A stretch of DNA of 59,985 nt, the filler included. It is 9 parts of 9 records of this genome, joined end to end, with 100 filler letters (N's around TTAATTAATTAA, not from the genome) between each part and the next. Parts side by side here need not be neighbours in the genome. Positions count along the whole stretch, not along the records: positions 20,404 to 26,053 come from SRR31156797_52072; 8 more parts are not named here. One strand, 5' to 3'. How positions within the stretch are numbered: the first letter of the stretch is position 1; each line of letters begins with the position of its first letter. Of this stretch, positions 1 through 59,985 are shown piece after piece. The translations under genes and the position numbers were made by a program. Below the pieces are notes generated by a model. It did not search any database. It saw only the letters and a list, made by a program, of their open reading frames with translations, and was not told the origin of the DNA.

Positions 1-230
1 AGATTTCGCTTCGATCCCCTAATTTTTAAATAGGCTCTTAGCAGCTCAGAAAATCAAGAAAAATAATGGAAGATTTTATCCGAATTCAAGAATAAAAATT
101 CCTCAAAACAATCCCAATATATTCATTTTTTCGACATGACATAAAATGTAAAAATTTTCGTTAATTTGTCATGCAATTCTAAGAATTCACTAAAAATTCA
201 CTAAAAGTTAAAGCGTATAACGAAACTGAA

Positions 231-382
231 GTTTGAAAAAGCCACACCTCGGGTGACCGGGGGCCGGAAAGTCTTCAGGATCTTGGATCTGTCTTTAACT
301 TTAACAGGAATGAAGCAGGGCAAAAAGACCCGCCATCCAAAAATATTAAAGAAGACAGAGCAAGACAGCCGGACTACCAAAT
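231..382 (+). promoter_or_regulatory. c-di-GMP-I (GEMM-I) riboswitch aptamer with extended P3
   Basis: P1 GTTTG(231-235)/CAAAT(378-382); P2 CCTCGG-GTGA-CCGGGG with GNRA loop; CGGAAA junction; P3 GG-ATCTTG...CAAGAC-AG-CC receptor then GGAC-TACC; lies upstream of a PEP-CTERM gene. Confidence 0.8.
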
Positions 383-430
383 CTTTGAAAATTTTTTTTT
401 AATTTTAATTTTTAAAGTTTGGAGATGGAA

Positions 431-1156
431 ATGAAAAAATTGTTATCTATTGTTTTTGCGGCTTTCATGGTGTTTGCCGCAGCTGATTCTGCACTGGCTT
501 GGAGTGAAAGTGAACTGACCGCTGTAATTTATGTTGATGGGACTGATGTTGAGATCGGAATTGACTTGGGTGATATCAACACTATTGCTGGAACCGACAC
601 CCTCCTTGCGGCAGCAGGTACCTGGAATCTGGATATGTTCACCAATGATTGGAGTTTTTCTGATCTGAACATTGGGCTTATGGCTTCAACAAATCTGGCT
701 TCTTATACCACTTATATTGGTACTACCGCGGCTACACAGCCTGCAATCAACGGAGGTCAGGCCTATGCAGTGTTAGATCGGGTTGGTACTGTAACTAATC
801 TGTATGATGGTGTGGTTGATAACAGCAACATTTATGGTGCTATCAATACTTATGGTGAGGTAATGAATAAGGGTATGGAGGCTGCGGGCGCATACAGCGG
901 TCTGAATGCAGATGCTTTAGATGGCGAAGCATCCTTTACTGATGGCATTGATTACGTGGATATGTATCTGTACGCCGTTTTCGCAGATGGAGACGTGCTT
1001 GAAGGCGCTGATGCCGACTACGTATCTTTTGTCAGATTTAACACAGACGGTTCTGTTGTGCTGAATCCCGGTAATTCTGCTGTTCCTGTTCCCGGTGCTT
1101 TTATTCTGCTGGGTTCCGGTCTGCTGGCCCTTGCCGGTCTGCGCAGAAAAAACTAA
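431..1156 (+). CDS. PEP-CTERM/VPLPA-CTERM sorting-domain surface protein
   Basis: Signal peptide (MKKLLSIVFAAFMVFAAADSALA); C-terminal VPVPGAFILLGSGLLALAGLRRKN; ATG 431 follows GGAG. Confidence 0.9.
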   Translation: MKKLLSIVFAAFMVFAAADSALAWSESELTAVIYVDGTDVEIGIDLGDINTIAGTDTLLAAAGTWNLDMFTNDWSFSDLNIGLMASTNLASYTTYIGTTAATQPAINGGQAYAVLDRVGTVTNLYDGVVDNSNIYGAINTYGEVMNKGMEAAGAYSGLNADALDGEASFTDGIDYVDMYLYAVFADGDVLEGADADYVSFVRFNTDGSVVLNPGNSAVPVPGAFILLGSGLLALAGLRRKN

Positions 1157-1233
1157 AACGTTTGTTGCGTCACCACAGGTTATGGCGGCCTGGGGTGGTA
1201 TGAATTGATATTTAAAGAATAAGGATTAGAAAA

Positions 1234-2637
1234 GTGATTAAAAAAATTATGAAAGGCCTTGTCATCGGCGGTGCTGTTCTTGCCATGACCGGTGCATCTG
1301 CCCAGGCTCAAAAAATTGAGGTAAATCTGTTTGGTGCATCTGCACAGTATAAATTCTGGACCAACATGGCTGGTAAGTATCTTGAAGATGGACTTGGCTG
1401 TGATCCCGGAGATATCTACGAAGCGACTGGTGAGGTTGACGGTCGTGATGTGGGTATTGCCGTATGTGCGGGTGCTGCCGCAGATCTTCCCGGTGTTACT
1501 TATGGCGGTACCGCCCTCAGCGGCGACGGTGCCGGCCATGATGACATCTCAGGCGATACTGTTGTTATCCGTTACTCCACCAATGCGTCCTATGACGGCA
1601 TTCGCGCCGTTACCAATGACGGCAGATTTAGCACTGAATGCACAACTGACGGTGACCGCCTTCAGGGTGAGCTTGAGACTGCAACCCTTGGTGCATATGG
1701 TTCTGCCGGGTCTGTGACTGCGATGACCTGCCAGGATGTTCACATCGGTGCTTCCGATGTTGCTGCCACCACCTTTGCCCAGTACTCCTACGGTCTTCTT
1801 GACGGGCCGACTGATGATTATTACCCGGCCGAGAATGGGGCTGATGGTGGCCACTGGGAAGAAAGAGATATCACCTATAGCGTAGACACTATGATTGATC
1901 CTGTTGAGGCAGGGTATGATGTTGGTCGTCCCATTGTTGTTCCTTTTTCTTTCTTTGCTCATGATGATGGAACAAGCGAAGTCCCTTTTGACAACCTGTC
2001 CAGAATGATGGCTGTATCTTTGTTCAATGGAACCGTAATAGATTGGAACGAATTTGATTCCAGCTTAGCCAGTCAGAAAGTTGTACTGTGCCTGAGGCAC
2101 GCGGGTTCCGGTACTGCTGCAACTCTTAATGCCGCTGTTTTCCGTGGCGACAGTTCTGTTGTTAAAACGCAGGTTGGTGTTGGGTCTTTCCAATATAACA
2201 TGGGTTGGAGCCCTGCGATCTATTTCAACAGCGGGTCTTCTGCGCTGATGAAATGTGTTTCCATGCTCGAAGGTGCAGTTGGGTATGCTGACACTAACAA
2301 ATGTTTTGATGACGATCCTGCAGTTAATAGCCATGACGATCCTCTAGATCCAGACGGATACTCGTCATCTGACTCTAAATGCGGTTATGCAAAACGTCTG
2401 CAGTACCAAGGTGTTAACGGTAGTGCAGCCACCATTGCCAAGGGTCAGTATTCTTTCTGGTCAGCACAGTGGTTGTTCAGCAATGAATCAGGTGATACTG
2501 ATACAGTGATTACGGAACTGGTAGACTTTGCTTCTGACAGCACTAACATGCCTTCAAAATATGCCTTGTTCTGGGCTGCCGATGACGACATGAAGTGGGA
2601 CAAAACCACTGATTTTGATCTGCCTTTGAAAAAATAG
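1234..2637 (+). CDS. Exported PstS/PBP-fold substrate-binding-like protein, Cys-rich
   Basis: Signal peptide; GAS, GASDV, LRHAGSGT and GAVGYA motifs typical of phosphate-binding PBP domains; 8 Cys. Confidence 0.7.
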   Translation: MIKKIMKGLVIGGAVLAMTGASAQAQKIEVNLFGASAQYKFWTNMAGKYLEDGLGCDPGDIYEATGEVDGRDVGIAVCAGAAADLPGVTYGGTALSGDGAGHDDISGDTVVIRYSTNASYDGIRAVTNDGRFSTECTTDGDRLQGELETATLGAYGSAGSVTAMTCQDVHIGASDVAATTFAQYSYGLLDGPTDDYYPAENGADGGHWEERDITYSVDTMIDPVEAGYDVGRPIVVPFSFFAHDDGTSEVPFDNLSRMMAVSLFNGTVIDWNEFDSSLASQKVVLCLRHAGSGTAATLNAAVFRGDSSVVKTQVGVGSFQYNMGWSPAIYFNSGSSALMKCVSMLEGAVGYADTNKCFDDDPAVNSHDDPLDPDGYSSSDSKCGYAKRLQYQGVNGSAATIAKGQYSFWSAQWLFSNESGDTDTVITELVDFASDSTNMPSKYALFWAADDDMKWDKTTDFDLPLKK

Positions 2638-2660
2638 TTCCAATTATTTGTAGTATAAAG

Positions 2661-2695
2661 CAGGCCCGGTCTCTTATGGCCGGGCCTGTTTTTTT
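2661..2695 (+). terminator. Rho-independent terminator
   Basis: CAGGCCCGGT...GCCGGGCCTG stem followed by T7. Confidence 0.85.
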
Positions 2696-2891
2696 AAAGG
2701 GCTGGGGTGGATTTCACAGATGAGGATTGAAGCTTTTCGCATTGCGCCCTAATGAAAATCTAAGAAAGTGCTCATTTTCTGCTAAACAATAAATAACCAT
2801 ACTGTGATATCTACAGATTTCATTTTTTGAATATTATAATTTGAACAAGTGGGAATATACTCTTCGGCCGGTAAAGTAAAAGGATTGAATT

Positions 2892-3722
2892 ATGATTTGT
2901 CACATAGTTGTAATGTTTGTCATGGTCTCTGGCATTGCTTTGTTTTCAGGGTGTAGTCCACTTCAAAACAAAGGGGTGGTGATTAACCCGGGGGATCAGG
3001 TTAAGGTGAATTATACCTGCGTTATCCCGGATAAAGGCGTGGTGGATACGACCCTGTCTTCTGTTGCTGGTGATGAAAATATCGCTAAATCAAAAGCGTT
3101 TATAAAATTTGCTGAGTATCAACCCCTTAAAGTGATGGCTGTACCAACGGACAAAGGTTCTTCTAATGGGCTTAAGGCCCTTGATAAAGAAATATTAAAT
3201 CAGATTGCACAGCAGGTGACCGGAAAAAACGTAGGCCAAACCTATGACATGGTCCTTGTATCGGAAACACCCCAAGGGCTTGAGAATGTAATTCGGTACC
3301 GCGTTATTGACAGGGTTAAAAAAATCAAAAAAGCGAATACGGTATCCCGTAAACAATATCTGTTTGATCAAAAAAAAGAGCCCGAGGTGGGGGACGTTCT
3401 TTACGACAATGGTGTGCCTTCTGTAAAAATAGTTGCTGTGGATGACAAGGAAGTAACACTTGAGAAGGTTCTTAATAAAGATGGCCCCACATATTGGGAA
3501 GTCGAATTTGGTGTCTGTCAGTTGGATGATTTGGGGAATGGGTTTGTTCAGGTGACAGTGAATACGCAAATCGGCCGGCTTGTACGCCGCGGTCAGGTTA
3601 TCGGCAGGGTGTCAGAAATTACGGACAAAAGCGTGGTCATGGATTTTGGACATCCTTTTGCCGGATATCCCCTGGAATGCAAGGTTCAGATTCTGGATGA
3701 AACCCCAAAGGAAGACCAATGA
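2892..3722 (+). CDS. Lipoprotein FKBP-type (SlyD-like) peptidyl-prolyl isomerase
   Basis: Lipobox LFSGC; GDQVKVNY at the N-terminus and MDFGHPFAGYPL at the C-terminus (SlyD DxNHPLAG-like). Confidence 0.75.
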   Translation: MICHIVVMFVMVSGIALFSGCSPLQNKGVVINPGDQVKVNYTCVIPDKGVVDTTLSSVAGDENIAKSKAFIKFAEYQPLKVMAVPTDKGSSNGLKALDKEILNQIAQQVTGKNVGQTYDMVLVSETPQGLENVIRYRVIDRVKKIKKANTVSRKQYLFDQKKEPEVGDVLYDNGVPSVKIVAVDDKEVTLEKVLNKDGPTYWEVEFGVCQLDDLGNGFVQVTVNTQIGRLVRRGQVIGRVSEITDKSVVMDFGHPFAGYPLECKVQILDETPKEDQ

Positions 3723-5008
3723 TTTGTAAAACCATTTTGCATGCAGGCTGCGGGCTTTTCGGGTTTGTTATAATGGCCGGTCTTTTTTCATGCACCAGCG
3801 TATCAAATACACCGGGGCCGGAATATCCCGACTCGGCCGGCATATCTGCAGATATGGATACGATTTCAGCTCATCAGGACAATGCACCGTCAGAGCATTC
3901 ACAACAGATTGATGCTATACGTAAAGCAGTCCGGGAAGCCAAGGCAGCAGGTAAGTCCTCGGTGGATATTAATCTTGATGAAATTATCGGCCTTGAAGAA
4001 ATTGCCGGCGTGGTCCAGGCCGGGGATCTGGTGACCGTGACATGTGCCGGGGATTTTGACGGAACCCCGGTGCCTGTGGAGCCAGGCACTACCCTTGATG
4101 TGGTAGCCGGCACCAGCTCTGATATCCCCGGTCTTGCCCGTGCTGTTCTTGGTATGAAAATCAAGGAGCAGAAGTCAGAAACTATTGTTCCGGAACAGGC
4201 GTTTGGCAAATATGATCCTTCAAGAATTAAGGGATTTTCATCTGTGCGTACAATGCCTGTCATACTTTCAATGGAGACGGCAGCCTATAAAAAAAGATAC
4301 AAAGCCTTGCCTGCTGAAGGTGATCTTGTACAGATCACTCCCTATTTTAAATCCCGGGTGATTGATGTGCAGGATCAAACCGTGACCCTTGAAAACCTGG
4401 CCCAAAATGGATTTTCAGATAAAACCCGGCTTGGTACAACCACCATTTCAACAGATGGCGAAAAAATTACCATCCGTCTGGCGCCGATTAAAGGCGCACT
4501 TTTTGAAGTGGGCGGGAAAAAAGGACGGGTGGCCAAAGTCGAAGAAAACCGGTTCTGGGTGGATTTCAACCATCCGTTGGCCGGCAAAACCCTTCACCTG
4601 GACATAGAAGTGAAAGGCCTTATAAAAAAGTCTGAACTTGAAGGCATGGCCCTTGACTGGATTGAAGACCATGATTTCGCTATTCATGTGGCTGAAAAAA
4701 GAAAAAAAATTTGTGTGCTGGTCTTATATGCAAATGGGTGTCAATGGTGCAAAAAGATGTTGGAAAGTACCTTTGAAGACCCGCGGATCAGAATGTTCAA
4801 GGATGACTTTATCTGGGCGAAAGTCAATTCCGGTATGCAAGAAGAGATAAAGCAGCGCTACCACCAGGACGGGTTTCCTTTGACCGTGGTGCTGGATGAC
4901 CATGGCAATGTCATCAAGAAGATATCCGGATTCAGGAATGCTGAACAACTGAGATTTGAGCTGAAAAAAATACTGAACACAACCTCACTGAGTAAAGCTG
5001 GAAATTGA
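3719..5008 (+). CDS. Lipoprotein FKBP-type PPIase fused to a C-terminal thioredoxin-like domain
   Basis: Lipobox LFSC; IPGL..A..GM, PEQAFG, VDFNHPLAGKTL; CQWC in a Trx fold with GFP cis-Pro motif. Confidence 0.8.
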   Translation: MICKTILHAGCGLFGFVIMAGLFSCTSVSNTPGPEYPDSAGISADMDTISAHQDNAPSEHSQQIDAIRKAVREAKAAGKSSVDINLDEIIGLEEIAGVVQAGDLVTVTCAGDFDGTPVPVEPGTTLDVVAGTSSDIPGLARAVLGMKIKEQKSETIVPEQAFGKYDPSRIKGFSSVRTMPVILSMETAAYKKRYKALPAEGDLVQITPYFKSRVIDVQDQTVTLENLAQNGFSDKTRLGTTTISTDGEKITIRLAPIKGALFEVGGKKGRVAKVEENRFWVDFNHPLAGKTLHLDIEVKGLIKKSELEGMALDWIEDHDFAIHVAEKRKKICVLVLYANGCQWCKKMLESTFEDPRIRMFKDDFIWAKVNSGMQEEIKQRYHQDGFPLTVVLDDHGNVIKKISGFRNAEQLRFELKKILNTTSLSKAGN

Positions 5009-5966
5009 TGCGATTTTTGTTTGTGCGTTCTACTTGTTTGAAAGACAGCGTTGTTTTTGGGCTGACGGCTGCGGTTGCTTTTGTAAGCCTGCTTTGGGGA
5101 ACCCCGGTGCAGGCAGTCCAGGAAAAGGTGCTGACCTTTGATATTAACGCCTTTTATATTGAGGGCAACACTGTACTGGAAAAAGATGTTTTGACCATGC
5201 AGATCAAGCATTTTATCGGCCCGGGTAAAACCTCTAAGGATGTGGAAGCAGCCCGGGATAGTCTGGAGCGGTTCTACCATGAGTTGGGATATCCGACTGT
5301 GCTGGTGAATATTCCCGAGCAGACGGTATCCGACGGCATTGTTAAATTTCAGGTGATCGAAAGCAAGATTAAGCGTGTGTGGGTGGAAGGAAATAAATAC
5401 TTCACCATGGCGCACATTAAAAAAAAATTGCCATCTGTGGCACCGGGCAAAATTTTATACCTTCCGGATGTAAGAAAGGATCTGGCCCGGGTAAACCAGA
5501 CCCCTGATCTTAAGGTTTCTCCTCTTTTAATTCCAGGCAAAGAACTTGGTACCATTAATGTAGGCCTGAACGTGGAAGATTCATTACCTTTGCACGGCAG
5601 TCTGGAATTGAATAACAGAAGTACCCATGAAACTACGGATCTGAGGCTGAACGGCGCATTTCGATATGATAACCTCTGGCAGAAAGGCCATTCCATAGGC
5701 GTTCAGTTCCAGGTGTCTCCCCAGGATACGGACGAGGTGAAGATGGCTTCGGCCTCCTATACCATGACCACTCCCTGGAATCTGGACCATCTGCTTTTGG
5801 GATACTTTATCTGGTCCGACAGTGAGACCGCCTCGGGTGACGGGTTTGATGTCATTGGTGACGGCATGCTGGCAGGATTCAGGTACATGATGTCCCTGCC
5901 CGGTCAAGGCCGGTACAGCCACAACATTAGTTTAGGAACCGATTGGAAAGATTTTAACGAAGAGGT
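5008..5966 (+). CDS. ShlB/FhaC/HecB (TpsB) outer-membrane transporter, 3'-truncated
   Basis: POTRA motifs (IEGNTVL, YHELGY, IPEQ..DGIV), start of the beta-barrel (LELNN, YDNLWQKGH); TGATG overlap with the upstream gene; runs into the spacer. Confidence 0.85.
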
Positions 5967-6066
5967 NNNNNNNNNNNNNNNNNNNNNNNNNNNNNNNNNN
6001 NNNNNNNNNNTTAATTAATTAANNNNNNNNNNNNNNNNNNNNNNNNNNNNNNNNNNNNNNNNNNNN
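5967..6066. other. Artificial contig spacer (others at 11665-11764, 20304-20403, 26054-26153, 31550-31649, 38002-38101, 43380-43479, 54057-54156)
   Basis: N44-TTAATTAATTAA-N44 appears eight times; composition and gene content change abruptly across spacers. Confidence 0.98.
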
Positions 6067-6195
6067 GCTTAATCAACATTCTGATATTATGTAAAATTAC
6101 CCGAGTGTGAAAAACTCGGGCGCTCCTGCTTGACGGCCCGACGGGCTGCGTATATAAAAGCAGGCTGATAATATTGTATTGTTTTTGGAGGATTC

Positions 6196-7638
6196 ATGGC
6201 GCTGGTCATCCACAACACTCTCAACGGAAAAAAGGAAGAATTCACTCCGATTGAGGCCGGTAAGGTTAAAATATACGTCTGCGGTCCCACTGTTTATGAC
6301 AACAGTCACATAGGTCATGCCAGGGCCGTTGTTGTTTTCGACGTCCTGGTCAAGCACCTTAAGGATTCGGGATATGAAGTCACTTATGTCAGGAACTTTA
6401 CTGATGTTGACGACAAGATCATAAACCGGGCCAATGAAAACGGCGAGGATTATCTCAAGCTGGCTGAAAAGTTCATTAAATCGTTTCATGAAGACATGGA
6501 CGCCCTGGGTGCGGCCCGCCCGGATATCGAACCCCGGGCCACGAATTATATCAATGAAATGATCGCGGACATACAATCCCTGGTGGAATCCGGCCATGCA
6601 TACCAGGCCGGGGGAGACGTATACTACGACGTGACCAGCTTTGATAAGTACGGCAGCCTGTCCGGGCGAACCCTGGAAGACATGAAAGCCGGCGCCAGAA
6701 TCGAAGTGGACGAACGCAAGCACAGCCCCTGGGATTTCGCCCTGTGGAAGGAAAGCAAGCCCGGCGAACCGTCATGGCCCAGTCCATGGGGGGAAGGTCG
6801 TCCAGGATGGCACATCGAATGTTCGGCCATGAGCTATAACCTTTTGGGCGCGGAATTCGATATTCACGGCGGCGGGCACGATCTTGTCTTCCCGCACCAC
6901 GAAAATGAACTGGCCCAGTCCGCGGCCTTGGATCGCTCTTTTGCCAGGTATTGGATGCACAACGGATTCGTCCGCGTGGACCACCGGAAAATGTCAAAAT
7001 CCCTTAAAAACTTCTTTACCATTAAAGAAGTTATGGAGAAATTTGACTCTGAAGTCATCCGGCTCTTTCTGGTTTCAAAACATTATCGGAGCCCTATTGA
7101 TTTTACGGACGAAGCTTTAAAGGAAACCAACCGCAGCCTGGACAAGGCTTATCTGGCCCTTAGAGGCGCCGACGACCTTGGCGTTGCTCCGGATAAGCCC
7201 ATTGAAGGACCGGCTGGAGAAATGCTCGATCTTTTCCGGGAGGCCATGGATGACGACCTTAACACCGCCAAGGCCCTGGGACGCTTTTTCGAAGCGGTCA
7301 GGGAACTGAATCGACTCCTGGATGAAGCCCGCACCGCCGGCCCGGACCTTGACGTCATGGGCGCCTGGTACGCGGCTATTAAAATAATGGGGGCCACCCT
7401 GGGCATACTCAACAGGGCGCCCGCGGAATGGTTTGAAAGAGAAGCCGCGGCCGCAACGGGCGAAGGCGATGACGCGGGTCCGAGCGTGGAAAAGATCGAA
7501 GAAATGGTCACGGCCAGGACAGAAGCCAGGGCCGCTAAAAATTGGGCTGAAGCGGATCGCATACGGGACGAGCTTAAATCCTGGGGAGTTGTATTGGAAG
7601 ACGGCGGCGGTCAGACAAGGTGGCGGATGGAAAGCTGA
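6196..7638 (+). CDS. cysS: Cysteine--tRNA ligase
   Basis: [29 protein letters not shown]. Confidence 0.98.
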
Positions 7639-7655
7639 AACGCCTGGTTTCAACT

Positions 7656-9647
7656 ATGCCCGATTTTATACTTACAGGCGAATTCACGCCCCGGGGAGAC
7701 CAGCCCGCGGCCATTGAGACGCTGGCTAAAAACCTTGAGCAGGACGTACCCCGCCAGGTGCTGCTCGGCGTCACCGGTTCGGGCAAAACCTACACCATGG
7801 CCAATGTCATCGAACGGATCAACAGGCCGACCCTGGTGCTCGCCCCCAACAAAACCCTGGCCGCTCAACTCTACGGCGAATTCAAATCCCTGTTTCCCCA
7901 TAATGCGGTCGAATTTTTTGTCAGCTATTACGATTACTACCAGCCCGAGGCTTACATACCCCAGTCCGATATCTATATTGAAAAAGATTCCAGCATTAAC
8001 GAAGCCATAGACAAAATGAGGCACGCAGCCACCCGGTCGCTCCTCGACCGGAGGGACGTGCTCATAGTGGCCAGCGTCTCCTGTATTTACGGCCTGGGTT
8101 CGCCCGAAGCCTACCATGAAATGATGCTCTTTCTGGAACGGGGAGTCGATCGGCCCCTGGAAGACATCCTGGCCAAGCTGGTGGAAATGCAATACGAACG
8201 CAATGATTACGATTTCCACCGGGGAACCTTCCGGGTCAGGGGAGACACCCTGGAAATATTTCCCGCGTACGAAGACGACCGGGCCGTCAGGGTCGAATTT
8301 TTCGGCGACACGGTCGAAGACATCCGGCAGGTCGATCCCTTGCGCGGCGAAGTCATCAACGAACTGGAAAGGGTCGCCTTGTACCCGGGCAGCCACTATG
8401 TCACATCCGCGGAAAACATGCGGCGGGCCAGGAAAGCCATTAGAGAGGAACTGGCCGGGCGGCTGGATTATTTTTACAAGGAAAACAAGCTGCTCGAAGC
8501 CCAGCGTCTTAATGAGCGAACCAATTTCGACATGGAAATGCTCAGGGAAATGGGGTTCTGTCACGGCATTGAAAACTATTCCCGCCACCTGACCGGCCGG
8601 GAGCCCGGACAGCCGCCTCCGACCCTGTTGGATTATTTCCCTGAAGATTTCGTCATGTTTATAGACGAAAGCCACATTGCCGTGCCCCAGCTCAGGGCCA
8701 TGTACCACGGCGACCGCAGTAGAAAAGAAAATCTGGTCGATTACGGTTTTCGGCTGCCGTCCGCCCTGGACAACAGGCCCCTGAATTTTGAGGAATTCAA
8801 TTCCATTCTAAACCAGGCCGTGTACGTTTCCGCTACGCCGGCCGACTATGAAATGGAAATATCAAGCGGGGTGATGGCCGAACAGATTATCCGACCCACC
8901 GGATTGATGGATCCGGAAATGGTTTTCCGCCCGGCCAAGGGGCAGGTCGACGATCTATACGCGGAAATCCGCAAGCGGGTAGACCGAAACGAGAGAGTGC
9001 TGGTTACTACCCTGACCAAGCGCATGGCCGAAGACCTGACCGATTATTACACGGATATGGGTGTAAAAGTCCGGTACCTGCATTCGGATGTCAAGACCAT
9101 CGAACGCATGGAAATCATACGGGATTTAAGGCTGGGTAAATTCGACGTCCTGGTCGGTATAAACTTGCTCAGGGAGGGGCTCGATTTGCCCGAGGTATCA
9201 CTGGTGGCAATTCTGGATGCGGACAAGGAAGGATTCCTGCGTTCGGCCCGCTCGCTTATCCAGACCTGCGGCCGTGCGGCCAGAAACGTGAAAGGCCTGA
9301 CTATCCTTTACGCCGACCGGGAAACAAAAGCCATGCTGACGGCCAAGGAAGAAACCGACCGTCGTCGGAGCATACAGGCCGCGTTTAACGAGGAGCACGG
9401 CATCACTCCGGAATCCATTGTCAAAGGCATCGATAATGTACTGGCCTCGGTTTACGAAGCCGACTATTACACTGTTCCCGCGGTTCACGAAGAAGAGGCC
9501 GAATACATACCTCCGGACGAAATCCCCCGCATTGTAAAAGCCCTGAAAAAGGAAATGAAGGAAGCGGCCGAACGCCTGGAATTTGAAGAAGCGGCCCGCA
9601 TACGAGACCGGATCAAGGCCATATCCGATGACAGCCTGCACATGTAA
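7656..9647 (+). CDS. uvrB: Excinuclease ABC subunit B
   Basis: [33 protein letters not shown]-terminal UVR coil; ATG 7656 chosen to avoid overlap with cysS. Confidence 0.98.
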
Positions 9648-9685
9648 ATTTATTACGGCCTGGTGAAAAAGGCCGGCGGACATAT

Positions 9686-11488
9686 ATGACCGATCTGGAC
9701 AAACTCAAGGAAAAAGCCTCGGCCATGCCGGCTTCACCCGGGGTCTATCTTATGAAAGACGCCCGCGGACGGGTTATTTACGTGGGCAAGGCCAAGTCCC
9801 TGCCCAAGCGCGTGACCACCTATTTCCAGAAAAACCATCCTTCGCCGCGCACGACCATAATGGTTTCCCAGGTCAGGGATGTGGACTATATTGTCACGGA
9901 CAATGAAAAAGAAGCGCTCATCCTGGAAAACAGCCTGATCAAGAAGCACAAACCCAGGTACAACGTAGTATTAAGAGACGACAAGACCTATCCTTCCTTA
10001 CGTCTTACTGTTCAGGAAGAGTATCCGCGCCTGGAAGTGGTCCGCAGGATAAAAAAGGACGGGGCCGTGTATTTCGGCCCGTTTACATCCGCCACGGCCA
10101 TGCGCCAGACTATCAGGGTTCTGCGGCGTTTGTTTCCCCTGCGTCAGTGCAGGCGCCCGGATGTCAGGGCCGTGGAAAGGCCCTGCCTGAACTACCAGGT
10201 GGGGCGCTGTTACGGGCCTTGCGGCGGACACATCAGTCCGGAAGATTACCGGGCCATGGTGGATGAGGTCATCCTTTTTTTCCAGGGCCGGAACAACAAG
10301 CTGACCGAATCTCTCAAAACAAGGATGAAAGAAGCTGCTGAAAACCTGGATTTTGAACTGGCGGCCAGGTACAGGGACCGGTTGGAAGATGTAAAAAAGA
10401 CCCTGGGCAGGCAGACTGTATTGTCCACCGACCTGAAGGACAAGGACGTTATCGGCCTGGCCCGCGACCGGGGGCAGGTATTGGCCCTGATTATGTTTAT
10501 CCGCCGGGGTGCGCTTCTCGGCAGCCGCGAGTTTCCTCTGGGGGGCGGCGACGACCCGGAAAAAATCGTTGAAGCCCTGATCGGCCAGTATTACAGCCGG
10601 GACAATTATATTCCGGATGAAATCCTGTCGCCTTTCAAGTTGGAGAATTCCGAGGTCATTGTTGAATGGCTCAATCAAAAAAGGGGAAAGTCGGTTCATT
10701 TGCCGGCGCCCCAAAGAGGGCCGAAAAAAAAGCTGATCGACATGGCCGCACATAATGCGGAAACAGCCCTGGCCGAACGTTTGCGGTCCGCCGAACTGGG
10801 CGGGGACGCCCTGGCCGAACTGAAGGAAAAACTCAGGCTGCCCAGGCTGCCGCGCAGGATAGAAGGCTTTGACATGGCCACGCTGCATGGGGATTCCGCA
10901 GCTGGGGCCATGGTTGTTCTGGAAGACGGGGATTGGAACAAGTCCGAATACCGGCGTTATAAAATCAAGGCCTCTTCCGGACGCGACGATTACGCCATGA
11001 TGTCCGAAGTGCTGGAACGGCGGCTGGTTAAGGAGGAACTGCCCACGCCCGACCTTATTCTGCTGGACGGGGGCAGGGGACAGTTAAGCGTGACCATGGC
11101 CGTGATTGAAGACCTGGGGCTTGAAGAACCGCCGCCCATTGCCGGCCTGGCCAAGGGGCGCAACCACGACCAGGACAAGGTTTATCTGCCCGGCAGAAAA
11201 AACCCGGTGGATTTCAAGGCAGATTCTCCGGCTCTCATGCTGCTCATGAGGATCAGGGATGAAGCCCACAGGTACGTGCGTACCTACCATCACCGGATGA
11301 GATCCAAAAAGAGTTCAAAATCCACCTTGGAAAACATTCCCGGAATTGGTCCGGAAAGAAGAAAAGTCCTGCTTAAGCATTTCGGATCCATGGAAGCCAT
11401 AAAAAAGGCGACGGTTGACGAACTGGCCGGAGTTAAGGGGATGACGCGCAAGGCGGCTATGGAGATAATTGAGTATTATAAGGAATGA
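9686..11488 (+). CDS. uvrC: Excinuclease ABC subunit C
   Basis: GIY-YIG (PGVYLM, IYVGKAK), Cys cluster, DGGRGQ, IRDEAHR, C-terminal HhH. Confidence 0.98.
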   Translation: MTDLDKLKEKASAMPASPGVYLMKDARGRVIYVGKAKSLPKRVTTYFQKNHPSPRTTIMVSQVRDVDYIVTDNEKEALILENSLIKKHKPRYNVVLRDDKTYPSLRLTVQEEYPRLEVVRRIKKDGAVYFGPFTSATAMRQTIRVLRRLFPLRQCRRPDVRAVERPCLNYQVGRCYGPCGGHISPEDYRAMVDEVILFFQGRNNKLTESLKTRMKEAAENLDFELAARYRDRLEDVKKTLGRQTVLSTDLKDKDVIGLARDRGQVLALIMFIRRGALLGSREFPLGGGDDPEKIVEALIGQYYSRDNYIPDEILSPFKLENSEVIVEWLNQKRGKSVHLPAPQRGPKKKLIDMAAHNAETALAERLRSAELGGDALAELKEKLRLPRLPRRIEGFDMATLHGDSAAGAMVVLEDGDWNKSEYRRYKIKASSGRDDYAMMSEVLERRLVKEELPTPDLILLDGGRGQLSVTMAVIEDLGLEEPPPIAGLAKGRNHDQDKVYLPGRKNPVDFKADSPALMLLMRIRDEAHRYVRTYHHRMRSKKSSKSTLENIPGIGPERRKVLLKHFGSMEAIKKATVDELAGVKGMTRKAAMEIIEYYKE

Positions 11489-11646
11489 ATGCTTGTGTTC
11501 CTGGGCGGAGAGCTGGCCATCATTTCTCAAGGGCAAACACCTAAACGGTTTTAAAAGCATCCAAAGATGCAAATGTCACTGCGAGCGGCTCACAGGACGA
11601 AAACGCCCTGTAATTTTATCATAGGACAAATGATGGCAAACTGACT

Positions 11647-11664
11647 GTAGGGGCGGTTCGCGAA
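11647..11664 (+). repeat. GTAG-type REP element, truncated at contig end
   Basis: GTAGGGGCGGTTCGCGAA is the left arm and loop of a GTAG-headed palindrome. Confidence 0.6.
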
Positions 11665-11799
11665 NNNNNNNNNNNNNNNNNNNNNNNNNNNNNNNNNNNN
11701 NNNNNNNNTTAATTAATTAANNNNNNNNNNNNNNNNNNNNNNNNNNNNNNNNNNNNNNNNNNNNCGGAAGAAGCCGTAAGGGTACCAGGAAGGAGGAAG

Positions 11800-12879
11800 A
11801 TGATAATGAACATGAACCGACGTGCATTTCTCAAGGCCACCGGTACCGGTTTAATGGCCTCCGCTTTTCCCATGAGCCTGGTGAAACTGGCCTTTGGGGG
11901 CCAGGACCCTTCCCGGGACTTTACATTCGGATATATTTCCGACGCCCACATCCAGCAGATCAAGGGAACCCGGTTTGTTCGCAACTGGGATATGGGTCTC
12001 ATTCGTGCCGTTCGTGAGGCCAACCTGCTGACACCCCGCCCGGACTTTTTCATGTTCGGCGGTGATTTGGCGCAACTGGGCAAGAAGGAAGAACTGGATC
12101 ATGGCCTGGAGATCATGAGCAATCTGCGGGGAAAAGTCCGCCATGTGATCGGGGAACATGACTACTACCTGGATCTGGGGGCATACTGGCAGGAGAAGAT
12201 CTCTCCCCTCTATTACAGCTTTGATCACAAAGGGGTTCACTTTGTTGTTTTAAACAGCATTCTCACTTATGATAAGTGGACTTACGAAAAGTGGTCCACT
12301 CCCATGGACCGTATGCTGGCCATGGCGAGGCTGGACAACCCCGACGGTTCCCCCTTTATGGTGGGGGATAAACAATTAACCTGGTTGAAAAAAGACCTTT
12401 CGGAAATCGACCGGAACACGCCTGTTCTGGTATTTTCCCATTCGCCCCTTCAGAAGATCTTTAAGCCATGGAACTTCTGGACCCAGGATGCGGAAAAAGT
12501 TCAAGCCCTGCTGAAACCCTTTGAAAAGGCAACCGTGATTTACGGCCATGTTCACCAGATCCAGTATAACCAGATCGGTAATATCACCTTTCAGGCCGCC
12601 ATGGCAACCGCCTGGCCCTGGCCGTACCCCGAGGCCTATTCCCAACTGGCCAGCTGCCTTCCCAAACTGACGGTCCCCATGAACCGGGCGGATCCGTTTT
12701 TTGAGCGGGATGCCACGGGATGGCAATTTGTGGACATGCATAGCGGTAAGACGGCCATGCACTACCAGTTACCCGACAATCGAAACCGCACCGTTGCCTT
12801 TGATACCGCCACCGGCAAACCGAGGGATTTGGAATATCAGGATTACGGTAAGCGGATTCCGCCCCAAACCCATTTTTGA
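11800..12879 (+). CDS. Tat-exported calcineurin-like metallophosphoesterase
   Basis: NRRAFLK twin-arginine signal; SDAH, GGDL, GEHD, SH and GHVH metal-binding motifs. Confidence 0.85.
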   Translation: MIMNMNRRAFLKATGTGLMASAFPMSLVKLAFGGQDPSRDFTFGYISDAHIQQIKGTRFVRNWDMGLIRAVREANLLTPRPDFFMFGGDLAQLGKKEELDHGLEIMSNLRGKVRHVIGEHDYYLDLGAYWQEKISPLYYSFDHKGVHFVVLNSILTYDKWTYEKWSTPMDRMLAMARLDNPDGSPFMVGDKQLTWLKKDLSEIDRNTPVLVFSHSPLQKIFKPWNFWTQDAEKVQALLKPFEKATVIYGHVHQIQYNQIGNITFQAAMATAWPWPYPEAYSQLASCLPKLTVPMNRADPFFERDATGWQFVDMHSGKTAMHYQLPDNRNRTVAFDTATGKPRDLEYQDYGKRIPPQTHF

Positions 12880-12898
12880 AATTGCAAGGAGCGTTTAG

Positions 12899-13321
12899 AT
12901 GAAAAAGAACAGATTTTTCACGAGTGCCTGTGTGGCTGGCCTGGTCAGTTTGGGTTTTCTGGCAATCTCCTTCTCCACCCGGGCGGACGACTTCACTGAA
13001 AAGGATTTACAGCGATGGAACCGGGAGTTCATGAGTGTGGTCATGGAAGGTGAGAAGCTCTTTCACAGTCCGGAGCTTGGAACCAACAAGGTCTCCTGCG
13101 ATCAGTGTCATCCCAACGCCGCCAACACCCATCCGGAGACCTATCCCAAATTTCAGCAGCAGCTCGGTCGCGTCATCACCCTTGCCGAAATGGTCAACTG
13201 GTGTATCCAGCAACCTCTTGAGGGGCAAGCGTTGTCCCTGGATGACCCGAAAATGGTGGCACTGCTGTCCTATATGACCTATGAGCGGCGTAGTGTGCCG
13301 TTGGCACCGGGAAAACACTGA
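12899..13321 (+). CDS. Periplasmic monoheme cytochrome c, SoxA/TsdA-like domain
   Basis: Signal peptide; CDQCH; TYPKF...VITLAEMVNWCI...G..L..DDPKMVALLSY. Confidence 0.8.
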   Translation: MKKNRFFTSACVAGLVSLGFLAISFSTRADDFTEKDLQRWNREFMSVVMEGEKLFHSPELGTNKVSCDQCHPNAANTHPETYPKFQQQLGRVITLAEMVNWCIQQPLEGQALSLDDPKMVALLSYMTYERRSVPLAPGKH

Positions 13322-13401
13322 TATTTGGGAGCGCCGTGTGAAATTGGTTTATTGTATCCGTGTGGGAGCGGGTGATGCCTCTGGCCCTTATGGGCAACGG
13401 G

Positions 13402-15609
13402 TCATCCCCCGCAACCCAAAGTCGGATCCTGAACCGCTATCCCTCTCCGTTTCCGTTTCTTTTTTTTGATTTGACACAATAAGGTCTTGTAGGTTGGGAA
13501 CCCCGAGATTTCGTCGAATTGCTCAAAATCCGTTAATGTATTGACATTGGCCTGTTTCCACCCTTCCGTGCCCAAAGGGCCGCCGCCCCCCACCGGCGCG
13601 TAAACGAATCCCTTCATGATTTTATCGGTCACAAAGGCCTGCATGGTCACCGAGCCTCTGGCGGTTTTTATGACGACCCCATCGCCGGTCTTGATTTTTC
13701 GTTCTTCCGCGTCGGCGGTGTTCATTTGAACCGTCGGGACGGGTAGATTTTTCATGAAACCGGGTACGCCCCGGAGGCATGATTTCATGTCCGGCTTAAA
13801 CGGACCCGTTCCCAGAATCAACGGAAATCTTTTGAATAACTTGGGGTTACCGATGGGGGTTTCATCCGATTCCTTATATTTGGGGATGCCGTCATAACCG
13901 TATTCTTCAAGAATCGTGCTTTTGATCTCAAATTTGCCGGAGGGCGTTTCAAAACCGGGGTTCCCGTCACGCCTCAGCAGCCCCTTTTCCCATTTCCTTT
14001 CTGTTAGGCCCGTAACCGGCTTTTTCAGTACGTGTTTATGGGCGTTCATCAAATCATCAAAGGTGAAACCCGAATCGCCCAGAATGTATTCAAGAAGTTC
14101 TTTCCGGTCCCGGGGAAAGAGGTGCCCATACCCGAGGCGCTCGGCCAATTCCCTTAAAATATCATAATTGGGCCTGGCTTCACCCACAGGTTCGATCATT
14201 TTTTCCCTGAGCCGTATGGACCCGCCGTAATAGCAATAGGATTCCTGTTCAAAGGCGGTTGTGGCAGGCAGTACGATGTCCGCAAAAGCGGCGTCCGCCG
14301 TCAGTTGCAGATTGATGGTGACCAGAAATTCCAATTGGCCCAATGCCTTTTTCCAAAGATCCGGATCGGGCCAGCAGGTAATGAGGGAAGCGCCCAGAAC
14401 GAACATCCCCCTGATTTTATAGGGGTCTCCATGGATCATGGATTTGGGGAGAAGCGTTGCATGGGGCTCTCCCCCGCAATAATGGGAGTAAACGGGAAAT
14501 TTGCCTGCGCCGATGGATTTATCAAATCCGGGGGTTTCAAGCTGCCTGTTTACGGCCAGGGGAAAAATACTGTTTCGATCCAGAAAACAGCGTCCGCCCT
14601 CCACATCCAGCTGCCCCGCCAATGCCCACAACACCATGACGGCCCGTATGTTTTGAACACCGCTTTTGGTATACTCCAGACCCGTGTACATGATATAACT
14701 GGCGCCTTCGGCATCGGCTATGCTCTCCGCCAGAAGTTCAATGCGATCTTCATCAATCCCCGTTACGGTCGACACATACCCGGGTGTGAAATCCTCCACA
14801 TACCCTTTGAACTCGTCAAAGCCCAATGTCCAGTCTCGAACGAAGGTTTCATCATACAGTTCGTCCCGGATGAGGATATGGCAAAGCCCCAGCGCCAGTG
14901 CCCCATCGGATCCGGGCCTGATGGGGATCCATTCGCTCCCTTCCAACCCCGCGGATCTTGTTTTTCGGGGATCGATAACGATAATTTCAGCCCCTTCCTC
15001 CGAAGCCCTTTTCAAACGTTGAAACATCTCCGGCGGCGTGGAGGTGGACGGATCGGTGCCCCATACCAATATGAGATCCGAATTATCGATGTCGGAAAAC
15101 ATGTCGATGTGCAGGCAACCCATTGTCAGCTTGGGTGCCAGCACGCCCAATGACGTGTAACAGGGGGACCCCACGCCGAAGGTATTGGGAGAACCGAAAG
15201 GAAACAGTATGCTGGGCGAGAGATATATTTCCGATCCTTTCAATTGATATATGTCTTTGAAAGATCGTTCATATGAGCCGGTTCCCGTGTAAAAGCCGAC
15301 TGTTTCCGGTCCATGGGTCTCTTTCAGCTTATTTAAGTTGTCGATGATGGTGTCGAAGGCTTCATCCCAGGAAATCTCTTCAAATTCAAAGGTGCCTTTG
15401 GGTCCGACGCGCTTTAACGGATGTTTCAACCTGCTTTCCGAATAGACGATCTCCTTTACGCTGCCGGCAATGGGGCACAAAACGCTGCCGGCGGGGACAT
15501 CAGGGTCCGGCTCCAGCCGGTCAATTTTGCCTTGTTCATCAAAATGTACAATAGCGCCGCATCCGGGGCTGTGAAAACAGATGCCGCAAACGCCATATTT
15601 TTTGCTCAA
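13402..15609 (-). CDS. Cytoplasmic molybdopterin (Mo/W-bisPGD) oxidoreductase, acetylene-hydratase-like clade
   Basis: N-terminal CGIC...C...C Fe-S motif, RLKHPLKRVG, PIRPGSDGALALG, ADIVLPA, TPSGKFEI; no Tat signal; GGAGG upstream of TTG start. Confidence 0.85.
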   Translation of the reverse strand: MSKKYGVCGICFHSPGCGAIVHFDEQGKIDRLEPDPDVPAGSVLCPIAGSVKEIVYSESRLKHPLKRVGPKGTFEFEEISWDEAFDTIIDNLNKLKETHGPETVGFYTGTGSYERSFKDIYQLKGSEIYLSPSILFPFGSPNTFGVGSPCYTSLGVLAPKLTMGCLHIDMFSDIDNSDLILVWGTDPSTSTPPEMFQRLKRASEEGAEIIVIDPRKTRSAGLEGSEWIPIRPGSDGALALGLCHILIRDELYDETFVRDWTLGFDEFKGYVEDFTPGYVSTVTGIDEDRIELLAESIADAEGASYIMYTGLEYTKSGVQNIRAVMVLWALAGQLDVEGGRCFLDRNSIFPLAVNRQLETPGFDKSIGAGKFPVYSHYCGGEPHATLLPKSMIHGDPYKIRGMFVLGASLITCWPDPDLWKKALGQLEFLVTINLQLTADAAFADIVLPATTAFEQESYCYYGGSIRLREKMIEPVGEARPNYDILRELAERLGYGHLFPRDRKELLEYILGDSGFTFDDLMNAHKHVLKKPVTGLTERKWEKGLLRRDGNPGFETPSGKFEIKSTILEEYGYDGIPKYKESDETPIGNPKLFKRFPLILGTGPFKPDMKSCLRGVPGFMKNLPVPTVQMNTADAEERKIKTGDGVVIKTARGSVTMQAFVTDKIMKGFVYAPVGGGGPLGTEGWKQANVNTLTDFEQFDEISGFPTYKTLLCQIKKKKRKRRGIAVQDPTLGCGG

Positions 15610-15905
15610 AATCTATGCCTCCAAAAAAATAGCTTGACCTGAGGTTCCCCCCACGTCATCCAGTGACAACATTTCTTTTTGCCGTTTAAGAGCATGGCCA
15701 ACCTATCAAACAAATCAGACACTCCGCCTTTTGTCAATAATTATGAAGACGGTCTTCTTAATCCGCTCCTGATGGGAAATCATCAGCCGCAGGCCCCCCT
15801 AAAAAGGGGGAGCAGCGGTTTGGGGTGAAAACAGATTGCTTTTTGAGGCCTTTTTATTTAGCCTGCAACGGTTTTTCGTAAGTTCAATCATAATGATGGT
15901 TAGGA

Positions 15906-16616
15906 GTGGTCGATAAAATTATGAAAGAAGAAACCGACAAGATTACCGATGATGGTTATGAAGATTTTTTAGAGAGCGTCACCCGGTCCGCTCAAAAGAG
16001 TAAGGAAGGGGCCACCAGGAAAGGTCTTGATCAGAGCGACTTTGAAGAAGAGATCTTCCCGGAAATGGGAGTCCGGATCAAAAAAGCGAGGGAGAGTCGT
16101 GGCCTGAGTCTTTTTGATGTCTACCTTCGGACCGATATTGATGTCAATACGCTCTCTCAAATCGAAGAGGGAAACATTACGCCACCCCTGGGGACCGTCA
16201 TTAAACTCGCCAAGGCCCTGGACCTGAAGATGGGATATTTAATATCCGGTGAAGCGGAAAAGAGTTACACCATCGTGCGCCGGGATGACCGGGAAAAGGC
16301 TTCCCGATATGACGCAAAAAAGGAAAAAGAGTACGGGTACGGTTATGAATCCCTCGCCCCCCATAAAACCAACAGAGAAATGGAACCGTTTCTGGTAACC
16401 CTTGAACCGTCCGGCACCGAAGAAGAGAGATCATCCCATGACGGTCAGGAATTCATTTTTGTTCTTCATGGGAAGATGGAGGTGCGCCTTGGGGAGAAAA
16501 TTCATATCCTCCAACCGGGTGACAGCATCTACTACGATTCCACTGTGCCCCATCTGGTAAAGTGCCACGATAAAGAGGCCACCAAAATTCTCGCCGTCCT
16601 CTATGCCGGCAAATAA
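15906..16616 (+). CDS. XRE-family HTH plus cupin transcriptional regulator
   Basis: RIKKARESRGLSL...LSQIEEG..PPLGT HTH; MEPF, HDGQEFIFV, GDSIYYDS.VPH cupin; start could be 15921. Confidence 0.9.
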   Translation: MVDKIMKEETDKITDDGYEDFLESVTRSAQKSKEGATRKGLDQSDFEEEIFPEMGVRIKKARESRGLSLFDVYLRTDIDVNTLSQIEEGNITPPLGTVIKLAKALDLKMGYLISGEAEKSYTIVRRDDREKASRYDAKKEKEYGYGYESLAPHKTNREMEPFLVTLEPSGTEEERSSHDGQEFIFVLHGKMEVRLGEKIHILQPGDSIYYDSTVPHLVKCHDKEATKILAVLYAGK

Positions 16617-16697
16617 TGACACCTTTTCCAGTGGATGACGTTGCCGGCAACCTCTTAAAATGAACCGTATTCATAAAGCTAAGGAAGAATCAGCAAC

Positions 16698-17852
16698 ATG
16701 ACATTATGTTACCAGATGGATGATAAGTTTGAGATGATCCGTATGGCGGTCAGGGAATTCGCGGAAAGCGAAATCAAACCCGTGGCCGGGGAATTGGAAG
16801 ACAAGGAAGAATTTTCCGTATCATTGACCCGGCAGATGGGTGATATCGGTCTGTTCGGCATGACCGTTCCGGAAGCGTACGGGGGGCAGGGGCTCGATTA
16901 TATCTCCTATATCATCGCCGTGGAGGAGGTCGCCCGCATCGACGGTTCACAGGCCGCTACCCTCGCGGCGGGGAACTCCCTGGGCATCAGCCCCATCGCA
17001 GCATTCGGCTCGGAAGCCCAAAAAAGAAAATATCTTCCCGATCTCTGCCGGGGAAGAACCCTCATGGGGTTCGGGCTCACGGAACCAAACGCCGGTTCCG
17101 ATGCGGGCGCCACCCACACCACCGCAACGAGGGACGGAGATTCGTGGATCATCAACGGCAGAAAGACGCTGACAACAAATGCCCATACGCCCATGACCAA
17201 AGGATCCATCGTTCAGGCGGTGACCGGCACCAGACCCAACGGAAAGACGGATTACACTTGTCTTGTGGTGGAGAACGGAACGCCGGGCTTCACCCTGAAT
17301 ACGCTCAAGCGAAAACTCATGTGGAGAGGTTCCAATACGGCGGAACTCTTTTTAAACAACTGCCGTGTTCCGCACCATGCCGTTTTGGGGAATCCGGGGG
17401 ACGGGTTCAAACAGATGCTCGCAACCCTCGACGGAGGCCGCCTTTCCATCGGGGCCATGGGACTGGGTTGCGCCCAGGGTGCCCATGAAGCGGCGCTCCG
17501 TTACGCCAAGGAACGGGTCCAGTTCGGAAAACCCATTAGCAAGCAACAGGCCATTAGCTTCAAGCTGGCGGACATGGCATTGAAGATCGAATTGGCGAGA
17601 AATATGTTGTACAAGGCCTGCTGGCTGGCCGAAAACAAACGCCCCTACGGCAAGGAATCCGCCATGGCCAAACTCTATTGCAGTGAAATCGCAAGGGAGG
17701 TGGCTGATGAGGCCGTTCAGGTCCATGGGGGATACGGCCTGTTCAAGGATTATGATGTGGAACGCTTTTACCGGGATCAGAGGCTCCTGCAGATCGGTGA
17801 AGGAACGTCCGAGGTCCTCCGGATCGTGATTTCGCGGGCCATCGGGTGCTAG
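16698..17852 (+). CDS. Acyl-CoA dehydrogenase
   Basis: FGLTEPNAGSDAG, LDGGR, RVQFGKPI, QVHGGYG, IGEGTSEV. Confidence 0.95.
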   Translation: MTLCYQMDDKFEMIRMAVREFAESEIKPVAGELEDKEEFSVSLTRQMGDIGLFGMTVPEAYGGQGLDYISYIIAVEEVARIDGSQAATLAAGNSLGISPIAAFGSEAQKRKYLPDLCRGRTLMGFGLTEPNAGSDAGATHTTATRDGDSWIINGRKTLTTNAHTPMTKGSIVQAVTGTRPNGKTDYTCLVVENGTPGFTLNTLKRKLMWRGSNTAELFLNNCRVPHHAVLGNPGDGFKQMLATLDGGRLSIGAMGLGCAQGAHEAALRYAKERVQFGKPISKQQAISFKLADMALKIELARNMLYKACWLAENKRPYGKESAMAKLYCSEIAREVADEAVQVHGGYGLFKDYDVERFYRDQRLLQIGEGTSEVLRIVISRAIGC

Positions 17853-17895
17853 GCATTACGGTCGCTATGAAACCGTGATCATTTGAGGTTATTAA

Positions 17896-18690
17896 ATGAA
17901 GATAATTGTAACAGTCAAACAGGTTCCGGATACCAACGAAGTGAAAATCGACCCGAAGACCGGTACGCTGATTCGGGAGGGTGTCCCCGGTATCATCAAT
18001 CCTGAAGATAAAAATGCCATAGAGGCGGCGCTCAGGATAAAAGAAGAGAACGATGATGTGACGGTAACGGTTTTGTCCATGGGGCCTCCCCAGGCCGAAA
18101 TCGCCTTGAGAGAAGCGCTGGCCATGGGTGTAGACAAGGCGATTCTTGTGAGCGACAGGGCATTTGCCGGCGCCGATACCCTTGCAACCAGCTACATGCT
18201 TTCGAGGGCCATCAAAAAAATAAAAAAATACGACCTCATTATCTGCGGAAGACAGGCCATCGATGGCGATACCGCCCAGGTCGGCCCGCAGCTGGCCGAA
18301 GGGTTGAACCTCCCGCAGGCCACCTATGTGGAGGAAATCGCCCTTTCGGGAGATGTGGTGACGGTTAAGAGCCGTTTCGATAACATCATGAGGACAATGG
18401 AAATGAAAATGCCCGCATTGATCACGGTCTCCAACAGGGCCAACAGGCCCCGGTTCAAGACCATGAACTGGGTACTGCGGGCATTCCGGGACAAGGAAGT
18501 CATTACCTGGACAAAGGACCATTTGAAACTGAATCCCATGCGGATCGGCATCAACGGGTCACCCACGTGGGTCAGGAAGACCTTCGTTCCCAGTCACAGC
18601 CGTGCGGGGCTGATGATCGAAAAGAGACCGGCGGAGAGTGCGGAGGATATCCTCCATTATATTTTGGAGAAGGCCCTTCTCAAGTTGTAA
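17896..18690 (+). CDS. etfB: Electron transfer flavoprotein beta subunit
   Basis: KQVPDT, FAGADTLATS, GRQAIDGDTAQVGPQ. Confidence 0.95.
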   Translation: MKIIVTVKQVPDTNEVKIDPKTGTLIREGVPGIINPEDKNAIEAALRIKEENDDVTVTVLSMGPPQAEIALREALAMGVDKAILVSDRAFAGADTLATSYMLSRAIKKIKKYDLIICGRQAIDGDTAQVGPQLAEGLNLPQATYVEEIALSGDVVTVKSRFDNIMRTMEMKMPALITVSNRANRPRFKTMNWVLRAFRDKEVITWTKDHLKLNPMRIGINGSPTWVRKTFVPSHSRAGLMIEKRPAESAEDILHYILEKALLKL

Positions 18691-18745
18691 GCTTATAAAA
18701 TGTAAAACCGCTCAGCGATGAGCCGGTAGCGATAAAGGATCGGTT

Positions 18746-19966
18746 ATGCCTCTTGTTGTTCATGAAGAAAAATGTAAGGGATGTAAACTCTGCGTGGAGG
18801 CCTGTCCATATGCGGCCATCAGCATGGGGAAGAAGAAAGCGGTTATCGGTGCGGGATGTACCCATTGCGGATCGTGTATCGATTCCTGTGAGTTCGGCGC
18901 CATCGGTTTTGAAGGTTCCCGGGAGAGGATCCGCATGGATGTTGCGCCTTTTGATGGGATATATGTCTTCATCGAGCAGAACAAAAAGACCATAACAGCG
19001 GTGTCCCTTGAACTGCTGGGAAAAGCAAGGGGGCTCGCCAATGAGTTTTCAAAACAGGGTAAAAACCAGCTCGTAACGGCCATACTGATCGGCCATGATT
19101 TGGGCCATATGGCCGATGAATTGATTTATCACGGCGCTGATCATGTCATCACTGCAAAAGATGAACCTTTTCGGGTGTATCAAACGGATATTTACACCAA
19201 GGCCATGGTTCAAATTGCACGGGAGAAAAAGCCTGAAATTCTCCTGTTCGGCGCCACACCACAGGGAAGGGATCTCGCCCCCCGCGTGGCCAACCGGCTG
19301 AAGACGGGATTGACGGCCGACTGTACCGGCTTGGAAATATGCACGAAGGAGGGTATCCTGCTGCAGACCCGGCCGGCCTTCGGCGGCAATATCATGGCCA
19401 CCATCGTCTGCCCCGACAACCGTCCCCAAATGGCCACGGTCAGGCCGGGTGTCATGAAAAAGCTCCCTCGCGATCCCCGAAGAAACGGTACCCGGGAAGC
19501 CATAAAAATCGACTTGGATGAAAAGGATTTCATCACCCGCGTTTTGGAGATCGTTGAATCGACCCGGAAAAGCGTGAAGCTGGAAGATGCCGGGATCATT
19601 GTGGCCGGAGGTCACGGGGTGGACAGTTTGGATGGTTTTAAGGTCTTAAAGAGTCTTGCCGCGGAACTGGGGGCTGAAGTGGGTGCTTCAAGGGCCGCCG
19701 TGGACGCGGGCTGGATCGGGCAGGATCACCAGATCGGCCAGACGGGAAAGACGGTGCGGCCGGATCTATATATCGCCTGCGGCATTTCCGGCGCCATTCA
19801 ACATCTGGCGGGGATGTCCCAAGCCAAAACCGTTATTTCCATCAATACCGACCGGAAGGCGCCCATTGTGGCCGCCTCCGACGTGACCTTTATCGGCGAC
19901 ATGTTCCAGGTTGTTCCCTCGCTGATTGACAAGGTTCGGGAATACAAGAAGATGAATCGGGAGTAA
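18746..19966 (+). CDS. etfA: Electron transfer flavoprotein alpha subunit with N-terminal 2[4Fe-4S] ferredoxin
   Basis: CKGCKLCVEACP and CTHCGSCIDSC; GLTADCT, RPAFGGN, QIGQTGKTV, GISGAIQH. Confidence 0.95.
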   Translation: MPLVVHEEKCKGCKLCVEACPYAAISMGKKKAVIGAGCTHCGSCIDSCEFGAIGFEGSRERIRMDVAPFDGIYVFIEQNKKTITAVSLELLGKARGLANEFSKQGKNQLVTAILIGHDLGHMADELIYHGADHVITAKDEPFRVYQTDIYTKAMVQIAREKKPEILLFGATPQGRDLAPRVANRLKTGLTADCTGLEICTKEGILLQTRPAFGGNIMATIVCPDNRPQMATVRPGVMKKLPRDPRRNGTREAIKIDLDEKDFITRVLEIVESTRKSVKLEDAGIIVAGGHGVDSLDGFKVLKSLAAELGAEVGASRAAVDAGWIGQDHQIGQTGKTVRPDLYIACGISGAIQHLAGMSQAKTVISINTDRKAPIVAASDVTFIGDMFQVVPSLIDKVREYKKMNRE

Positions 19967-20403
19967 TGAAACGGGTTATGCCTACCTGCCGGTCTCAAAG
20001 CCCTGATGAATGGCTTCCGGCTGGTCGGTGATAAAGGCAATGGGAAGAGCAGGAAAAAGGGGATGGGCGCATACTGGGTGGCGGCGCGTTTGTATCCGAA
20101 ATCATCAACCAGGCGGAAGAAAGGATCAAACATCAGGTTCCGTCAACGGATGTTGGTAACTTGATGAAAAAAAGGAAATAGCGCGATGCTGCAGACATGA
20201 AGGGGTGACGGTCCCGTTGCTTCAATCCGGCAGCCGCAGGCCCCCTTGCCGAAATTAAGAAGAATTCTGGCGCAAAACTCGTTAATGGGTATGGCGTGTC
20301 ATTNNNNNNNNNNNNNNNNNNNNNNNNNNNNNNNNNNNNNNNNNNNNTTAATTAATTAANNNNNNNNNNNNNNNNNNNNNNNNNNNNNNNNNNNNNNNNN
20401 NNN

Positions 20404-20729
20404 ATAATGCCGTAAGCATGAGTCCTGGAAATCTGGATCTCATCTTTCAGATACTTACTGAAGGAATCAGTACGAGAATAAAATCCTTGCCAATTCTGGT
20501 ATAGGAAGAACAAATCAAGCATTGCACCGGTAGAAGCACGGTCGATATCAGACAGGCGCCTCTTCACCCGTTTGCAAATGGAGTCAAAGGCGATGGGTTT
20601 CCCATCTTCAAGACTGAAATAGTCCTTATACATCTTGCTCTTTGCAGATTCTGTATTAGGAATTTTTTCCACATTCACACTTTTCTTCTGCACAGCTTTC
20701 AATGCTGCCGCTTTTAAATCTTTAGCCAT
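20404..20729 (-). CDS. ParA partner protein, 3'-truncated, resembling Borrelia PF49 / chlamydial pGP6-D partition proteins
   Basis: Overlaps the parA stop; SFSKYLKDEIQISRTHAY helix-turn-helix-like motif; no ParB GxxR CTPase motif in the visible part. Confidence 0.5.
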
Positions 20730-21495
20730 CATCTTCCACCTTGAGCAATTCACCTATTACACATTGATATTCAAGATATGCTCTCATATCCTCTGTTAGC
20801 CGACTCATTGGATTACTATAAGTTTTACTCACTTCAACAGACCGATGGATAACTGTGTCACTGAGATAATCGGTGTAGCCTTGTTGCATCGCAAAAAGGA
20901 AGGCTTCAGAAAGCTGCCGTCGTTCTTCAAAGAATGTAGGAAGGATTAAAATCCTCTCAATGTCATGATTAATATACTTCTGAGCTTTCCTAACCTTCTC
21001 AATTGACTCAAATGAGATGTCTAAAGATTCTACAGGCCAGGATTCCATCAGAGTTGGTATGAGGATGTATTCAGACGCTACCATCGCTGAACGAGTCATC
21101 AAACCCGTGTTTGGCTGAGTATCAAAAACAATGTATTCGTATTGTTCCTGGATTGGCTCAATCAAATCATTGAGGATGAAAAGTGGATTGTTTTCATCGG
21201 CCAACTCCTTTTCAATGGATTGCAAACGAAGCTGTGACTGAATAAAATCGAAATTCTCAAAAGGGGTGCGGATAGCTTCTTTGATATCAATAGAACCTAA
21301 AAGCACCTGTCTGATTGTGTCTTCCCAATCGAGTGTTGGTTCTTCAGGTGTCAGGTGTTTAGTGGCTGCAGCCTGAGGATCAAGATCGATAAGAAGAACT
21401 TTATTCCCCTGCTCTGCCAATATTGAAGAAATTGAAAGAGCAGATGTTGTCTTAGCAACCCCACCCTTTGCGGAGTGAATTGTGATTGTTTTCAT
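20722..21495 (-). CDS. parA: ParA/Soj family partition ATPase
   Basis: KGGVAKTT, IDLDPQ, FDTQP; GGAGG RBS. Confidence 0.93.
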   Translation of the reverse strand: MKTITIHSAKGGVAKTTSALSISSILAEQGNKVLLIDLDPQAAATKHLTPEEPTLDWEDTIRQVLLGSIDIKEAIRTPFENFDFIQSQLRLQSIEKELADENNPLFILNDLIEPIQEQYEYIVFDTQPNTGLMTRSAMVASEYILIPTLMESWPVESLDISFESIEKVRKAQKYINHDIERILILPTFFEERRQLSEAFLFAMQQGYTDYLSDTVIHRSVEVSKTYSNPMSRLTEDMRAYLEYQCVIGELLKVEDDG

Positions 21496-21595
21496 ACTTG
21501 GATTACCTCCATGTATGAAATTCTACTGTGTTAAAAATTCTATGGGAGCCCTAAAGAGTTCTGTATTTGACAATTCTAAAAGCATAGTTCTATGC

Positions 21596-21838
21596 ATGAA
21601 GAAAACATTTAAAGAATACATAGATGAGAAAATGGGAGATGAGCTTATGCAAACCTTCTCTCTCGAAGAATTGCAGAAAGAGTGGGAGATTACACTCTCT
21701 GACCTCTTCTTCTGCCTCTCCAGCCTAAATAAATATCACCTCAAGAAACATCCAGACTTCGACTGGCATATCGTCCTCGTGAATAAAGTCAAAGCGATGG
21801 TTATTAAAGAGAGGGAGAAAGATAAGAAGTCCCGATGA
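21596..21838 (+). CDS. Small hypothetical protein
   Basis: Open frame downstream of TTGACA (21567); start uncertain. Confidence 0.45.
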   Translation: MKKTFKEYIDEKMGDELMQTFSLEELQKEWEITLSDLFFCLSSLNKYHLKKHPDFDWHIVLVNKVKAMVIKEREKDKKSR

Positions 21839-21908
21839 TAGGACAGATTTATTTTGAAAATATTCAAGGAAACTGCAACCTTTCTGCATATTTAATAAAG
21901 ATAAAGGT

Positions 21909-22020
21909 GAGTTTCAAGATGAGAGATGAAGTTTTCTGATCTTGGAACTCCGTCCTGCCCTTGCTGAAACTTCAATTTTCATACCGGCAAGGGTGGGCTT
22001 TTATTTCAAAAAACGGAGTT
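21909..22020 (+). promoter_or_regulatory. Structured leader / putative attenuator of the rep gene
   Basis: Hairpin 21909-21950; terminator-like hairpin 21952-21998 plus TTTTATTT; AACTCCGT (21946-21953) is complementary to the RBS ACGGAGTT (22013-22020). Confidence 0.5.
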
Positions 22021-22024
22021 AAAT

Positions 22025-23242
22025 ATGTATGACTATTTCCAACAGATAAAATCAATCAACAAGATTTATAAGCCGAATACGGCAACCTTCCTCATGCTTC
22101 TTATTGATAAACACAAATATTGGGCCTCACAACCTGAAAGATTCTACTCTCTCACAAATCGCAGATTTACTGGTCACTTCTATGTATCAAGGCCAACTAT
22201 TGAAAAAGATATTTGTATGAAGAGAGACGCTCAGAAAACAGCTGAGAAGGAATTAGAAGCGGATGGGATTATTACTATCACCCCAGTCCCAGGAAAAGCT
22301 GCATGGTACAAGATAAACCAGCAGGCCTTCATTGATAGAATTGAAGACTTTCATATAAATGAAGACTGTAACCCAGAAAAAGAGTTCGGCTATCCTTTTG
22401 ATGAGACAGAAGAATATGAAGAATGGGTGGGACCTGAAGACTGCAAAGTAACAGCTGGGTCAATGAACAAACAGGGGTGCTCCTATGAAGAAAACCAAGC
22501 CACTACCCCCCATATAAATGACGGGGATGCCCCTGAAGTTTCTGCACCAAATAAGAATGGATCACTAAACCTAAAGAATAAGAATAAAGTAAGTAACGAA
22601 ACTTACTTTTTTGAAGCAACTGAAGCAGTTGATGAAGAATTAGACTGCATTAAAAATACACAAGATTCGTGCATTAAAGAAAACTCTAGCACCAATGCCC
22701 CGCCGCGCTCCGCGCAAAATGGCACTGATTTTGATGATGCTGTCCGAATAATTGAAAAATATAATGAGGCAATGGAGGTCAACTTCAAAATAGGTGAGGC
22801 TGAATTAAACAATGTTGCAGAGCATCTGGATGAATTGAAGTCAATAGAGCAGTGTCTTAATCCTAGAATCCTTGAGAAAGTGTGGTCTCAGTATAGTGAC
22901 GATTACATCAAGAATAATATTCCCAATAAACGGATATCAGCGTTCATCAAGACAAAGCTGCTTGATAAGCTACTTCAACATAAATCAAGATTGATTGCGG
23001 AAGTAAATATCGAGATTGACCAAAAATTAGATTATATATTCAGAAAATATAGCCAACAGATTTCTGACAAGGTAAACTCCCTTGGATATTCAATAAAGTA
23101 TGGTTCACTTGAACCAATTGATAATTCAGAGAATTTTACACAGAAAAATCAGAGAGAAAAAAGACTTAACCTCTACCACAACTACATCAAGCCACTGCTC
23201 CCCAAAAAAGAAAAGCACGACATGATGATTTTGGAGGTATAA
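22025..23242 (+). CDS. Putative replication initiator with N-terminal winged HTH
   Basis: FLMLLID...FYVSRPTIEKDI.M....K.A.KELEADGII..... WYKIN pattern of phage/plasmid initiators; low-complexity central linker; next to parA. Confidence 0.6.
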   Translation: MYDYFQQIKSINKIYKPNTATFLMLLIDKHKYWASQPERFYSLTNRRFTGHFYVSRPTIEKDICMKRDAQKTAEKELEADGIITITPVPGKAAWYKINQQAFIDRIEDFHINEDCNPEKEFGYPFDETEEYEEWVGPEDCKVTAGSMNKQGCSYEENQATTPHINDGDAPEVSAPNKNGSLNLKNKNKVSNETYFFEATEAVDEELDCIKNTQDSCIKENSSTNAPPRSAQNGTDFDDAVRIIEKYNEAMEVNFKIGEAELNNVAEHLDELKSIEQCLNPRILEKVWSQYSDDYIKNNIPNKRISAFIKTKLLDKLLQHKSRLIAEVNIEIDQKLDYIFRKYSQQISDKVNSLGYSIKYGSLEPIDNSENFTQKNQREKRLNLYHNYIKPLLPKKEKHDMMILEV

Positions 23243-23243
23243 C

Positions 23244-23465
23244 ATGGATTTCCTTATAGCATCTGCTCAGCTAGTCTTCGAAGGCTCTACTGACACTCAA
23301 ATCTTTCTCATATCAGAGAGGACGAAGAAATTTCTCATTTCATTTTCTGGCTTTCTAGGTTCTACAAGCGATAATGTTGAAAATTTTCGATGTTCTGAAA
23401 TAGACACCTACACTGGAGCGAATGTCTCTCAGATTGTTAAAACTACTATGAAGAGGAGTGAGTAG
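23244..23465 (+). CDS. Hypothetical protein
   Basis: GGAGG RBS; starts immediately after the rep stop. Confidence 0.5.
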   Translation: MDFLIASAQLVFEGSTDTQIFLISERTKKFLISFSGFLGSTSDNVENFRCSEIDTYTGANVSQIVKTTMKRSE

Positions 23466-23574
23466 AATGAAACGAATGAACATCATTCATTCAGAAGATT
23501 TGAAATAACACCTCAGCTTAAGCAGTTGATGGTTGATTGGATGTTTTCAGCGGATGAGATTCTTATCCTGGATT

Positions 23575-23607
23575 AAAAAATTATGGCTCCCGAAGTGGGA
23601 GCCATAA
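23575..23607 (-). terminator. Intrinsic terminator between convergent genes
   Basis: TTATGGCTCCC-ACTTC-GGGAGCCATAA-TTTTTT on the minus strand. Confidence 0.8.
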
Positions 23608-23609
23608 AG

Positions 23610-24503
23610 CTATACAGCCTTGGGTACAACCATTGAAGCAAATCTATACTTCGGATCATTCAAAAACTGATAGGGATGATATCCCTTCTTTTCACGAACC
23701 GGGTTTTCTTTCTTTACCGATGACGGTGTATAAATCCAGCTCTTAGGAAATTGAGTTTTCCCAGTTGCAAGGTAGGCCTCGCGCTTTGCCATTTTTGCCG
23801 CTTCACAGAACATATGTTCAGTATTGCTGAAATTCATACCAGTCAGAGACATCAAAAGCTGTACCTTATTCTTCCAATTATCACGAGGCAGAAGAGCCAA
23901 CCCTTTCCTTGCCCCTGTGTTAAAAGGACACCATGAGTTGGGATCAATCTGATCGGGATAGAGAGCTGAAAGGTCTTTGGCAATCTCACTCCCAAGGAAT
24001 ATCTGTCTCTTTCCATGGGTATCTTTATAGAACCCAGCAATCAGCTCAGCAGCTTCTTCAATGGTGATGCTATTAAAGGAAGGGAAAGCACGATAAAGCT
24101 TCTCAACAACATCAAATGCAGTTGTACTAAGGAAGGAGGAAATTGATTGGCCCTTCTTCAGATAGATCTGGTATGGCATCCTTCCACCGGGTTTAATCCC
24201 TTCGTTCGTCACCTTTACATAGTCAACATACCAGTCACCAGTCATCTGGGGGAAGAAGGTCCTGAGGGAATAGAACGACCTGAAGAAGACAGTGTAGAAG
24301 ATGACGGAAAAGAGGTCCATCCCATGAACGAATGCGAACAGACTTTTTGTACCATAATCATCATTACGGTCAAGACAGGTGAATTTTGTCTCATTCAAAA
24401 CACGGTTGGAACTCCAGGGCCAGGGAAGACCTGCTTCCTTTTTAGCCTGAATTCTATTCCGTTCTTCAACAAACCACAGGAAATCACTAATTGTCTTTTT
24501 CAT
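23610..24503 (-). CDS. aGPT-Pplase1 / 5hmdU DNA kinase helical-domain family protein (DNA base hypermodification)
   Basis: FLWFVEERNRI..KKEAG.P.PWS...VL...KFTC.DR.DD.GT signature; F.G.EIA.DL, N.GA.KGL and EH.FCE.AK motifs; GGAGG RBS before MKKTIS. Confidence 0.75.
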   Translation of the reverse strand: MKKTISDFLWFVEERNRIQAKKEAGLPWPWSSNRVLNETKFTCLDRNDDYGTKSLFAFVHGMDLFSVIFYTVFFRSFYSLRTFFPQMTGDWYVDYVKVTNEGIKPGGRMPYQIYLKKGQSISSFLSTTAFDVVEKLYRAFPSFNSITIEEAAELIAGFYKDTHGKRQIFLGSEIAKDLSALYPDQIDPNSWCPFNTGARKGLALLPRDNWKNKVQLLMSLTGMNFSNTEHMFCEAAKMAKREAYLATGKTQFPKSWIYTPSSVKKENPVREKKGYHPYQFLNDPKYRFASMVVPKAV

Positions 24504-24605
24504 ATTATCCTCCAGGATATATATTGTCTTGTTATTATCAATCTGCACGCCCTGAGGCATGCAAATCCTTAGTTTTATATCTGCATCAACATCGATATAA
24601 ATGCC

Positions 24606-25166
24606 CTAGTTAAAGCAGTAGATATTCTCGTATTTCTTATTGAATGCACCCGTATACTCAAGCCTCTTGTCTAGCATATATGCCGAAATGACAAAGAGCA
24701 TGTCATCATGGGTGTTATGGGGGCCGACAATAACTCTAAGTGCGAGCTTGTCAGAGTAGTCTTCATCTACTAACCATGACCGGCCTCCAGAACTAGAAAT
24801 GGTTTCTTCAATAGTTATGTCATCAGGATAGAAGTGCATCATCTTCTCACGAAGATTATAGATTCCGTTTTCAGCACATCTCTTTTTGGCATGCGGTCCT
24901 ATATCAAACAAACCCTGACAAATTGTTTCCAGAACCTGCTTATCAGTCCTGATAAGACTGTTATCAGGCTTGGGATCAAACCGAATCATCTTCTCTTCAG
25001 GCTTGGTGTCAAAGACTGTTTTTACTTCAGCATTGGGCACTTCAACCTTTTTCAGAGGTACTTTAGCCCTGACAACTTTCTTCTTGAGTCTGAGAGCATA
25101 ACCGCATTCACCACAGAACTTAAAATCATCGCTTACCTTGCTCCCACATTCAGTACAAAACTTCAT
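24606..25166 (-). CDS. Zinc-ribbon protein with C-terminal DUF4258/RelE-like domain
   Basis: FCTECG...KFCGECG; then HAKKRC.E.GI ... LRVIV ... LFVISAY. Confidence 0.6.
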   Translation of the reverse strand: MKFCTECGSKVSDDFKFCGECGYALRLKKKVVRAKVPLKKVEVPNAEVKTVFDTKPEEKMIRFDPKPDNSLIRTDKQVLETICQGLFDIGPHAKKRCAENGIYNLREKMMHFYPDDITIEETISSSGGRSWLVDEDYSDKLALRVIVGPHNTHDDMLFVISAYMLDKRLEYTGAFNKKYENIYCFN

Positions 25167-25204
25167 ACAACAACCTCCCTGTTTATCAACTAATTCTTCT
25201 TATT

Positions 25205-25224
25205 GCCCCCCGAAGGGGGCTTTG
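25205..25224 (-). repeat. Intergenic cUUCGg hairpin, copy 1
   Basis: CAAAGCCCCCTTCGGGGGG directly after a stop codon. Confidence 0.75.
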
Positions 25225-25227
25225 CTG

Positions 25228-25611
25228 TTACAACCACTCCCACCCTTCAACAGGCAAGAGAGAAGCATAAATGCCCTTTTCTCTCTCAATTCCTTTGTCT
25301 TTGAGGAATGTATCGGGATTGGTCCGAATGACAGTGGGATTCTTACCATCCACAATAATCATGAACCCGTTCTTGTCTTTGCAGACATAATATTCTGCAT
25401 AGTCGTCTTTACGCTTAGGCTGATACCATTCCAGCACTGTAACTTTCTTGCCGGTCTTAATATTCCTCATCGTTCGATGAGCAATCCGGTCGTTCATCGG
25501 TATCAAACTTATCTCGACCGAATCAGTCTCCGACAGCTGTACAATCCCGGGGATTCCTTTCCGCGTCATAACACGAGCCATTGCTTCCATCATTCTTCTT
25601 TCATCAGTCAT
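25228..25611 (-). CDS. Hypothetical protein
   Basis: GGAGG RBS; 127 aa; bounded by the repeated hairpins. Confidence 0.7.
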   Translation of the reverse strand: MTDERRMMEAMARVMTRKGIPGIVQLSETDSVEISLIPMNDRIAHRTMRNIKTGKKVTVLEWYQPKRKDDYAEYYVCKDKNGFMIIVDGKNPTVIRTNPDTFLKDKGIEREKGIYASLLPVEGWEWL

Positions 25612-25624
25612 TATTTACCTCCAT

Positions 25625-25643
25625 CCCCCCGAAGGGGGCTTTG
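25625..25643 (-). repeat. Intergenic cUUCGg hairpin, copy 2
   Basis: Identical 19-mer CAAAGCCCCCTTCGGGGGG after a stop codon. Confidence 0.75.
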
Positions 25644-25644
25644 A

Positions 25645-26034
25645 TTACACCATCAGGTCAATGTTTTTGCACATGTCCATGAGCTCTTCGAATGTGAGTA
25701 CATCGTTATCATTGGCAACACGCTTGATATCATCCAAAGTAATGCTTTTGTTTTTTCTGTAGATGTCCATGATGATTTCATAGGGATCGTTTTTTACTCT
25801 CTCTTCCACTGTTATGCCCATATCTTCACAGAGATCTACAATTTCCTTAGTAGTCCGGGATTCATCCTGCTGTGAGAGACGTACCCGTTCAATGTCGTCC
25901 ATTGTCAGTTTGCCATTCTTGAAGTAGGTCTCAAAGATGTCAAAACAGACTTCGGGTCCAGACTCACAACCAGCAAGCAACATATCCTCGCATTGCTCTC
26001 TCAGGATGATTGTTGCCTTGTTAAAGTTTTTCAT
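25645..26034 (-). CDS. Acidic protein with two sigma70 region 1.1-like repeats (possibly 5'-truncated)
   Basis: KNGKLTMDDI...EIVDLCEDMGITVEE and KNKSITLDDI...ELMDMCKNIDLMV; frame is open to the contig edge. Confidence 0.55.
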   Translation of the reverse strand: MKNFNKATIILREQCEDMLLAGCESGPEVCFDIFETYFKNGKLTMDDIERVRLSQQDESRTTKEIVDLCEDMGITVEERVKNDPYEIIMDIYRKNKSITLDDIKRVANDNDVLTFEELMDMCKNIDLMV

Positions 26035-26153
26035 TCCGCTTGCTGCGGAGTAGNNNNNNNNNNNNNNNNNNNNNNNNNNNNNNNNNNNNNNNNNNNNTTA
26101 ATTAATTAANNNNNNNNNNNNNNNNNNNNNNNNNNNNNNNNNNNNNNNNNNNN

Positions 26154-26629
26154 AGCTGGAAGATGTGGATGAAGATTGCAGACAGGCGGCGATGGAAGTT
26201 CTATTCAGGCATGAAAAGAAAGCCGCGGAAGATTCGATCCTGCAGGAAGGGGCCTCGGACACGATTCGCCAGTTACGGGATGATGGTTTTCCCGTGGCGA
26301 TCCTCACACGCAATGCAAGACAGTGGACCAGGGTAGTACTGGAAAAACATTCAATCGAGGTAGACGCAGTTCACACGCGTGAGGATGGCGTCATCAAACC
26401 CTCACCCGAGCCGGTCCGGAAACTTTGCGAGAGGTTTGGAATACAGCCCGAGCATAGCTGGATCGTGGGAGATCACTTGTTCGATCTTCTGTCCGGGAAA
26501 CGGGCAGGGGGCAGGGCGATTCTGTTTGCAGGAAAGGATACCCCGCAACACTTCGCCGAACAGGCCGATCACGTAGTTACGTCGCTGACAGATGTGATTT
26601 CTATTATCGCTGGAATCAAAGGGAGTTGA
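26154..26629 (+). CDS. HAD-superfamily hydrolase, 5'-truncated
   Basis: ILTRN, KPSPEP, IVGDHLFDL motifs. Confidence 0.85.
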
Positions 26630-26632
26630 TCC

Positions 26633-27592
26633 ATGTTGAGAATGATCCTTACGTTGATAATTGTTTCGACTTGTGTTGCCGCAGGTCCTGAACCGGTGCG
26701 TCCTGACGCAAAGATCGACTTGTCGCCCAACCTCAAGGAGGGACGCGAATTCCACATAACCTGGTCTTGGAAAATGGAGGATACCTGGTTCGAGATGGGG
26801 GAATCTACTTCGGATGAACACCTCGGCATGAGACAGGTCATGGGCTGGCTGTTCAACGTCAAGGATGTAGAGGAAGACGGCAAAGTTAAAATGCAGCTGA
26901 CTTGGTCACGCCTCGGAATCGAAATCGACTGGGGAGAAACGAAGATCGGATACGACTCGCTGGCTCATGATCCCCGGAACCCACTGGCAGTGGTTTGTGC
27001 TCCTGTGATTGGAGAAAAAGTCACGTTCTTCATAAACCGAAAAGGAGAGGTTTCCAATGTCACGGGAATGGAAGCGATCCGCAAAAGGATTGAACAGTTT
27101 CAGCCCAATGAAGGTCTGTATTCGATTGTCAAACCGATGCTGGACGACGAGTCCCTCGCATTCCTCCTGAAACAGTACTTTGCTTACTACGCCTGGAAAG
27201 AAGTCAAACTCGGATCCACCTGGAAGCGAATCATCGAATCGGAGGAATCAACATGCGAGTTTGAGTTCAAAGTCACTGGAATTAACCTGAATGTCGGTCG
27301 TCCAACTGTGACGGTTGAATACGAAGCGAAGCACGTACCGCCGAAATCAAGAGAAGAATCAGAGCGTGACGTCAAAGAGTTCGAACTCGAAGGCTCACTC
27401 GTTTTTGATGCCAGGTCACTGGAGTTGATCGAGTGTAACGAAGAAGAGGAAATGGTTGTCATAGAGACGACAACAGCCACGGAAACGGAGCCTTCACGCC
27501 AGATGAGGGTCGTACACACGGGCGAGCAGGTTGTGACCAACGATCCTCCGGTCATCAAAACGCCATCACTCCGTCCCGCCGACAGAAAATGA
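26633..27592 (+). CDS. Exported protein, DUF6263-like
   Basis: Signal peptide; YDS, G.V..V.G, VKLGSTW and G...FD...L pattern. Confidence 0.55.
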   Translation: MLRMILTLIIVSTCVAAGPEPVRPDAKIDLSPNLKEGREFHITWSWKMEDTWFEMGESTSDEHLGMRQVMGWLFNVKDVEEDGKVKMQLTWSRLGIEIDWGETKIGYDSLAHDPRNPLAVVCAPVIGEKVTFFINRKGEVSNVTGMEAIRKRIEQFQPNEGLYSIVKPMLDDESLAFLLKQYFAYYAWKEVKLGSTWKRIIESEESTCEFEFKVTGINLNVGRPTVTVEYEAKHVPPKSREESERDVKEFELEGSLVFDARSLELIECNEEEEMVVIETTTATETEPSRQMRVVHTGEQVVTNDPPVIKTPSLRPADRK

Positions 27593-27679
27593 GTTACACG
27601 GGATATATTGATCCGTACCCGATCACGAGTACCATGTGGGATGAGCCAGGCAACACCGGCTCTCGGAGAACATGCTGTC

Positions 27680-28618
27680 ATGATCCAGGTTAAAAATCTT
27701 GTAAAACGCTATGGGGCGTTCAGAGCCGTAGCGGATATTTCGTTTGACGTGCAGAAAGGCGAAGTCGTCGGCTTTCTCGGTCCCAATGGGGCGGGAAAAA
27801 CAACGACGATCCGTGTCCTGACCTGCTATCACCCGCCTTCTGGCGGAAAAGCTTCAGTTGCAGGTCATGATGTCCTGCGGGAATCCATGGCGGTTCGCCA
27901 GAAGATCGGGTACCTTCCTGAATCCGCGCCGCTGTATCCGGAAATGCGGGTTCGAGAATACCTCGCATTCCGCGCACGCCTGCACCGGATTCCATCAAAT
28001 CATCGCCAATCAGCCATTGGACGAGTCACTGAACTCTGCTGGCTGAGCGATTTTATTTGCAGACCGATTTCTCAACTCTCAAAGGGGATGCGACAGCGTG
28101 TTGGACTCGCCGGTGCGCTTCTCCATGATCCGGATGTTGTCATATTGGACGAACCCACGGTTGGCCTTGATCCATCTCAGATTCGGGCAACGCTGGATAT
28201 GATCCGAGGTCTGAGCCAGCACCATACTGTTCTGTTTAGCTCCCATATTCTCCCCCAGGTTGAACAGGTCTGCAGCCGCGTAGTGATCATCAACAAGGGA
28301 AGAATCCTGGCCCAGGGATCACCCCGCCAGCTGGGACGAGAGAAAGTCACCGATTCACGCCTGATCGCCGAGATCAAGGGGCCGGAAGATGAAATCCGCA
28401 AAGCAATCCTGGCCGTCAAAGGTGTACAGGATATCCAAATGACACTTGAGGATGGTTGGAATCGACTCTCCGTTTCAGCGAAGCAGGATATCCGTGAAAC
28501 CCTATTCTCGTTGGTCAAGGAAAAAGGCTGGGCATTGAGAGAGATTCGTCACGAGGTTGCCAGCCTGGAAGACTACTACCTGAAAATCACGAGTCGTGAG
28601 GAGGCGGTACCCGTATGA
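27680..28618 (+). CDS. ABC transporter ATP-binding protein (GldA-like)
   Basis: GPNGAGKTT, LSKGMRQ, ILDEPT, SSH. Confidence 0.92.
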   Translation: MIQVKNLVKRYGAFRAVADISFDVQKGEVVGFLGPNGAGKTTTIRVLTCYHPPSGGKASVAGHDVLRESMAVRQKIGYLPESAPLYPEMRVREYLAFRARLHRIPSNHRQSAIGRVTELCWLSDFICRPISQLSKGMRQRVGLAGALLHDPDVVILDEPTVGLDPSQIRATLDMIRGLSQHHTVLFSSHILPQVEQVCSRVVIINKGRILAQGSPRQLGREKVTDSRLIAEIKGPEDEIRKAILAVKGVQDIQMTLEDGWNRLSVSAKQDIRETLFSLVKEKGWALREIRHEVASLEDYYLKITSREEAVPV

Positions 28619-29334
28619 GGAACATAGCCACAGTAGCACGACGCGAACTGAGTGCGTACTTCCTGTCGCCGATCGCATATGTCGTTATATCTGTTTTCCT
28701 GCTTTTGATGGGAATCTTTTTCGGGAAAATGAATTTCGATCTCGGAGCGGAATGCTCGCTTCGTGTAACCCTGGGATCGTTTCTTCCGATGATCTTGGTG
28801 TTCATTCTTCCGATTTTGACGATGCGTCTGCTGGCGGAAGAGTTCCGCGGTGGAACGATCGAAACCCTCATGACCTCACCCATCAGCGACGCGGCGGTCG
28901 TGATGGGCAAGTTCGTAGGAGCAACTCTCTTCTATATCGTCTTGCTGGCAGGGACGTTGCCTTATGTGATTCTTCTGGAAATGTATGGAACGCTTGATTA
29001 CGGAATGCTCATCTGTAGCTACATAGGGGTTCTCCTGATGGGCGGTTTCTTCATCTCCGTTGGACTGTTCTTCAGCGCATGGACTCGCAACCAGATCATT
29101 GCTGTCCTGTGCAGCCTGGTAAGCCTGGCAATTCTGACGTTCCTGGCAAATTATCTGGCATCTCAGACGGAGGGAGTCTTCCGGGTGATTCTTCTCCAGT
29201 TGTCGGTCGTGTCCCATTTTCAAGACTTCGCACGAGGCATTCTGGCAAGTAACGATCTCGTTTTCTTTGTCTCGATGACCGCGTTATTCCTGTTCTGGAC
29301 AGTCAAAGTATTGGAGTCACGACGATGGCGATAG
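28615..29334 (+). CDS. ABC-2 permease (GldF-like)
   Basis: RELSAYFLSPIAY, TMRLLAEE..GTIE.L.T.P; six TM segments. Confidence 0.9.
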   Translation: MRNIATVARRELSAYFLSPIAYVVISVFLLLMGIFFGKMNFDLGAECSLRVTLGSFLPMILVFILPILTMRLLAEEFRGGTIETLMTSPISDAAVVMGKFVGATLFYIVLLAGTLPYVILLEMYGTLDYGMLICSYIGVLLMGGFFISVGLFFSAWTRNQIIAVLCSLVSLAILTFLANYLASQTEGVFRVILLQLSVVSHFQDFARGILASNDLVFFVSMTALFLFWTVKVLESRRWR

Positions 29335-31499
29335 ACAAAAAACAACCAGATAGCAGTGAACAGAAATCAGCCAATGCGGTTACGGTCAGAGTCGCTGCCG
29401 GCGTCAATGTATTGTTCGCCATTATCCTCGCAACTGGACTTGTGATCGCAATCCAGTGGGGAAGCTTTCGATTCAACAAGACATATGATCTCACCTCATC
29501 CCGGATCAACAGTCTCAGCCCGGCAACTGAAACTCTGCTCAACACGCTGGAAGAGGATGTGACGATCACGTCCATGTACTACACCACCGATCCGGAATTG
29601 GGTGACCAGAAGAAATTTCGCGAAACAATTTCTGACTTGATCGAATTGTATCGCATCGAAAACCCCTCCCGGATTTCCATTCGCTATATCAACCCACTGA
29701 CGGACCACCCGGAGAAAAAGGAGTTTTTCCTGGATCTGGCGGAAATCCCGAAATTCAAGGAGCAGTCAGCACTCTATAAAACGGCCATTGATGAATACAA
29801 GAAAACATTTGCAAATGACCTTCGGAAAATTCTGGAGAATCAGAAACAGCAGGTCGAACAACTCAGCCAGAAATATGCTTCCGGCTACGATGCAACACTT
29901 CTTGGTGCGATCCTCCAGTACGATAGAGAACTCCTGAGGATGATCAGTGACATTGATAAAACCACTCTTCAGGTGGAAGGGACAGGTGTCCCCAACTGGA
30001 AGCTGGTTACAACACCGCTGAAGGATCTCTATGCTTCGGTAGCCAATGTCCCGGACTCATTGTCCAAACCCGCGATGGAAGAAATGCTCGCAAGAATGGG
30101 CTTGGTTCTAAGCGATCTTTCGCCGGAAGTATCATCATTCATAGAGGAAATGGACAAACCGTTCATTGACGTCGTGAAGATCGCAAAGGGTGAATTGGAC
30201 AAAGTAAAAGCTCTTCCAGAGTTACAGATCGAAACACTGGTAGCAGGGGACCCGACTCTGAGCAATATGATCTTCATTCAGACGAAAGAAGATGCACGCT
30301 CGCTTACGTTCTCGGATGTCTGGACGAATCCACGCGGAGATGGTCAGAGAGACAAGTTCGATGATCTTCTATTCCAGGGTGAACAACGAATCAGTGCGGC
30401 CTTGCTGAGAGTCACGAACGAAAACAGGCCAGCTGTTGTGTTTACTCGATTCGGTGGAAAACCTCTTTTCTTTGGCCCGGAAGCACGCTTCGGTCAGATG
30501 CTCATGCGTTTGAACGACCTGAACTTTACCGTTCACGACTGGAATCTCGCACGGGATCTGGAACCGCCCGAGATGGCTCTCAAAGCCGATCGTATCCTGT
30601 ACGTGATTCTGAATCCAAGTCCGCCAAAGCCTTCGCCAATACCGGGAAATGAACCACAACGATTCAGTCTCGAGCACAAAAAAGCGTTAATCAAAGCGAT
30701 TGAAGACCAATCCCATTCTCTGTTCATCGCAGGATGGAGTCCACTACCCGGATCAGCGGATATTCAGCCGGCTGCCTTCGAATACAGTGACTATCTTCAG
30801 GAGCAATGGGGCATTCTCGTCGATTCTCAGACGTTACTCCTGGAAACGGTGGCGACCAGGCCAGGCGAATTCCAGTTCCAGAAACCATTCCCCTGGAACA
30901 TGACGGAACTTCAGATGACCGATGATCCCATTGTCAAAGAGGTGGGCAATCAACGTACTGTTCTGCCATGGTCTGTGCCTCTCAAGAAAGCTCGCGAGAT
31001 CCCTTCAGATGTCACGATTCGGGAGATGGTTACCGTGCCACGAAAAGACACAGTCTGGGGAGTGCGAAGCATAGGTGTCTATCAGAAACAGAATGCGGAA
31101 AAGGGATTCATCACGCGTGATGCCTTGGATGTCCTTGGTCCATTCACTCTCGGCTTTGCGGCGACACGAGGCGAAGGCGACTCGGAAAAGAAAGTGGTCG
31201 TCATCAGTTCAACTGATTTTGCCGATGACCGGATAGCACTGACCGGCGGTCTTGAAATGGTGGGAAACAGCTATGTTCAGGTGAACGCCTCCCCTGGCAA
31301 TCAGACCCTGTTTTTCAACATACTGCTCTGGCTCAGCGATCAGGACGACCGAATGAACATGGGCCGTCCCATGGAATCCCACGTCATTCAGATCGAGCGA
31401 GGCAGGGAACTGGCAACGATTCGGACATTCGTGTATGCCGTCTGGCCAGGTCTTGCATTACTGTGCGGTCTGGTGGTCTGGTGGGTTCGTAGGCGATAA
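29325..31499 (+). CDS. GldG-like ABC auxiliary protein
   Basis: N-terminal TM, DLT....SLS..T..LL, GEQ.ISAAL, GN..LF.N...WL, C-terminal TM plus RRR. Confidence 0.8.
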   Translation: MAIDKKQPDSSEQKSANAVTVRVAAGVNVLFAIILATGLVIAIQWGSFRFNKTYDLTSSRINSLSPATETLLNTLEEDVTITSMYYTTDPELGDQKKFRETISDLIELYRIENPSRISIRYINPLTDHPEKKEFFLDLAEIPKFKEQSALYKTAIDEYKKTFANDLRKILENQKQQVEQLSQKYASGYDATLLGAILQYDRELLRMISDIDKTTLQVEGTGVPNWKLVTTPLKDLYASVANVPDSLSKPAMEEMLARMGLVLSDLSPEVSSFIEEMDKPFIDVVKIAKGELDKVKALPELQIETLVAGDPTLSNMIFIQTKEDARSLTFSDVWTNPRGDGQRDKFDDLLFQGEQRISAALLRVTNENRPAVVFTRFGGKPLFFGPEARFGQMLMRLNDLNFTVHDWNLARDLEPPEMALKADRILYVILNPSPPKPSPIPGNEPQRFSLEHKKALIKAIEDQSHSLFIAGWSPLPGSADIQPAAFEYSDYLQEQWGILVDSQTLLLETVATRPGEFQFQKPFPWNMTELQMTDDPIVKEVGNQRTVLPWSVPLKKAREIPSDVTIREMVTVPRKDTVWGVRSIGVYQKQNAEKGFITRDALDVLGPFTLGFAATRGEGDSEKKVVVISSTDFADDRIALTGGLEMVGNSYVQVNASPGNQTLFFNILLWLSDQDDRMNMGRPMESHVIQIERGRELATIRTFVYAVWPGLALLCGLVVWWVRRR

Positions 31500-31649
31500 C
31501 CCCTGTGGTAACCGCAACAGAAGTGTTGTTAATTCAAAAAAAACGAAAANNNNNNNNNNNNNNNNNNNNNNNNNNNNNNNNNNNNNNNNNNNNTTAATTA
31601 ATTAANNNNNNNNNNNNNNNNNNNNNNNNNNNNNNNNNNNNNNNNNNNN

Positions 31650-32586
31650 CCAGGGTGCCGTCCGATCCCATGCCTGTCATGATCACGCCGGTGGCCCGTC
31701 CGACATAATGCTCGGCAATGGAGCGGAACAGGTAGTCTACAGATGGTTTGCAGGAGTTCTCCGGCGGATCGTCCGTGATTTTGATGTTTCGGGACTTGCC
31801 GTCGGCACCGGCCACGATCTTCATCTGCTTTCCGCCCGGGGCAATGTATACGGTGTTGGGTACCAGGGGTTCCCCATTCGTCGCCTCTTTGACCGTGAGC
31901 TGGCATTTTGCGTCCAGGCTCTTTGCCAGGGACTGGGTAAACAGGGGGGGCATATGCTGAACCACGAGAACGGGAACGTTGAGCTTGGGGGAGAGCATGG
32001 GCATCATTTTTGCGAGGGCGTTGGGCCCTCCGGTGGAGATGCCGATGCCTACGATCTCGGACATGGTGGTCCGGGACCTGGCCTGGGCTGTCCGGGTCCG
32101 GGTGGCAGGGCGGGCAGGGCTGGGTGTCACCGGTGCCGGTGTGCCCGATATCCTGCCCTTGAGTCTGGCCCGGATCTGTCTTTGGCGTTTGAAGCCGGCA
32201 ATGATCGGTTCAAGGGCCGCCTTTACCTTGACCAGGTTCTCCGCCATCCTTCCCGCATCCGGTTTGGGGATGAAGTCGAATGCCCCCAGTTCAAGGGCCC
32301 GGATGGTCATGTCGCTGCCCTTGTGGGTGAGGGTGCTCAACATTACCGCCAGGGGGGCGTCCGGCATTTTGTGGAGGGCTTCGAGCACCTCGATACCGCT
32401 TATCTGCGGCATTTCGATGTCCAGGGTCACAAGATCCGGCTTGAGCTTTTCGATCCGTGAAAGGGCGATCTTGCCGTTGTTGGCAGAACCCACCACTTCG
32501 ACCCCGGGGATCTCGTTGAGCACATCACTGACAATTTTTCTGTATACAATGGTGTCATCCACCACAAGAACGCGTACTGATTCCAT
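31650..32586 (-). CDS. cheB: Chemotaxis methylesterase, 3'-truncated
   Basis: REC domain plus GISTGGP, VQHMP, KPSVD, MTGMGSDG. Confidence 0.95.
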
Positions 32587-33042
32587 CTATTCCTTTAAAA
32601 CCTCTTCAATGTCAAGAATTCCGATCAGGCTGGTTTCGGTCTTCAGAACGCCCTGGAAATATTTTCCCTTGAGGCCGTTGATGTTGGATGGTGAGGACTC
32701 GATCCTGTCCGTATCTGCGGTTACCACATCGCTGATGGAGTCGACCATCAGACCGATGTGCTCGTCCTCGGACCGGACAATGATATTCCGGTTGTTCTTG
32801 TCCTTCTGGATTTCGGAAAGTCCCAGCTTTTTACCGAGATCAAGAATGGTGACGATTCTTCCCCTCAGGTTGAGCACCCCCACAACGTAGTCCGCCGCCT
32901 GGGGCACGGTTGTCACCTCAAAGTGTTTGTTTATCTCCTGAATGTTCAGGATATCGATGCCGCAGAGGGCCTTGCCAACATAGAAGGTGGCAAGTTCCAT
33001 ACTGCGTGCTTTGATTGCATTTGCCGTTTCATTCATGTCCAT
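32587..33042 (-). CDS. cheW: Chemotaxis coupling protein
   Basis: VPQA...V.GVLNLRGRIVTILDL, GLMVDSI.DV. Confidence 0.95.
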   Translation of the reverse strand: MDMNETANAIKARSMELATFYVGKALCGIDILNIQEINKHFEVTTVPQAADYVVGVLNLRGRIVTILDLGKKLGLSEIQKDKNNRNIIVRSEDEHIGLMVDSISDVVTADTDRIESSPSNINGLKGKYFQGVLKTETSLIGILDIEEVLKE

Positions 33043-33066
33043 TGCTCCTTGTTCCGCACACCCCGG

Positions 33067-36000
33067 TTAGTAGGTCAGATAGTGGCGGATTACTTTCATC
33101 AGGTTCTCACGGTCAAGTTTGATCTCGTAGGCGTCAATGCCCACTTTCTCTCCCTGGGCGACGTGGGCGTCACTTGCAAGGGAGGTGAGGGCGATCACCT
33201 TATAGTGGGAGAATTCCGGATGGGTCTTGATCCGTTCCGTGAGTTCAAATCCGTCCATGTTGGGCATTTCAAGGTCAGTTACGATGATGTCGATCTCATC
33301 CTTGTGCTTGTCCAGCAGATCCCAGGCATCGGCACCGTCTTCGGCGGTAATAACCTTGTATCCCTCTTCGATCATGAAGCCCTTTACCTGGTTGCGGAAA
33401 AAGGCGGAATCCTCGGCAAAGAGGATAACCTTCTGTCCGTCCTCGGTCATTTCCGCGGCCGCAGTCTTATCTTCCTCAAACCATTCGGGGTTGAGTTCCT
33501 TGACCAGCCCGAAGATGTCCACAAGCAGGGTGGTGTGGCCTTCGATAATCATGGAGCCGTTGATGCAGGCCTGTTTCAGGGTGGAATCGTCGAGTTCCAG
33601 GGTAACTTCCACGGCATCCACCGGCGGGGTGACCATGAGACCGAGTTCCCGGCCCTTGACCTTGAAGACAATGATCTCCTGCTGTTCCCGTTCCGGGAGG
33701 TCGCCAACGTTGGCCACCTGGGAGAGTTCATAAAGGGGCAGGGTGCCGCCCCGGTACTGGACCACCTTTTTACCGCCAACCAGCTCGATACTGGAAGCGG
33801 TGATGCGCTCGATTCGTTCCACCAGGTTCAAGGGCGCTGCAAAGTGTTCGTGCTCGGCGTTCTTGAACACGAGCAGGGATGCCTTGTCCTTGGCTCTTTC
33901 CTTGGCCTCCTCAGCCTCCCTGGCGGCCTTGGTGACCCGTTCGGTCTCCGCCATGGTGGTGAGTTCCGCCATCTGGCCCAGGTTGGACACGTCAAGGATG
34001 AGAGCCACCTTGCCGTCGCCCATGATGGTGGCCCCGGCGTAACCGGAGCAGCGTTTCAGGTGCCGGCCAAGGGGTTTGACGACGATCTCTTCAGAATCCT
34101 TGAGTTCATCGACCACCAGGCCGTATTTGTAGGAGCCTGCGGACACGACAGCGATATTGATGGCGCTTGATGCATGGTAGCGCCGGTCTTTGCCCTGGCG
34201 TTCCTCTCGGTCGGAGTCCTTCTCCTGGCCCTGCAGGGGCCGGCCGGAAGCATCCATTTGATAGGACCGCCGGTCCGCGAGGGCGGATCGCCTGTCTTCA
34301 TATTCCTGATTGTCTTCGGGGTGAACAAAGGTTTTTTTGATGCCAAGGACCTCCGCCAGGTTCAAAAGGGGCAACAGATTTCCCCTGAGCCGGACCACAT
34401 CGGCATCCCCCACCTTTTCGATCTTATCCTTGACCTGGGCAGCGGGGATGCGCAGCAGTTCGTCCAGGTTGACCTGGGGAACGGCGTACTGCTCTTTCCC
34501 AACGGAAATGATCTGGCTCGGTATGATGGCCAGGGTAAGGGGCAGCTTGATCTGAATGGTGGTGCCCTTTCCGGTGGTGGAGTCGATTTCGATGATTCCA
34601 CCCAGTTTTTCCAGGTTGGTGACCACCACATCCATGCCAACGCCCCTGCCGGATACGTCCGTGATCTTTTCGGCCGTTGAAAAACCGGGCAGCAGGATCA
34701 GGTCGGTTTTCTCCTTGCTTGTCATCTCCGCAATCTGCTGTTCGGTTCTCAATCCTTTATTGAGCGCTGTCTGGGCAATTTTGTCCGGATCCAGGCCTTT
34801 GCCGTCATCTGCGATGACGATGTTGACCTGGCCTGCGTCGTGGAACGCCTTGAGGGTGATGGTACCGGTTTTGGACTTACCGAGCTTCTCTCGCAGGGAA
34901 GGGTCCTCGATGCCGTGATCCACCGAGTTGCGTACCAGGTGGGTCAGGGGATCGTTGATGGATTCCAGGATCGTCTTGTCAAGTTCGACTTCCTTGCCTT
35001 CGATGGCAAGGTCGATGGACTTGCCAAGCTGCCGTGAAAGATCCCTCACAACCCGGGTGAATTTGTTGAATATGCTGGCAATGGGCTGCATCCGGGTCTG
35101 CATGATTGTTTCCTGGAGTTCCGAGGTGATCATGTCGATACGCTGGCCAGCGAGCTCGGTTGCCTTGCCGTTGGAGGAACTGATGCCCTGGAGCAGCTGG
35201 TTTCGGCTTAGTACCAGCTCTCCCGCCAGGTTCATCAGGGTATCCAGAAGGTTGACGTTTACCCGCAGGGAGCCCACGGATTTGGATACGGCTTCGGCCG
35301 GAGCTGCGCCGTTCTCCCGGGGGGCCGCTTTGGCCTTGACTTTCTTTTGAGCGACAGGTGCCGCCACCTGCTCCTCCACAACCGGGATCTCTTTAACGAC
35401 TTCCTGGACAGGAGGCTGTGCCGGGGCGACAGTCTCAACGGGCGCAGGCGTAGGCTCCACCGGAACGGCTTCCTCAACAGGTATCTCCCTGGAAGGCATT
35501 GCCCGGGGGATTGAATCCGCGGCGGCTTCCGAGACGTGGATCATGGCATCGCTGATGATGTGAATGGCGTCGGACTTTAGATCAAACAGGGTCTCTGCCA
35601 TGTCCGGCTCGATGATGGATGAATAGAGGACCTGAAAGGGGATTCTGGTGGGAGCGGTCCAGGTGTCAAGTGTTCCCACTGATTCGAAGTCGATCCTTGA
35701 CTCAATGATCGTCCCCGTTTTCTCAAGGGTTTCCAGCAGTTTGATGGGGTTCTTGTTTTTCCGGTGGATGTCCCTGATGAGATCATACTCCACCAGGAAG
35801 ATGTAGTGACCTTCATTTCTTCGTTGCTCAAGGTCATATTTGGACACCTGGGGAAAAATTCTGCCGTCCTCAAGTTCCAGGTTCACAACCTCGGTGACAA
35901 GGTCGTGTTTCTCTTCGGGCAAAGATGCTTTGGTGATGTTCTCCAGCGCTTGGATGTGTTCTGAAACATCTTCCTCATTGCTGGCCTGGACGTTGTTCAT

Positions 36001-36306
36001 CAGGCTTTCGAGTTTATCAAATCCCTTCAGGAGAACACTGATTCGATCCGGATCCGGAACAAGTTCCATGTTTCTGATGAGGTCCAGAACATTTTCCAGG
36101 CTGTGGGCCAGATCCTTGATGGTTGTGAGCCCCATGAATCCGGCACCGCCCTTTATGGAGTGGGCAGCACGGAAAACATTGTTTACAAGATCGATATCGA
36201 TGTCCTCACCGCCCTCTTCGATGGTTAGCAGGTCACTCTCAATGTCCGATAGATGTTCGAGGGATTCTTCGATATACATCTGTAGGGTTTCATCGTCTTC
36301 AAACAT
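33067..36306 (-). CDS. cheA: Hybrid chemotaxis histidine kinase (HPt-dimer-HATPase-CheW-CheW-REC)
   Basis: FRAAHSIKG, HLVRNSVDHG, SGRGVGMDVV, two CheW domains, C-terminal REC (TDLEMP). Confidence 0.96.
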   Translation of the reverse strand: MFEDDETLQMYIEESLEHLSDIESDLLTIEEGGEDIDIDLVNNVFRAAHSIKGGAGFMGLTTIKDLAHSLENVLDLIRNMELVPDPDRISVLLKGFDKLESLMNNVQASNEEDVSEHIQALENITKASLPEEKHDLVTEVVNLELEDGRIFPQVSKYDLEQRRNEGHYIFLVEYDLIRDIHRKNKNPIKLLETLEKTGTIIESRIDFESVGTLDTWTAPTRIPFQVLYSSIIEPDMAETLFDLKSDAIHIISDAMIHVSEAAADSIPRAMPSREIPVEEAVPVEPTPAPVETVAPAQPPVQEVVKEIPVVEEQVAAPVAQKKVKAKAAPRENGAAPAEAVSKSVGSLRVNVNLLDTLMNLAGELVLSRNQLLQGISSSNGKATELAGQRIDMITSELQETIMQTRMQPIASIFNKFTRVVRDLSRQLGKSIDLAIEGKEVELDKTILESINDPLTHLVRNSVDHGIEDPSLREKLGKSKTGTITLKAFHDAGQVNIVIADDGKGLDPDKIAQTALNKGLRTEQQIAEMTSKEKTDLILLPGFSTAEKITDVSGRGVGMDVVVTNLEKLGGIIEIDSTTGKGTTIQIKLPLTLAIIPSQIISVGKEQYAVPQVNLDELLRIPAAQVKDKIEKVGDADVVRLRGNLLPLLNLAEVLGIKKTFVHPEDNQEYEDRRSALADRRSYQMDASGRPLQGQEKDSDREERQGKDRRYHASSAINIAVVSAGSYKYGLVVDELKDSEEIVVKPLGRHLKRCSGYAGATIMGDGKVALILDVSNLGQMAELTTMAETERVTKAAREAEEAKERAKDKASLLVFKNAEHEHFAAPLNLVERIERITASSIELVGGKKVVQYRGGTLPLYELSQVANVGDLPEREQQEIIVFKVKGRELGLMVTPPVDAVEVTLELDDSTLKQACINGSMIIEGHTTLLVDIFGLVKELNPEWFEEDKTAAAEMTEDGQKVILFAEDSAFFRNQVKGFMIEEGYKVITAEDGADAWDLLDKHKDEIDIIVTDLEMPNMDGFELTERIKTHPEFSHYKVIALTSLASDAHVAQGEKVGIDAYEIKLDRENLMKVIRHYLTY

Positions 36307-36461
36307 GATGCATCTCCTGAAAGGTAATTTTCTTATGAACAGTTAACAAACCTGTTGTCGTCTAATCTAAACAAGCAACTTGCTACATAATAAACTTAAA
36401 AATACAAAAGATCAATTAAAAGTCAAACGGGAACGGTGAATAAGCCTGATGTTCAAAGGGG

Positions 36462-37685
36462 TCAGAACACTTTACGGATAATGCCTTTGACCGGGGTATT
36501 CATCTCGATTTCCAGGGTCGAGCAGGTGTTGGGTTGGGCATGCTCGATGGTATTCCGGTTCTTGTCAAGGATGCCCTTCACGGCTGTCCTTGGATTGGGG
36601 CCGTTTGGGGTGAGGATCTCGATGATATCGCCCCGGGAAACCTTGTTTTTGATAGCCACGGTAACCTGACCGTCGTTATTTGAATCCAGGATTTTGCCGA
36701 TAAAGCCGTGGATCATGCCCTGGCGAAGGTTCTGGTAGTTTGGAAGGGTCTGGTCCGGGTCGTTGAAGTAGAAACCGGTGCAATAGTCCCGGTGGTAGAT
36801 TCGGGAGAGCTCCTCCCGCCATTGGGGATCGGTCTGGTAATTGTTCGGATCTCTGGTGTAGTTGTCTATGGCCTGGCGGTAGGTTTTGACAACCGAAGCA
36901 AGGTAGCTGATCCCTTTCATTCTTCCCTCGATCTTAAGGGAGGTGATGCCGGCATCGATCAGCTCCGGTATGTGGTCGAGCATGCACAGGTCTTTTGAAT
37001 TGAAGATGTACGCCCCCCGGGTATCCTCCATCAATGGGTGGTATTCACCGGGACGCTGCTCTTCCACCACCGAGTATTTCCAGCGGCAGGGGTGGGAGCA
37101 CAGTCCCCGGTTACTGTCCCGACCGGTGAGAAAATTGCTCAAAAGACAGCGGCCTGAGTATGAGATGCACATGGCGCCGTGGATAAAGGTCTCGGTTTCA
37201 ATGGCGCAGGTTGTACTGATCTCCCTGATCTCATCAAGGGAAAGCTCCCGTGCCAGGTTGACCCGTTTGACGCCTGCCTGTTCCCAGAACCGAACCGTAT
37301 TGTAATTGGTCGTATTGGCCTGGGTGCTAAGGTGGATGGGTATGTGGGGGATGATGGATGTTGCCAGCAGGATAACCCCGGGGTCTGCAATGATGATTGC
37401 GTCGGGGTTGAGGCGGCCGATCTTTTCCAGGTAGCGGGTGATGGCCTTCTGCTCGGAGTTGCGTGCGTAGATGTTGCACGCAAGGTATACCTTTACTCCG
37501 GCCCTGTGGGCAAATTCGATGGCCTGTTCCAGTTCCTGATCGGTAAAATTGCCTGAAAAGTTCCTGAGACTGAACTCTTTTCCAGCCAAGTAAACGGCGT
37601 CTGCTCCGTACTGAATGGCTGTTTCGAGCTTTTCGATATTGCCTGCCGGGGCAAGCAGTTCTGTTTTTTGTGGGATTGTTGTCAT
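36462..37685 (-). CDS. U32 family Fe-S protein (TrhP-like tRNA hydroxylase)
   Basis: ELLAPAG, HLSTQ, LARE, HGAMCISYSGRC, CSHPCRW, KIEGR; start moved to ATG 37685 to avoid the tRNA. Confidence 0.9.
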   Translation of the reverse strand: MTTIPQKTELLAPAGNIEKLETAIQYGADAVYLAGKEFSLRNFSGNFTDQELEQAIEFAHRAGVKVYLACNIYARNSEQKAITRYLEKIGRLNPDAIIIADPGVILLATSIIPHIPIHLSTQANTTNYNTVRFWEQAGVKRVNLARELSLDEIREISTTCAIETETFIHGAMCISYSGRCLLSNFLTGRDSNRGLCSHPCRWKYSVVEEQRPGEYHPLMEDTRGAYIFNSKDLCMLDHIPELIDAGITSLKIEGRMKGISYLASVVKTYRQAIDNYTRDPNNYQTDPQWREELSRIYHRDYCTGFYFNDPDQTLPNYQNLRQGMIHGFIGKILDSNNDGQVTVAIKNKVSRGDIIEILTPNGPNPRTAVKGILDKNRNTIEHAQPNTCSTLEIEMNTPVKGIIRKVF

Positions 37686-37698
37686 GGTAAGGTTTGGT

Positions 37699-37773
37699 TG
37701 GTGCCCCCGGCAAGAATCGAACTTGCGCACATGGATTAGGAATCCAATGCTCTATCCACTGAGCTACGGGGGC
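37699..37773 (-). tRNA. tRNA-Arg(CCU)
   Basis: GCCCCCG acceptor stem, D arm AGCTCAGTGGATAGAGC, anticodon loop TT-CCT-AA, GTTCGATT T loop, encoded CCA. Confidence 0.95.
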
Positions 37774-37778
37774 ATTGC

Positions 37779-38001
37779 TTATTCGACCAGTAGTTTCTGG
37801 CCTGGGTAAATCTTGCTTCTGGACGTTAAGTGGTTTAACGTCAGAAGACGATGAAGAGTCATATTATATTTTTTGGCAATTGTAAAGGGATTATCTCCAG
37901 ATTTTACAAAATGAGTGGAAAAATTATTGGATCGGACCCTTCCAGTGGGAATGTTTAGCCTCTGTCCGATGTGAAGTGCTGAGCTTTTGAGACGGTTTGC
38001 G
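37779..38001 (-). CDS. LysM-repeat protein C-terminus (MltD-like), 5'-truncated
   Basis: Translates to LHIGQRLNIP...HFVKSGDNPFTIAKKYNMTLHRLLTLNHL...IYPGQKLLVE*; not in the ORF track. Confidence 0.85.
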
Positions 38002-38101
38002 NNNNNNNNNNNNNNNNNNNNNNNNNNNNNNNNNNNNNNNNNNNNTTAATTAATTAANNNNNNNNNNNNNNNNNNNNNNNNNNNNNNNNNNNNNNNNNNN
38101 N

Positions 38102-38320
38102 CTCAGTATTCCACAAATATTCTTCGGTTTGATGAGAGGTAGAATTCATTGGAAAGACATTATCGGCTACATCGGTGTACCACCACTTATAAGTATAGCC
38201 TTCAACTTCGGTAACTTCGAACGAGTAAGTTGTATTTACGGGAATAGTGTCCTGGGCATGCACAAAAAGCACACACCACAATAATGGTAACAACAACACT
38301 ATTTTTAAATTCTTACTCAA
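38102..38320 (-). CDS. Secreted Ig-like domain protein, 3'-truncated
   Basis: Signal peptide ending VHA-Q; YSFEV....GYTYKW motif shared with neighbours. Confidence 0.65.
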
Positions 38321-38537
38321 TCTATTCTTTCCCCATTATTAAATCATAATTCATCTTTGGACACGCTTCTTCCACATCGACAAATTAATCCATTCCTCTC
38401 CATGCCTTCTTTTCCGAAGGTTTTTCAGGCCAGTTAAAGGTAGCCCAAACCGTTGCCCGCATCCGCCCAACAACGGATGGGGTGTTTCTTCATCTGCAAA
38501 AAGCAACTTCAGTTTTTATACCACTTTCAAATTGGTA

Positions 38538-39272
38538 TTACTGAAATTGTATTACTGGTTTTGCTCTTACCGTAATTGTACGTTCCACATCGGCAGTTGG
38601 ATCGGCATTTATTACCGAGCTATCCGACGTTTCGGCACTAATTAAAGTAATTTCAAAATCTAAACCAGTAGCTCCTTTATTTTCCCACGAGTCGGTAACT
38701 GCAAAATCAATCTGCTTATCGGCAGCATCGTTTACAATGGTTAACTCAGGATTCCCCTGATCGGCTAAAACGGTTCCATCCAGGTCGATAAAATCGCCAT
38801 CGGGGTTTTTCACCGTTATGTTTGCCGATGCCAGATTGGCATCTCCGGCATAGGTAATACGAAACAGACTTTCGCTACTTGGTGGCACCGAACCTTCTCC
38901 ACCCGTTAAATCGGAACAAGTTTCCGTACTTGGGAAAGCTGCTGCAAAAATTAAATCACCAGGAGCAAGAATTTTCATGTCCTGCGTAATTGCTTCGCTC
39001 AAACAGCCATTTCCATCCAGTACTTGTACCGAAACAGTATAATCACCAACAGGGCCATCCCACACAATAGTTGCGGTATTGCCAGTTATGGCGCTAAGAT
39101 CGGTGCTGGTACCACTTGCAGGTGTAACAGCCCATGTGTAAGCGGCCCCGGTTTCCTCACCAACATTCATTTGTATGGTGTAGGTTTTACTGGCCCCTTG
39201 TGTAATACTATTCTGGCTCCATCCGCAATAAGCGGCCAGCACCAGAATTGTTATAAGCAGTAATTGCTTCAT
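38538..39272 (-). CDS. Secreted two-domain Ig/PKD-like protein
   Basis: Bacteroidota signal peptide (WS-Q); YTWAV, W.G..GDY.V.V...D.NGC; C-terminal TITVRAKPVIQF. Confidence 0.75.
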   Translation of the reverse strand: MKQLLLITILVLAAYCGWSQNSITQGASKTYTIQMNVGEETGAAYTWAVTPASGTSTDLSAITGNTATIVWDGPVGDYTVSVQVLDGNGCLSEAITQDMKILAPGDLIFAAAFPSTETCSDLTGGEGSVPPSSESLFRITYAGDANLASANITVKNPDGDFIDLDGTVLADQGNPELTIVNDAADKQIDFAVTDSWENKGATGLDFEITLISAETSDSSVINADPTADVERTITVRAKPVIQFQ

Positions 39273-39969
39273 AGTTCAAATTATATTTCCTTCTTAACTC
39301 TTCAGTAAACTCAATTTCAGGCAAGGCAAAAATTGTGCGTGTATGCGTTGCGTTGCTTAAATCAGGAATCGATGCATTTTTTACATCGGTAACCTGTGTT
39401 ACTGCAACAACATAATCGGTATTTAATGTAGGATCAAGTGTTAAGTCAATTTCTTCAATAGTTAACACCTGGTTGTTGTGTTGTACCAATGTTGAGTGAA
39501 TAATTCCATTAATGGTATACTCCACTGTCATTGGAAAATACACAGCTGCCAAGGCATTACCACTGTTATCGTTTATGGCAAATGGAAGCTCAAAACCATT
39601 GTCCGTTTTATTAAAACACTCGGTACTTGCTGTTATATCAAAATCAAATGTTCGATTGTTAGGTTGAACTTGCACAGCCAAAGCTTTTTTGTTTGAACAA
39701 CCATCAGGGTCTGATTCATTTACCGTGAGGTAATATAGCCCTTCCATATTCCACAATATAACAACATCTGATAAACCCGGATCGGTTATAAATTCATACT
39801 CTACCGTATTCGAACCTTGTTCAACCTCCCAGGCATATGTATTACCAGCATTAAAATCAACCTTGTAATTCAATTGAGTACCTTCGTAAATAACATACGT
39901 TTCCTGGGCTGCCACAAATTGGGCAGCCAGGAAAAATATGCTCATTATGAAAGTTGCTTTGAATCGCAT
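39208..39969 (-). CDS. Secreted two-domain Ig/PKD-like protein
   Basis: Signal peptide (AA-Q); GNTYAWEV, W...GLYYL.V.E...DGC; TRTIFALPEIEF. Confidence 0.75.
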   Translation of the reverse strand: MRFKATFIMSIFFLAAQFVAAQETYVIYEGTQLNYKVDFNAGNTYAWEVEQGSNTVEYEFITDPGLSDVVILWNMEGLYYLTVNESDPDGCSNKKALAVQVQPNNRTFDFDITASTECFNKTDNGFELPFAINDNSGNALAAVYFPMTVEYTINGIIHSTLVQHNNQVLTIEEIDLTLDPTLNTDYVVAVTQVTDVKNASIPDLSNATHTRTIFALPEIEFTEELRRKYNLNYEAITAYNNSGAGRLLRMEPE

Positions 39970-39974
39970 TTGAA

Positions 39975-40784
39975 TTAATCGAAAGAAATTATAGTAGTAT
40001 GAGGCCTTGATACATTAGTGATTACCTCATATGTTCCATCACCATTATCCGATACTCCATTTCCTGCTACTCCATTCGAAATGGTATTTGTTGATGTAAA
40101 ATCGGCACCAGTACCATCAGTATCTGAATTATCAAGAACAGTGGAAGTAACAACGATCTGAATGTCAACAAATTCTTCATCACTTACCTCAACTAAAGTA
40201 CCTGTTAATGTAGCATTTGAAGAAACAGTAATTGCTGCAGGATCAAATTGAGATAGGACATTCGCAAAATTAAACTCATATCCATTACTTGCATCATTTA
40301 GACCTGTAGGAGTAACTCGATAAGTAATAGTTGATGTTCCATGATTATACTGAGGATCTCCACTTCCATCAATTGATACTACAGGGGCTGCATCATAACA
40401 ACTAGTTGTGACACCAGTAATAGCTAAAGAGAAATCGCTTTCACTAATAGTAACTTTAAGTACTTTCTCATTTACACAACCACTATTAGTTTCACTAACT
40501 CGAACATAATAAACCTCATTTACGGCTACCTCTGCCGCAACCCATTGAATTGAAACAGAATTTCCTGTTCCTGTCACGATTGCATTACCTGCAGCTACCG
40601 CATCAGTTGTAAAATCAGATTGCCATACACTCCACGAATAAGTACTCCCGTGGTCATCTGCTTCATTAACTGTATAAACATGAGTCGCACCAGGGGCAGG
40701 ATTCTGCCCTGTACTTTGCGCAAAAACATTTCCACCAATTGCGGTAAATAATACCGCCGTTAACAAAAAGACTAATTTTTTCAT
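39975..40784 (-). CDS. Secreted two-domain Ig/PKD-like protein
   Basis: Signal peptide (VFA-Q); GSTYSWSV, YYVRVSE...GC; C-terminal VSRPHTTIISFD. Confidence 0.78.
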   Translation of the reverse strand: MKKLVFLLTAVLFTAIGGNVFAQSTGQNPAPGATHVYTVNEADDHGSTYSWSVWQSDFTTDAVAAGNAIVTGTGNSVSIQWVAAEVAVNEVYYVRVSETNSGCVNEKVLKVTISESDFSLAITGVTTSCYDAAPVVSIDGSGDPQYNHGTSTITYRVTPTGLNDASNGYEFNFANVLSQFDPAAITVSSNATLTGTLVEVSDEEFVDIQIVVTSTVLDNSDTDGTGADFTSTNTISNGVAGNGVSDNGDGTYEVITNVSRPHTTIISFD

Positions 40785-40831
40785 AATGATAAAATTTAAA
40801 TGTTATTAAAAATTTGTTTTAAAATGTATTA

Positions 40832-43379
40832 TTAATTCGTTGTTATAGGTCCGGTATCAGGAACAGGCAGCAAAGTAAACGTTGCATTCCAGTCATCCGA
40901 ATCTATATCTTGTATATTATAATCTAATTCTTCTGCCGATGTAATTTCCAGTTCAACTGTAAGTTGGTCGAATCGGCTACCTGTAACTTCCATTGTAATT
41001 TCCACAAAACCAGCACCGTTTGTACTGGGTATATTTGTTACTTCATATGTTCCACTTAATATACCGGAAGATGCCTGCACATTAGCAATAGAAGCACCAG
41101 CATCAGGAGTAAGAACAAAGGCTATTTTCCAGTTTGGATTCCAGCTGCTTTGCCCGCTTACCATTTCAACTCTAAATGTGATTATGGAAGTAGTATCCAC
41201 TTCATCGCCATTTATTTCGCCACTTGCCGCATTACATGTTGCTGCGGGACTAATTAATGAAACATCGAAAGTATTGTTAACGGTAATGGTTCCATTTGCC
41301 TCTACTGTTCCGCATCCACCGGTGAGCGTAACCGTATAATTGAATGTTCCAATTTGCGTTGGAGTCCCGCTGATGCTTACCTCATTTGAATTCCAATTGC
41401 CTGTGACACCATTGGGTAAACCGCTAAAAGTAGCACTGGTTGCACCAGTTGTGGCATAAGTTATGGTTGTAATTGGTGTTACCACATTTAGTGTTTGATT
41501 GTCGGTTCCAGCAGCAGAAGTAAGGTTTATAGTATTCGTTGGCAAAACCGTCACCTCCCAAACACCAACCGAGCTGGTAAAACTTGTACTACAAGTACCA
41601 TCGCTGGCCTGACGGCGGTAGTAAGTGGTTTGCGTTAAAGCTGCTGTTGGAGTATAAGTTGCTGTGTTGCTAGCAACATCAGTTACACCGCTTCCGAAAG
41701 TTGGATCGGTACTCGATTGCCACTGGTATGTTATTGTTTCATCGCCGCCACTGGCATCGCTTACACTTCCTATGGTTGCGGTTGGTGTGGTATTGTAACA
41801 AATGGTTTCGCCGGTGGTTTCAATTTCTCCGGCATCGAAAACTCCTTGTACCGTTACTGTCCAACTACCGGCAGATTGCACAAAGGCAGCTTCGCAGGTA
41901 TTGTCTTTTGCCCAACGCGTATAAGTTGCCGAAGCCGTTAATACTGGAGGATCGTAAGTAGGCGAGTTACTGTTTAAAATTGGATTTCCATTCACCTGCC
42001 ATTCGTAGGTAATTGTGCCATCTCCACCGCTGGCATCAGTAGTGCTGCCAATTACTGTAGGATTGCCTCCGCTGCATATGGTTTGGCCTGTGCCTGATAT
42101 CTCCCCACTTGAAAAAGCAGGATAAACTGTCATCCCAATTTTATTGGAGGTAGCCGGGCTTCCGGTAGCACATGAAATATCGGAAGTTAATATACAGGAA
42201 ACCGTGTCACCATCAGCAGGATTATAGGAGTAGGTATTGCTGTTTGCCCCTACATCGGAGCCATTAACCTGCCACTGGTAAACTGGTGAAGAACCACCGT
42301 TGACAGGTGCTGCGGTATAAGTAACTGTTGTACCATTGCAAACAGTATCGTTTCCGCTAATAGTAACAGAAACCGGGGTTCCATCAGCCACTGTAACTGT
42401 AACCGGATAATCGACACTTGTACATGCCGGGTAGTACGTAATTACCCTTAAAGTTGCATTGTATATGCCGGCAGCGACACTGTATGGAACATTTATTAAA
42501 AAATTTCCAGGGGCAGGATCGACCGTACTGTTTTGTGGAGAACTAAAGCCAGCGGCAACTGCAGCTGCGTCGAAAGTTAAAATCCACTGTGCAGGCGATC
42601 CTGTTACCGCAGTGTAAGGCAGCACGGCTGTTGTTTCAGTCTGGCAAACAGTGGGATTTGTACCAAGCGTTATAGATAAAGTTGGATTTACTACTATTGA
42701 CCTTAAGGTTGAATATTCAGCACTGCAACCTCCGCTTTGCACCAGAACACGGAAGTCCCATGTTCCGCCTGATGATGGAGTTTCGGAATAAGTAATACTT
42801 CCGGCATTACCCACATCTTCCCAGCTCCCACTATCTAATCTTCTTTCCCACCGAACTACTGTTCCTGTATAATCTTTTAAAGTAAGCAGAGGTATTACAT
42901 TTCCCAGACAAATGGGATCATAATGAGCTGGTTCAACCCAGCCTCCCTGTGTTGTTGGGTCTACAACTACATCGGTACTCCCAATGGCACTTGTACAGCC
43001 ATTTACAGTAACGGTTACAGAATAGGTTCCCCCATTGCCAACCCAGGTTGTTGGTACAGTAGGATTTTGTTGTGATGAACTAAAGCCATTTGGTCCTGTC
43101 CAGGCATAAGTTGCACCGGTAACGCTTGGCGTTGTTAGTTCAATATTATCCCCCAAACATACAGGGCTATTGCTTGATGCTGTTGGGGTTGCTGGTATAG
43201 GATTTACGGTAATTGTTATTTGATCGGTGTTTTCACATCCGTTTGCGTCTGTTCCTGTTACCGTATAGCCTGTGGTGGCCGCCGGATTAAATGCTACTCC
43301 ATCAGTAACACCGTTGTCCCAGGTATAAGTTGAGGCGCCACTACCCGTTAGCGTAATGCTTTCGCCTTCGCATATCTCA
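40832..43379 (-). CDS. Large Thr/Gly-rich adhesin with tandem Ig-like repeats, 5'-truncated
   Basis: Repeated C.G..., YAWTGPNGF, YQWQ and TYYRR modules; frame continues to the contig edge; ends LPVPDTGPITTN. Confidence 0.85.
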
Positions 43380-43479
43380 NNNNNNNNNNNNNNNNNNNNN
43401 NNNNNNNNNNNNNNNNNNNNNNNTTAATTAATTAANNNNNNNNNNNNNNNNNNNNNNNNNNNNNNNNNNNNNNNNNNNN

Positions 43480-43898
43480 CCCGGCTGTTTCGGGCCGGCG
43501 CCGAGCAGGGCCTGGCCCGAGCTCAATCGAGCCTGGCGCTGTTGTACCGCAAGGGCCAGGGTGTGGCGCGCGATTATGAACAGGCGCGGATCTGGTATGG
43601 CAAGGCCGTCGCCCAGGGTAACGCCAACGCCCAGGCCGGCCTCGGTTACATGTACGCCAAGGGACTCGGCGTCAAAAGGAATTACACGGAAGCAGCCCAG
43701 CTTTACCGGCTGGCGGCGGCCAAGAACCACGCCTTCGCGCTCAATGCCCTGGGCGCCCTGTACGAAAAGGGCCAGGGCGTCAAAAAGAACGTGACCAAGG
43801 CGGCGGCGTGGTACCGCCAGGCCGTCAAAAAAGGCAGCAAGAGCGCCAAGAAAAACCTCGCCCGGCTGAAGAAAAACAACCCCGGCGTGGTGAAGTGA
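43480..43898 (+). CDS. Sel1-repeat protein, 5'-truncated
   Basis: AQ..LG.MY.KG.GV..NY.EA...Y..AA repeats. Confidence 0.9.
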
Positions 43899-43927
43899 GG
43901 ATTAAGCCGGTTTCCGACATAACGGGC

Positions 43928-44130
43928 TCATCGTTCCGCAGCATCGGTCCGGACGGTGCGCATGGTGGCGAGCACAGCCTCGTCGATTTCCCCCAGGGGC
44001 AGGACGGTTGCATAGGCATTGCCGACGGCTTTCACCCGGCCGGCCGCGATACCACTGGCGATCAGATAGGCCCGCACCGCTCGCGCCCGCCGAACGCTCA
44101 ATTCGGCCTTTTGTGACGCGGTGGGCGCCT
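43928..44130 (-). pseudogene. OmpA-like peptidoglycan-binding domain remnant
   Basis: ELSVRRARAVRAYLIASGIAAGRVKAVG matches the OmpA C-terminal motif; N-terminal half and RRV motif are absent. Confidence 0.5.
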
Positions 44131-44169
44131 CGCGCAGCGTTTCGTTGAGCCGCACCTGCCATCCCCGGT

Positions 44170-44196
44170 TGCCCGTGCTTGACACGGGCATCCACG
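44170..44196 (+). repeat. Alphaproteobacterial REP-like palindrome
   Basis: TGCCCGTG-CTTGA-CACGGGCA-TCCACG. Confidence 0.55.
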
Positions 44197-44360
44197 AAAC
44201 GGCTGCTATTTTCGGTCGTTGCGCCGGGCCCGCTCGACGATCTCCGGCACGACCTCAGCCGCCGGGTGGAACCGCACAAAATCCTCCGGAGCGATTTCCC
44301 GCACTTCACCGTCGGGCGTGGTCAGCGGTTTTTCAGCCATATTTCATCATCGATCAGAAT

Positions 44361-44870
44361 TTAACCTATCCAACCACTTATTTTTTTGAAGTACATCGAC
44401 ACATTGCCAATACGAATCACATCGTTGTTCTGCAATTTCGTTCGCCCGGAAATCATGGTTCCGTTGATTTCAGTTTTGTTAGTGGCGAATAAATCTTCGA
44501 TAAAGACGTCGGAGCTGTCTGAAGAGAGAAGCGCGTGCATTCTGGATACCGTTCTGTCGCTTGAACGGATATCATTGAATTCCGAACGTCCGATGGTCAA
44601 ATTGAAGTTCTTTGGAATAAAAATCTTTTGATGATGAAATTCTGGCGAGTTGTCTTCATAAAAAATGATTCCAATTGCAAACTGTTGTGCTAATTTTTGA
44701 AAATCATCAAAGCTAGAGTAATATTTTTCAAGTATATTAGATCGCCAATCTTCCGAGTCTTTTTTACGCTCCGATTCAATTTTAATTTTAGTCGTAATAT
44801 ATGCCGTAATTACGGCAATTAAAGAAGCACTTATCACTCCAATTATTGCAGTAACTAATTCACTCGACAT
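44361..44870 (-). CDS. Membrane-anchored FHA-domain protein (low GC)
   Basis: N-terminal TM; IGR...NDI...D..VSR.HA, DL.ATN.T.ING, L...DVIRIG. Confidence 0.85.
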   Translation of the reverse strand: MSSELVTAIIGVISASLIAVITAYITTKIKIESERKKDSEDWRSNILEKYYSSFDDFQKLAQQFAIGIIFYEDNSPEFHHQKIFIPKNFNLTIGRSEFNDIRSSDRTVSRMHALLSSDSSDVFIEDLFATNKTEINGTMISGRTKLQNNDVIRIGNVSMYFKKISGWIG

Positions 44871-45053
44871 CTTTAGAACCCTATTTATGGACCCCAATTA
44901 TGTTATCAAGGTTGTCTTATATTAGACAACATCTTCCTATACGATGACTCCTGATTGTGGACCCAGACACTTCGGGTCTGCGAACCTTAGTGGGTCCGAT
45001 ATTGCAGTGATCTGCTTCATCAAAATGCTCCAACGGGGAGGGGCTCAACTCCA

Positions 45054-45082
45054 TTGACATTTCCCTGTTCTAGGACTATAAT
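45054..45082 (+). promoter_or_regulatory. Consensus sigma70 promoter
   Basis: TTGACA(45054-59)-N17-TATAAT(45077-82). Confidence 0.8.
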
Positions 45083-45122
45083 CACGTTATTTGGTTTTTG
45101 TCCTGAACGAGGGAGATCATCC

Positions 45123-45521
45123 ATGCCGCGAACGCCGGACGGCCTGACGTTCCGCCAGGAACGTTTCTGCCGGGCCTATGTCGAAATGGGAAGTGCCCGC
45201 ACCGCCGCGCTGGAAGCCCGCTACGCGCCGCAATGGGCGGCCAATCACGGCTACCGACTGCTGAAACAGCCACGTATCCGCCGCCGCATTTCGAAGATTC
45301 AGGCCGAGATGGCCGAGCAGGCCTGCCAAAACACCAACGTGCTTTTGGGCAAGTTGGAGGCGGTCTATACCCGGGCGCTGGCGGATCATCATTTCTACGC
45401 GGCGGCGCGCGCCGTCGATCTGCAGGCGAAATTGATGGCGCGCCTCGACCGCCCGGAGGCGGAACAAACCGATGAAACGCAGGCCCCGGACAGCGGCGCC
45501 GCCATCGTGCCAATTCGTTGA
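45123..45521 (+). CDS. Terminase small subunit-like protein (orphan)
   Basis: LT.RQERFC.AY...G.A..AA..A.Y....A...GYRLL..P.I...I HTH pattern; GAGGGAG RBS. Confidence 0.75.
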   Translation: MPRTPDGLTFRQERFCRAYVEMGSARTAALEARYAPQWAANHGYRLLKQPRIRRRISKIQAEMAEQACQNTNVLLGKLEAVYTRALADHHFYAAARAVDLQAKLMARLDRPEAEQTDETQAPDSGAAIVPIR

Positions 45522-45780
45522 ATTCACGCCCTGAAATCCGGAAATGACGATTGAAGACGATGATTGACGAGTTTTTGTTTGTGCGAATCCGCCGAAACCC
45601 CGGGCGTGCGCGGCCGTGCGCCCGACCGGACGGGCCAGAAAATCGTCATTTTTTCGAAAATTCGCCGAATGCCGCCCGGTCCCATCGCCGGTGCACCGTT
45701 TAAAGGATTCTAGGTCGTCCCGGTTTCGGCTAGACTCGGTCCCGGCCCGGCCGCGGCCGGTCACGGAGGGGACAAAAACC

Positions 45781-46776
45781 ATGAGCGAGCATCCGCACCT
45801 GATCTGCGCCTATCACCTCGATGGCAACGGCCGCGGCACGCCACTGGATTGGCCGACCGCCAAGGACTGGAGCACCGATACCGGCGCTGTCTGGGTCCAT
45901 CTCGACGGCGCCGACCCGGCCAGCGAAACCTGGCTGCGCGAAGAAAGCGGCCTCGATACCTTCGTCATCGACGGCCTGCTCGCCGACGAGACGCGGCCGC
46001 GCTGTGACGGCTTTGACGACGGCGTTCTGCTGATCCTGCGCGGCGTCAACCTCAATCCCGGCGCCGATCCCGAGGACATGGTCTCGATCCGCATCTGGAT
46101 CGACGCAAATCGCGTCATCTCGACCCGGCTACGCCGCCTGATGGCGGTCGAGGATCTGCGCAAACAGCTGGAAAGCGGCCGTGGCCCGGTCTCGGCCGGT
46201 CATCTGGTCGCCCGCCTGGGGGCGCTGCTGACCGAACGCATGGGCCCGGTATTCGAGGAACTCAGCGACGCCGCCGCCGATCTTGAACAAAACCTGATCG
46301 ACCACGCCGAGGCCGGCGGTTCGGCCGATTTGCGCGACATGCGCCACAAGCTGATCGACCTGCGCCGCACCGCCATTGCCCTTCGCCGCTACATCGCGCC
46401 GCAGAGGGATGCGCTCAATCGGCTCTCCATGATGGACGAAACCTGGCTCGACGAGCGCATCGTCGGCCGCCTGCGCGAAACCGTCGATCGCGTCACCCGC
46501 ATCACCGAAGAACTGGACGAGGTGCGCGAACGCGCCGCCGTGGTCCAGGACGAAATGGTCAGCCGGATCTCGCAACGCATGGAACGCACCATGTACGTGC
46601 TCACCGTCGTCGCCACGGTCATGCTGCCGTTGGGCTTCCTGACCGGCCTTTTGGGCATCAATGTCGGCGGCATGCCCGGCGCCGAGAACGGATCCGCCTT
46701 CTGGATCGTCTGTGTCGGGCTGGTCGTGCTGGTGGCGCTCGAAGTCTGGGTGCTGAAAAAGCTCAAATGGCTTTAG
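45781..46776 (+). CDS. zntB: Zinc transporter, CorA family
   Basis: LRGVNLNPGADPEDMVSIRIW, LRRYIAPQR, TGLLGINVGGMPG. Confidence 0.92.
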   Translation: MSEHPHLICAYHLDGNGRGTPLDWPTAKDWSTDTGAVWVHLDGADPASETWLREESGLDTFVIDGLLADETRPRCDGFDDGVLLILRGVNLNPGADPEDMVSIRIWIDANRVISTRLRRLMAVEDLRKQLESGRGPVSAGHLVARLGALLTERMGPVFEELSDAAADLEQNLIDHAEAGGSADLRDMRHKLIDLRRTAIALRRYIAPQRDALNRLSMMDETWLDERIVGRLRETVDRVTRITEELDEVRERAAVVQDEMVSRISQRMERTMYVLTVVATVMLPLGFLTGLLGINVGGMPGAENGSAFWIVCVGLVVLVALEVWVLKKLKWL

Positions 46777-46912
46777 GGTCCGGAAACACCTTACCGCCGC
46801 ATGGTTGCCGCAATTCACGGTTATTTCCCTTGCCGCCAAGCGGGACCGGGGCTACATACGGGTCCCGAGGGGACCTTGTTTTTACGCCAACATCGAGCTT
46901 CGATCCGCACCC

Positions 46913-47599
46913 ATGATTTCCGCCTTTTCCAGGGCCGTCGGCCAGTTCTCGGACCCGCGCATCCGCCGGGTCATGTGGATCAGCATCTTCTCGACCCTGG
47001 CCATCCTGGTGGTGCTGTTCGGCGCCGTCTGGCTGACCATCAAGGAAACCGTGCTGTTCGATTTCTGGCTCCTGGAGGATTTCGTCGATACGCTCGGAAT
47101 CTTCGCGACGCTGGGCATCACCTGGGTGCTTTTTCCGGCCCTGGCGACGTCCATCGTCGGGCTGTTATTGGAAGAGGTCGCAACCGCCGTCGAGGCCCGG
47201 CACTATCCGGGCCTTGCCCCGGCGCCCGGCGCCCGGTTGGGCACCGCCCTTCTGTCCAGCGCCAAGCTGATCGCCATCATGGTGCTGCTCAACATCCTGG
47301 TCCTGCCGCTTTATCTGTTTCCGGTCATAAACCTCTTTGTTTTCTACGGCCTGAACGGGTACCTTCTGGGCAGGGAATATTTCGAACTGGCGGCGCTTCG
47401 GCGTTTGGGTTCCGACGAGGCCTACGTGCTGCGTCGGCGCAAGGGGACGCCGGTTTTCCTGTCGGGCGTGATCATCGCCTTTTTGCTGACCGTGCCGGTG
47501 GTCAATCTTCTGGCGCCGGTAATCGGTACTGCGGCGATGGTGCACCTTCTCGAACGCTGGCGCGACAAGGGAACAACCCCGGCACCGGCAGGCGACTGA
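46913..47599 (+). CDS. EI24/CysZ-like membrane protein
   Basis: VEARHYP, LNGYLLGREYFE, VPVVNLLAPV. Confidence 0.8.
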   Translation: MISAFSRAVGQFSDPRIRRVMWISIFSTLAILVVLFGAVWLTIKETVLFDFWLLEDFVDTLGIFATLGITWVLFPALATSIVGLLLEEVATAVEARHYPGLAPAPGARLGTALLSSAKLIAIMVLLNILVLPLYLFPVINLFVFYGLNGYLLGREYFELAALRRLGSDEAYVLRRRKGTPVFLSGVIIAFLLTVPVVNLLAPVIGTAAMVHLLERWRDKGTTPAPAGD

Positions 47600-47641
47600 C
47601 GGTTGTGCGATTGAAATCTTGAGGAAGGGGAACACCACGTC

Positions 47642-48265
47642 ATGTTCCGCAAGCAGAACGAAGACGAAGACGGCTCGGCACCGGTCGACGGCAAAGGCAG
47701 CGATCCGGCCGCACCGCCGCTGAAGCCCTTCAGCCGCAAAGGCTCGCACGTGCCCAGCAAATCGTCGGCCGGCTCGGCGGGGCTGCGCCACGACGTGCCC
47801 CGGCGCGGCATCGAACCGTCCCGGCGCTACGAACGCATGCGCCCCGGCGAAAGTGAAAGCAAAAAGCTGACCGTCGGCCGCGACATCTGCCTGGCCGGCG
47901 AGATCACGTCGTGCAACAAGCTGCTGGTCGAAGGCCGGGTCGAAGCTTCGCTCAACGACGCCCACGCCATCGAAATCGCGCCGACCGGGTTTTTCAAGGG
48001 CGCCGCCGAGGTCATCGAGGCCGACATCAGCGGCCTGTACGAAGGCGAACTGATCGCGCGTGAAATTCTCACCGTGCGCTCGGGCGGCCGCATTAACGGC
48101 ACCGTGCGTTACGGCCGCATCGTGATCGAGGCCGGCGGCGAGATCTCCGGCGACATGCGGGCGCTCGGTCACGGCGAAAACGACGTCGACGCAAGATCGA
48201 TCAAGGCGGACGAGCGTGGCGATGCCGGCGAGCCCGAAGACGGCGCCGATACGGCCGATTCGTAA
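47642..48265 (+). CDS. Bactofilin (polymer-forming cytoskeletal protein)
   Basis: LTVGRDICLAGEI..C..L.VEG.VE...G.I.G.VRYG.I.IE.GG.ISG beta-helix. Confidence 0.88.
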   Translation: MFRKQNEDEDGSAPVDGKGSDPAAPPLKPFSRKGSHVPSKSSAGSAGLRHDVPRRGIEPSRRYERMRPGESESKKLTVGRDICLAGEITSCNKLLVEGRVEASLNDAHAIEIAPTGFFKGAAEVIEADISGLYEGELIAREILTVRSGGRINGTVRYGRIVIEAGGEISGDMRALGHGENDVDARSIKADERGDAGEPEDGADTADS

Positions 48266-48299
48266 AGCGCCGCCGGGCCATGCCGATCGCGCCGTTACG

Positions 48300-48893
48300 A
48301 TGATGGCTTGCCCCCGCTCCCTGCCGCTGCGTTGGCCGCTGCTCCTTGTCGCCGGGCTGGTGGTGGCGGCCTGCGGGACGGCGCCGAAAAGCGGCCCGAC
48401 ACAGCTCGAACCGGGATCGTCGCCGGCCCTGTCGCCGGCGCCGACAGCGGCAACCCCGGCCGCCGAAACCGCCGACGACAACGAAGAAGAAACCCTCGAA
48501 AACCGCCGGGAAGACGCGGATTCCGGCGATGCAGGCGCGGCCGGCGAAGACAGGACGCCGCGCATCAATCTGCCGAAACCCGATTTGGGGCAACTGGCCT
48601 CGGTACCGCCAGCGGCCGATCTGCCCGGGCCCTTGGGCCTGATCGGGATGGGCGCCGAAGCCCTGCGCACCGTGCTCGGCGAACCCGATTTCATGCGCCG
48701 CGATGCGCCGGCCGAGCTCTGGCAGTATCACGGCGAAGACTGTTTTCTCGATCTGTTTTTGTACGAGCAGGCATCCGGCGGCGGCTATCGCATCACCCAT
48801 ATGGAAGCGCGCGGCCGGACGGTCGCCTCGGTTCCGCTGCGCGAGTGTTATTTCAGCCTGTTCGGCGAAGGCTCCCGCCAGGTCGGCAACTGA
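48300..48893 (+). CDS. Lipoprotein, BamE/SmpA-like C-terminal domain
   Basis: Lipobox VAAC; LGEPDF.RRD.PAELWQY...C.LDLFLY. Confidence 0.7.
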   Translation: MMACPRSLPLRWPLLLVAGLVVAACGTAPKSGPTQLEPGSSPALSPAPTAATPAAETADDNEEETLENRREDADSGDAGAAGEDRTPRINLPKPDLGQLASVPPAADLPGPLGLIGMGAEALRTVLGEPDFMRRDAPAELWQYHGEDCFLDLFLYEQASGGGYRITHMEARGRTVASVPLRECYFSLFGEGSRQVGN

Positions 48894-48907
48894 TCGGACG
48901 AATCGCC

Positions 48908-49543
48908 TCAGTCGAAGATCTTGGCCTTATAGGCGCACAGATCCTCGATGCGGCAATTGGCGCAATCGGGCTTTCGCGCCTTGCACACGTACCGCCCGTG
49001 CAGGATTAGCCAGTGGTGGGCGTGGCGTTTCCACTTGGCCGGGACCTTTTTCACAAGCCCGGCCTCGACCTCCTCGGGGGTCTTGCCGGGCGCCATGCCG
49101 GTCCGGTTGCCAAGCCGGAAGATGTGGGTGTCGACCGCGATGGTCGCCTCGCCGAAGGCAACGTTGAGCACGACGTTGGCGGTCTTGCGGCCGACCCCGG
49201 GTAAGGCGACCAGCGCCTCGCGGTCGGCCGGCACGTCGCCGCTGTGCCGCTCGAGCAAAAGTTGCGACAGCGCAATGACGTTTTTTGCCTTGGTCTTGTA
49301 AAGGCCGATCGACTTGATGAAATCGCGCAAGCGCGCCTCGCCGAGGGCGACCATCTTTTCGGGCGTATCGGCGGCGGCGAACAGATCCTTGGTCGCCTTG
49401 TTGACGCCGACGTCGGTGGCCTGGGCCGATAAAACGACGGCAACCAGAAGCGTATACGGATTGATGTAGGAAAGCTCGCTTTTCGGTTCCGGATTGGCCT
49501 CGGCGAGGCGGCGGAAGAATTCGTCGATGTCGGTTTTTTTCAT
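48908..49543 (-). CDS. nth: Endonuclease III
   Basis: LSAQATD, LPGVGRKTANV, VDTH, CKARKPDCANCRIEDLC. Confidence 0.97.
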   Translation of the reverse strand: MKKTDIDEFFRRLAEANPEPKSELSYINPYTLLVAVVLSAQATDVGVNKATKDLFAAADTPEKMVALGEARLRDFIKSIGLYKTKAKNVIALSQLLLERHSGDVPADREALVALPGVGRKTANVVLNVAFGEATIAVDTHIFRLGNRTGMAPGKTPEEVEAGLVKKVPAKWKRHAHHWLILHGRYVCKARKPDCANCRIEDLCAYKAKIFD

Positions 49544-49794
49544 GGCGCCGACAGCCTAGTCGGCCGGGTGCAATTGAGCAAGATTCGGGTGGGCGGACCT
49601 TCGATGCCGAACTACTTTTCCCGTTATGATACTCTTTTTGCTCAATCTGATGGCCAGGGTGCGGCGGTGGCGGCTGCGAAAGCGATCGCTGAAGTCACTT
49701 TCGAATTTCGACGATCACATGCTGAAGGATATCGGCCTGACACGGGACGAACTTCAGCGTCAATTGTCGGAACCTTTCTGGAGACGATGATACG

Positions 49795-50733
49795 GTGAAC
49801 CGGACGGATTTCGAGACTCTCGGCCAGGATTACCGGCGAATCGAACGCGCCGTGCGGTTCATCGTGGAAAACCGGCAATCGCAGCCGTCATTGGAAGAAA
49901 TCGCCAGCGCGGCTCATGTCAGCCCCTTTCACTTCCAGCGGCTGTTTACCAGCTGGGCCGGGGTCAGTCCGAAGCGTTTCATGGGCTTTCTGACCCTGGA
50001 TCACGCCTGGTCGATGCTAGTCGATGACGCCAACGTTCTGGAAACCAGCCTCGCAGCCGGGCTTTCCGGACCCGGCCGGCTGCACGATCTGTTTACCAAT
50101 TTCGAAGCCGTTTCACCCGGCGACGTCAAGCGGCGCGGCGCCGGACTGACCATCCGATACGGCATCCATGCCTCGCCATTCGGCCCGGCCCTGATCGGCC
50201 TGACGGACCGGGGAATCTGCCACCTCTCATTTCTCGATGAATCGGGCAACGATCCCATCGGCAGCCTATCCACATGCCTGCCGGCGGCGGAACTGAAACA
50301 CGCCCCGGAAGAGACCGGCAAAGTCGTCAACCGCATCTTTCACGGCGATTGCGGGCGGGAAACGGGCCCGCTCAACCTGCACATCACCGGCACCAATTTT
50401 CAGGTCAAGGTCTGGGAGGCTTTGCTGCACCTGCCGCTCGGTCGCATGACCACCTTTTCACAGATCGGCTCGGCCATCGGCCATCCCGGGGCCGAAGGGG
50501 CAATCGGCGGCGCGCTGAACGCCAACCCGATCGCTTTTCTGATTCCCTGTCACAGTGTGGTGCCCATGCTTCGCCGGGCCAACCCCATACGATTCCCGAC
50601 GTTGAATCAGACCGGTCCAACGGCAAACCAGCTCATCCCCCGCCGAAAAATTCCGGTGCGCAGCGCCGCCATCATCGGCTGGGAAACCGCCCGCGCCGAG
50701 CAGAATGCCGCTTCCGCTCGCGGCACACCCTAA
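49795..50733 (+). CDS. AraC-HTH plus O6-methylguanine-DNA methyltransferase (Ada-like)
   Basis: SPFHFQRLF..WAGVSPKRF, GTNFQVKVWEALL, NPIAFLIPCHSV. Confidence 0.85.
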   Translation: MNRTDFETLGQDYRRIERAVRFIVENRQSQPSLEEIASAAHVSPFHFQRLFTSWAGVSPKRFMGFLTLDHAWSMLVDDANVLETSLAAGLSGPGRLHDLFTNFEAVSPGDVKRRGAGLTIRYGIHASPFGPALIGLTDRGICHLSFLDESGNDPIGSLSTCLPAAELKHAPEETGKVVNRIFHGDCGRETGPLNLHITGTNFQVKVWEALLHLPLGRMTTFSQIGSAIGHPGAEGAIGGALNANPIAFLIPCHSVVPMLRRANPIRFPTLNQTGPTANQLIPRRKIPVRSAAIIGWETARAEQNAASARGTP

Positions 50734-50902
50734 TTGGGTAAAGAAAAGCGGCTCGGAGAGACTTTCAGATCCCCGGTCAACATCTTGCTTCGATATTCTT
50801 ACGGCCCGCTCGTCGCAGAGATGGCAACAGCGCAAAAAGTCTGTGGTCGGCGCGCAAAGAATGCCTATATGAGTCGCTTCTAAAGAACGAGGGCCGAAGG
50901 TT

Positions 50903-51451
50903 TTGCCGCCACAAATTCCCTCCCGTCTGGTCTTCAGCACGGTTCTGCGCCGCGGCCGCAGCGCCCATTTGCGCGCCATTGCGATCATCGTCGGCGTCGT
51001 CGGGTCCGTACTGACGATCACCGGGATCGGCTTCGTGCTGGCCGGCGCCTGGCCGGTGGTCGGGTTTTTCGGGCTCGAAGCGGTTATTTTGCTGGTGGCG
51101 CTACGCCTTCATCACCATGCCGGCCGCGAACGGGAAATCATCGACGTCACCGACCGGACGTTAAGGGTGTGCCGGATCGATCATCGCGGCCGCTGCCAGG
51201 ATTGGAGCTTCCCGTCCTTCTGGGTTCAGGTCGACCCTCTCGGCGCCGGTATCGAGGCCGGTCCGCTGGAAATCAGATCGCACGGACGGTCGGTCTTTGT
51301 CGGCAAATGGATGACGCCGCCGGAACGGGTTGAACTGGCCGAAAACCTGCGCCACGCCCTATTGCCGCTGGCGGCACCACCGGCCCTGCCGGCACCGCAA
51401 CGCGCACCTTCCGCCAATCCCTGCGCGCCCTGCCGTCCGGCTGCCGTCTGA
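50903..51451 (+). CDS. DUF2244 membrane protein
   Basis: GAWPVVGFFGLE, SHGR...VG......ER..LA..L..AL. Confidence 0.8.
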   Translation: MPPQIPSRLVFSTVLRRGRSAHLRAIAIIVGVVGSVLTITGIGFVLAGAWPVVGFFGLEAVILLVALRLHHHAGREREIIDVTDRTLRVCRIDHRGRCQDWSFPSFWVQVDPLGAGIEAGPLEIRSHGRSVFVGKWMTPPERVELAENLRHALLPLAAPPALPAPQRAPSANPCAPCRPAAV

Positions 51452-51463
51452 AACCAGGCGCCG

Positions 51464-52264
51464 TCACCGGAGGCCGAGAACGTCCCGCATGGAATATAGC
51501 CCCGGCGCCCGCCCCTCGGTCCACAGGGCGGCGCGAACGGCGCCGTTGACGAAAATGGCCCTTGACGTCGCCTTGTGGGTGAGAACGACCCGTTCCGCCT
51601 CGCCGGCGAAGATAACCGAATGCTCGCCGGCAACGTCGCCGCCGCGAAGGGTGGCGAAACCGATGTCGCCCCTGTTCCGCTCGCCGGTGTGACCGTCGCG
51701 GACGCGCTGGGAAACGGCATCGAGATCGACCCCGCGCCCCTGCGCCGCGGCTTGTCCCAAAGCCAACGCCGTTCCCGACGGCGCGTCGACCTTGTGGCGG
51801 TGATGCATTTCCAGGATTTCGATATCGAAATCCTCGCCCAGGGACTTGGCAACCTGTTCGGCAAGGCCGAGCAGAAGATTGATGCCGACGCTCATGTTGG
51901 CGGCCTGAACGACCGGCGCCTTCTCGGCCGCCGCGTCGATGCAGGCCTGCTGTTCGGCCGACAATCCGGTCGTGCCGACGACCAAGGCGGTGGCATGCCG
52001 GGCGGCCGACGTGGCGTGGGCGGCGGTGGCATCGGGAAGGGTGAAATCGATCACCAGGTCGGAAGCCGCCATCAACCCATCCGCGTCGTCACCGACCTTG
52101 AGTCCCGATTCGGCACCGCCCGCCAGCACCGCGACGTCGGCGCCGATGGCCGGGCTGCCGGTCATTTCGGTGCCCCCGGCCAATTCACAGTCTGGATTGG
52201 CCAGGACCTCGGCGACCAGCATGCGGCCCATACGACCGGCACATCCGACAATTCCGATTTTCAT
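51464..52264 (-). CDS. dapB: 4-hydroxy-tetrahydrodipicolinate reductase
   Basis: GCAGRMG, IDFT, GTTG, EMHHRHKVDAPSGTA; start at MKIGI. Confidence 0.96.
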   Translation of the reverse strand: MKIGIVGCAGRMGRMLVAEVLANPDCELAGGTEMTGSPAIGADVAVLAGGAESGLKVGDDADGLMAASDLVIDFTLPDATAAHATSAARHATALVVGTTGLSAEQQACIDAAAEKAPVVQAANMSVGINLLLGLAEQVAKSLGEDFDIEILEMHHRHKVDAPSGTALALGQAAAQGRGVDLDAVSQRVRDGHTGERNRGDIGFATLRGGDVAGEHSVIFAGEAERVVLTHKATSRAIFVNGAVRAALWTEGRAPGLYSMRDVLGLR

Positions 52265-52325
52265 GATTTGACGCCTCCCCCGGTTAGGCGAACTCGATAC
52301 AAAGGACCCGATCAAAGGGCGCCGG

Positions 52326-53468
52326 TCAATCCTTAAGGTCTTCCCACAGGTCCTTGACCTTGGCGAAGAAGCCGGCCGATTCGGGGCTGGTTTTTTCGGT
52401 GCTGCCGCTGTTCTCGAACTCGCGCAGCAGGTCTTTCTGCTTTTTGGAGAGATTAACCGGCGTTTCGACGAAGGTCTGCACGAACATGTCGCCATGGGCC
52501 GATGAACGCAGCACCGGCATGCCCTTGCCGGCCAGCCGGAACTGGTGACCGCCCTGGGTCCCGGCCGGAATGTTGATGCGGGCGCGCCGTCCGTCGAGGG
52601 TCGGCACTTCGATGGTCCCGCCCAACGCCGCCGTCGTCATCGGGATCGGAACCCGGCAGAAGATATTGGCGCCATCGCGCTGAAACAGGCGATGCGGCGC
52701 CACCGTCAGGAAAATATAAAGATCGCCCGCCGGCGCCCCGCGCATGCCGGCCTCGCCCTCGCCGCTGAGGCGAATGCGGGTGCCGTCCTCGACCCCGGCC
52801 GGGATATTGACCGACAGGTTCTTTTCCTTGCGTACGCGCCCGGTTCCGCCGCAACTGCGGCACGGATCCTTGATGACCTGGCCGACGCCCTGACAGGCCG
52901 GACAGGTGCGCTCGACCGTGAAAAAGCCGGACTGCGCACGAACCCGTCCATGGCCGTGGCAGGTCGGGCAAGTGATCGGCGCGGCGCCACCGGCGGCGCC
53001 GGAGCCCGAACATTCCGAACAGGCCACCGAGGTGGGGACCCGAATCTTGGTCTTGGCGCCGTGATAGACCTGATCGAGGGTGACTTCCAGATTGTAGCGA
53101 AGGTCGCCGCCACGGCCCGATCCGCCGCCGCCGCGACGGGCCCCACCGCCCATGAAGTCGCCGAACATCTCTTCGAAAATGTCGCCGAAGCCGGTGTTGC
53201 CGAAACCCTGGGAAAAACCGCCGCCGCCACCCGGACCACCCTGTTCGAAGGCGGCATGGCCGAAGCGGTCATAGGCGGCGCGTTTCTGTTCGTCCTTGAG
53301 GACGTCATTCGCCTCGTTGACTTCCTTGAATTTCTGCTCGGCCTGCTTGTCACCCGGATTGCGGTCGGGGTGATACTGCATGGCCTTCTTCCGATAGGCC
53401 TTGCGGATATCCTCGGTCGAGGCGTCCTGCTCAACCCCGAGAATATTATAGTAGTCTTCCTTCGCCAT
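52326..53468 (-). CDS. dnaJ: Chaperone DnaJ
   Basis: HPD J-domain, G/F region, four CxxCxGxG motifs. Confidence 0.98.
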
Positions 53469-53569
53469 CGTCGGTCACGACCGCCAATACGGCCGGCACG
53501 GCGGATAAGGGGGGACGCACCGCGTTAGCGGCACGCCCCGATACCCGAACCGCGCGGCCATAGCGGCCG

Positions 53570-54056
53570 TCAGTCCTTTTTGTCCGCGTCTGGGTTGTCC
53601 GGATCGACCTCTTCGAAGTCGGCGTCGACCACCGTCTCGTCGCTCGGACCGGTGCTCGTCGAACCGGCCTCGGCACCGGCATCACCGGGGCCGGCAGCCG
53701 CTTCCGGGCCGGCTTCCTGGCTTGCCTTGTACATGGCCTCGCCGAGTTTCATCGAAACCTGCATGAGAGCCTCGGTCTTGGCCTTGATGTCGTCCGGTTC
53801 CTCGCCTTCGAGCGCGGTCTTGAGCTCGGCAAGGGCCGATTCGATGCCTTCCTTTTCGCTGGGCGCAACCTTGTCGCCGTATTCGGCGAGGTTCTTCTCG
53901 GTCGTATAGACCAGCGAGTCGGCCTGGTTGCGGGCCTCGACCAGTTCCTTGCGCTTCTGGTCCTCGTCGGCATGCTGTTCGGCATCCTTGACCATGCGCT
54001 CGATATCGCCATCCGACAGGCCGCCCGATGCCTGGATGCGGATCTGCTGTTCCTTG
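53570..54056 (-). CDS. dnaK: Chaperone DnaK C-terminus, 5'-truncated
   Basis: [38 protein letters not shown]. Confidence 0.95.
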
Positions 54057-54156
54057 NNNNNNNNNNNNNNNNNNNNNNNNNNNNNNNNNNNNNNNNNNNN
54101 TTAATTAATTAANNNNNNNNNNNNNNNNNNNNNNNNNNNNNNNNNNNNNNNNNNNN

Positions 54157-54383
54157 TAATATTAGTTGAAGACATGGAATTGCTGAACAAGTTGATGGAT
54201 GCCTGCGAACTGCTGTTTCGGTACAGAATTCTGCTTATCGTCCCTGACCAATCCCATGAAACAATAACCGCGGCTCATCTTTTAAGACCCCGCCTGGTAA
54301 TAAACGCGGGCGGAGATTACAGGGATATCGCGGCTATTGTTAAAAAGATGCTAGTGGAAAATGTGCTTCAGCCTGATAAATGA
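54157..54383 (+). CDS. Hypothetical protein, probably 5'-truncated
   Basis: Open frame at the contig start. Confidence 0.4.
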
Positions 54384-54559
54384 AGCCGGAAGTATCCTGA
54401 TGACCGATGTGACGAGTCGGGAATTTAAAATACGCATCGGCCGGGATTGAGAATAAACGCTCTTCCAAAGGCCGAAGCTGAATATAGTTTAGGAATTACG
54501 CCCAAAATGTGTAATTCAGCTTTTTTCAAACAACAATGCACCCGTTGAAAGGAAGGATT

Positions 54560-56563
54560 ATGTTAAAAAAATTCACCCTAAAGACAAGAATGCTGCTTTC
54601 AATCTGTACTGTGGCTTTCATTGCCTTTGCCGTAACTATTATTTTTGTCGCCGTCAAGGCAAGCGACATGGCCAAAACCGAGGCTTTTGAGAAAGTGGAC
54701 CAGATGGCCTACCGGTATGGTGGAGTCGTCAAGGCCGAGCTTGAAGTAGCCATGAATGCGGCCAGGACGACGGCGAACCTTTTTGAAGGCGTTAAAAACA
54801 GCGTCGACGTACCGGAAAGAAGCCAATTGAACGGCATGCTTAAGCAGCTTCTCGAGCGTAATCCAAACTTTATCGGCGTGTGGACCTGTTGGGAACCGAA
54901 CGCCCTGGACGGTAAGGACAAGGAATTCGCGGGCAAGGAAGGTCACGATGATACCGGAAGATTCATACCTTACTGGAACCGCGGCGCGGGCGCAATTGCT
55001 GTCGAGGCTTTGTTGGATTACGACCAACCAGGCGCCGGCGACTATTATCTTATCTCCCAAAAAACAGGCAATGAAACAATTCTTGATCCCTATTCTTACA
55101 ACATCGGCGGCAAGGATGTTCTAATCACTAGCGTTGTGGCGCCGATTAAGTATAAAGGATCAGTCGTCGGGGTGGCCGGTATTGACATTGCCCTGGACGC
55201 CTTTGCCGAATTGATTTCGGGTATTAAGCCTTTCGAGACTGGTTATGCTTTTCTGGTTTCCAATAACGGCGGGTTCGTGGCGCATCCCCGGGAAGACCTC
55301 GTGGGTAAAAATATGTCAAGCATTAACATGCCCCAGGAGGAGATAAACGCTGTTCGTCAAGGAACCACCTTCAAACAGGTGCAAAAGTCTGCGGCCACTG
55401 GAGAGGATTCCTTGATAGAGTTTGTCCCTGTCCAAATCGGCCAAACCACCACCCCGTGGTCTTTTGGCGTCGTAGCGCCCATGGACAAGGTAATGGAAGA
55501 AGCCGCAAGCATAAGGACCGCGACCATTCTTATCGGCGCCATATCATTGTTGGTATTAATGGGAATTGTCTTTTTAATCGCAAAAGGCATAGCGGATCCC
55601 ATTACCCGAATTTCATCAAATTTAAGCGAAGGCGCCTCGCAGGTGGCTTCGGCCTCGAGCGAGGTTTCCGGCGCCAGTCAATCCCTGGCCGAGGGAGCTT
55701 CTGAAAACGCGGCCGCGCTGGAAGAGACGTCTTCATCATTGGAAGAAATGTCTTCCATGACCAAGGCCAATGCCGACAATGCAACTCAAGCCAATTCACT
55801 TATGCAGGAAGCCAGGGGCACAGTCAACCGGGCCGGCGAATCCATGAAAGAAATGACCCGCTCAATGGAAGAGATTGCCAATGCCGGCCAGGAGATCGGC
55901 AAGATTATCAAAACCATTGACGAGATAGCATTTCAAACCAACCTGTTGGCTCTTAACGCGGCGGTTGAAGCAGCGAGGGCCGGCGAGGCAGGGGCAGGGT
56001 TTGCCGTGGTGGCCGATGAAGTCCGGAACCTGGCCCAAAGGGCCGCCGATGCGGCACGGAACACTTCCGACCTGATTGAAGGCACCATCCAGAAAATCGA
56101 CCACGGCAATAAATTGGTGAAAAAGACGGAAGAAGAATTTGTCGAGGTGGCGACCAATTCCAACAAAGTGGGTGAACTGGTGGGAGAGATCGCCGCGGCT
56201 TCCAGCGAACAGGCCGAGGGCATTGACCAGATCAATACGGCCATGACCCAAATGGACACGGTGACTCAGAAAAACGCGGCCAGCGCCGAAGAATCCGCCA
56301 GTGCATCGGAAGAGCTTAACGCCCAGGCCGAAAGTATGAGTGAATCCGTGGTCGAACTGGTGGCGTTAATCAGTGGAACGAATTCACGCCCGGCCGCGCA
56401 AAGGCCCAGGATCCAAACCCGAAAACCGGCGAATGGAAGACCGAGAATCGGGCTGCCACAAAGGAAAACGGCGGGTGCGGCGCCTCCTCCGGCCAGACCA
56501 AAAGGCAATGTCGTAAAAGCTGAAGATGTGATCCCCATGGACGACGATTTCAGCGACTTCTAA
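54560..56563 (+). CDS. Methyl-accepting chemotaxis protein with dCache sensor
   Basis: TM-dCache (GRFIPYW, DPY, GVAGIDI)-TM; IAFQTNLLALNAAVEAARAGEAG; C-terminal DFSDF tether. Confidence 0.95.
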   Translation: MLKKFTLKTRMLLSICTVAFIAFAVTIIFVAVKASDMAKTEAFEKVDQMAYRYGGVVKAELEVAMNAARTTANLFEGVKNSVDVPERSQLNGMLKQLLERNPNFIGVWTCWEPNALDGKDKEFAGKEGHDDTGRFIPYWNRGAGAIAVEALLDYDQPGAGDYYLISQKTGNETILDPYSYNIGGKDVLITSVVAPIKYKGSVVGVAGIDIALDAFAELISGIKPFETGYAFLVSNNGGFVAHPREDLVGKNMSSINMPQEEINAVRQGTTFKQVQKSAATGEDSLIEFVPVQIGQTTTPWSFGVVAPMDKVMEEAASIRTATILIGAISLLVLMGIVFLIAKGIADPITRISSNLSEGASQVASASSEVSGASQSLAEGASENAAALEETSSSLEEMSSMTKANADNATQANSLMQEARGTVNRAGESMKEMTRSMEEIANAGQEIGKIIKTIDEIAFQTNLLALNAAVEAARAGEAGAGFAVVADEVRNLAQRAADAARNTSDLIEGTIQKIDHGNKLVKKTEEEFVEVATNSNKVGELVGEIAAASSEQAEGIDQINTAMTQMDTVTQKNAASAEESASASEELNAQAESMSESVVELVALISGTNSRPAAQRPRIQTRKPANGRPRIGLPQRKTAGAAPPPARPKGNVVKAEDVIPMDDDFSDF

Positions 56564-56570
56564 CTTCCGG

Positions 56571-56599
56571 AAAAGGCCTGGACCGGGAAGGTCCAGGCC
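56571..56599. terminator. Terminator hairpin between convergent genes
   Basis: GGCCTGGACC-GGGAA-GGTCCAGGCC with a flanking A-run. Confidence 0.75.
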
Positions 56600-56633
56600 C
56601 TGTATTATACGCCTGACTCAAATCACCCGTAAT

Positions 56634-57383
56634 TTATAAAAATTCCCGCAGTCGATCCATGGTATCGTTGATGGTGAATTTGGAATCATATTCGTATTGT
56701 AAACCATCGATCAGTGATTTATTCCAACCTTCGTTGTAAAGTTTCTTGCATGCGGCCACGGCTTCCCTGCTGTTGGCCAAAATGTCTTCAGCCAGTTTTT
56801 GCACCGCCTGTTCGGCCGTTTCCGAGGGAGAGACAAAGTTGACCAGACCGATGCGCTCCGCTTCTTCCGCGGTTATGGTCCTGGCGGTAAAAGTAAGTTC
56901 CTTGGCCTTTAAAAAACCGACCGTGCGCGGCAGCCTCTGACTCATACCCCAGGTCGGCCGCAGTCCCCAGCGGACATGAGTATCTCCGAACCGGGCCTTG
57001 TCCGAAGCCGCGACAAGGTCGCAGGCCAGAACCAGTTCCAGGGCGCCGGTGAAACAATATCCGTTTACAAAGGCGATAACCGCCTTGGGAACGGTTCGCA
57101 GGGCTTCGGTTAGTTCCCGGGCCGGATCGTCCAGAACAGGGCCGACAGACCCGCCGGTCAGATCCCGTATTCCAAGGGCTTTTATATCCACGCCGGCGCT
57201 GAATGCCTTCCCCGCGCCTGTAAGTACGATAACTCCGACGTTTTCATCCAGTCCGGCTTTATCGACAGCGGCCTTGATTTCCCGGAGCAGGTCCGGAGTT
57301 AATGCATTCATGGCTTCAGGCCTGTTAATAGTCACCCAGGCGGTCTGATTTTCAACTCTGTATTGCACCTGATTATCGGACAT
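56634..57383 (-). CDS. Enoyl-CoA hydratase/isomerase family protein
   Basis: NRPEAMNAL, FSAGVD, GALEL.LACD, DTH.RWG. Confidence 0.92.
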   Translation of the reverse strand: MSDNQVQYRVENQTAWVTINRPEAMNALTPDLLREIKAAVDKAGLDENVGVIVLTGAGKAFSAGVDIKALGIRDLTGGSVGPVLDDPARELTEALRTVPKAVIAFVNGYCFTGALELVLACDLVAASDKARFGDTHVRWGLRPTWGMSQRLPRTVGFLKAKELTFTARTITAEEAERIGLVNFVSPSETAEQAVQKLAEDILANSREAVAACKKLYNEGWNKSLIDGLQYEYDSKFTINDTMDRLREFL

Positions 57384-57669
57384 GCGTGTAGACTCCCTTT
57401 TTATTAAATAGATGTTCTTGCACTTCCTGGTTATTTATCAGCACAAGCTATTATATAATCTTATGGAAACTCCAGGGTATAGTAATCCATAGATTCCATA
57501 GCTGTCAAACAGCCACTTACGGATCATCAATAACCGTATATAGATTGGCAGTATGGGCCGACCTTAGACTGAGAATTTGAAATTATTACTCTAATGGTGG
57601 ATTATGGATTATGTTCTATGCGGCCTAACCGAAAACACGCAAGCTTCGGCGAACTATATATTTCAATTG

Positions 57670-58668
57670 TCAGTTATCATCCTTTTTTAAGAGATCCGGA
57701 TATAATTCATTCATGCAATCAGGACAGATGCCGTGGCTGAACTTAGCATCCGTGCGGTCCTGGATATACCTTTCAACTTTTTGCCAATACCCTTTGTCAT
57801 CACGAATTTTCATACAATTTGAACAAATGGGTATGAATCCTTCCAGGGTTTTTATTTTGTCTAATGCTTCTTTCAACTCCCTGATCAGGTCTTCCCGTTC
57901 GATTTCAGCTTTTTTTCGGTCGGTAATATCTCGATTGCCGCCTCTTCTACCGATATACTCGCCATCCGGTGCATAAACCGGTTGACACCTGTGCTCCAAC
58001 CAGCGTATTTCCCCATCCGACCGTAATATACGGTATTCCATTTCAAAACTGTCGGTTTCCGATTGCCGATGCTGTTTGAAATGTTTCTTGAAAGCCTCCC
58101 TTTCATTGGGGTGAACAATTTTATACAGCAATTGCGGGTCTTTAAAAAACTCGTTCAGTGAATACCCTGTTATTCTTTCACAGGACGGCGACATGTATAT
58201 CAAGTCGCCCTCCGGCCCTATCCACGTCTCCCAATCATAGGTATAATCAGCCACTGTACGGAAATGCAACTCGCTCTTTCTCAGCTTTTGCTCCATTTCA
58301 GCCTTGTAAAAAGCTATATCGATGGCGATTCGCAGATCATCAAGTCTCACCGGCTTTTTTAGATAGTAAAACGGCTCGGCCGCTTTTGCCCTTGTCAGTG
58401 TGGCATCATCGGAATAGGCGGTAAGAAACACCACAGGCAGATTAAGCTGCTCATGTATATGCTGTGCGGCCTCGATACCGTCAATCTCCCCTTTGAGTTT
58501 GATATCCATCAGCACAAGATCTGGTTTGGATTGCCTGGCTGCCTCCAAGGCCTTTTCCCCATATCGAATAATTGGATCAACCTTGTAACCGAGCTTTTCC
58601 AGTTTGCTCCGCAGTGCTGTACTTACAACTACCTCGTCTTCAACAATCATAATTTTCTTGTGATGCAT
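57670..58668 (-). CDS. Response regulator (REC-PAS-Cys4 domain)
   Basis: VEDE, LMDI, FLTAYSD; PAS; IPICSNC.KIRDDKGYW...FSHGICPDC. Confidence 0.9.
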   Translation of the reverse strand: MHHKKIMIVEDEVVVSTALRSKLEKLGYKVDPIIRYGEKALEAARQSKPDLVLMDIKLKGEIDGIEAAQHIHEQLNLPVVFLTAYSDDATLTRAKAAEPFYYLKKPVRLDDLRIAIDIAFYKAEMEQKLRKSELHFRTVADYTYDWETWIGPEGDLIYMSPSCERITGYSLNEFFKDPQLLYKIVHPNEREAFKKHFKQHRQSETDSFEMEYRILRSDGEIRWLEHRCQPVYAPDGEYIGRRGGNRDITDRKKAEIEREDLIRELKEALDKIKTLEGFIPICSNCMKIRDDKGYWQKVERYIQDRTDAKFSHGICPDCMNELYPDLLKKDDN

Positions 58669-58685
58669 ACCTTTCCCCGAAGTCT

Positions 58686-59985
58686 TTAATTAGCCAGCCA
58701 ATTAATCAACCAGCAGGCGCCTTGTTCCTGGTCCAGCTTCCAATCTCCTTCCAATTGGTCAGTAACAAGTTCCGTTACCAACCTCAATCCTAAAGTTTTT
58801 ATGCTGTGTATATCAAAATCAGGCGGAAGTCCCGAACCATTATCGGCTATAGTCATTACGATACGGTTGTCAGGTTCATAAGCGGCTTTTAACTTGATTT
58901 CCAGTCCGGATCCGGTTGGTACGGCATATTTCAATGCATTTGTGACAAGTTCCGTCACAATGAGTCCGCAAGGAACCGCATATTCTACCTTTAAGGTCAC
59001 TTCTTCGGCCTGGATTTCAATACTCGCCGATCCGGCCATGGGAGTATAAACCTGCAGAATGTGATCTGTCAGACTTTCCAGGTATAACTGGAAATTGATC
59101 TCTGAAAGATTTTCGGATTGGTATAAAGTCTCGTGCACAAAGGCCATGGATTGCACTCTGCTCTCGGCTTCGGTAAAAGCATTCAACGCCCTCTGATCAT
59201 CAATTTTATCAGCCTGAAGACTCAGTAAGCTGGACACAACCTGCATATTGTTCTTAACCCGGTGGTGAATTTCCCTCAACAGGGCTTCTTTCTCCTTTAA
59301 GGCTTCCCGGGTGCGTTCCTCAGACCGCTTGATGTCGGTGATATCCACCCTGAACCCGACTGTGCTTCCGTCTCTTGTTTTGCACTCTGAAATTTTTAGC
59401 CAACGCCCATTATCCAATTTCTGCTCAAAGCTGCTATTAGCGGAGTTATGCAGTTCCATTCTATCCGCCACATATTCATCTACTCTGCCGGTTGCCCCGG
59501 CATATTGCCCGTGCTCGGCGCCATACCTGATGACGTCCTCGAAACGTGCGCCGGGAACAAGGGCTTCAGCCGATTCCTTATATATTTCTATATATTTGGC
59601 ATTAAACATGGTTAAACGATCCTCGGCGTCATACAGTGCAAATCCTTCATCAATTGCATCAATAGCCGCCCAAAGTCGCTCCTCGCTTAACTGCCTGGCC
59701 TTTTCAGCCTCTATGCGCTCGGTGATATCCCTGGAAATGCCGAATATCGCATCCTGATTATCCCATGTTCCCAGTGTGACCTTGGTTTCCACCGAAATAA
59801 GGTTTCCACTTTTTGTTAGTAAAGGAATTGGACAATGCGTGGCCCTGCCTTCCAGCATTTCTTTAACTATGGCCGCCGCCTCCTCACGCCTATCCGGGGG
59901 GTGAACGTCCAAAACATTAAGACCGGCCAATTCCTCTACCGAATACCCCAGTCGTTTTTCCACGACAGGATTGTATCCGACAATA
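58686..59985 (-). CDS. PAS-domain sensor histidine kinase (HisKA_2 type), 5'-truncated
   Basis: Two PAS domains; EIHHRVKNNMQ, ELVTNALKYA, DNGSG, TLGL. Confidence 0.92.
   Translation of the reverse strand, partial: IVGYNPVVEKRLGYSVEELAGLNVLDVHPPDRREEAAAIVKEMLEGRATHCPIPLLTKSGNLISVETKVTLGTWDNQDAIFGISRDITERIEAEKARQLSEERLWAAIDAIDEGFALYDAEDRLTMFNAKYIEIYKESAEALVPGARFEDVIRYGAEHGQYAGATGRVDEYVADRMELHNSANSSFEQKLDNGRWLKISECKTRDGSTVGFRVDITDIKRSEERTREALKEKEALLREIHHRVKNNMQVVSSLLSLQADKIDDQRALNAFTEAESRVQSMAFVHETLYQSENLSEINFQLYLESLTDHILQVYTPMAGSASIEIQAEEVTLKVEYAVPCGLIVTELVTNALKYAVPTGSGLEIKLKAAYEPDNRIVMTIADNGSGLPPDFDIHSIKTLGLRLVTELVTDQLEGDWKLDQEQGACWLINWLAN

Follow-up and report, generated by a model that had tools for sequence, protein, structure and literature searches.

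What does a protein of a thymidine-hypermodification family do when it is encoded on a plasmid-like contig, with no recognisable partner gene beside it? The question is raised by a gene at positions 23610..24503 of the window, a stretch of 59,985 nucleotides made of nine contigs joined by spacers (N44 + TTAATTAATTAA + N44). The contig of the gene spans positions 20404..26053 (5,650 bp, GC 0.405), and the other eight contigs do not represent its genomic context. The gene and its signals are the following:

23610..24503, minus strand: gene of the PF18723 family (HMUDK_hel / aGPT-Pplase clade 1), standing alone and coding for 297 aa; coordinates include the stop codon (Pfam, hhalign, homologues, AF2 and BFVD)
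24509..24513, minus strand: Shine-Dalgarno sequence GGAGG, 6 nt upstream of ATG 24503 (sequence reading)
23581..23607, minus strand: intrinsic-terminator-like hairpin with an 11-bp stem (6 G-C pairs) and a T-run, directly after the stop codon

An intact member of the PF18723 family

The mechanical open reading frame around the gene extends from 23610 to 24560 on the minus strand (316 aa). A start equivalent to ATG 24503 is used by all eight close homologues of the protein (55–73% identity). Because the homologue starts agree and GGAGG is found 6 nt upstream of that ATG, the 297-aa gene model is right, as the initial annotation had it.

PF18723 (HMUDK_hel) was formerly called aGPT-Pplase clade 1, and its NCBI name is ‘putative DNA base hypermodification protein’; aGPT-Pplases were defined by Iyer et al. 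2013, as cited in PMC8989533 and PMC5889632. The Pfam match of the window protein (48 bits against a gathering cut-off of 25, E 1.4e-12) spans only positions 3–85 of the 281 of the profile, and whole-length membership comes from other evidence. All 83 aligned relatives match PF18723 (best E 4.6e-61), and hhalign of this 83-sequence family alignment against the PF18723 protein of phage M6 gave a probability of 99.9 (E 3.6e-35, columns 7–270). The proposed assignment to the thymidine-hypermodification helical family was thus borne out by the HMM search and by hhalign.

The N-terminal signature and the C-terminal EH..CE..K motif that had been read from the sequence are both present, and correspond to near-invariant residues of the family. 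Among 170 relatives, conservation is found in the N-terminal and central parts (R15, 160/160; D49, 161/161; D177, 161/163) and in the C-terminal motif (C233, 155/159; E234, 156/158; K237, 149/158). The window protein keeps every near-invariant residue, including those of the stretch E229-H230-x-x-C233-E234-x-x-K237. The gene is an intact, genuine PF18723 member.

An AF2 model built on the 83-sequence alignment reached a pLDDT of 91.5 and a pTM of 0.87, and was used instead of a model based on a smaller, 9-sequence alignment (pLDDT 50). A fold search in BFVD returned 12 matches at E ≤ 1e-3, with TM values mostly between 0.53 and 0.62 (lowest, 0.47); they include the 5-hmdU DNA kinase of SP10, the helical-domain proteins of phiW-14 and phiRSL1, and AADT-domain proteins. 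The same search against the PDB gave no match at E ≤ 1e-3, and the best hits were the HhH glycosylases Endonuclease III, AlkA and AGOG, remote at E 0.35–3. A PDB sequence search detected no related solved structure, its best match (E 0.042) being an unrelated coiled coil. The fold is predicted to be all-helical, HhH-glycosylase-like and common to PF18723 members.

Neither kinase nor PF18724 transferase, as judged from sequence

PF18723 proteins are HhH, glycosylase-like ‘helical’ proteins that accompany 5-hmdU DNA kinases, or are fused to them, in thymidine-hypermodifying phages. The family label invites a reading of the window protein as a kinase. This reading fails: the kinase domain is absent, and the M6 kinase is a separate PF18748 protein (gp54, a 187-aa ORF in a frame different from that of the PF18723 gene). 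Neither PF18748 nor any other kinase family was detected in the window protein at E ≤ 0.1, and an NCBIfam search returned no match. The sole Walker-A-like string of the protein is not conserved among homologues, and the contig harbors no conserved Walker A except the deviant one of ParA. Without a P-loop domain, a PF18748 match or a conserved Walker A, the protein cannot be a 5-hmdU DNA kinase.

In 5-hmdU DNA kinases, the PF18748 P-loop domain may stand by itself, as in M6 gp54, or be joined to PF18723, as in SP10 gp186. The window protein corresponds to the helical, non-kinase part of the fused enzymes, and the SP10 kinase is among its BFVD matches with a TMq of 0.60. In one PF18723 relative, P0106, the fusion partner is an AAA_28 P-loop domain. 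A 489-aa mechanical ORF of M6 was considered as a kinase–helical fusion and ruled out; an ATG further downstream is the start of the PF18723 gene. According to PMC8989533, the PF18723 protein of M6, gp55, is dispensable for phosphorylation and glycine transfer in a lysate reconstitution.

Amino-acid:DNA transferases (AADT / aGPT-Pplase2, PF18724), exemplified by M6 gp51, ViI gp247 and the SH-Ab 15599 Pplase2, have a related predicted fold: AADT-domain proteins rank 1 and 10 among the BFVD matches (probability 1.0). The spacing of E229-H230-x-x-C233 is also that of E222-T223-x-x-C226 in the transferases, where E222 and T223 bind metal and C226 is catalytic (PMC13458397). PMC8989533 likewise describes an essential Cys, with its neighbouring Glu, in M6 gp51 and ViI gp247. 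The Glu-(Thr/His)-x-x-Cys pattern falls in the same register as in the transferases in these weak profile alignments. Alignment of the family by hhalign was not significant against either M6 gp51 (E 0.035, probability 1.5) or a two-sequence AADT alignment (E 0.45, probability 0.1), and the PF18724 profile found no match in the window protein at E ≤ 0.1. The sequence-level link with the transferase active site is weak, and the window protein is neither a kinase nor a PF18724 amino-acid:DNA transferase.

A ParA-encoding contig in which no partner gene was found

Besides the PF18723 gene and its signals, the contig and its boundaries show the following features:

20304..20403: artificial spacer (N44 + 12 A/T bases + N44), left contig boundary (sequence reading)
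20404..20753, minus strand: 5' part of an ORF in the position of parB, cut by the contig end; overlaps the end of parA, no family match
20722..21495, minus strand: ParA partition ATPase, 257 aa (AAA_31 E 3.2e-43; phrog_164 E 4.4e-47)
22025..23242, plus strand: 405-aa Rep-like protein, encoded in convergent orientation to the PF18723 gene (phrog_428 E 1.6e-5; phrog_9773 E 2e-5)
24606..25166, minus strand: zinc-ribbon protein, 186 aa (Zn_Ribbon_1 E 7.9e-8), upstream of the PF18723 gene with a 102-nt gap; no assignment for its C-terminal part
25206..25224: exact 19-nt G/C hairpin repeat, copy 1, just downstream of the 127-aa ORF
25228..25611, minus strand: ORF of 127 aa, no family match
25625..25643: exact 19-nt G/C hairpin repeat, copy 2, just downstream of the 129-aa ORF
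25645..26034, minus strand: 129-aa ORF without an above-threshold family match; its start lies 19 bp inside the contig end
26054..26153: artificial spacer, right contig boundary (sequence reading)

The description of the contig as a par/rep replicon stood in part. The ParA assignment is firm, and the protein shares ~32% identity with plasmid ParA proteins of Borrelia, Clostridium and Bacillus; by its position, the truncated ORF beside it would encode ParB. The Rep half of the description did not hold equally: the PHROG matches are in the E ~1e-5 range, and the protein matched nothing among plasmid and phage records. Its look-alikes in the Atlas are viral clusters, for the most part, and HTH_36 clusters (0.94–0.95), and no iterons stood out on the contig. 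A Rep identity is weakly supported by these matches. The zinc-ribbon protein, whose PHROG matches are also weak, yielded no usable match in an Atlas look-up. The two 19-nt hairpins are terminator-like on the plus strand only, as the T-tract rule is not satisfied on the strand of the 127-aa and 129-aa ORFs; they may be stem-loop elements that separate transcription units. The DNA of the contig matched no plasmid or phage record.

Families of TS-like proteins, PF18748 kinases, PF18724 transferases, TIR and Nmad proteins were all absent from the nine ORFs of the contig, and PADLOC found no matching model there. Hydroxymethylase, kinase and transferase pathway genes were also absent from the 44 ORFs of the other eight contigs. 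The claim that no partner is adjacent is therefore true for the contig, where ‘adjacent’ means 3.2 kb on one side of the gene and 1.5 kb on the other. The terms ‘orphan’ and ‘stably maintained replicon’ were, however, overstated for a 5.65-kb fragment: its ends show no terminal overlap that would support a closed circle and, as the contig is an incomplete element, orphan status is established for the visible 5.65 kb only. Partners could lie beyond the contig, since it is incomplete and some of the nine homologues of the Rep-like protein are found on contigs of 25, 42, 109 and 337 kb.

Together with the Shine-Dalgarno sequence and the terminator, two observations on related elements speak for an independent accessory gene. 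The closest relative of the Rep-like protein (74% identity) and the only homologue of the zinc-ribbon protein (72% identity) lie on contigs of equal size, 25,061 bp, and no PF18723 homologue was listed with that contig size. In addition, a homologue of the Rep-like protein (39% identity) and one of the PF18723 protein (73% identity) share a Sphaerochaetaceae MAG label and a contig size of 4,559 bp; equal size and label suggest that both genes may be linked on a single contig.

Relatives in phages, plasmids and defence systems

Placing the activity of the family in lytic phages proved too narrow: homologues in eubacterial genomes were stated by Lee et al. 2018 (PMC5889632), and 20 plasmid records carry PF18723 members. 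In eight of ten plasmid loci inspected, the PF18723 gene lies beside TS-like, MazG-like, TIR, dTMP-kinase or radical-SAM genes, in cassettes of the type ACP-HTH-ImmA/IrrE-TS-PF18723-MazG-like or linked to TIR, and the loci inspected are often found amid CBASS, SIR2 or restriction genes. In a Natronomonas plasmid, a zinc-ribbon protein adjoins the PF18723 gene. A PF18723 protein is also part of DS-4, an E. coli defence system made of TS-like, small kinase, PF18723, TIR and Nmad2 proteins, and listed as validated in the DefensePredictor paper (PMC13092281). All the contexts seen for relatives are a mobile element, a phage or a defence island, never a repair operon.

In the tree, the window protein falls in a compact clade that is well supported (SH-aLRT 98) and distinct from the two phage examples; members of this clade were found in metagenome-derived protein sets only. 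The clade is not plasmid-specific, since one close homologue (71% identity) is encoded on a contig of 965,680 bp. Searches by tblastn with the window protein gave one weak match among 50,697 phage records and none among 72,556 plasmid records, while relative P0010 used as a query gave one weak match among plasmid records. Of two genome scans for relatives, the first found none and the second a single distant locus (L001).

Like the window protein, M6 gp55 and its counterparts in Aeromonas phage TSW001, phiW-14 and phiRSL1 are stand-alone PF18723 proteins devoid of a kinase domain. Likeness extends over the whole length in the hhalign comparison with M6, with TM values of ~0.6, and the EH..CE..K motif is common to the window protein and M6 gp55. 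The TSW001 protein shares 29.8% identity with it over 41% of the query. Differences are seen, however. The phage proteins are longer (about 323–386 aa, compared with 297 aa), and their genes adjoin those of a PF18748 kinase, a PF18724 transferase and a TS-like hydroxymethylase, none of which is found on the window contig; in M6 and TSW001, the PF18723 gene is beside the kinase, transferase and TS-like genes or less than 4 kb away from them.

The resemblance to DS-4, as published, and to the plasmid cassettes lies in that PF18723 is encoded by a cell or plasmid rather than a lytic phage, in a context of conflict. Among the differences, the proteins of those systems have 282–382 aa. In contrast with the plasmid cassettes, where partners were found in eight of ten loci, the window gene has no recognisable partner, and a phmmer comparison of its neighbours with partners from four plasmid loci yielded nothing above noise. 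Furthermore, all ten PF18723 proteins from the plasmid loci carry a QN..CE motif, while that of the window protein is the phage-type EH..CE.

A tentative role in phage–host conflict

The reading that we favor, with a probability of roughly 0.4 for the whole of it, is that a separately terminated accessory gene adjoins rep on a plasmid-like ParA/Rep fragment, possibly a phage-plasmid, and that its product would be a stand-alone accessory enzyme whose target is C5-substituted uracil, probably in the setting of phage–host conflict. The protein would bind DNA, flip out a uracil with a C5 substituent (5-hmdU, phosphorylated or not) and attack C6 through Cys233, with the aid of a metal held by E229 and H230. 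Since 5-hmdU cannot be produced by the visible element, foreign (phage) DNA or nucleotides would most likely be the substrate, and a foreign substrate would make the gene conflict or defence cargo. Alternatively, the protein may depend on enzymes encoded elsewhere. A defence role, as initially proposed, is plausible given the presence of a PF18723 protein in DS-4, and the conflict role of cellular relatives, there and in eight of the ten plasmid loci, counts in favor of this reading.

Other observations count against this preferred reading. Stand-alone PF18723 proteins are not known to have any activity, and M6 gp55 was dispensable in the lysate reconstitution. The relatives found in conflict contexts belong to another branch, have QN..CE, and come with partners that are absent here. 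Moreover, the contig is fragmentary and without a PADLOC match, the link to the transferases is weak, and the homologue on the 965,680-bp contig shows that the clade extends beyond plasmids.

The contig might be part of a larger temperate phage or phage-plasmid that encodes dUMP hydroxymethylase, PF18748 kinase and PF18724 transferase, so that the gene would have its usual accessory role on the element's own DNA. The incompleteness of the contig, the 25–337 kb contigs of the Rep relatives, the weak PHROG matches of the Rep-like and zinc-ribbon proteins, the viral clusters that predominate among the Rep look-alikes, and the EH..CE motif shared with M6 gp55 all fit such an ordinary pathway member, and pathway genes can be widely spaced in numbering, as those of ViI are (gp67, gp160, gp226, gp243 and gp247; PMC5889632, Table 3). 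We nevertheless consider it rather unlikely: both flanks of the gene are unrelated to the pathway genes that lie beside or within 4 kb of PF18723 in M6 and TSW001, the closest related replicon (the 25-kb contig) shows no PF18723 homologue, the clade stands apart from both phage examples, and a single weak match was found in the phage records.

If partners are instead of another kind, the gene could belong to a multigene defence module similar to DS-4 or to the TIR- and MazG-linked cassettes, together with the zinc-ribbon protein, the 127-aa and 129-aa ORFs or genes beyond the contig end. Short gaps separate the four genes, all in one orientation, the contig ends just upstream of the first, cellular PF18723 genes do work in cassettes, and there is the Natronomonas zinc-ribbon neighbour. 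However, no match to a TIR, MazG, TS, Nmad or kinase family was found for the neighbours, which are also dissimilar to partners from four plasmid loci; the identical hairpins after the two small ORFs may separate transcription units; no PF18723 homologue is listed for the contig of the sole zinc-ribbon homologue; and the motif is not that of the cassettes. These differences make a defence module improbable. Still harder to sustain is a non-catalytic or housekeeping role, either as a DNA-binding or repair-like protein (for instance, for oxidative 5-hmU lesions) or as a decaying passenger, with no part in modification or conflict. The remote resemblance to HhH DNA glycosylases, the stand-alone state of a protein with no known activity and the close homologue on the 966-kb contig would be in its favor. 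Against it, the gene is intact and has translation and termination signals, its eight homologues retain 55–73% identity, and relatives have not been seen in repair operons; in addition, the near-invariance of Cys, Glu, Asp and Arg residues across 170 relatives argues for catalysis under selection.

A bolder version of the preferred reading, an accessory enzyme in conflict, is that enzymes of the compact clade, needing no partners, are the principal cargo of small ParA/Rep replicons; on the 4.56-kb Sphaerochaetaceae contig, a relative may be next to a Rep homologue. By means of Cys233 and a metal site, these enzymes might act directly on invading DNA that contains 5-hmdU or another C5 modification, for instance by trapping the base covalently or rewriting it, or they might place sparse marks with no need for the hydroxymethylase–kinase–transferase pathway. 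We regard this possibility as doubtful.

Significance for the PF18723 family

The window gene adds a member to a family already documented in bacteria, on plasmids and in one defence system that has been tested, and is not a new type of system. If the full element turned out to carry the standard pathway, the gene would be ordinary. Its value lies in that stand-alone PF18723 is the one recurrent component of thymidine-hypermodification clusters that has no assigned activity and was dispensable in the M6 reconstitution, yet keeps near-invariant key residues; a naturally isolated copy with no visible partners provides a simple construct to probe the protein's own function. Should the window protein act alone on 5-hmdU DNA, this would help to explain the spread of the family into plasmids, defence islands and DS-4, and might provide a new DNA-base tool enzyme. 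If, furthermore, the clade does work alone, it would represent a one-protein modification or defence function, new for the PF18723 family.

The PF18723 gene and the fold of its product

Mechanical ORF calling yields a minus-strand gene at 23610..24560 (316 aa). A start equivalent to the ATG at 24503 is found in 8/8 close homologues, and a GGAGG motif is sited 6 nt 5' of this ATG; hence, the shorter gene proposed in the initial annotation (23610..24503, 297 aa) is the right one, and the gene is real. A hairpin with an 11-bp stem and a T-run directly follows the stop codon. The eight homologues (55–73% identity) were found among ~5.8 billion clustered proteins, and searching 1.84 billion representatives with a profile yielded 808 relatives at E≤1e-3, of which 80 reach ≤1e-10 and 14 reach ≤1e-30.

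Assignment to the thymidine-hypermodification family, made initially from sequence signatures, was borne out by a Pfam HMM search: the protein matches PF18723 (HMUDK_hel) with 48 bits (cut-off, 25), over profile positions 3–85 of 281 only. The same profile is matched by 83/83 sequences of the family alignment (A2), and A2 matches the PF18723 protein of phage M6 with probability 99.9 (E 3.6e-35, columns 7–270). PHROG phrog_2396, of unknown function, is also matched (E 2.9e-15), while NCBIfam and PADLOC searches gave no match. An AlphaFold2 model built from A2 is all-helical (pLDDT 91.5, pTM 0.87), with disorder beyond residue ~260. Foldseek detected 12 matches at E≤1e-3 among predicted viral structures, with query-normalised TM mostly 0.53–0.62 (lowest, 0.47). 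No PDB structure was matched at E≤1e-3, the top matches being HhH DNA glycosylases (Endonuclease III, AlkA, AGOG; E 0.35–3), and a sequence search found no solved structure of a relative.

Conserved residues and the kinase question

The motifs singled out in the initial annotation turned out to be the conserved core of the family.

Residue conservation among 170 relatives aligned to the A2 profile
R15: 160/160
R46: 159/161
D49: 161/161
D177: 161/163
E229: 138/159 (Q in 18)
H230: 121/159 (N in 20)
C233: 155/159
E234: 156/158
K237: 149/158

Lee et al. 2021 (PMC8989533) describe a Cys and a neighbouring Glu as essential in the clade-2 enzymes, the amino-acid:DNA transferases of PF18724. For one such protein, SH-Ab 15599 Pplase2, PMC13458397 describes a required divalent metal held by D25, E222 and T223, with C226 as catalytic residue; E229-H230-x-x-C233 of the window protein has the same spacing as E222, T223 and C226. 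Weak local alignments place E229-H230-x-x-C233 on 'ETVLC' of the M6 transferase gp51 (E 0.035 and 0.45). Because these alignments lack significance, we infer mainly from fold matches to AADT-domain proteins that the motif may be equivalent to the transferase active site.

The Pfam name of PF18723 goes back to fusion proteins, SP10 gp186 (PMC5889632, Table 3) among them. BFVD structure matches of the window protein include the SP10 kinase, and one relative (P0106) is a fusion with an AAA_28 P-loop domain. The window protein itself lacks a kinase domain: neither PF18748 nor any other kinase family is matched in Pfam or NCBIfam, and its single Walker-A-like string is not kept in homologues. A 489-aa ORF of phage M6, considered as a kinase-helical fusion, was rejected as an artefact of mechanical calling. 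The M6 kinase is a 187-aa ORF in another frame, the PF18748 P-loop 5-hmdU DNA kinase gp54; the PF18723 gene has a later ATG, encodes ~323 aa, is a separate neighbour of the kinase gene and corresponds to gp55 by gene order. In the 2021 study (PMC8989533), M6 lysate reactions without gp52, gp53 and gp55 still yielded glycinylated product, and gp54 plus the clade-2 enzyme gp51 were enough to obtain it. Since gp55 is dispensable in these lysates, no activity is currently ascribed to PF18723 proteins that stand alone.

Genetic neighbourhood

The 59,985 bases are not a single molecule but nine contigs joined by spacers of structure N44 + TTAATTAATTAA + N44 (5967-6066, 11665-11764, 20304-20403, 26054-26153, 31550-31649, 38002-38101, 43380-43479 and 54057-54156). 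GC content varies from 0.405 to 0.622 across contigs, and adjoining stretches may derive from different molecules, even different organisms. The PF18723 gene lies on a contig of 5,650 bp (20404..26053, GC 0.405); its ends show no terminal overlap, so it is treated as a fragment and not as a closed circle. Its main features are:

20404..20753, minus strand: truncated ORF in the ParB position
20722..21495, minus strand: ParA (AAA_31, E 3.2e-43)
529 bp between parA and the rep-like gene: gap
22025..23242, plus strand: Rep-like protein (weak PHROG Rep/O-like matches, ~1e-5)

The PF18723 gene and rep are convergent. Upstream of the former, and co-oriented with it, are three ORFs encoding a zinc-ribbon protein of 186 aa and then proteins of 127 and 129 aa, the latter two without family match; the contig stops 19 bp past the last. 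An exact 19-nt G/C hairpin (CCCCC-GAA-GGGGG core) occurs just 3' of the 127-aa and 129-aa ORFs (25206-25224 and 25625-25643), and the two copies resemble repeat elements, stem-loops or terminators, set between these genes. The best plasmid relatives of ParA (~32% identity) include Borrelia/Borreliella cp32-type plasmids, Clostridium and Bacillus. Atlas look-alikes of the Rep-like protein are viral and HTH_36 clusters, and it has zero matches in 72,556 plasmid and 50,697 phage records; the contig DNA has no match in plasmid and phage collections either.

Sequence beyond this contig is context unrelated to the PF18723 gene. Scanned with Pfam, 44 ORFs in the other eight contigs proved to include ordinary chromosomal genes; domains of the thymidylate-synthase-like, nucleotide-kinase, transferase, TIR, Nmad and TET/JBP types were absent from them. 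ORFs without Pfam match are found at 1-5966 (245, 467 and 276 aa, upstream of a thioredoxin-like/FKBP protein) and at 38102-43379 (contig GC 0.42), where four consecutive same-strand ORFs of 244, 253, 269 and 774 aa have none at E<=1e-5. On the contig of GC 0.62, FHA-domain and CorA genes adjoin a terminase small-subunit domain (PF03592, E 8.6e-15, 45054-45521), possibly the edge or remnant of a prophage. At 48908-50733 of the same contig, an HhH-GPD base-excision glycosylase gene adjoins an AraC-type/6-O-methylguanine-DNA-methyltransferase (Ada-like) gene; this pair is ordinary alkylation repair, unconnected with the PF18723 finding.

The "orphan" status initially proposed stands for the 5,650-bp contig, where no partner gene was found; as the contig is incomplete, its scope is local. 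Nine homologues of the Rep-like protein were detected. The closest (74%) is on a 25,061-bp contig, and the single zinc-ribbon homologue (72%) is on a contig of equal size; none of the eight close PF18723 homologues is on a contig of that size, so the PF18723 gene may be variable cargo. A 39%-identical Rep is encoded on a 4,559-bp contig of a Sphaerochaetaceae MAG, and the PF18723 homologue P0002 (73%) carries the same label and contig size, which hints at a recurring rep–PF18723 pairing. Two other close homologues lie on contigs of 965,680 and 16,381 bp, sizes that do not recur among Rep homologues' contigs, and 5/8 are on contigs below 2 kb, uninformative for context.

Relatives on plasmids and in a defence system

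Family homologues in eubacterial genomes were already noted by Lee et al. 2018 (PMC5889632). One relative, L001 (24% identity), comes from a Pirellulaceae MAG, where its gene shares an integrative element with genes for an integrase, an HNH endonuclease and a primase-like protein (DUF3854/DUF5906); the 10 kb on either side revealed no partner enzyme. A tblastn search with the L001 protein retrieved 20 plasmid records from bacteria and archaea, annotated as 'nucleotide kinase domain-containing protein' or 'putative DNA base hypermodification protein'. Neighbours were inspected in 10 of the 20, and counts are lower bounds because PLSDB gene tables are incomplete.

Neighbours of PF18723 genes at ten plasmid loci
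MazG-like NTP pyrophosphohydrolase: at least 5/10
ImmA/IrrE + HTH pair: at least 5/10
Thymidylate-synthase homologue: at least 3/10
TIR-domain protein: at least 3/10
dTMP kinase: at least 1/10
Radical-SAM protein: at least 1/10
None of these: 2/10 (Flagellatimonas; Erythrobacter, between dnaQ and dnaE)

Several loci also have defence genes close by, among them CBASS, SIR2 and restriction genes. A cassette of order (acyl carrier protein) - HTH - ImmA/IrrE - thymidylate-synthase homologue - PF18723 - MazG-like NTP pyrophosphohydrolase - (holo-ACP synthase/PPTase) recurs in Rhizobium rosettiformans p3 (L005), Sinorhizobium fredii pSfreNXT3a (L009) and an Allocoleopsis PCC 7113 plasmid (L010), and partially at L011 and L013; its range spans Alphaproteobacteria, Cyanobacteria, Actinomycetota and haloarchaea, and its PF18723 proteins all have QN..CE instead of EH..CE. 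In the Erythrobacter aureus megaplasmid (L012, 4276-9646), the gene lies between the polymerase III genes dnaQ (epsilon) and dnaE (alpha), and a SAM methyltransferase is encoded upstream; this odd replication-linked setting has no annotated partner enzyme. Zinc-ribbon proteins occur beside or near PF18723 genes in a Natronomonas plasmid (L006, 5930-6817) and in Streptomyces (L013, 1-1296), as at 24606-25166 of the window; the Natronomonas protein has no detectable similarity to the 186-aa protein.

TIR-domain proteins adjoin PF18723 genes in Gloeothece pP742404 (L004, also with a CBASS phospholipase), the Natronomonas plasmid and a Parabacteroides plasmid (L007, also with a radical-SAM gene). 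These loci echo the architecture of DS-4, which the DefensePredictor paper (PMC13092281) gives as a validated E. coli defence system. In DS-4, a PF18723 protein ('putative DNA base hypermodification protein') is combined with a thymidylate synthase homologue, an 'adenylate kinase', and TIR and Nmad2 proteins. The same paper lists '5-hydroxymethyluracil kinase' among domains newly validated in defence, and aGPT-Pplase as a predicted, unvalidated one. The defence role initially suggested therefore has a published precedent, but one that always involves partners.

A quick maximum-likelihood tree of 86 family members, built without the ten plasmid-locus proteins, groups the window protein and its eight close homologues in one clade (SH-aLRT 98), nested in an 18-member clade (100) and then in a 45-member clade (98). 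M6 gp55, TSW001 and L001 lie elsewhere. Records of isolate phages and plasmids contain practically no member of the window clade. The motif of this clade is EH..CE, like that of M6 gp55 and L001, whereas plasmid-cassette proteins have QN..CE in 10/10.

Discussion

Our preferred reading, to which we give a probability of about 0.4, is a stand-alone accessory PF18723 enzyme that would attack C5-substituted uracil and serve phage–host or plasmid conflict rather than wholesale self-modification. Substrate, chemistry and role are what we infer: the HhH-like fold would flip out a C5-substituted uracil, and Cys233, aided by metal at E229/H230, would attack the flipped base.

The main rival, clearly less probable, is that a standard pathway is encoded on the missing part of a larger phage-plasmid. 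The contigs of further Rep homologues measure 42.5, 109 and 337 kb, so the window element may far exceed 5.65 kb; the sequenced part holds no recognised partner gene. A hidden multi-gene module formed with the small neighbours is somewhat more doubtful: the three upstream ORFs are co-oriented with the PF18723 gene, and comparing the window neighbours with partner proteins from four plasmid loci gave no similarity. A non-catalytic or repair-like role seems least probable of all; glycosylases head the PDB matches, albeit at poor E values, and the near-invariant C233 and E234 are those of a putative active site.

The existence of the family, its occurrence in bacteria and plasmids, and its part in one defence system are already documented in print or in public annotation. 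The new element here is an apparently partner-free gene beside rep, whose product belongs to a compact clade encountered only among metagenome-derived protein sets.
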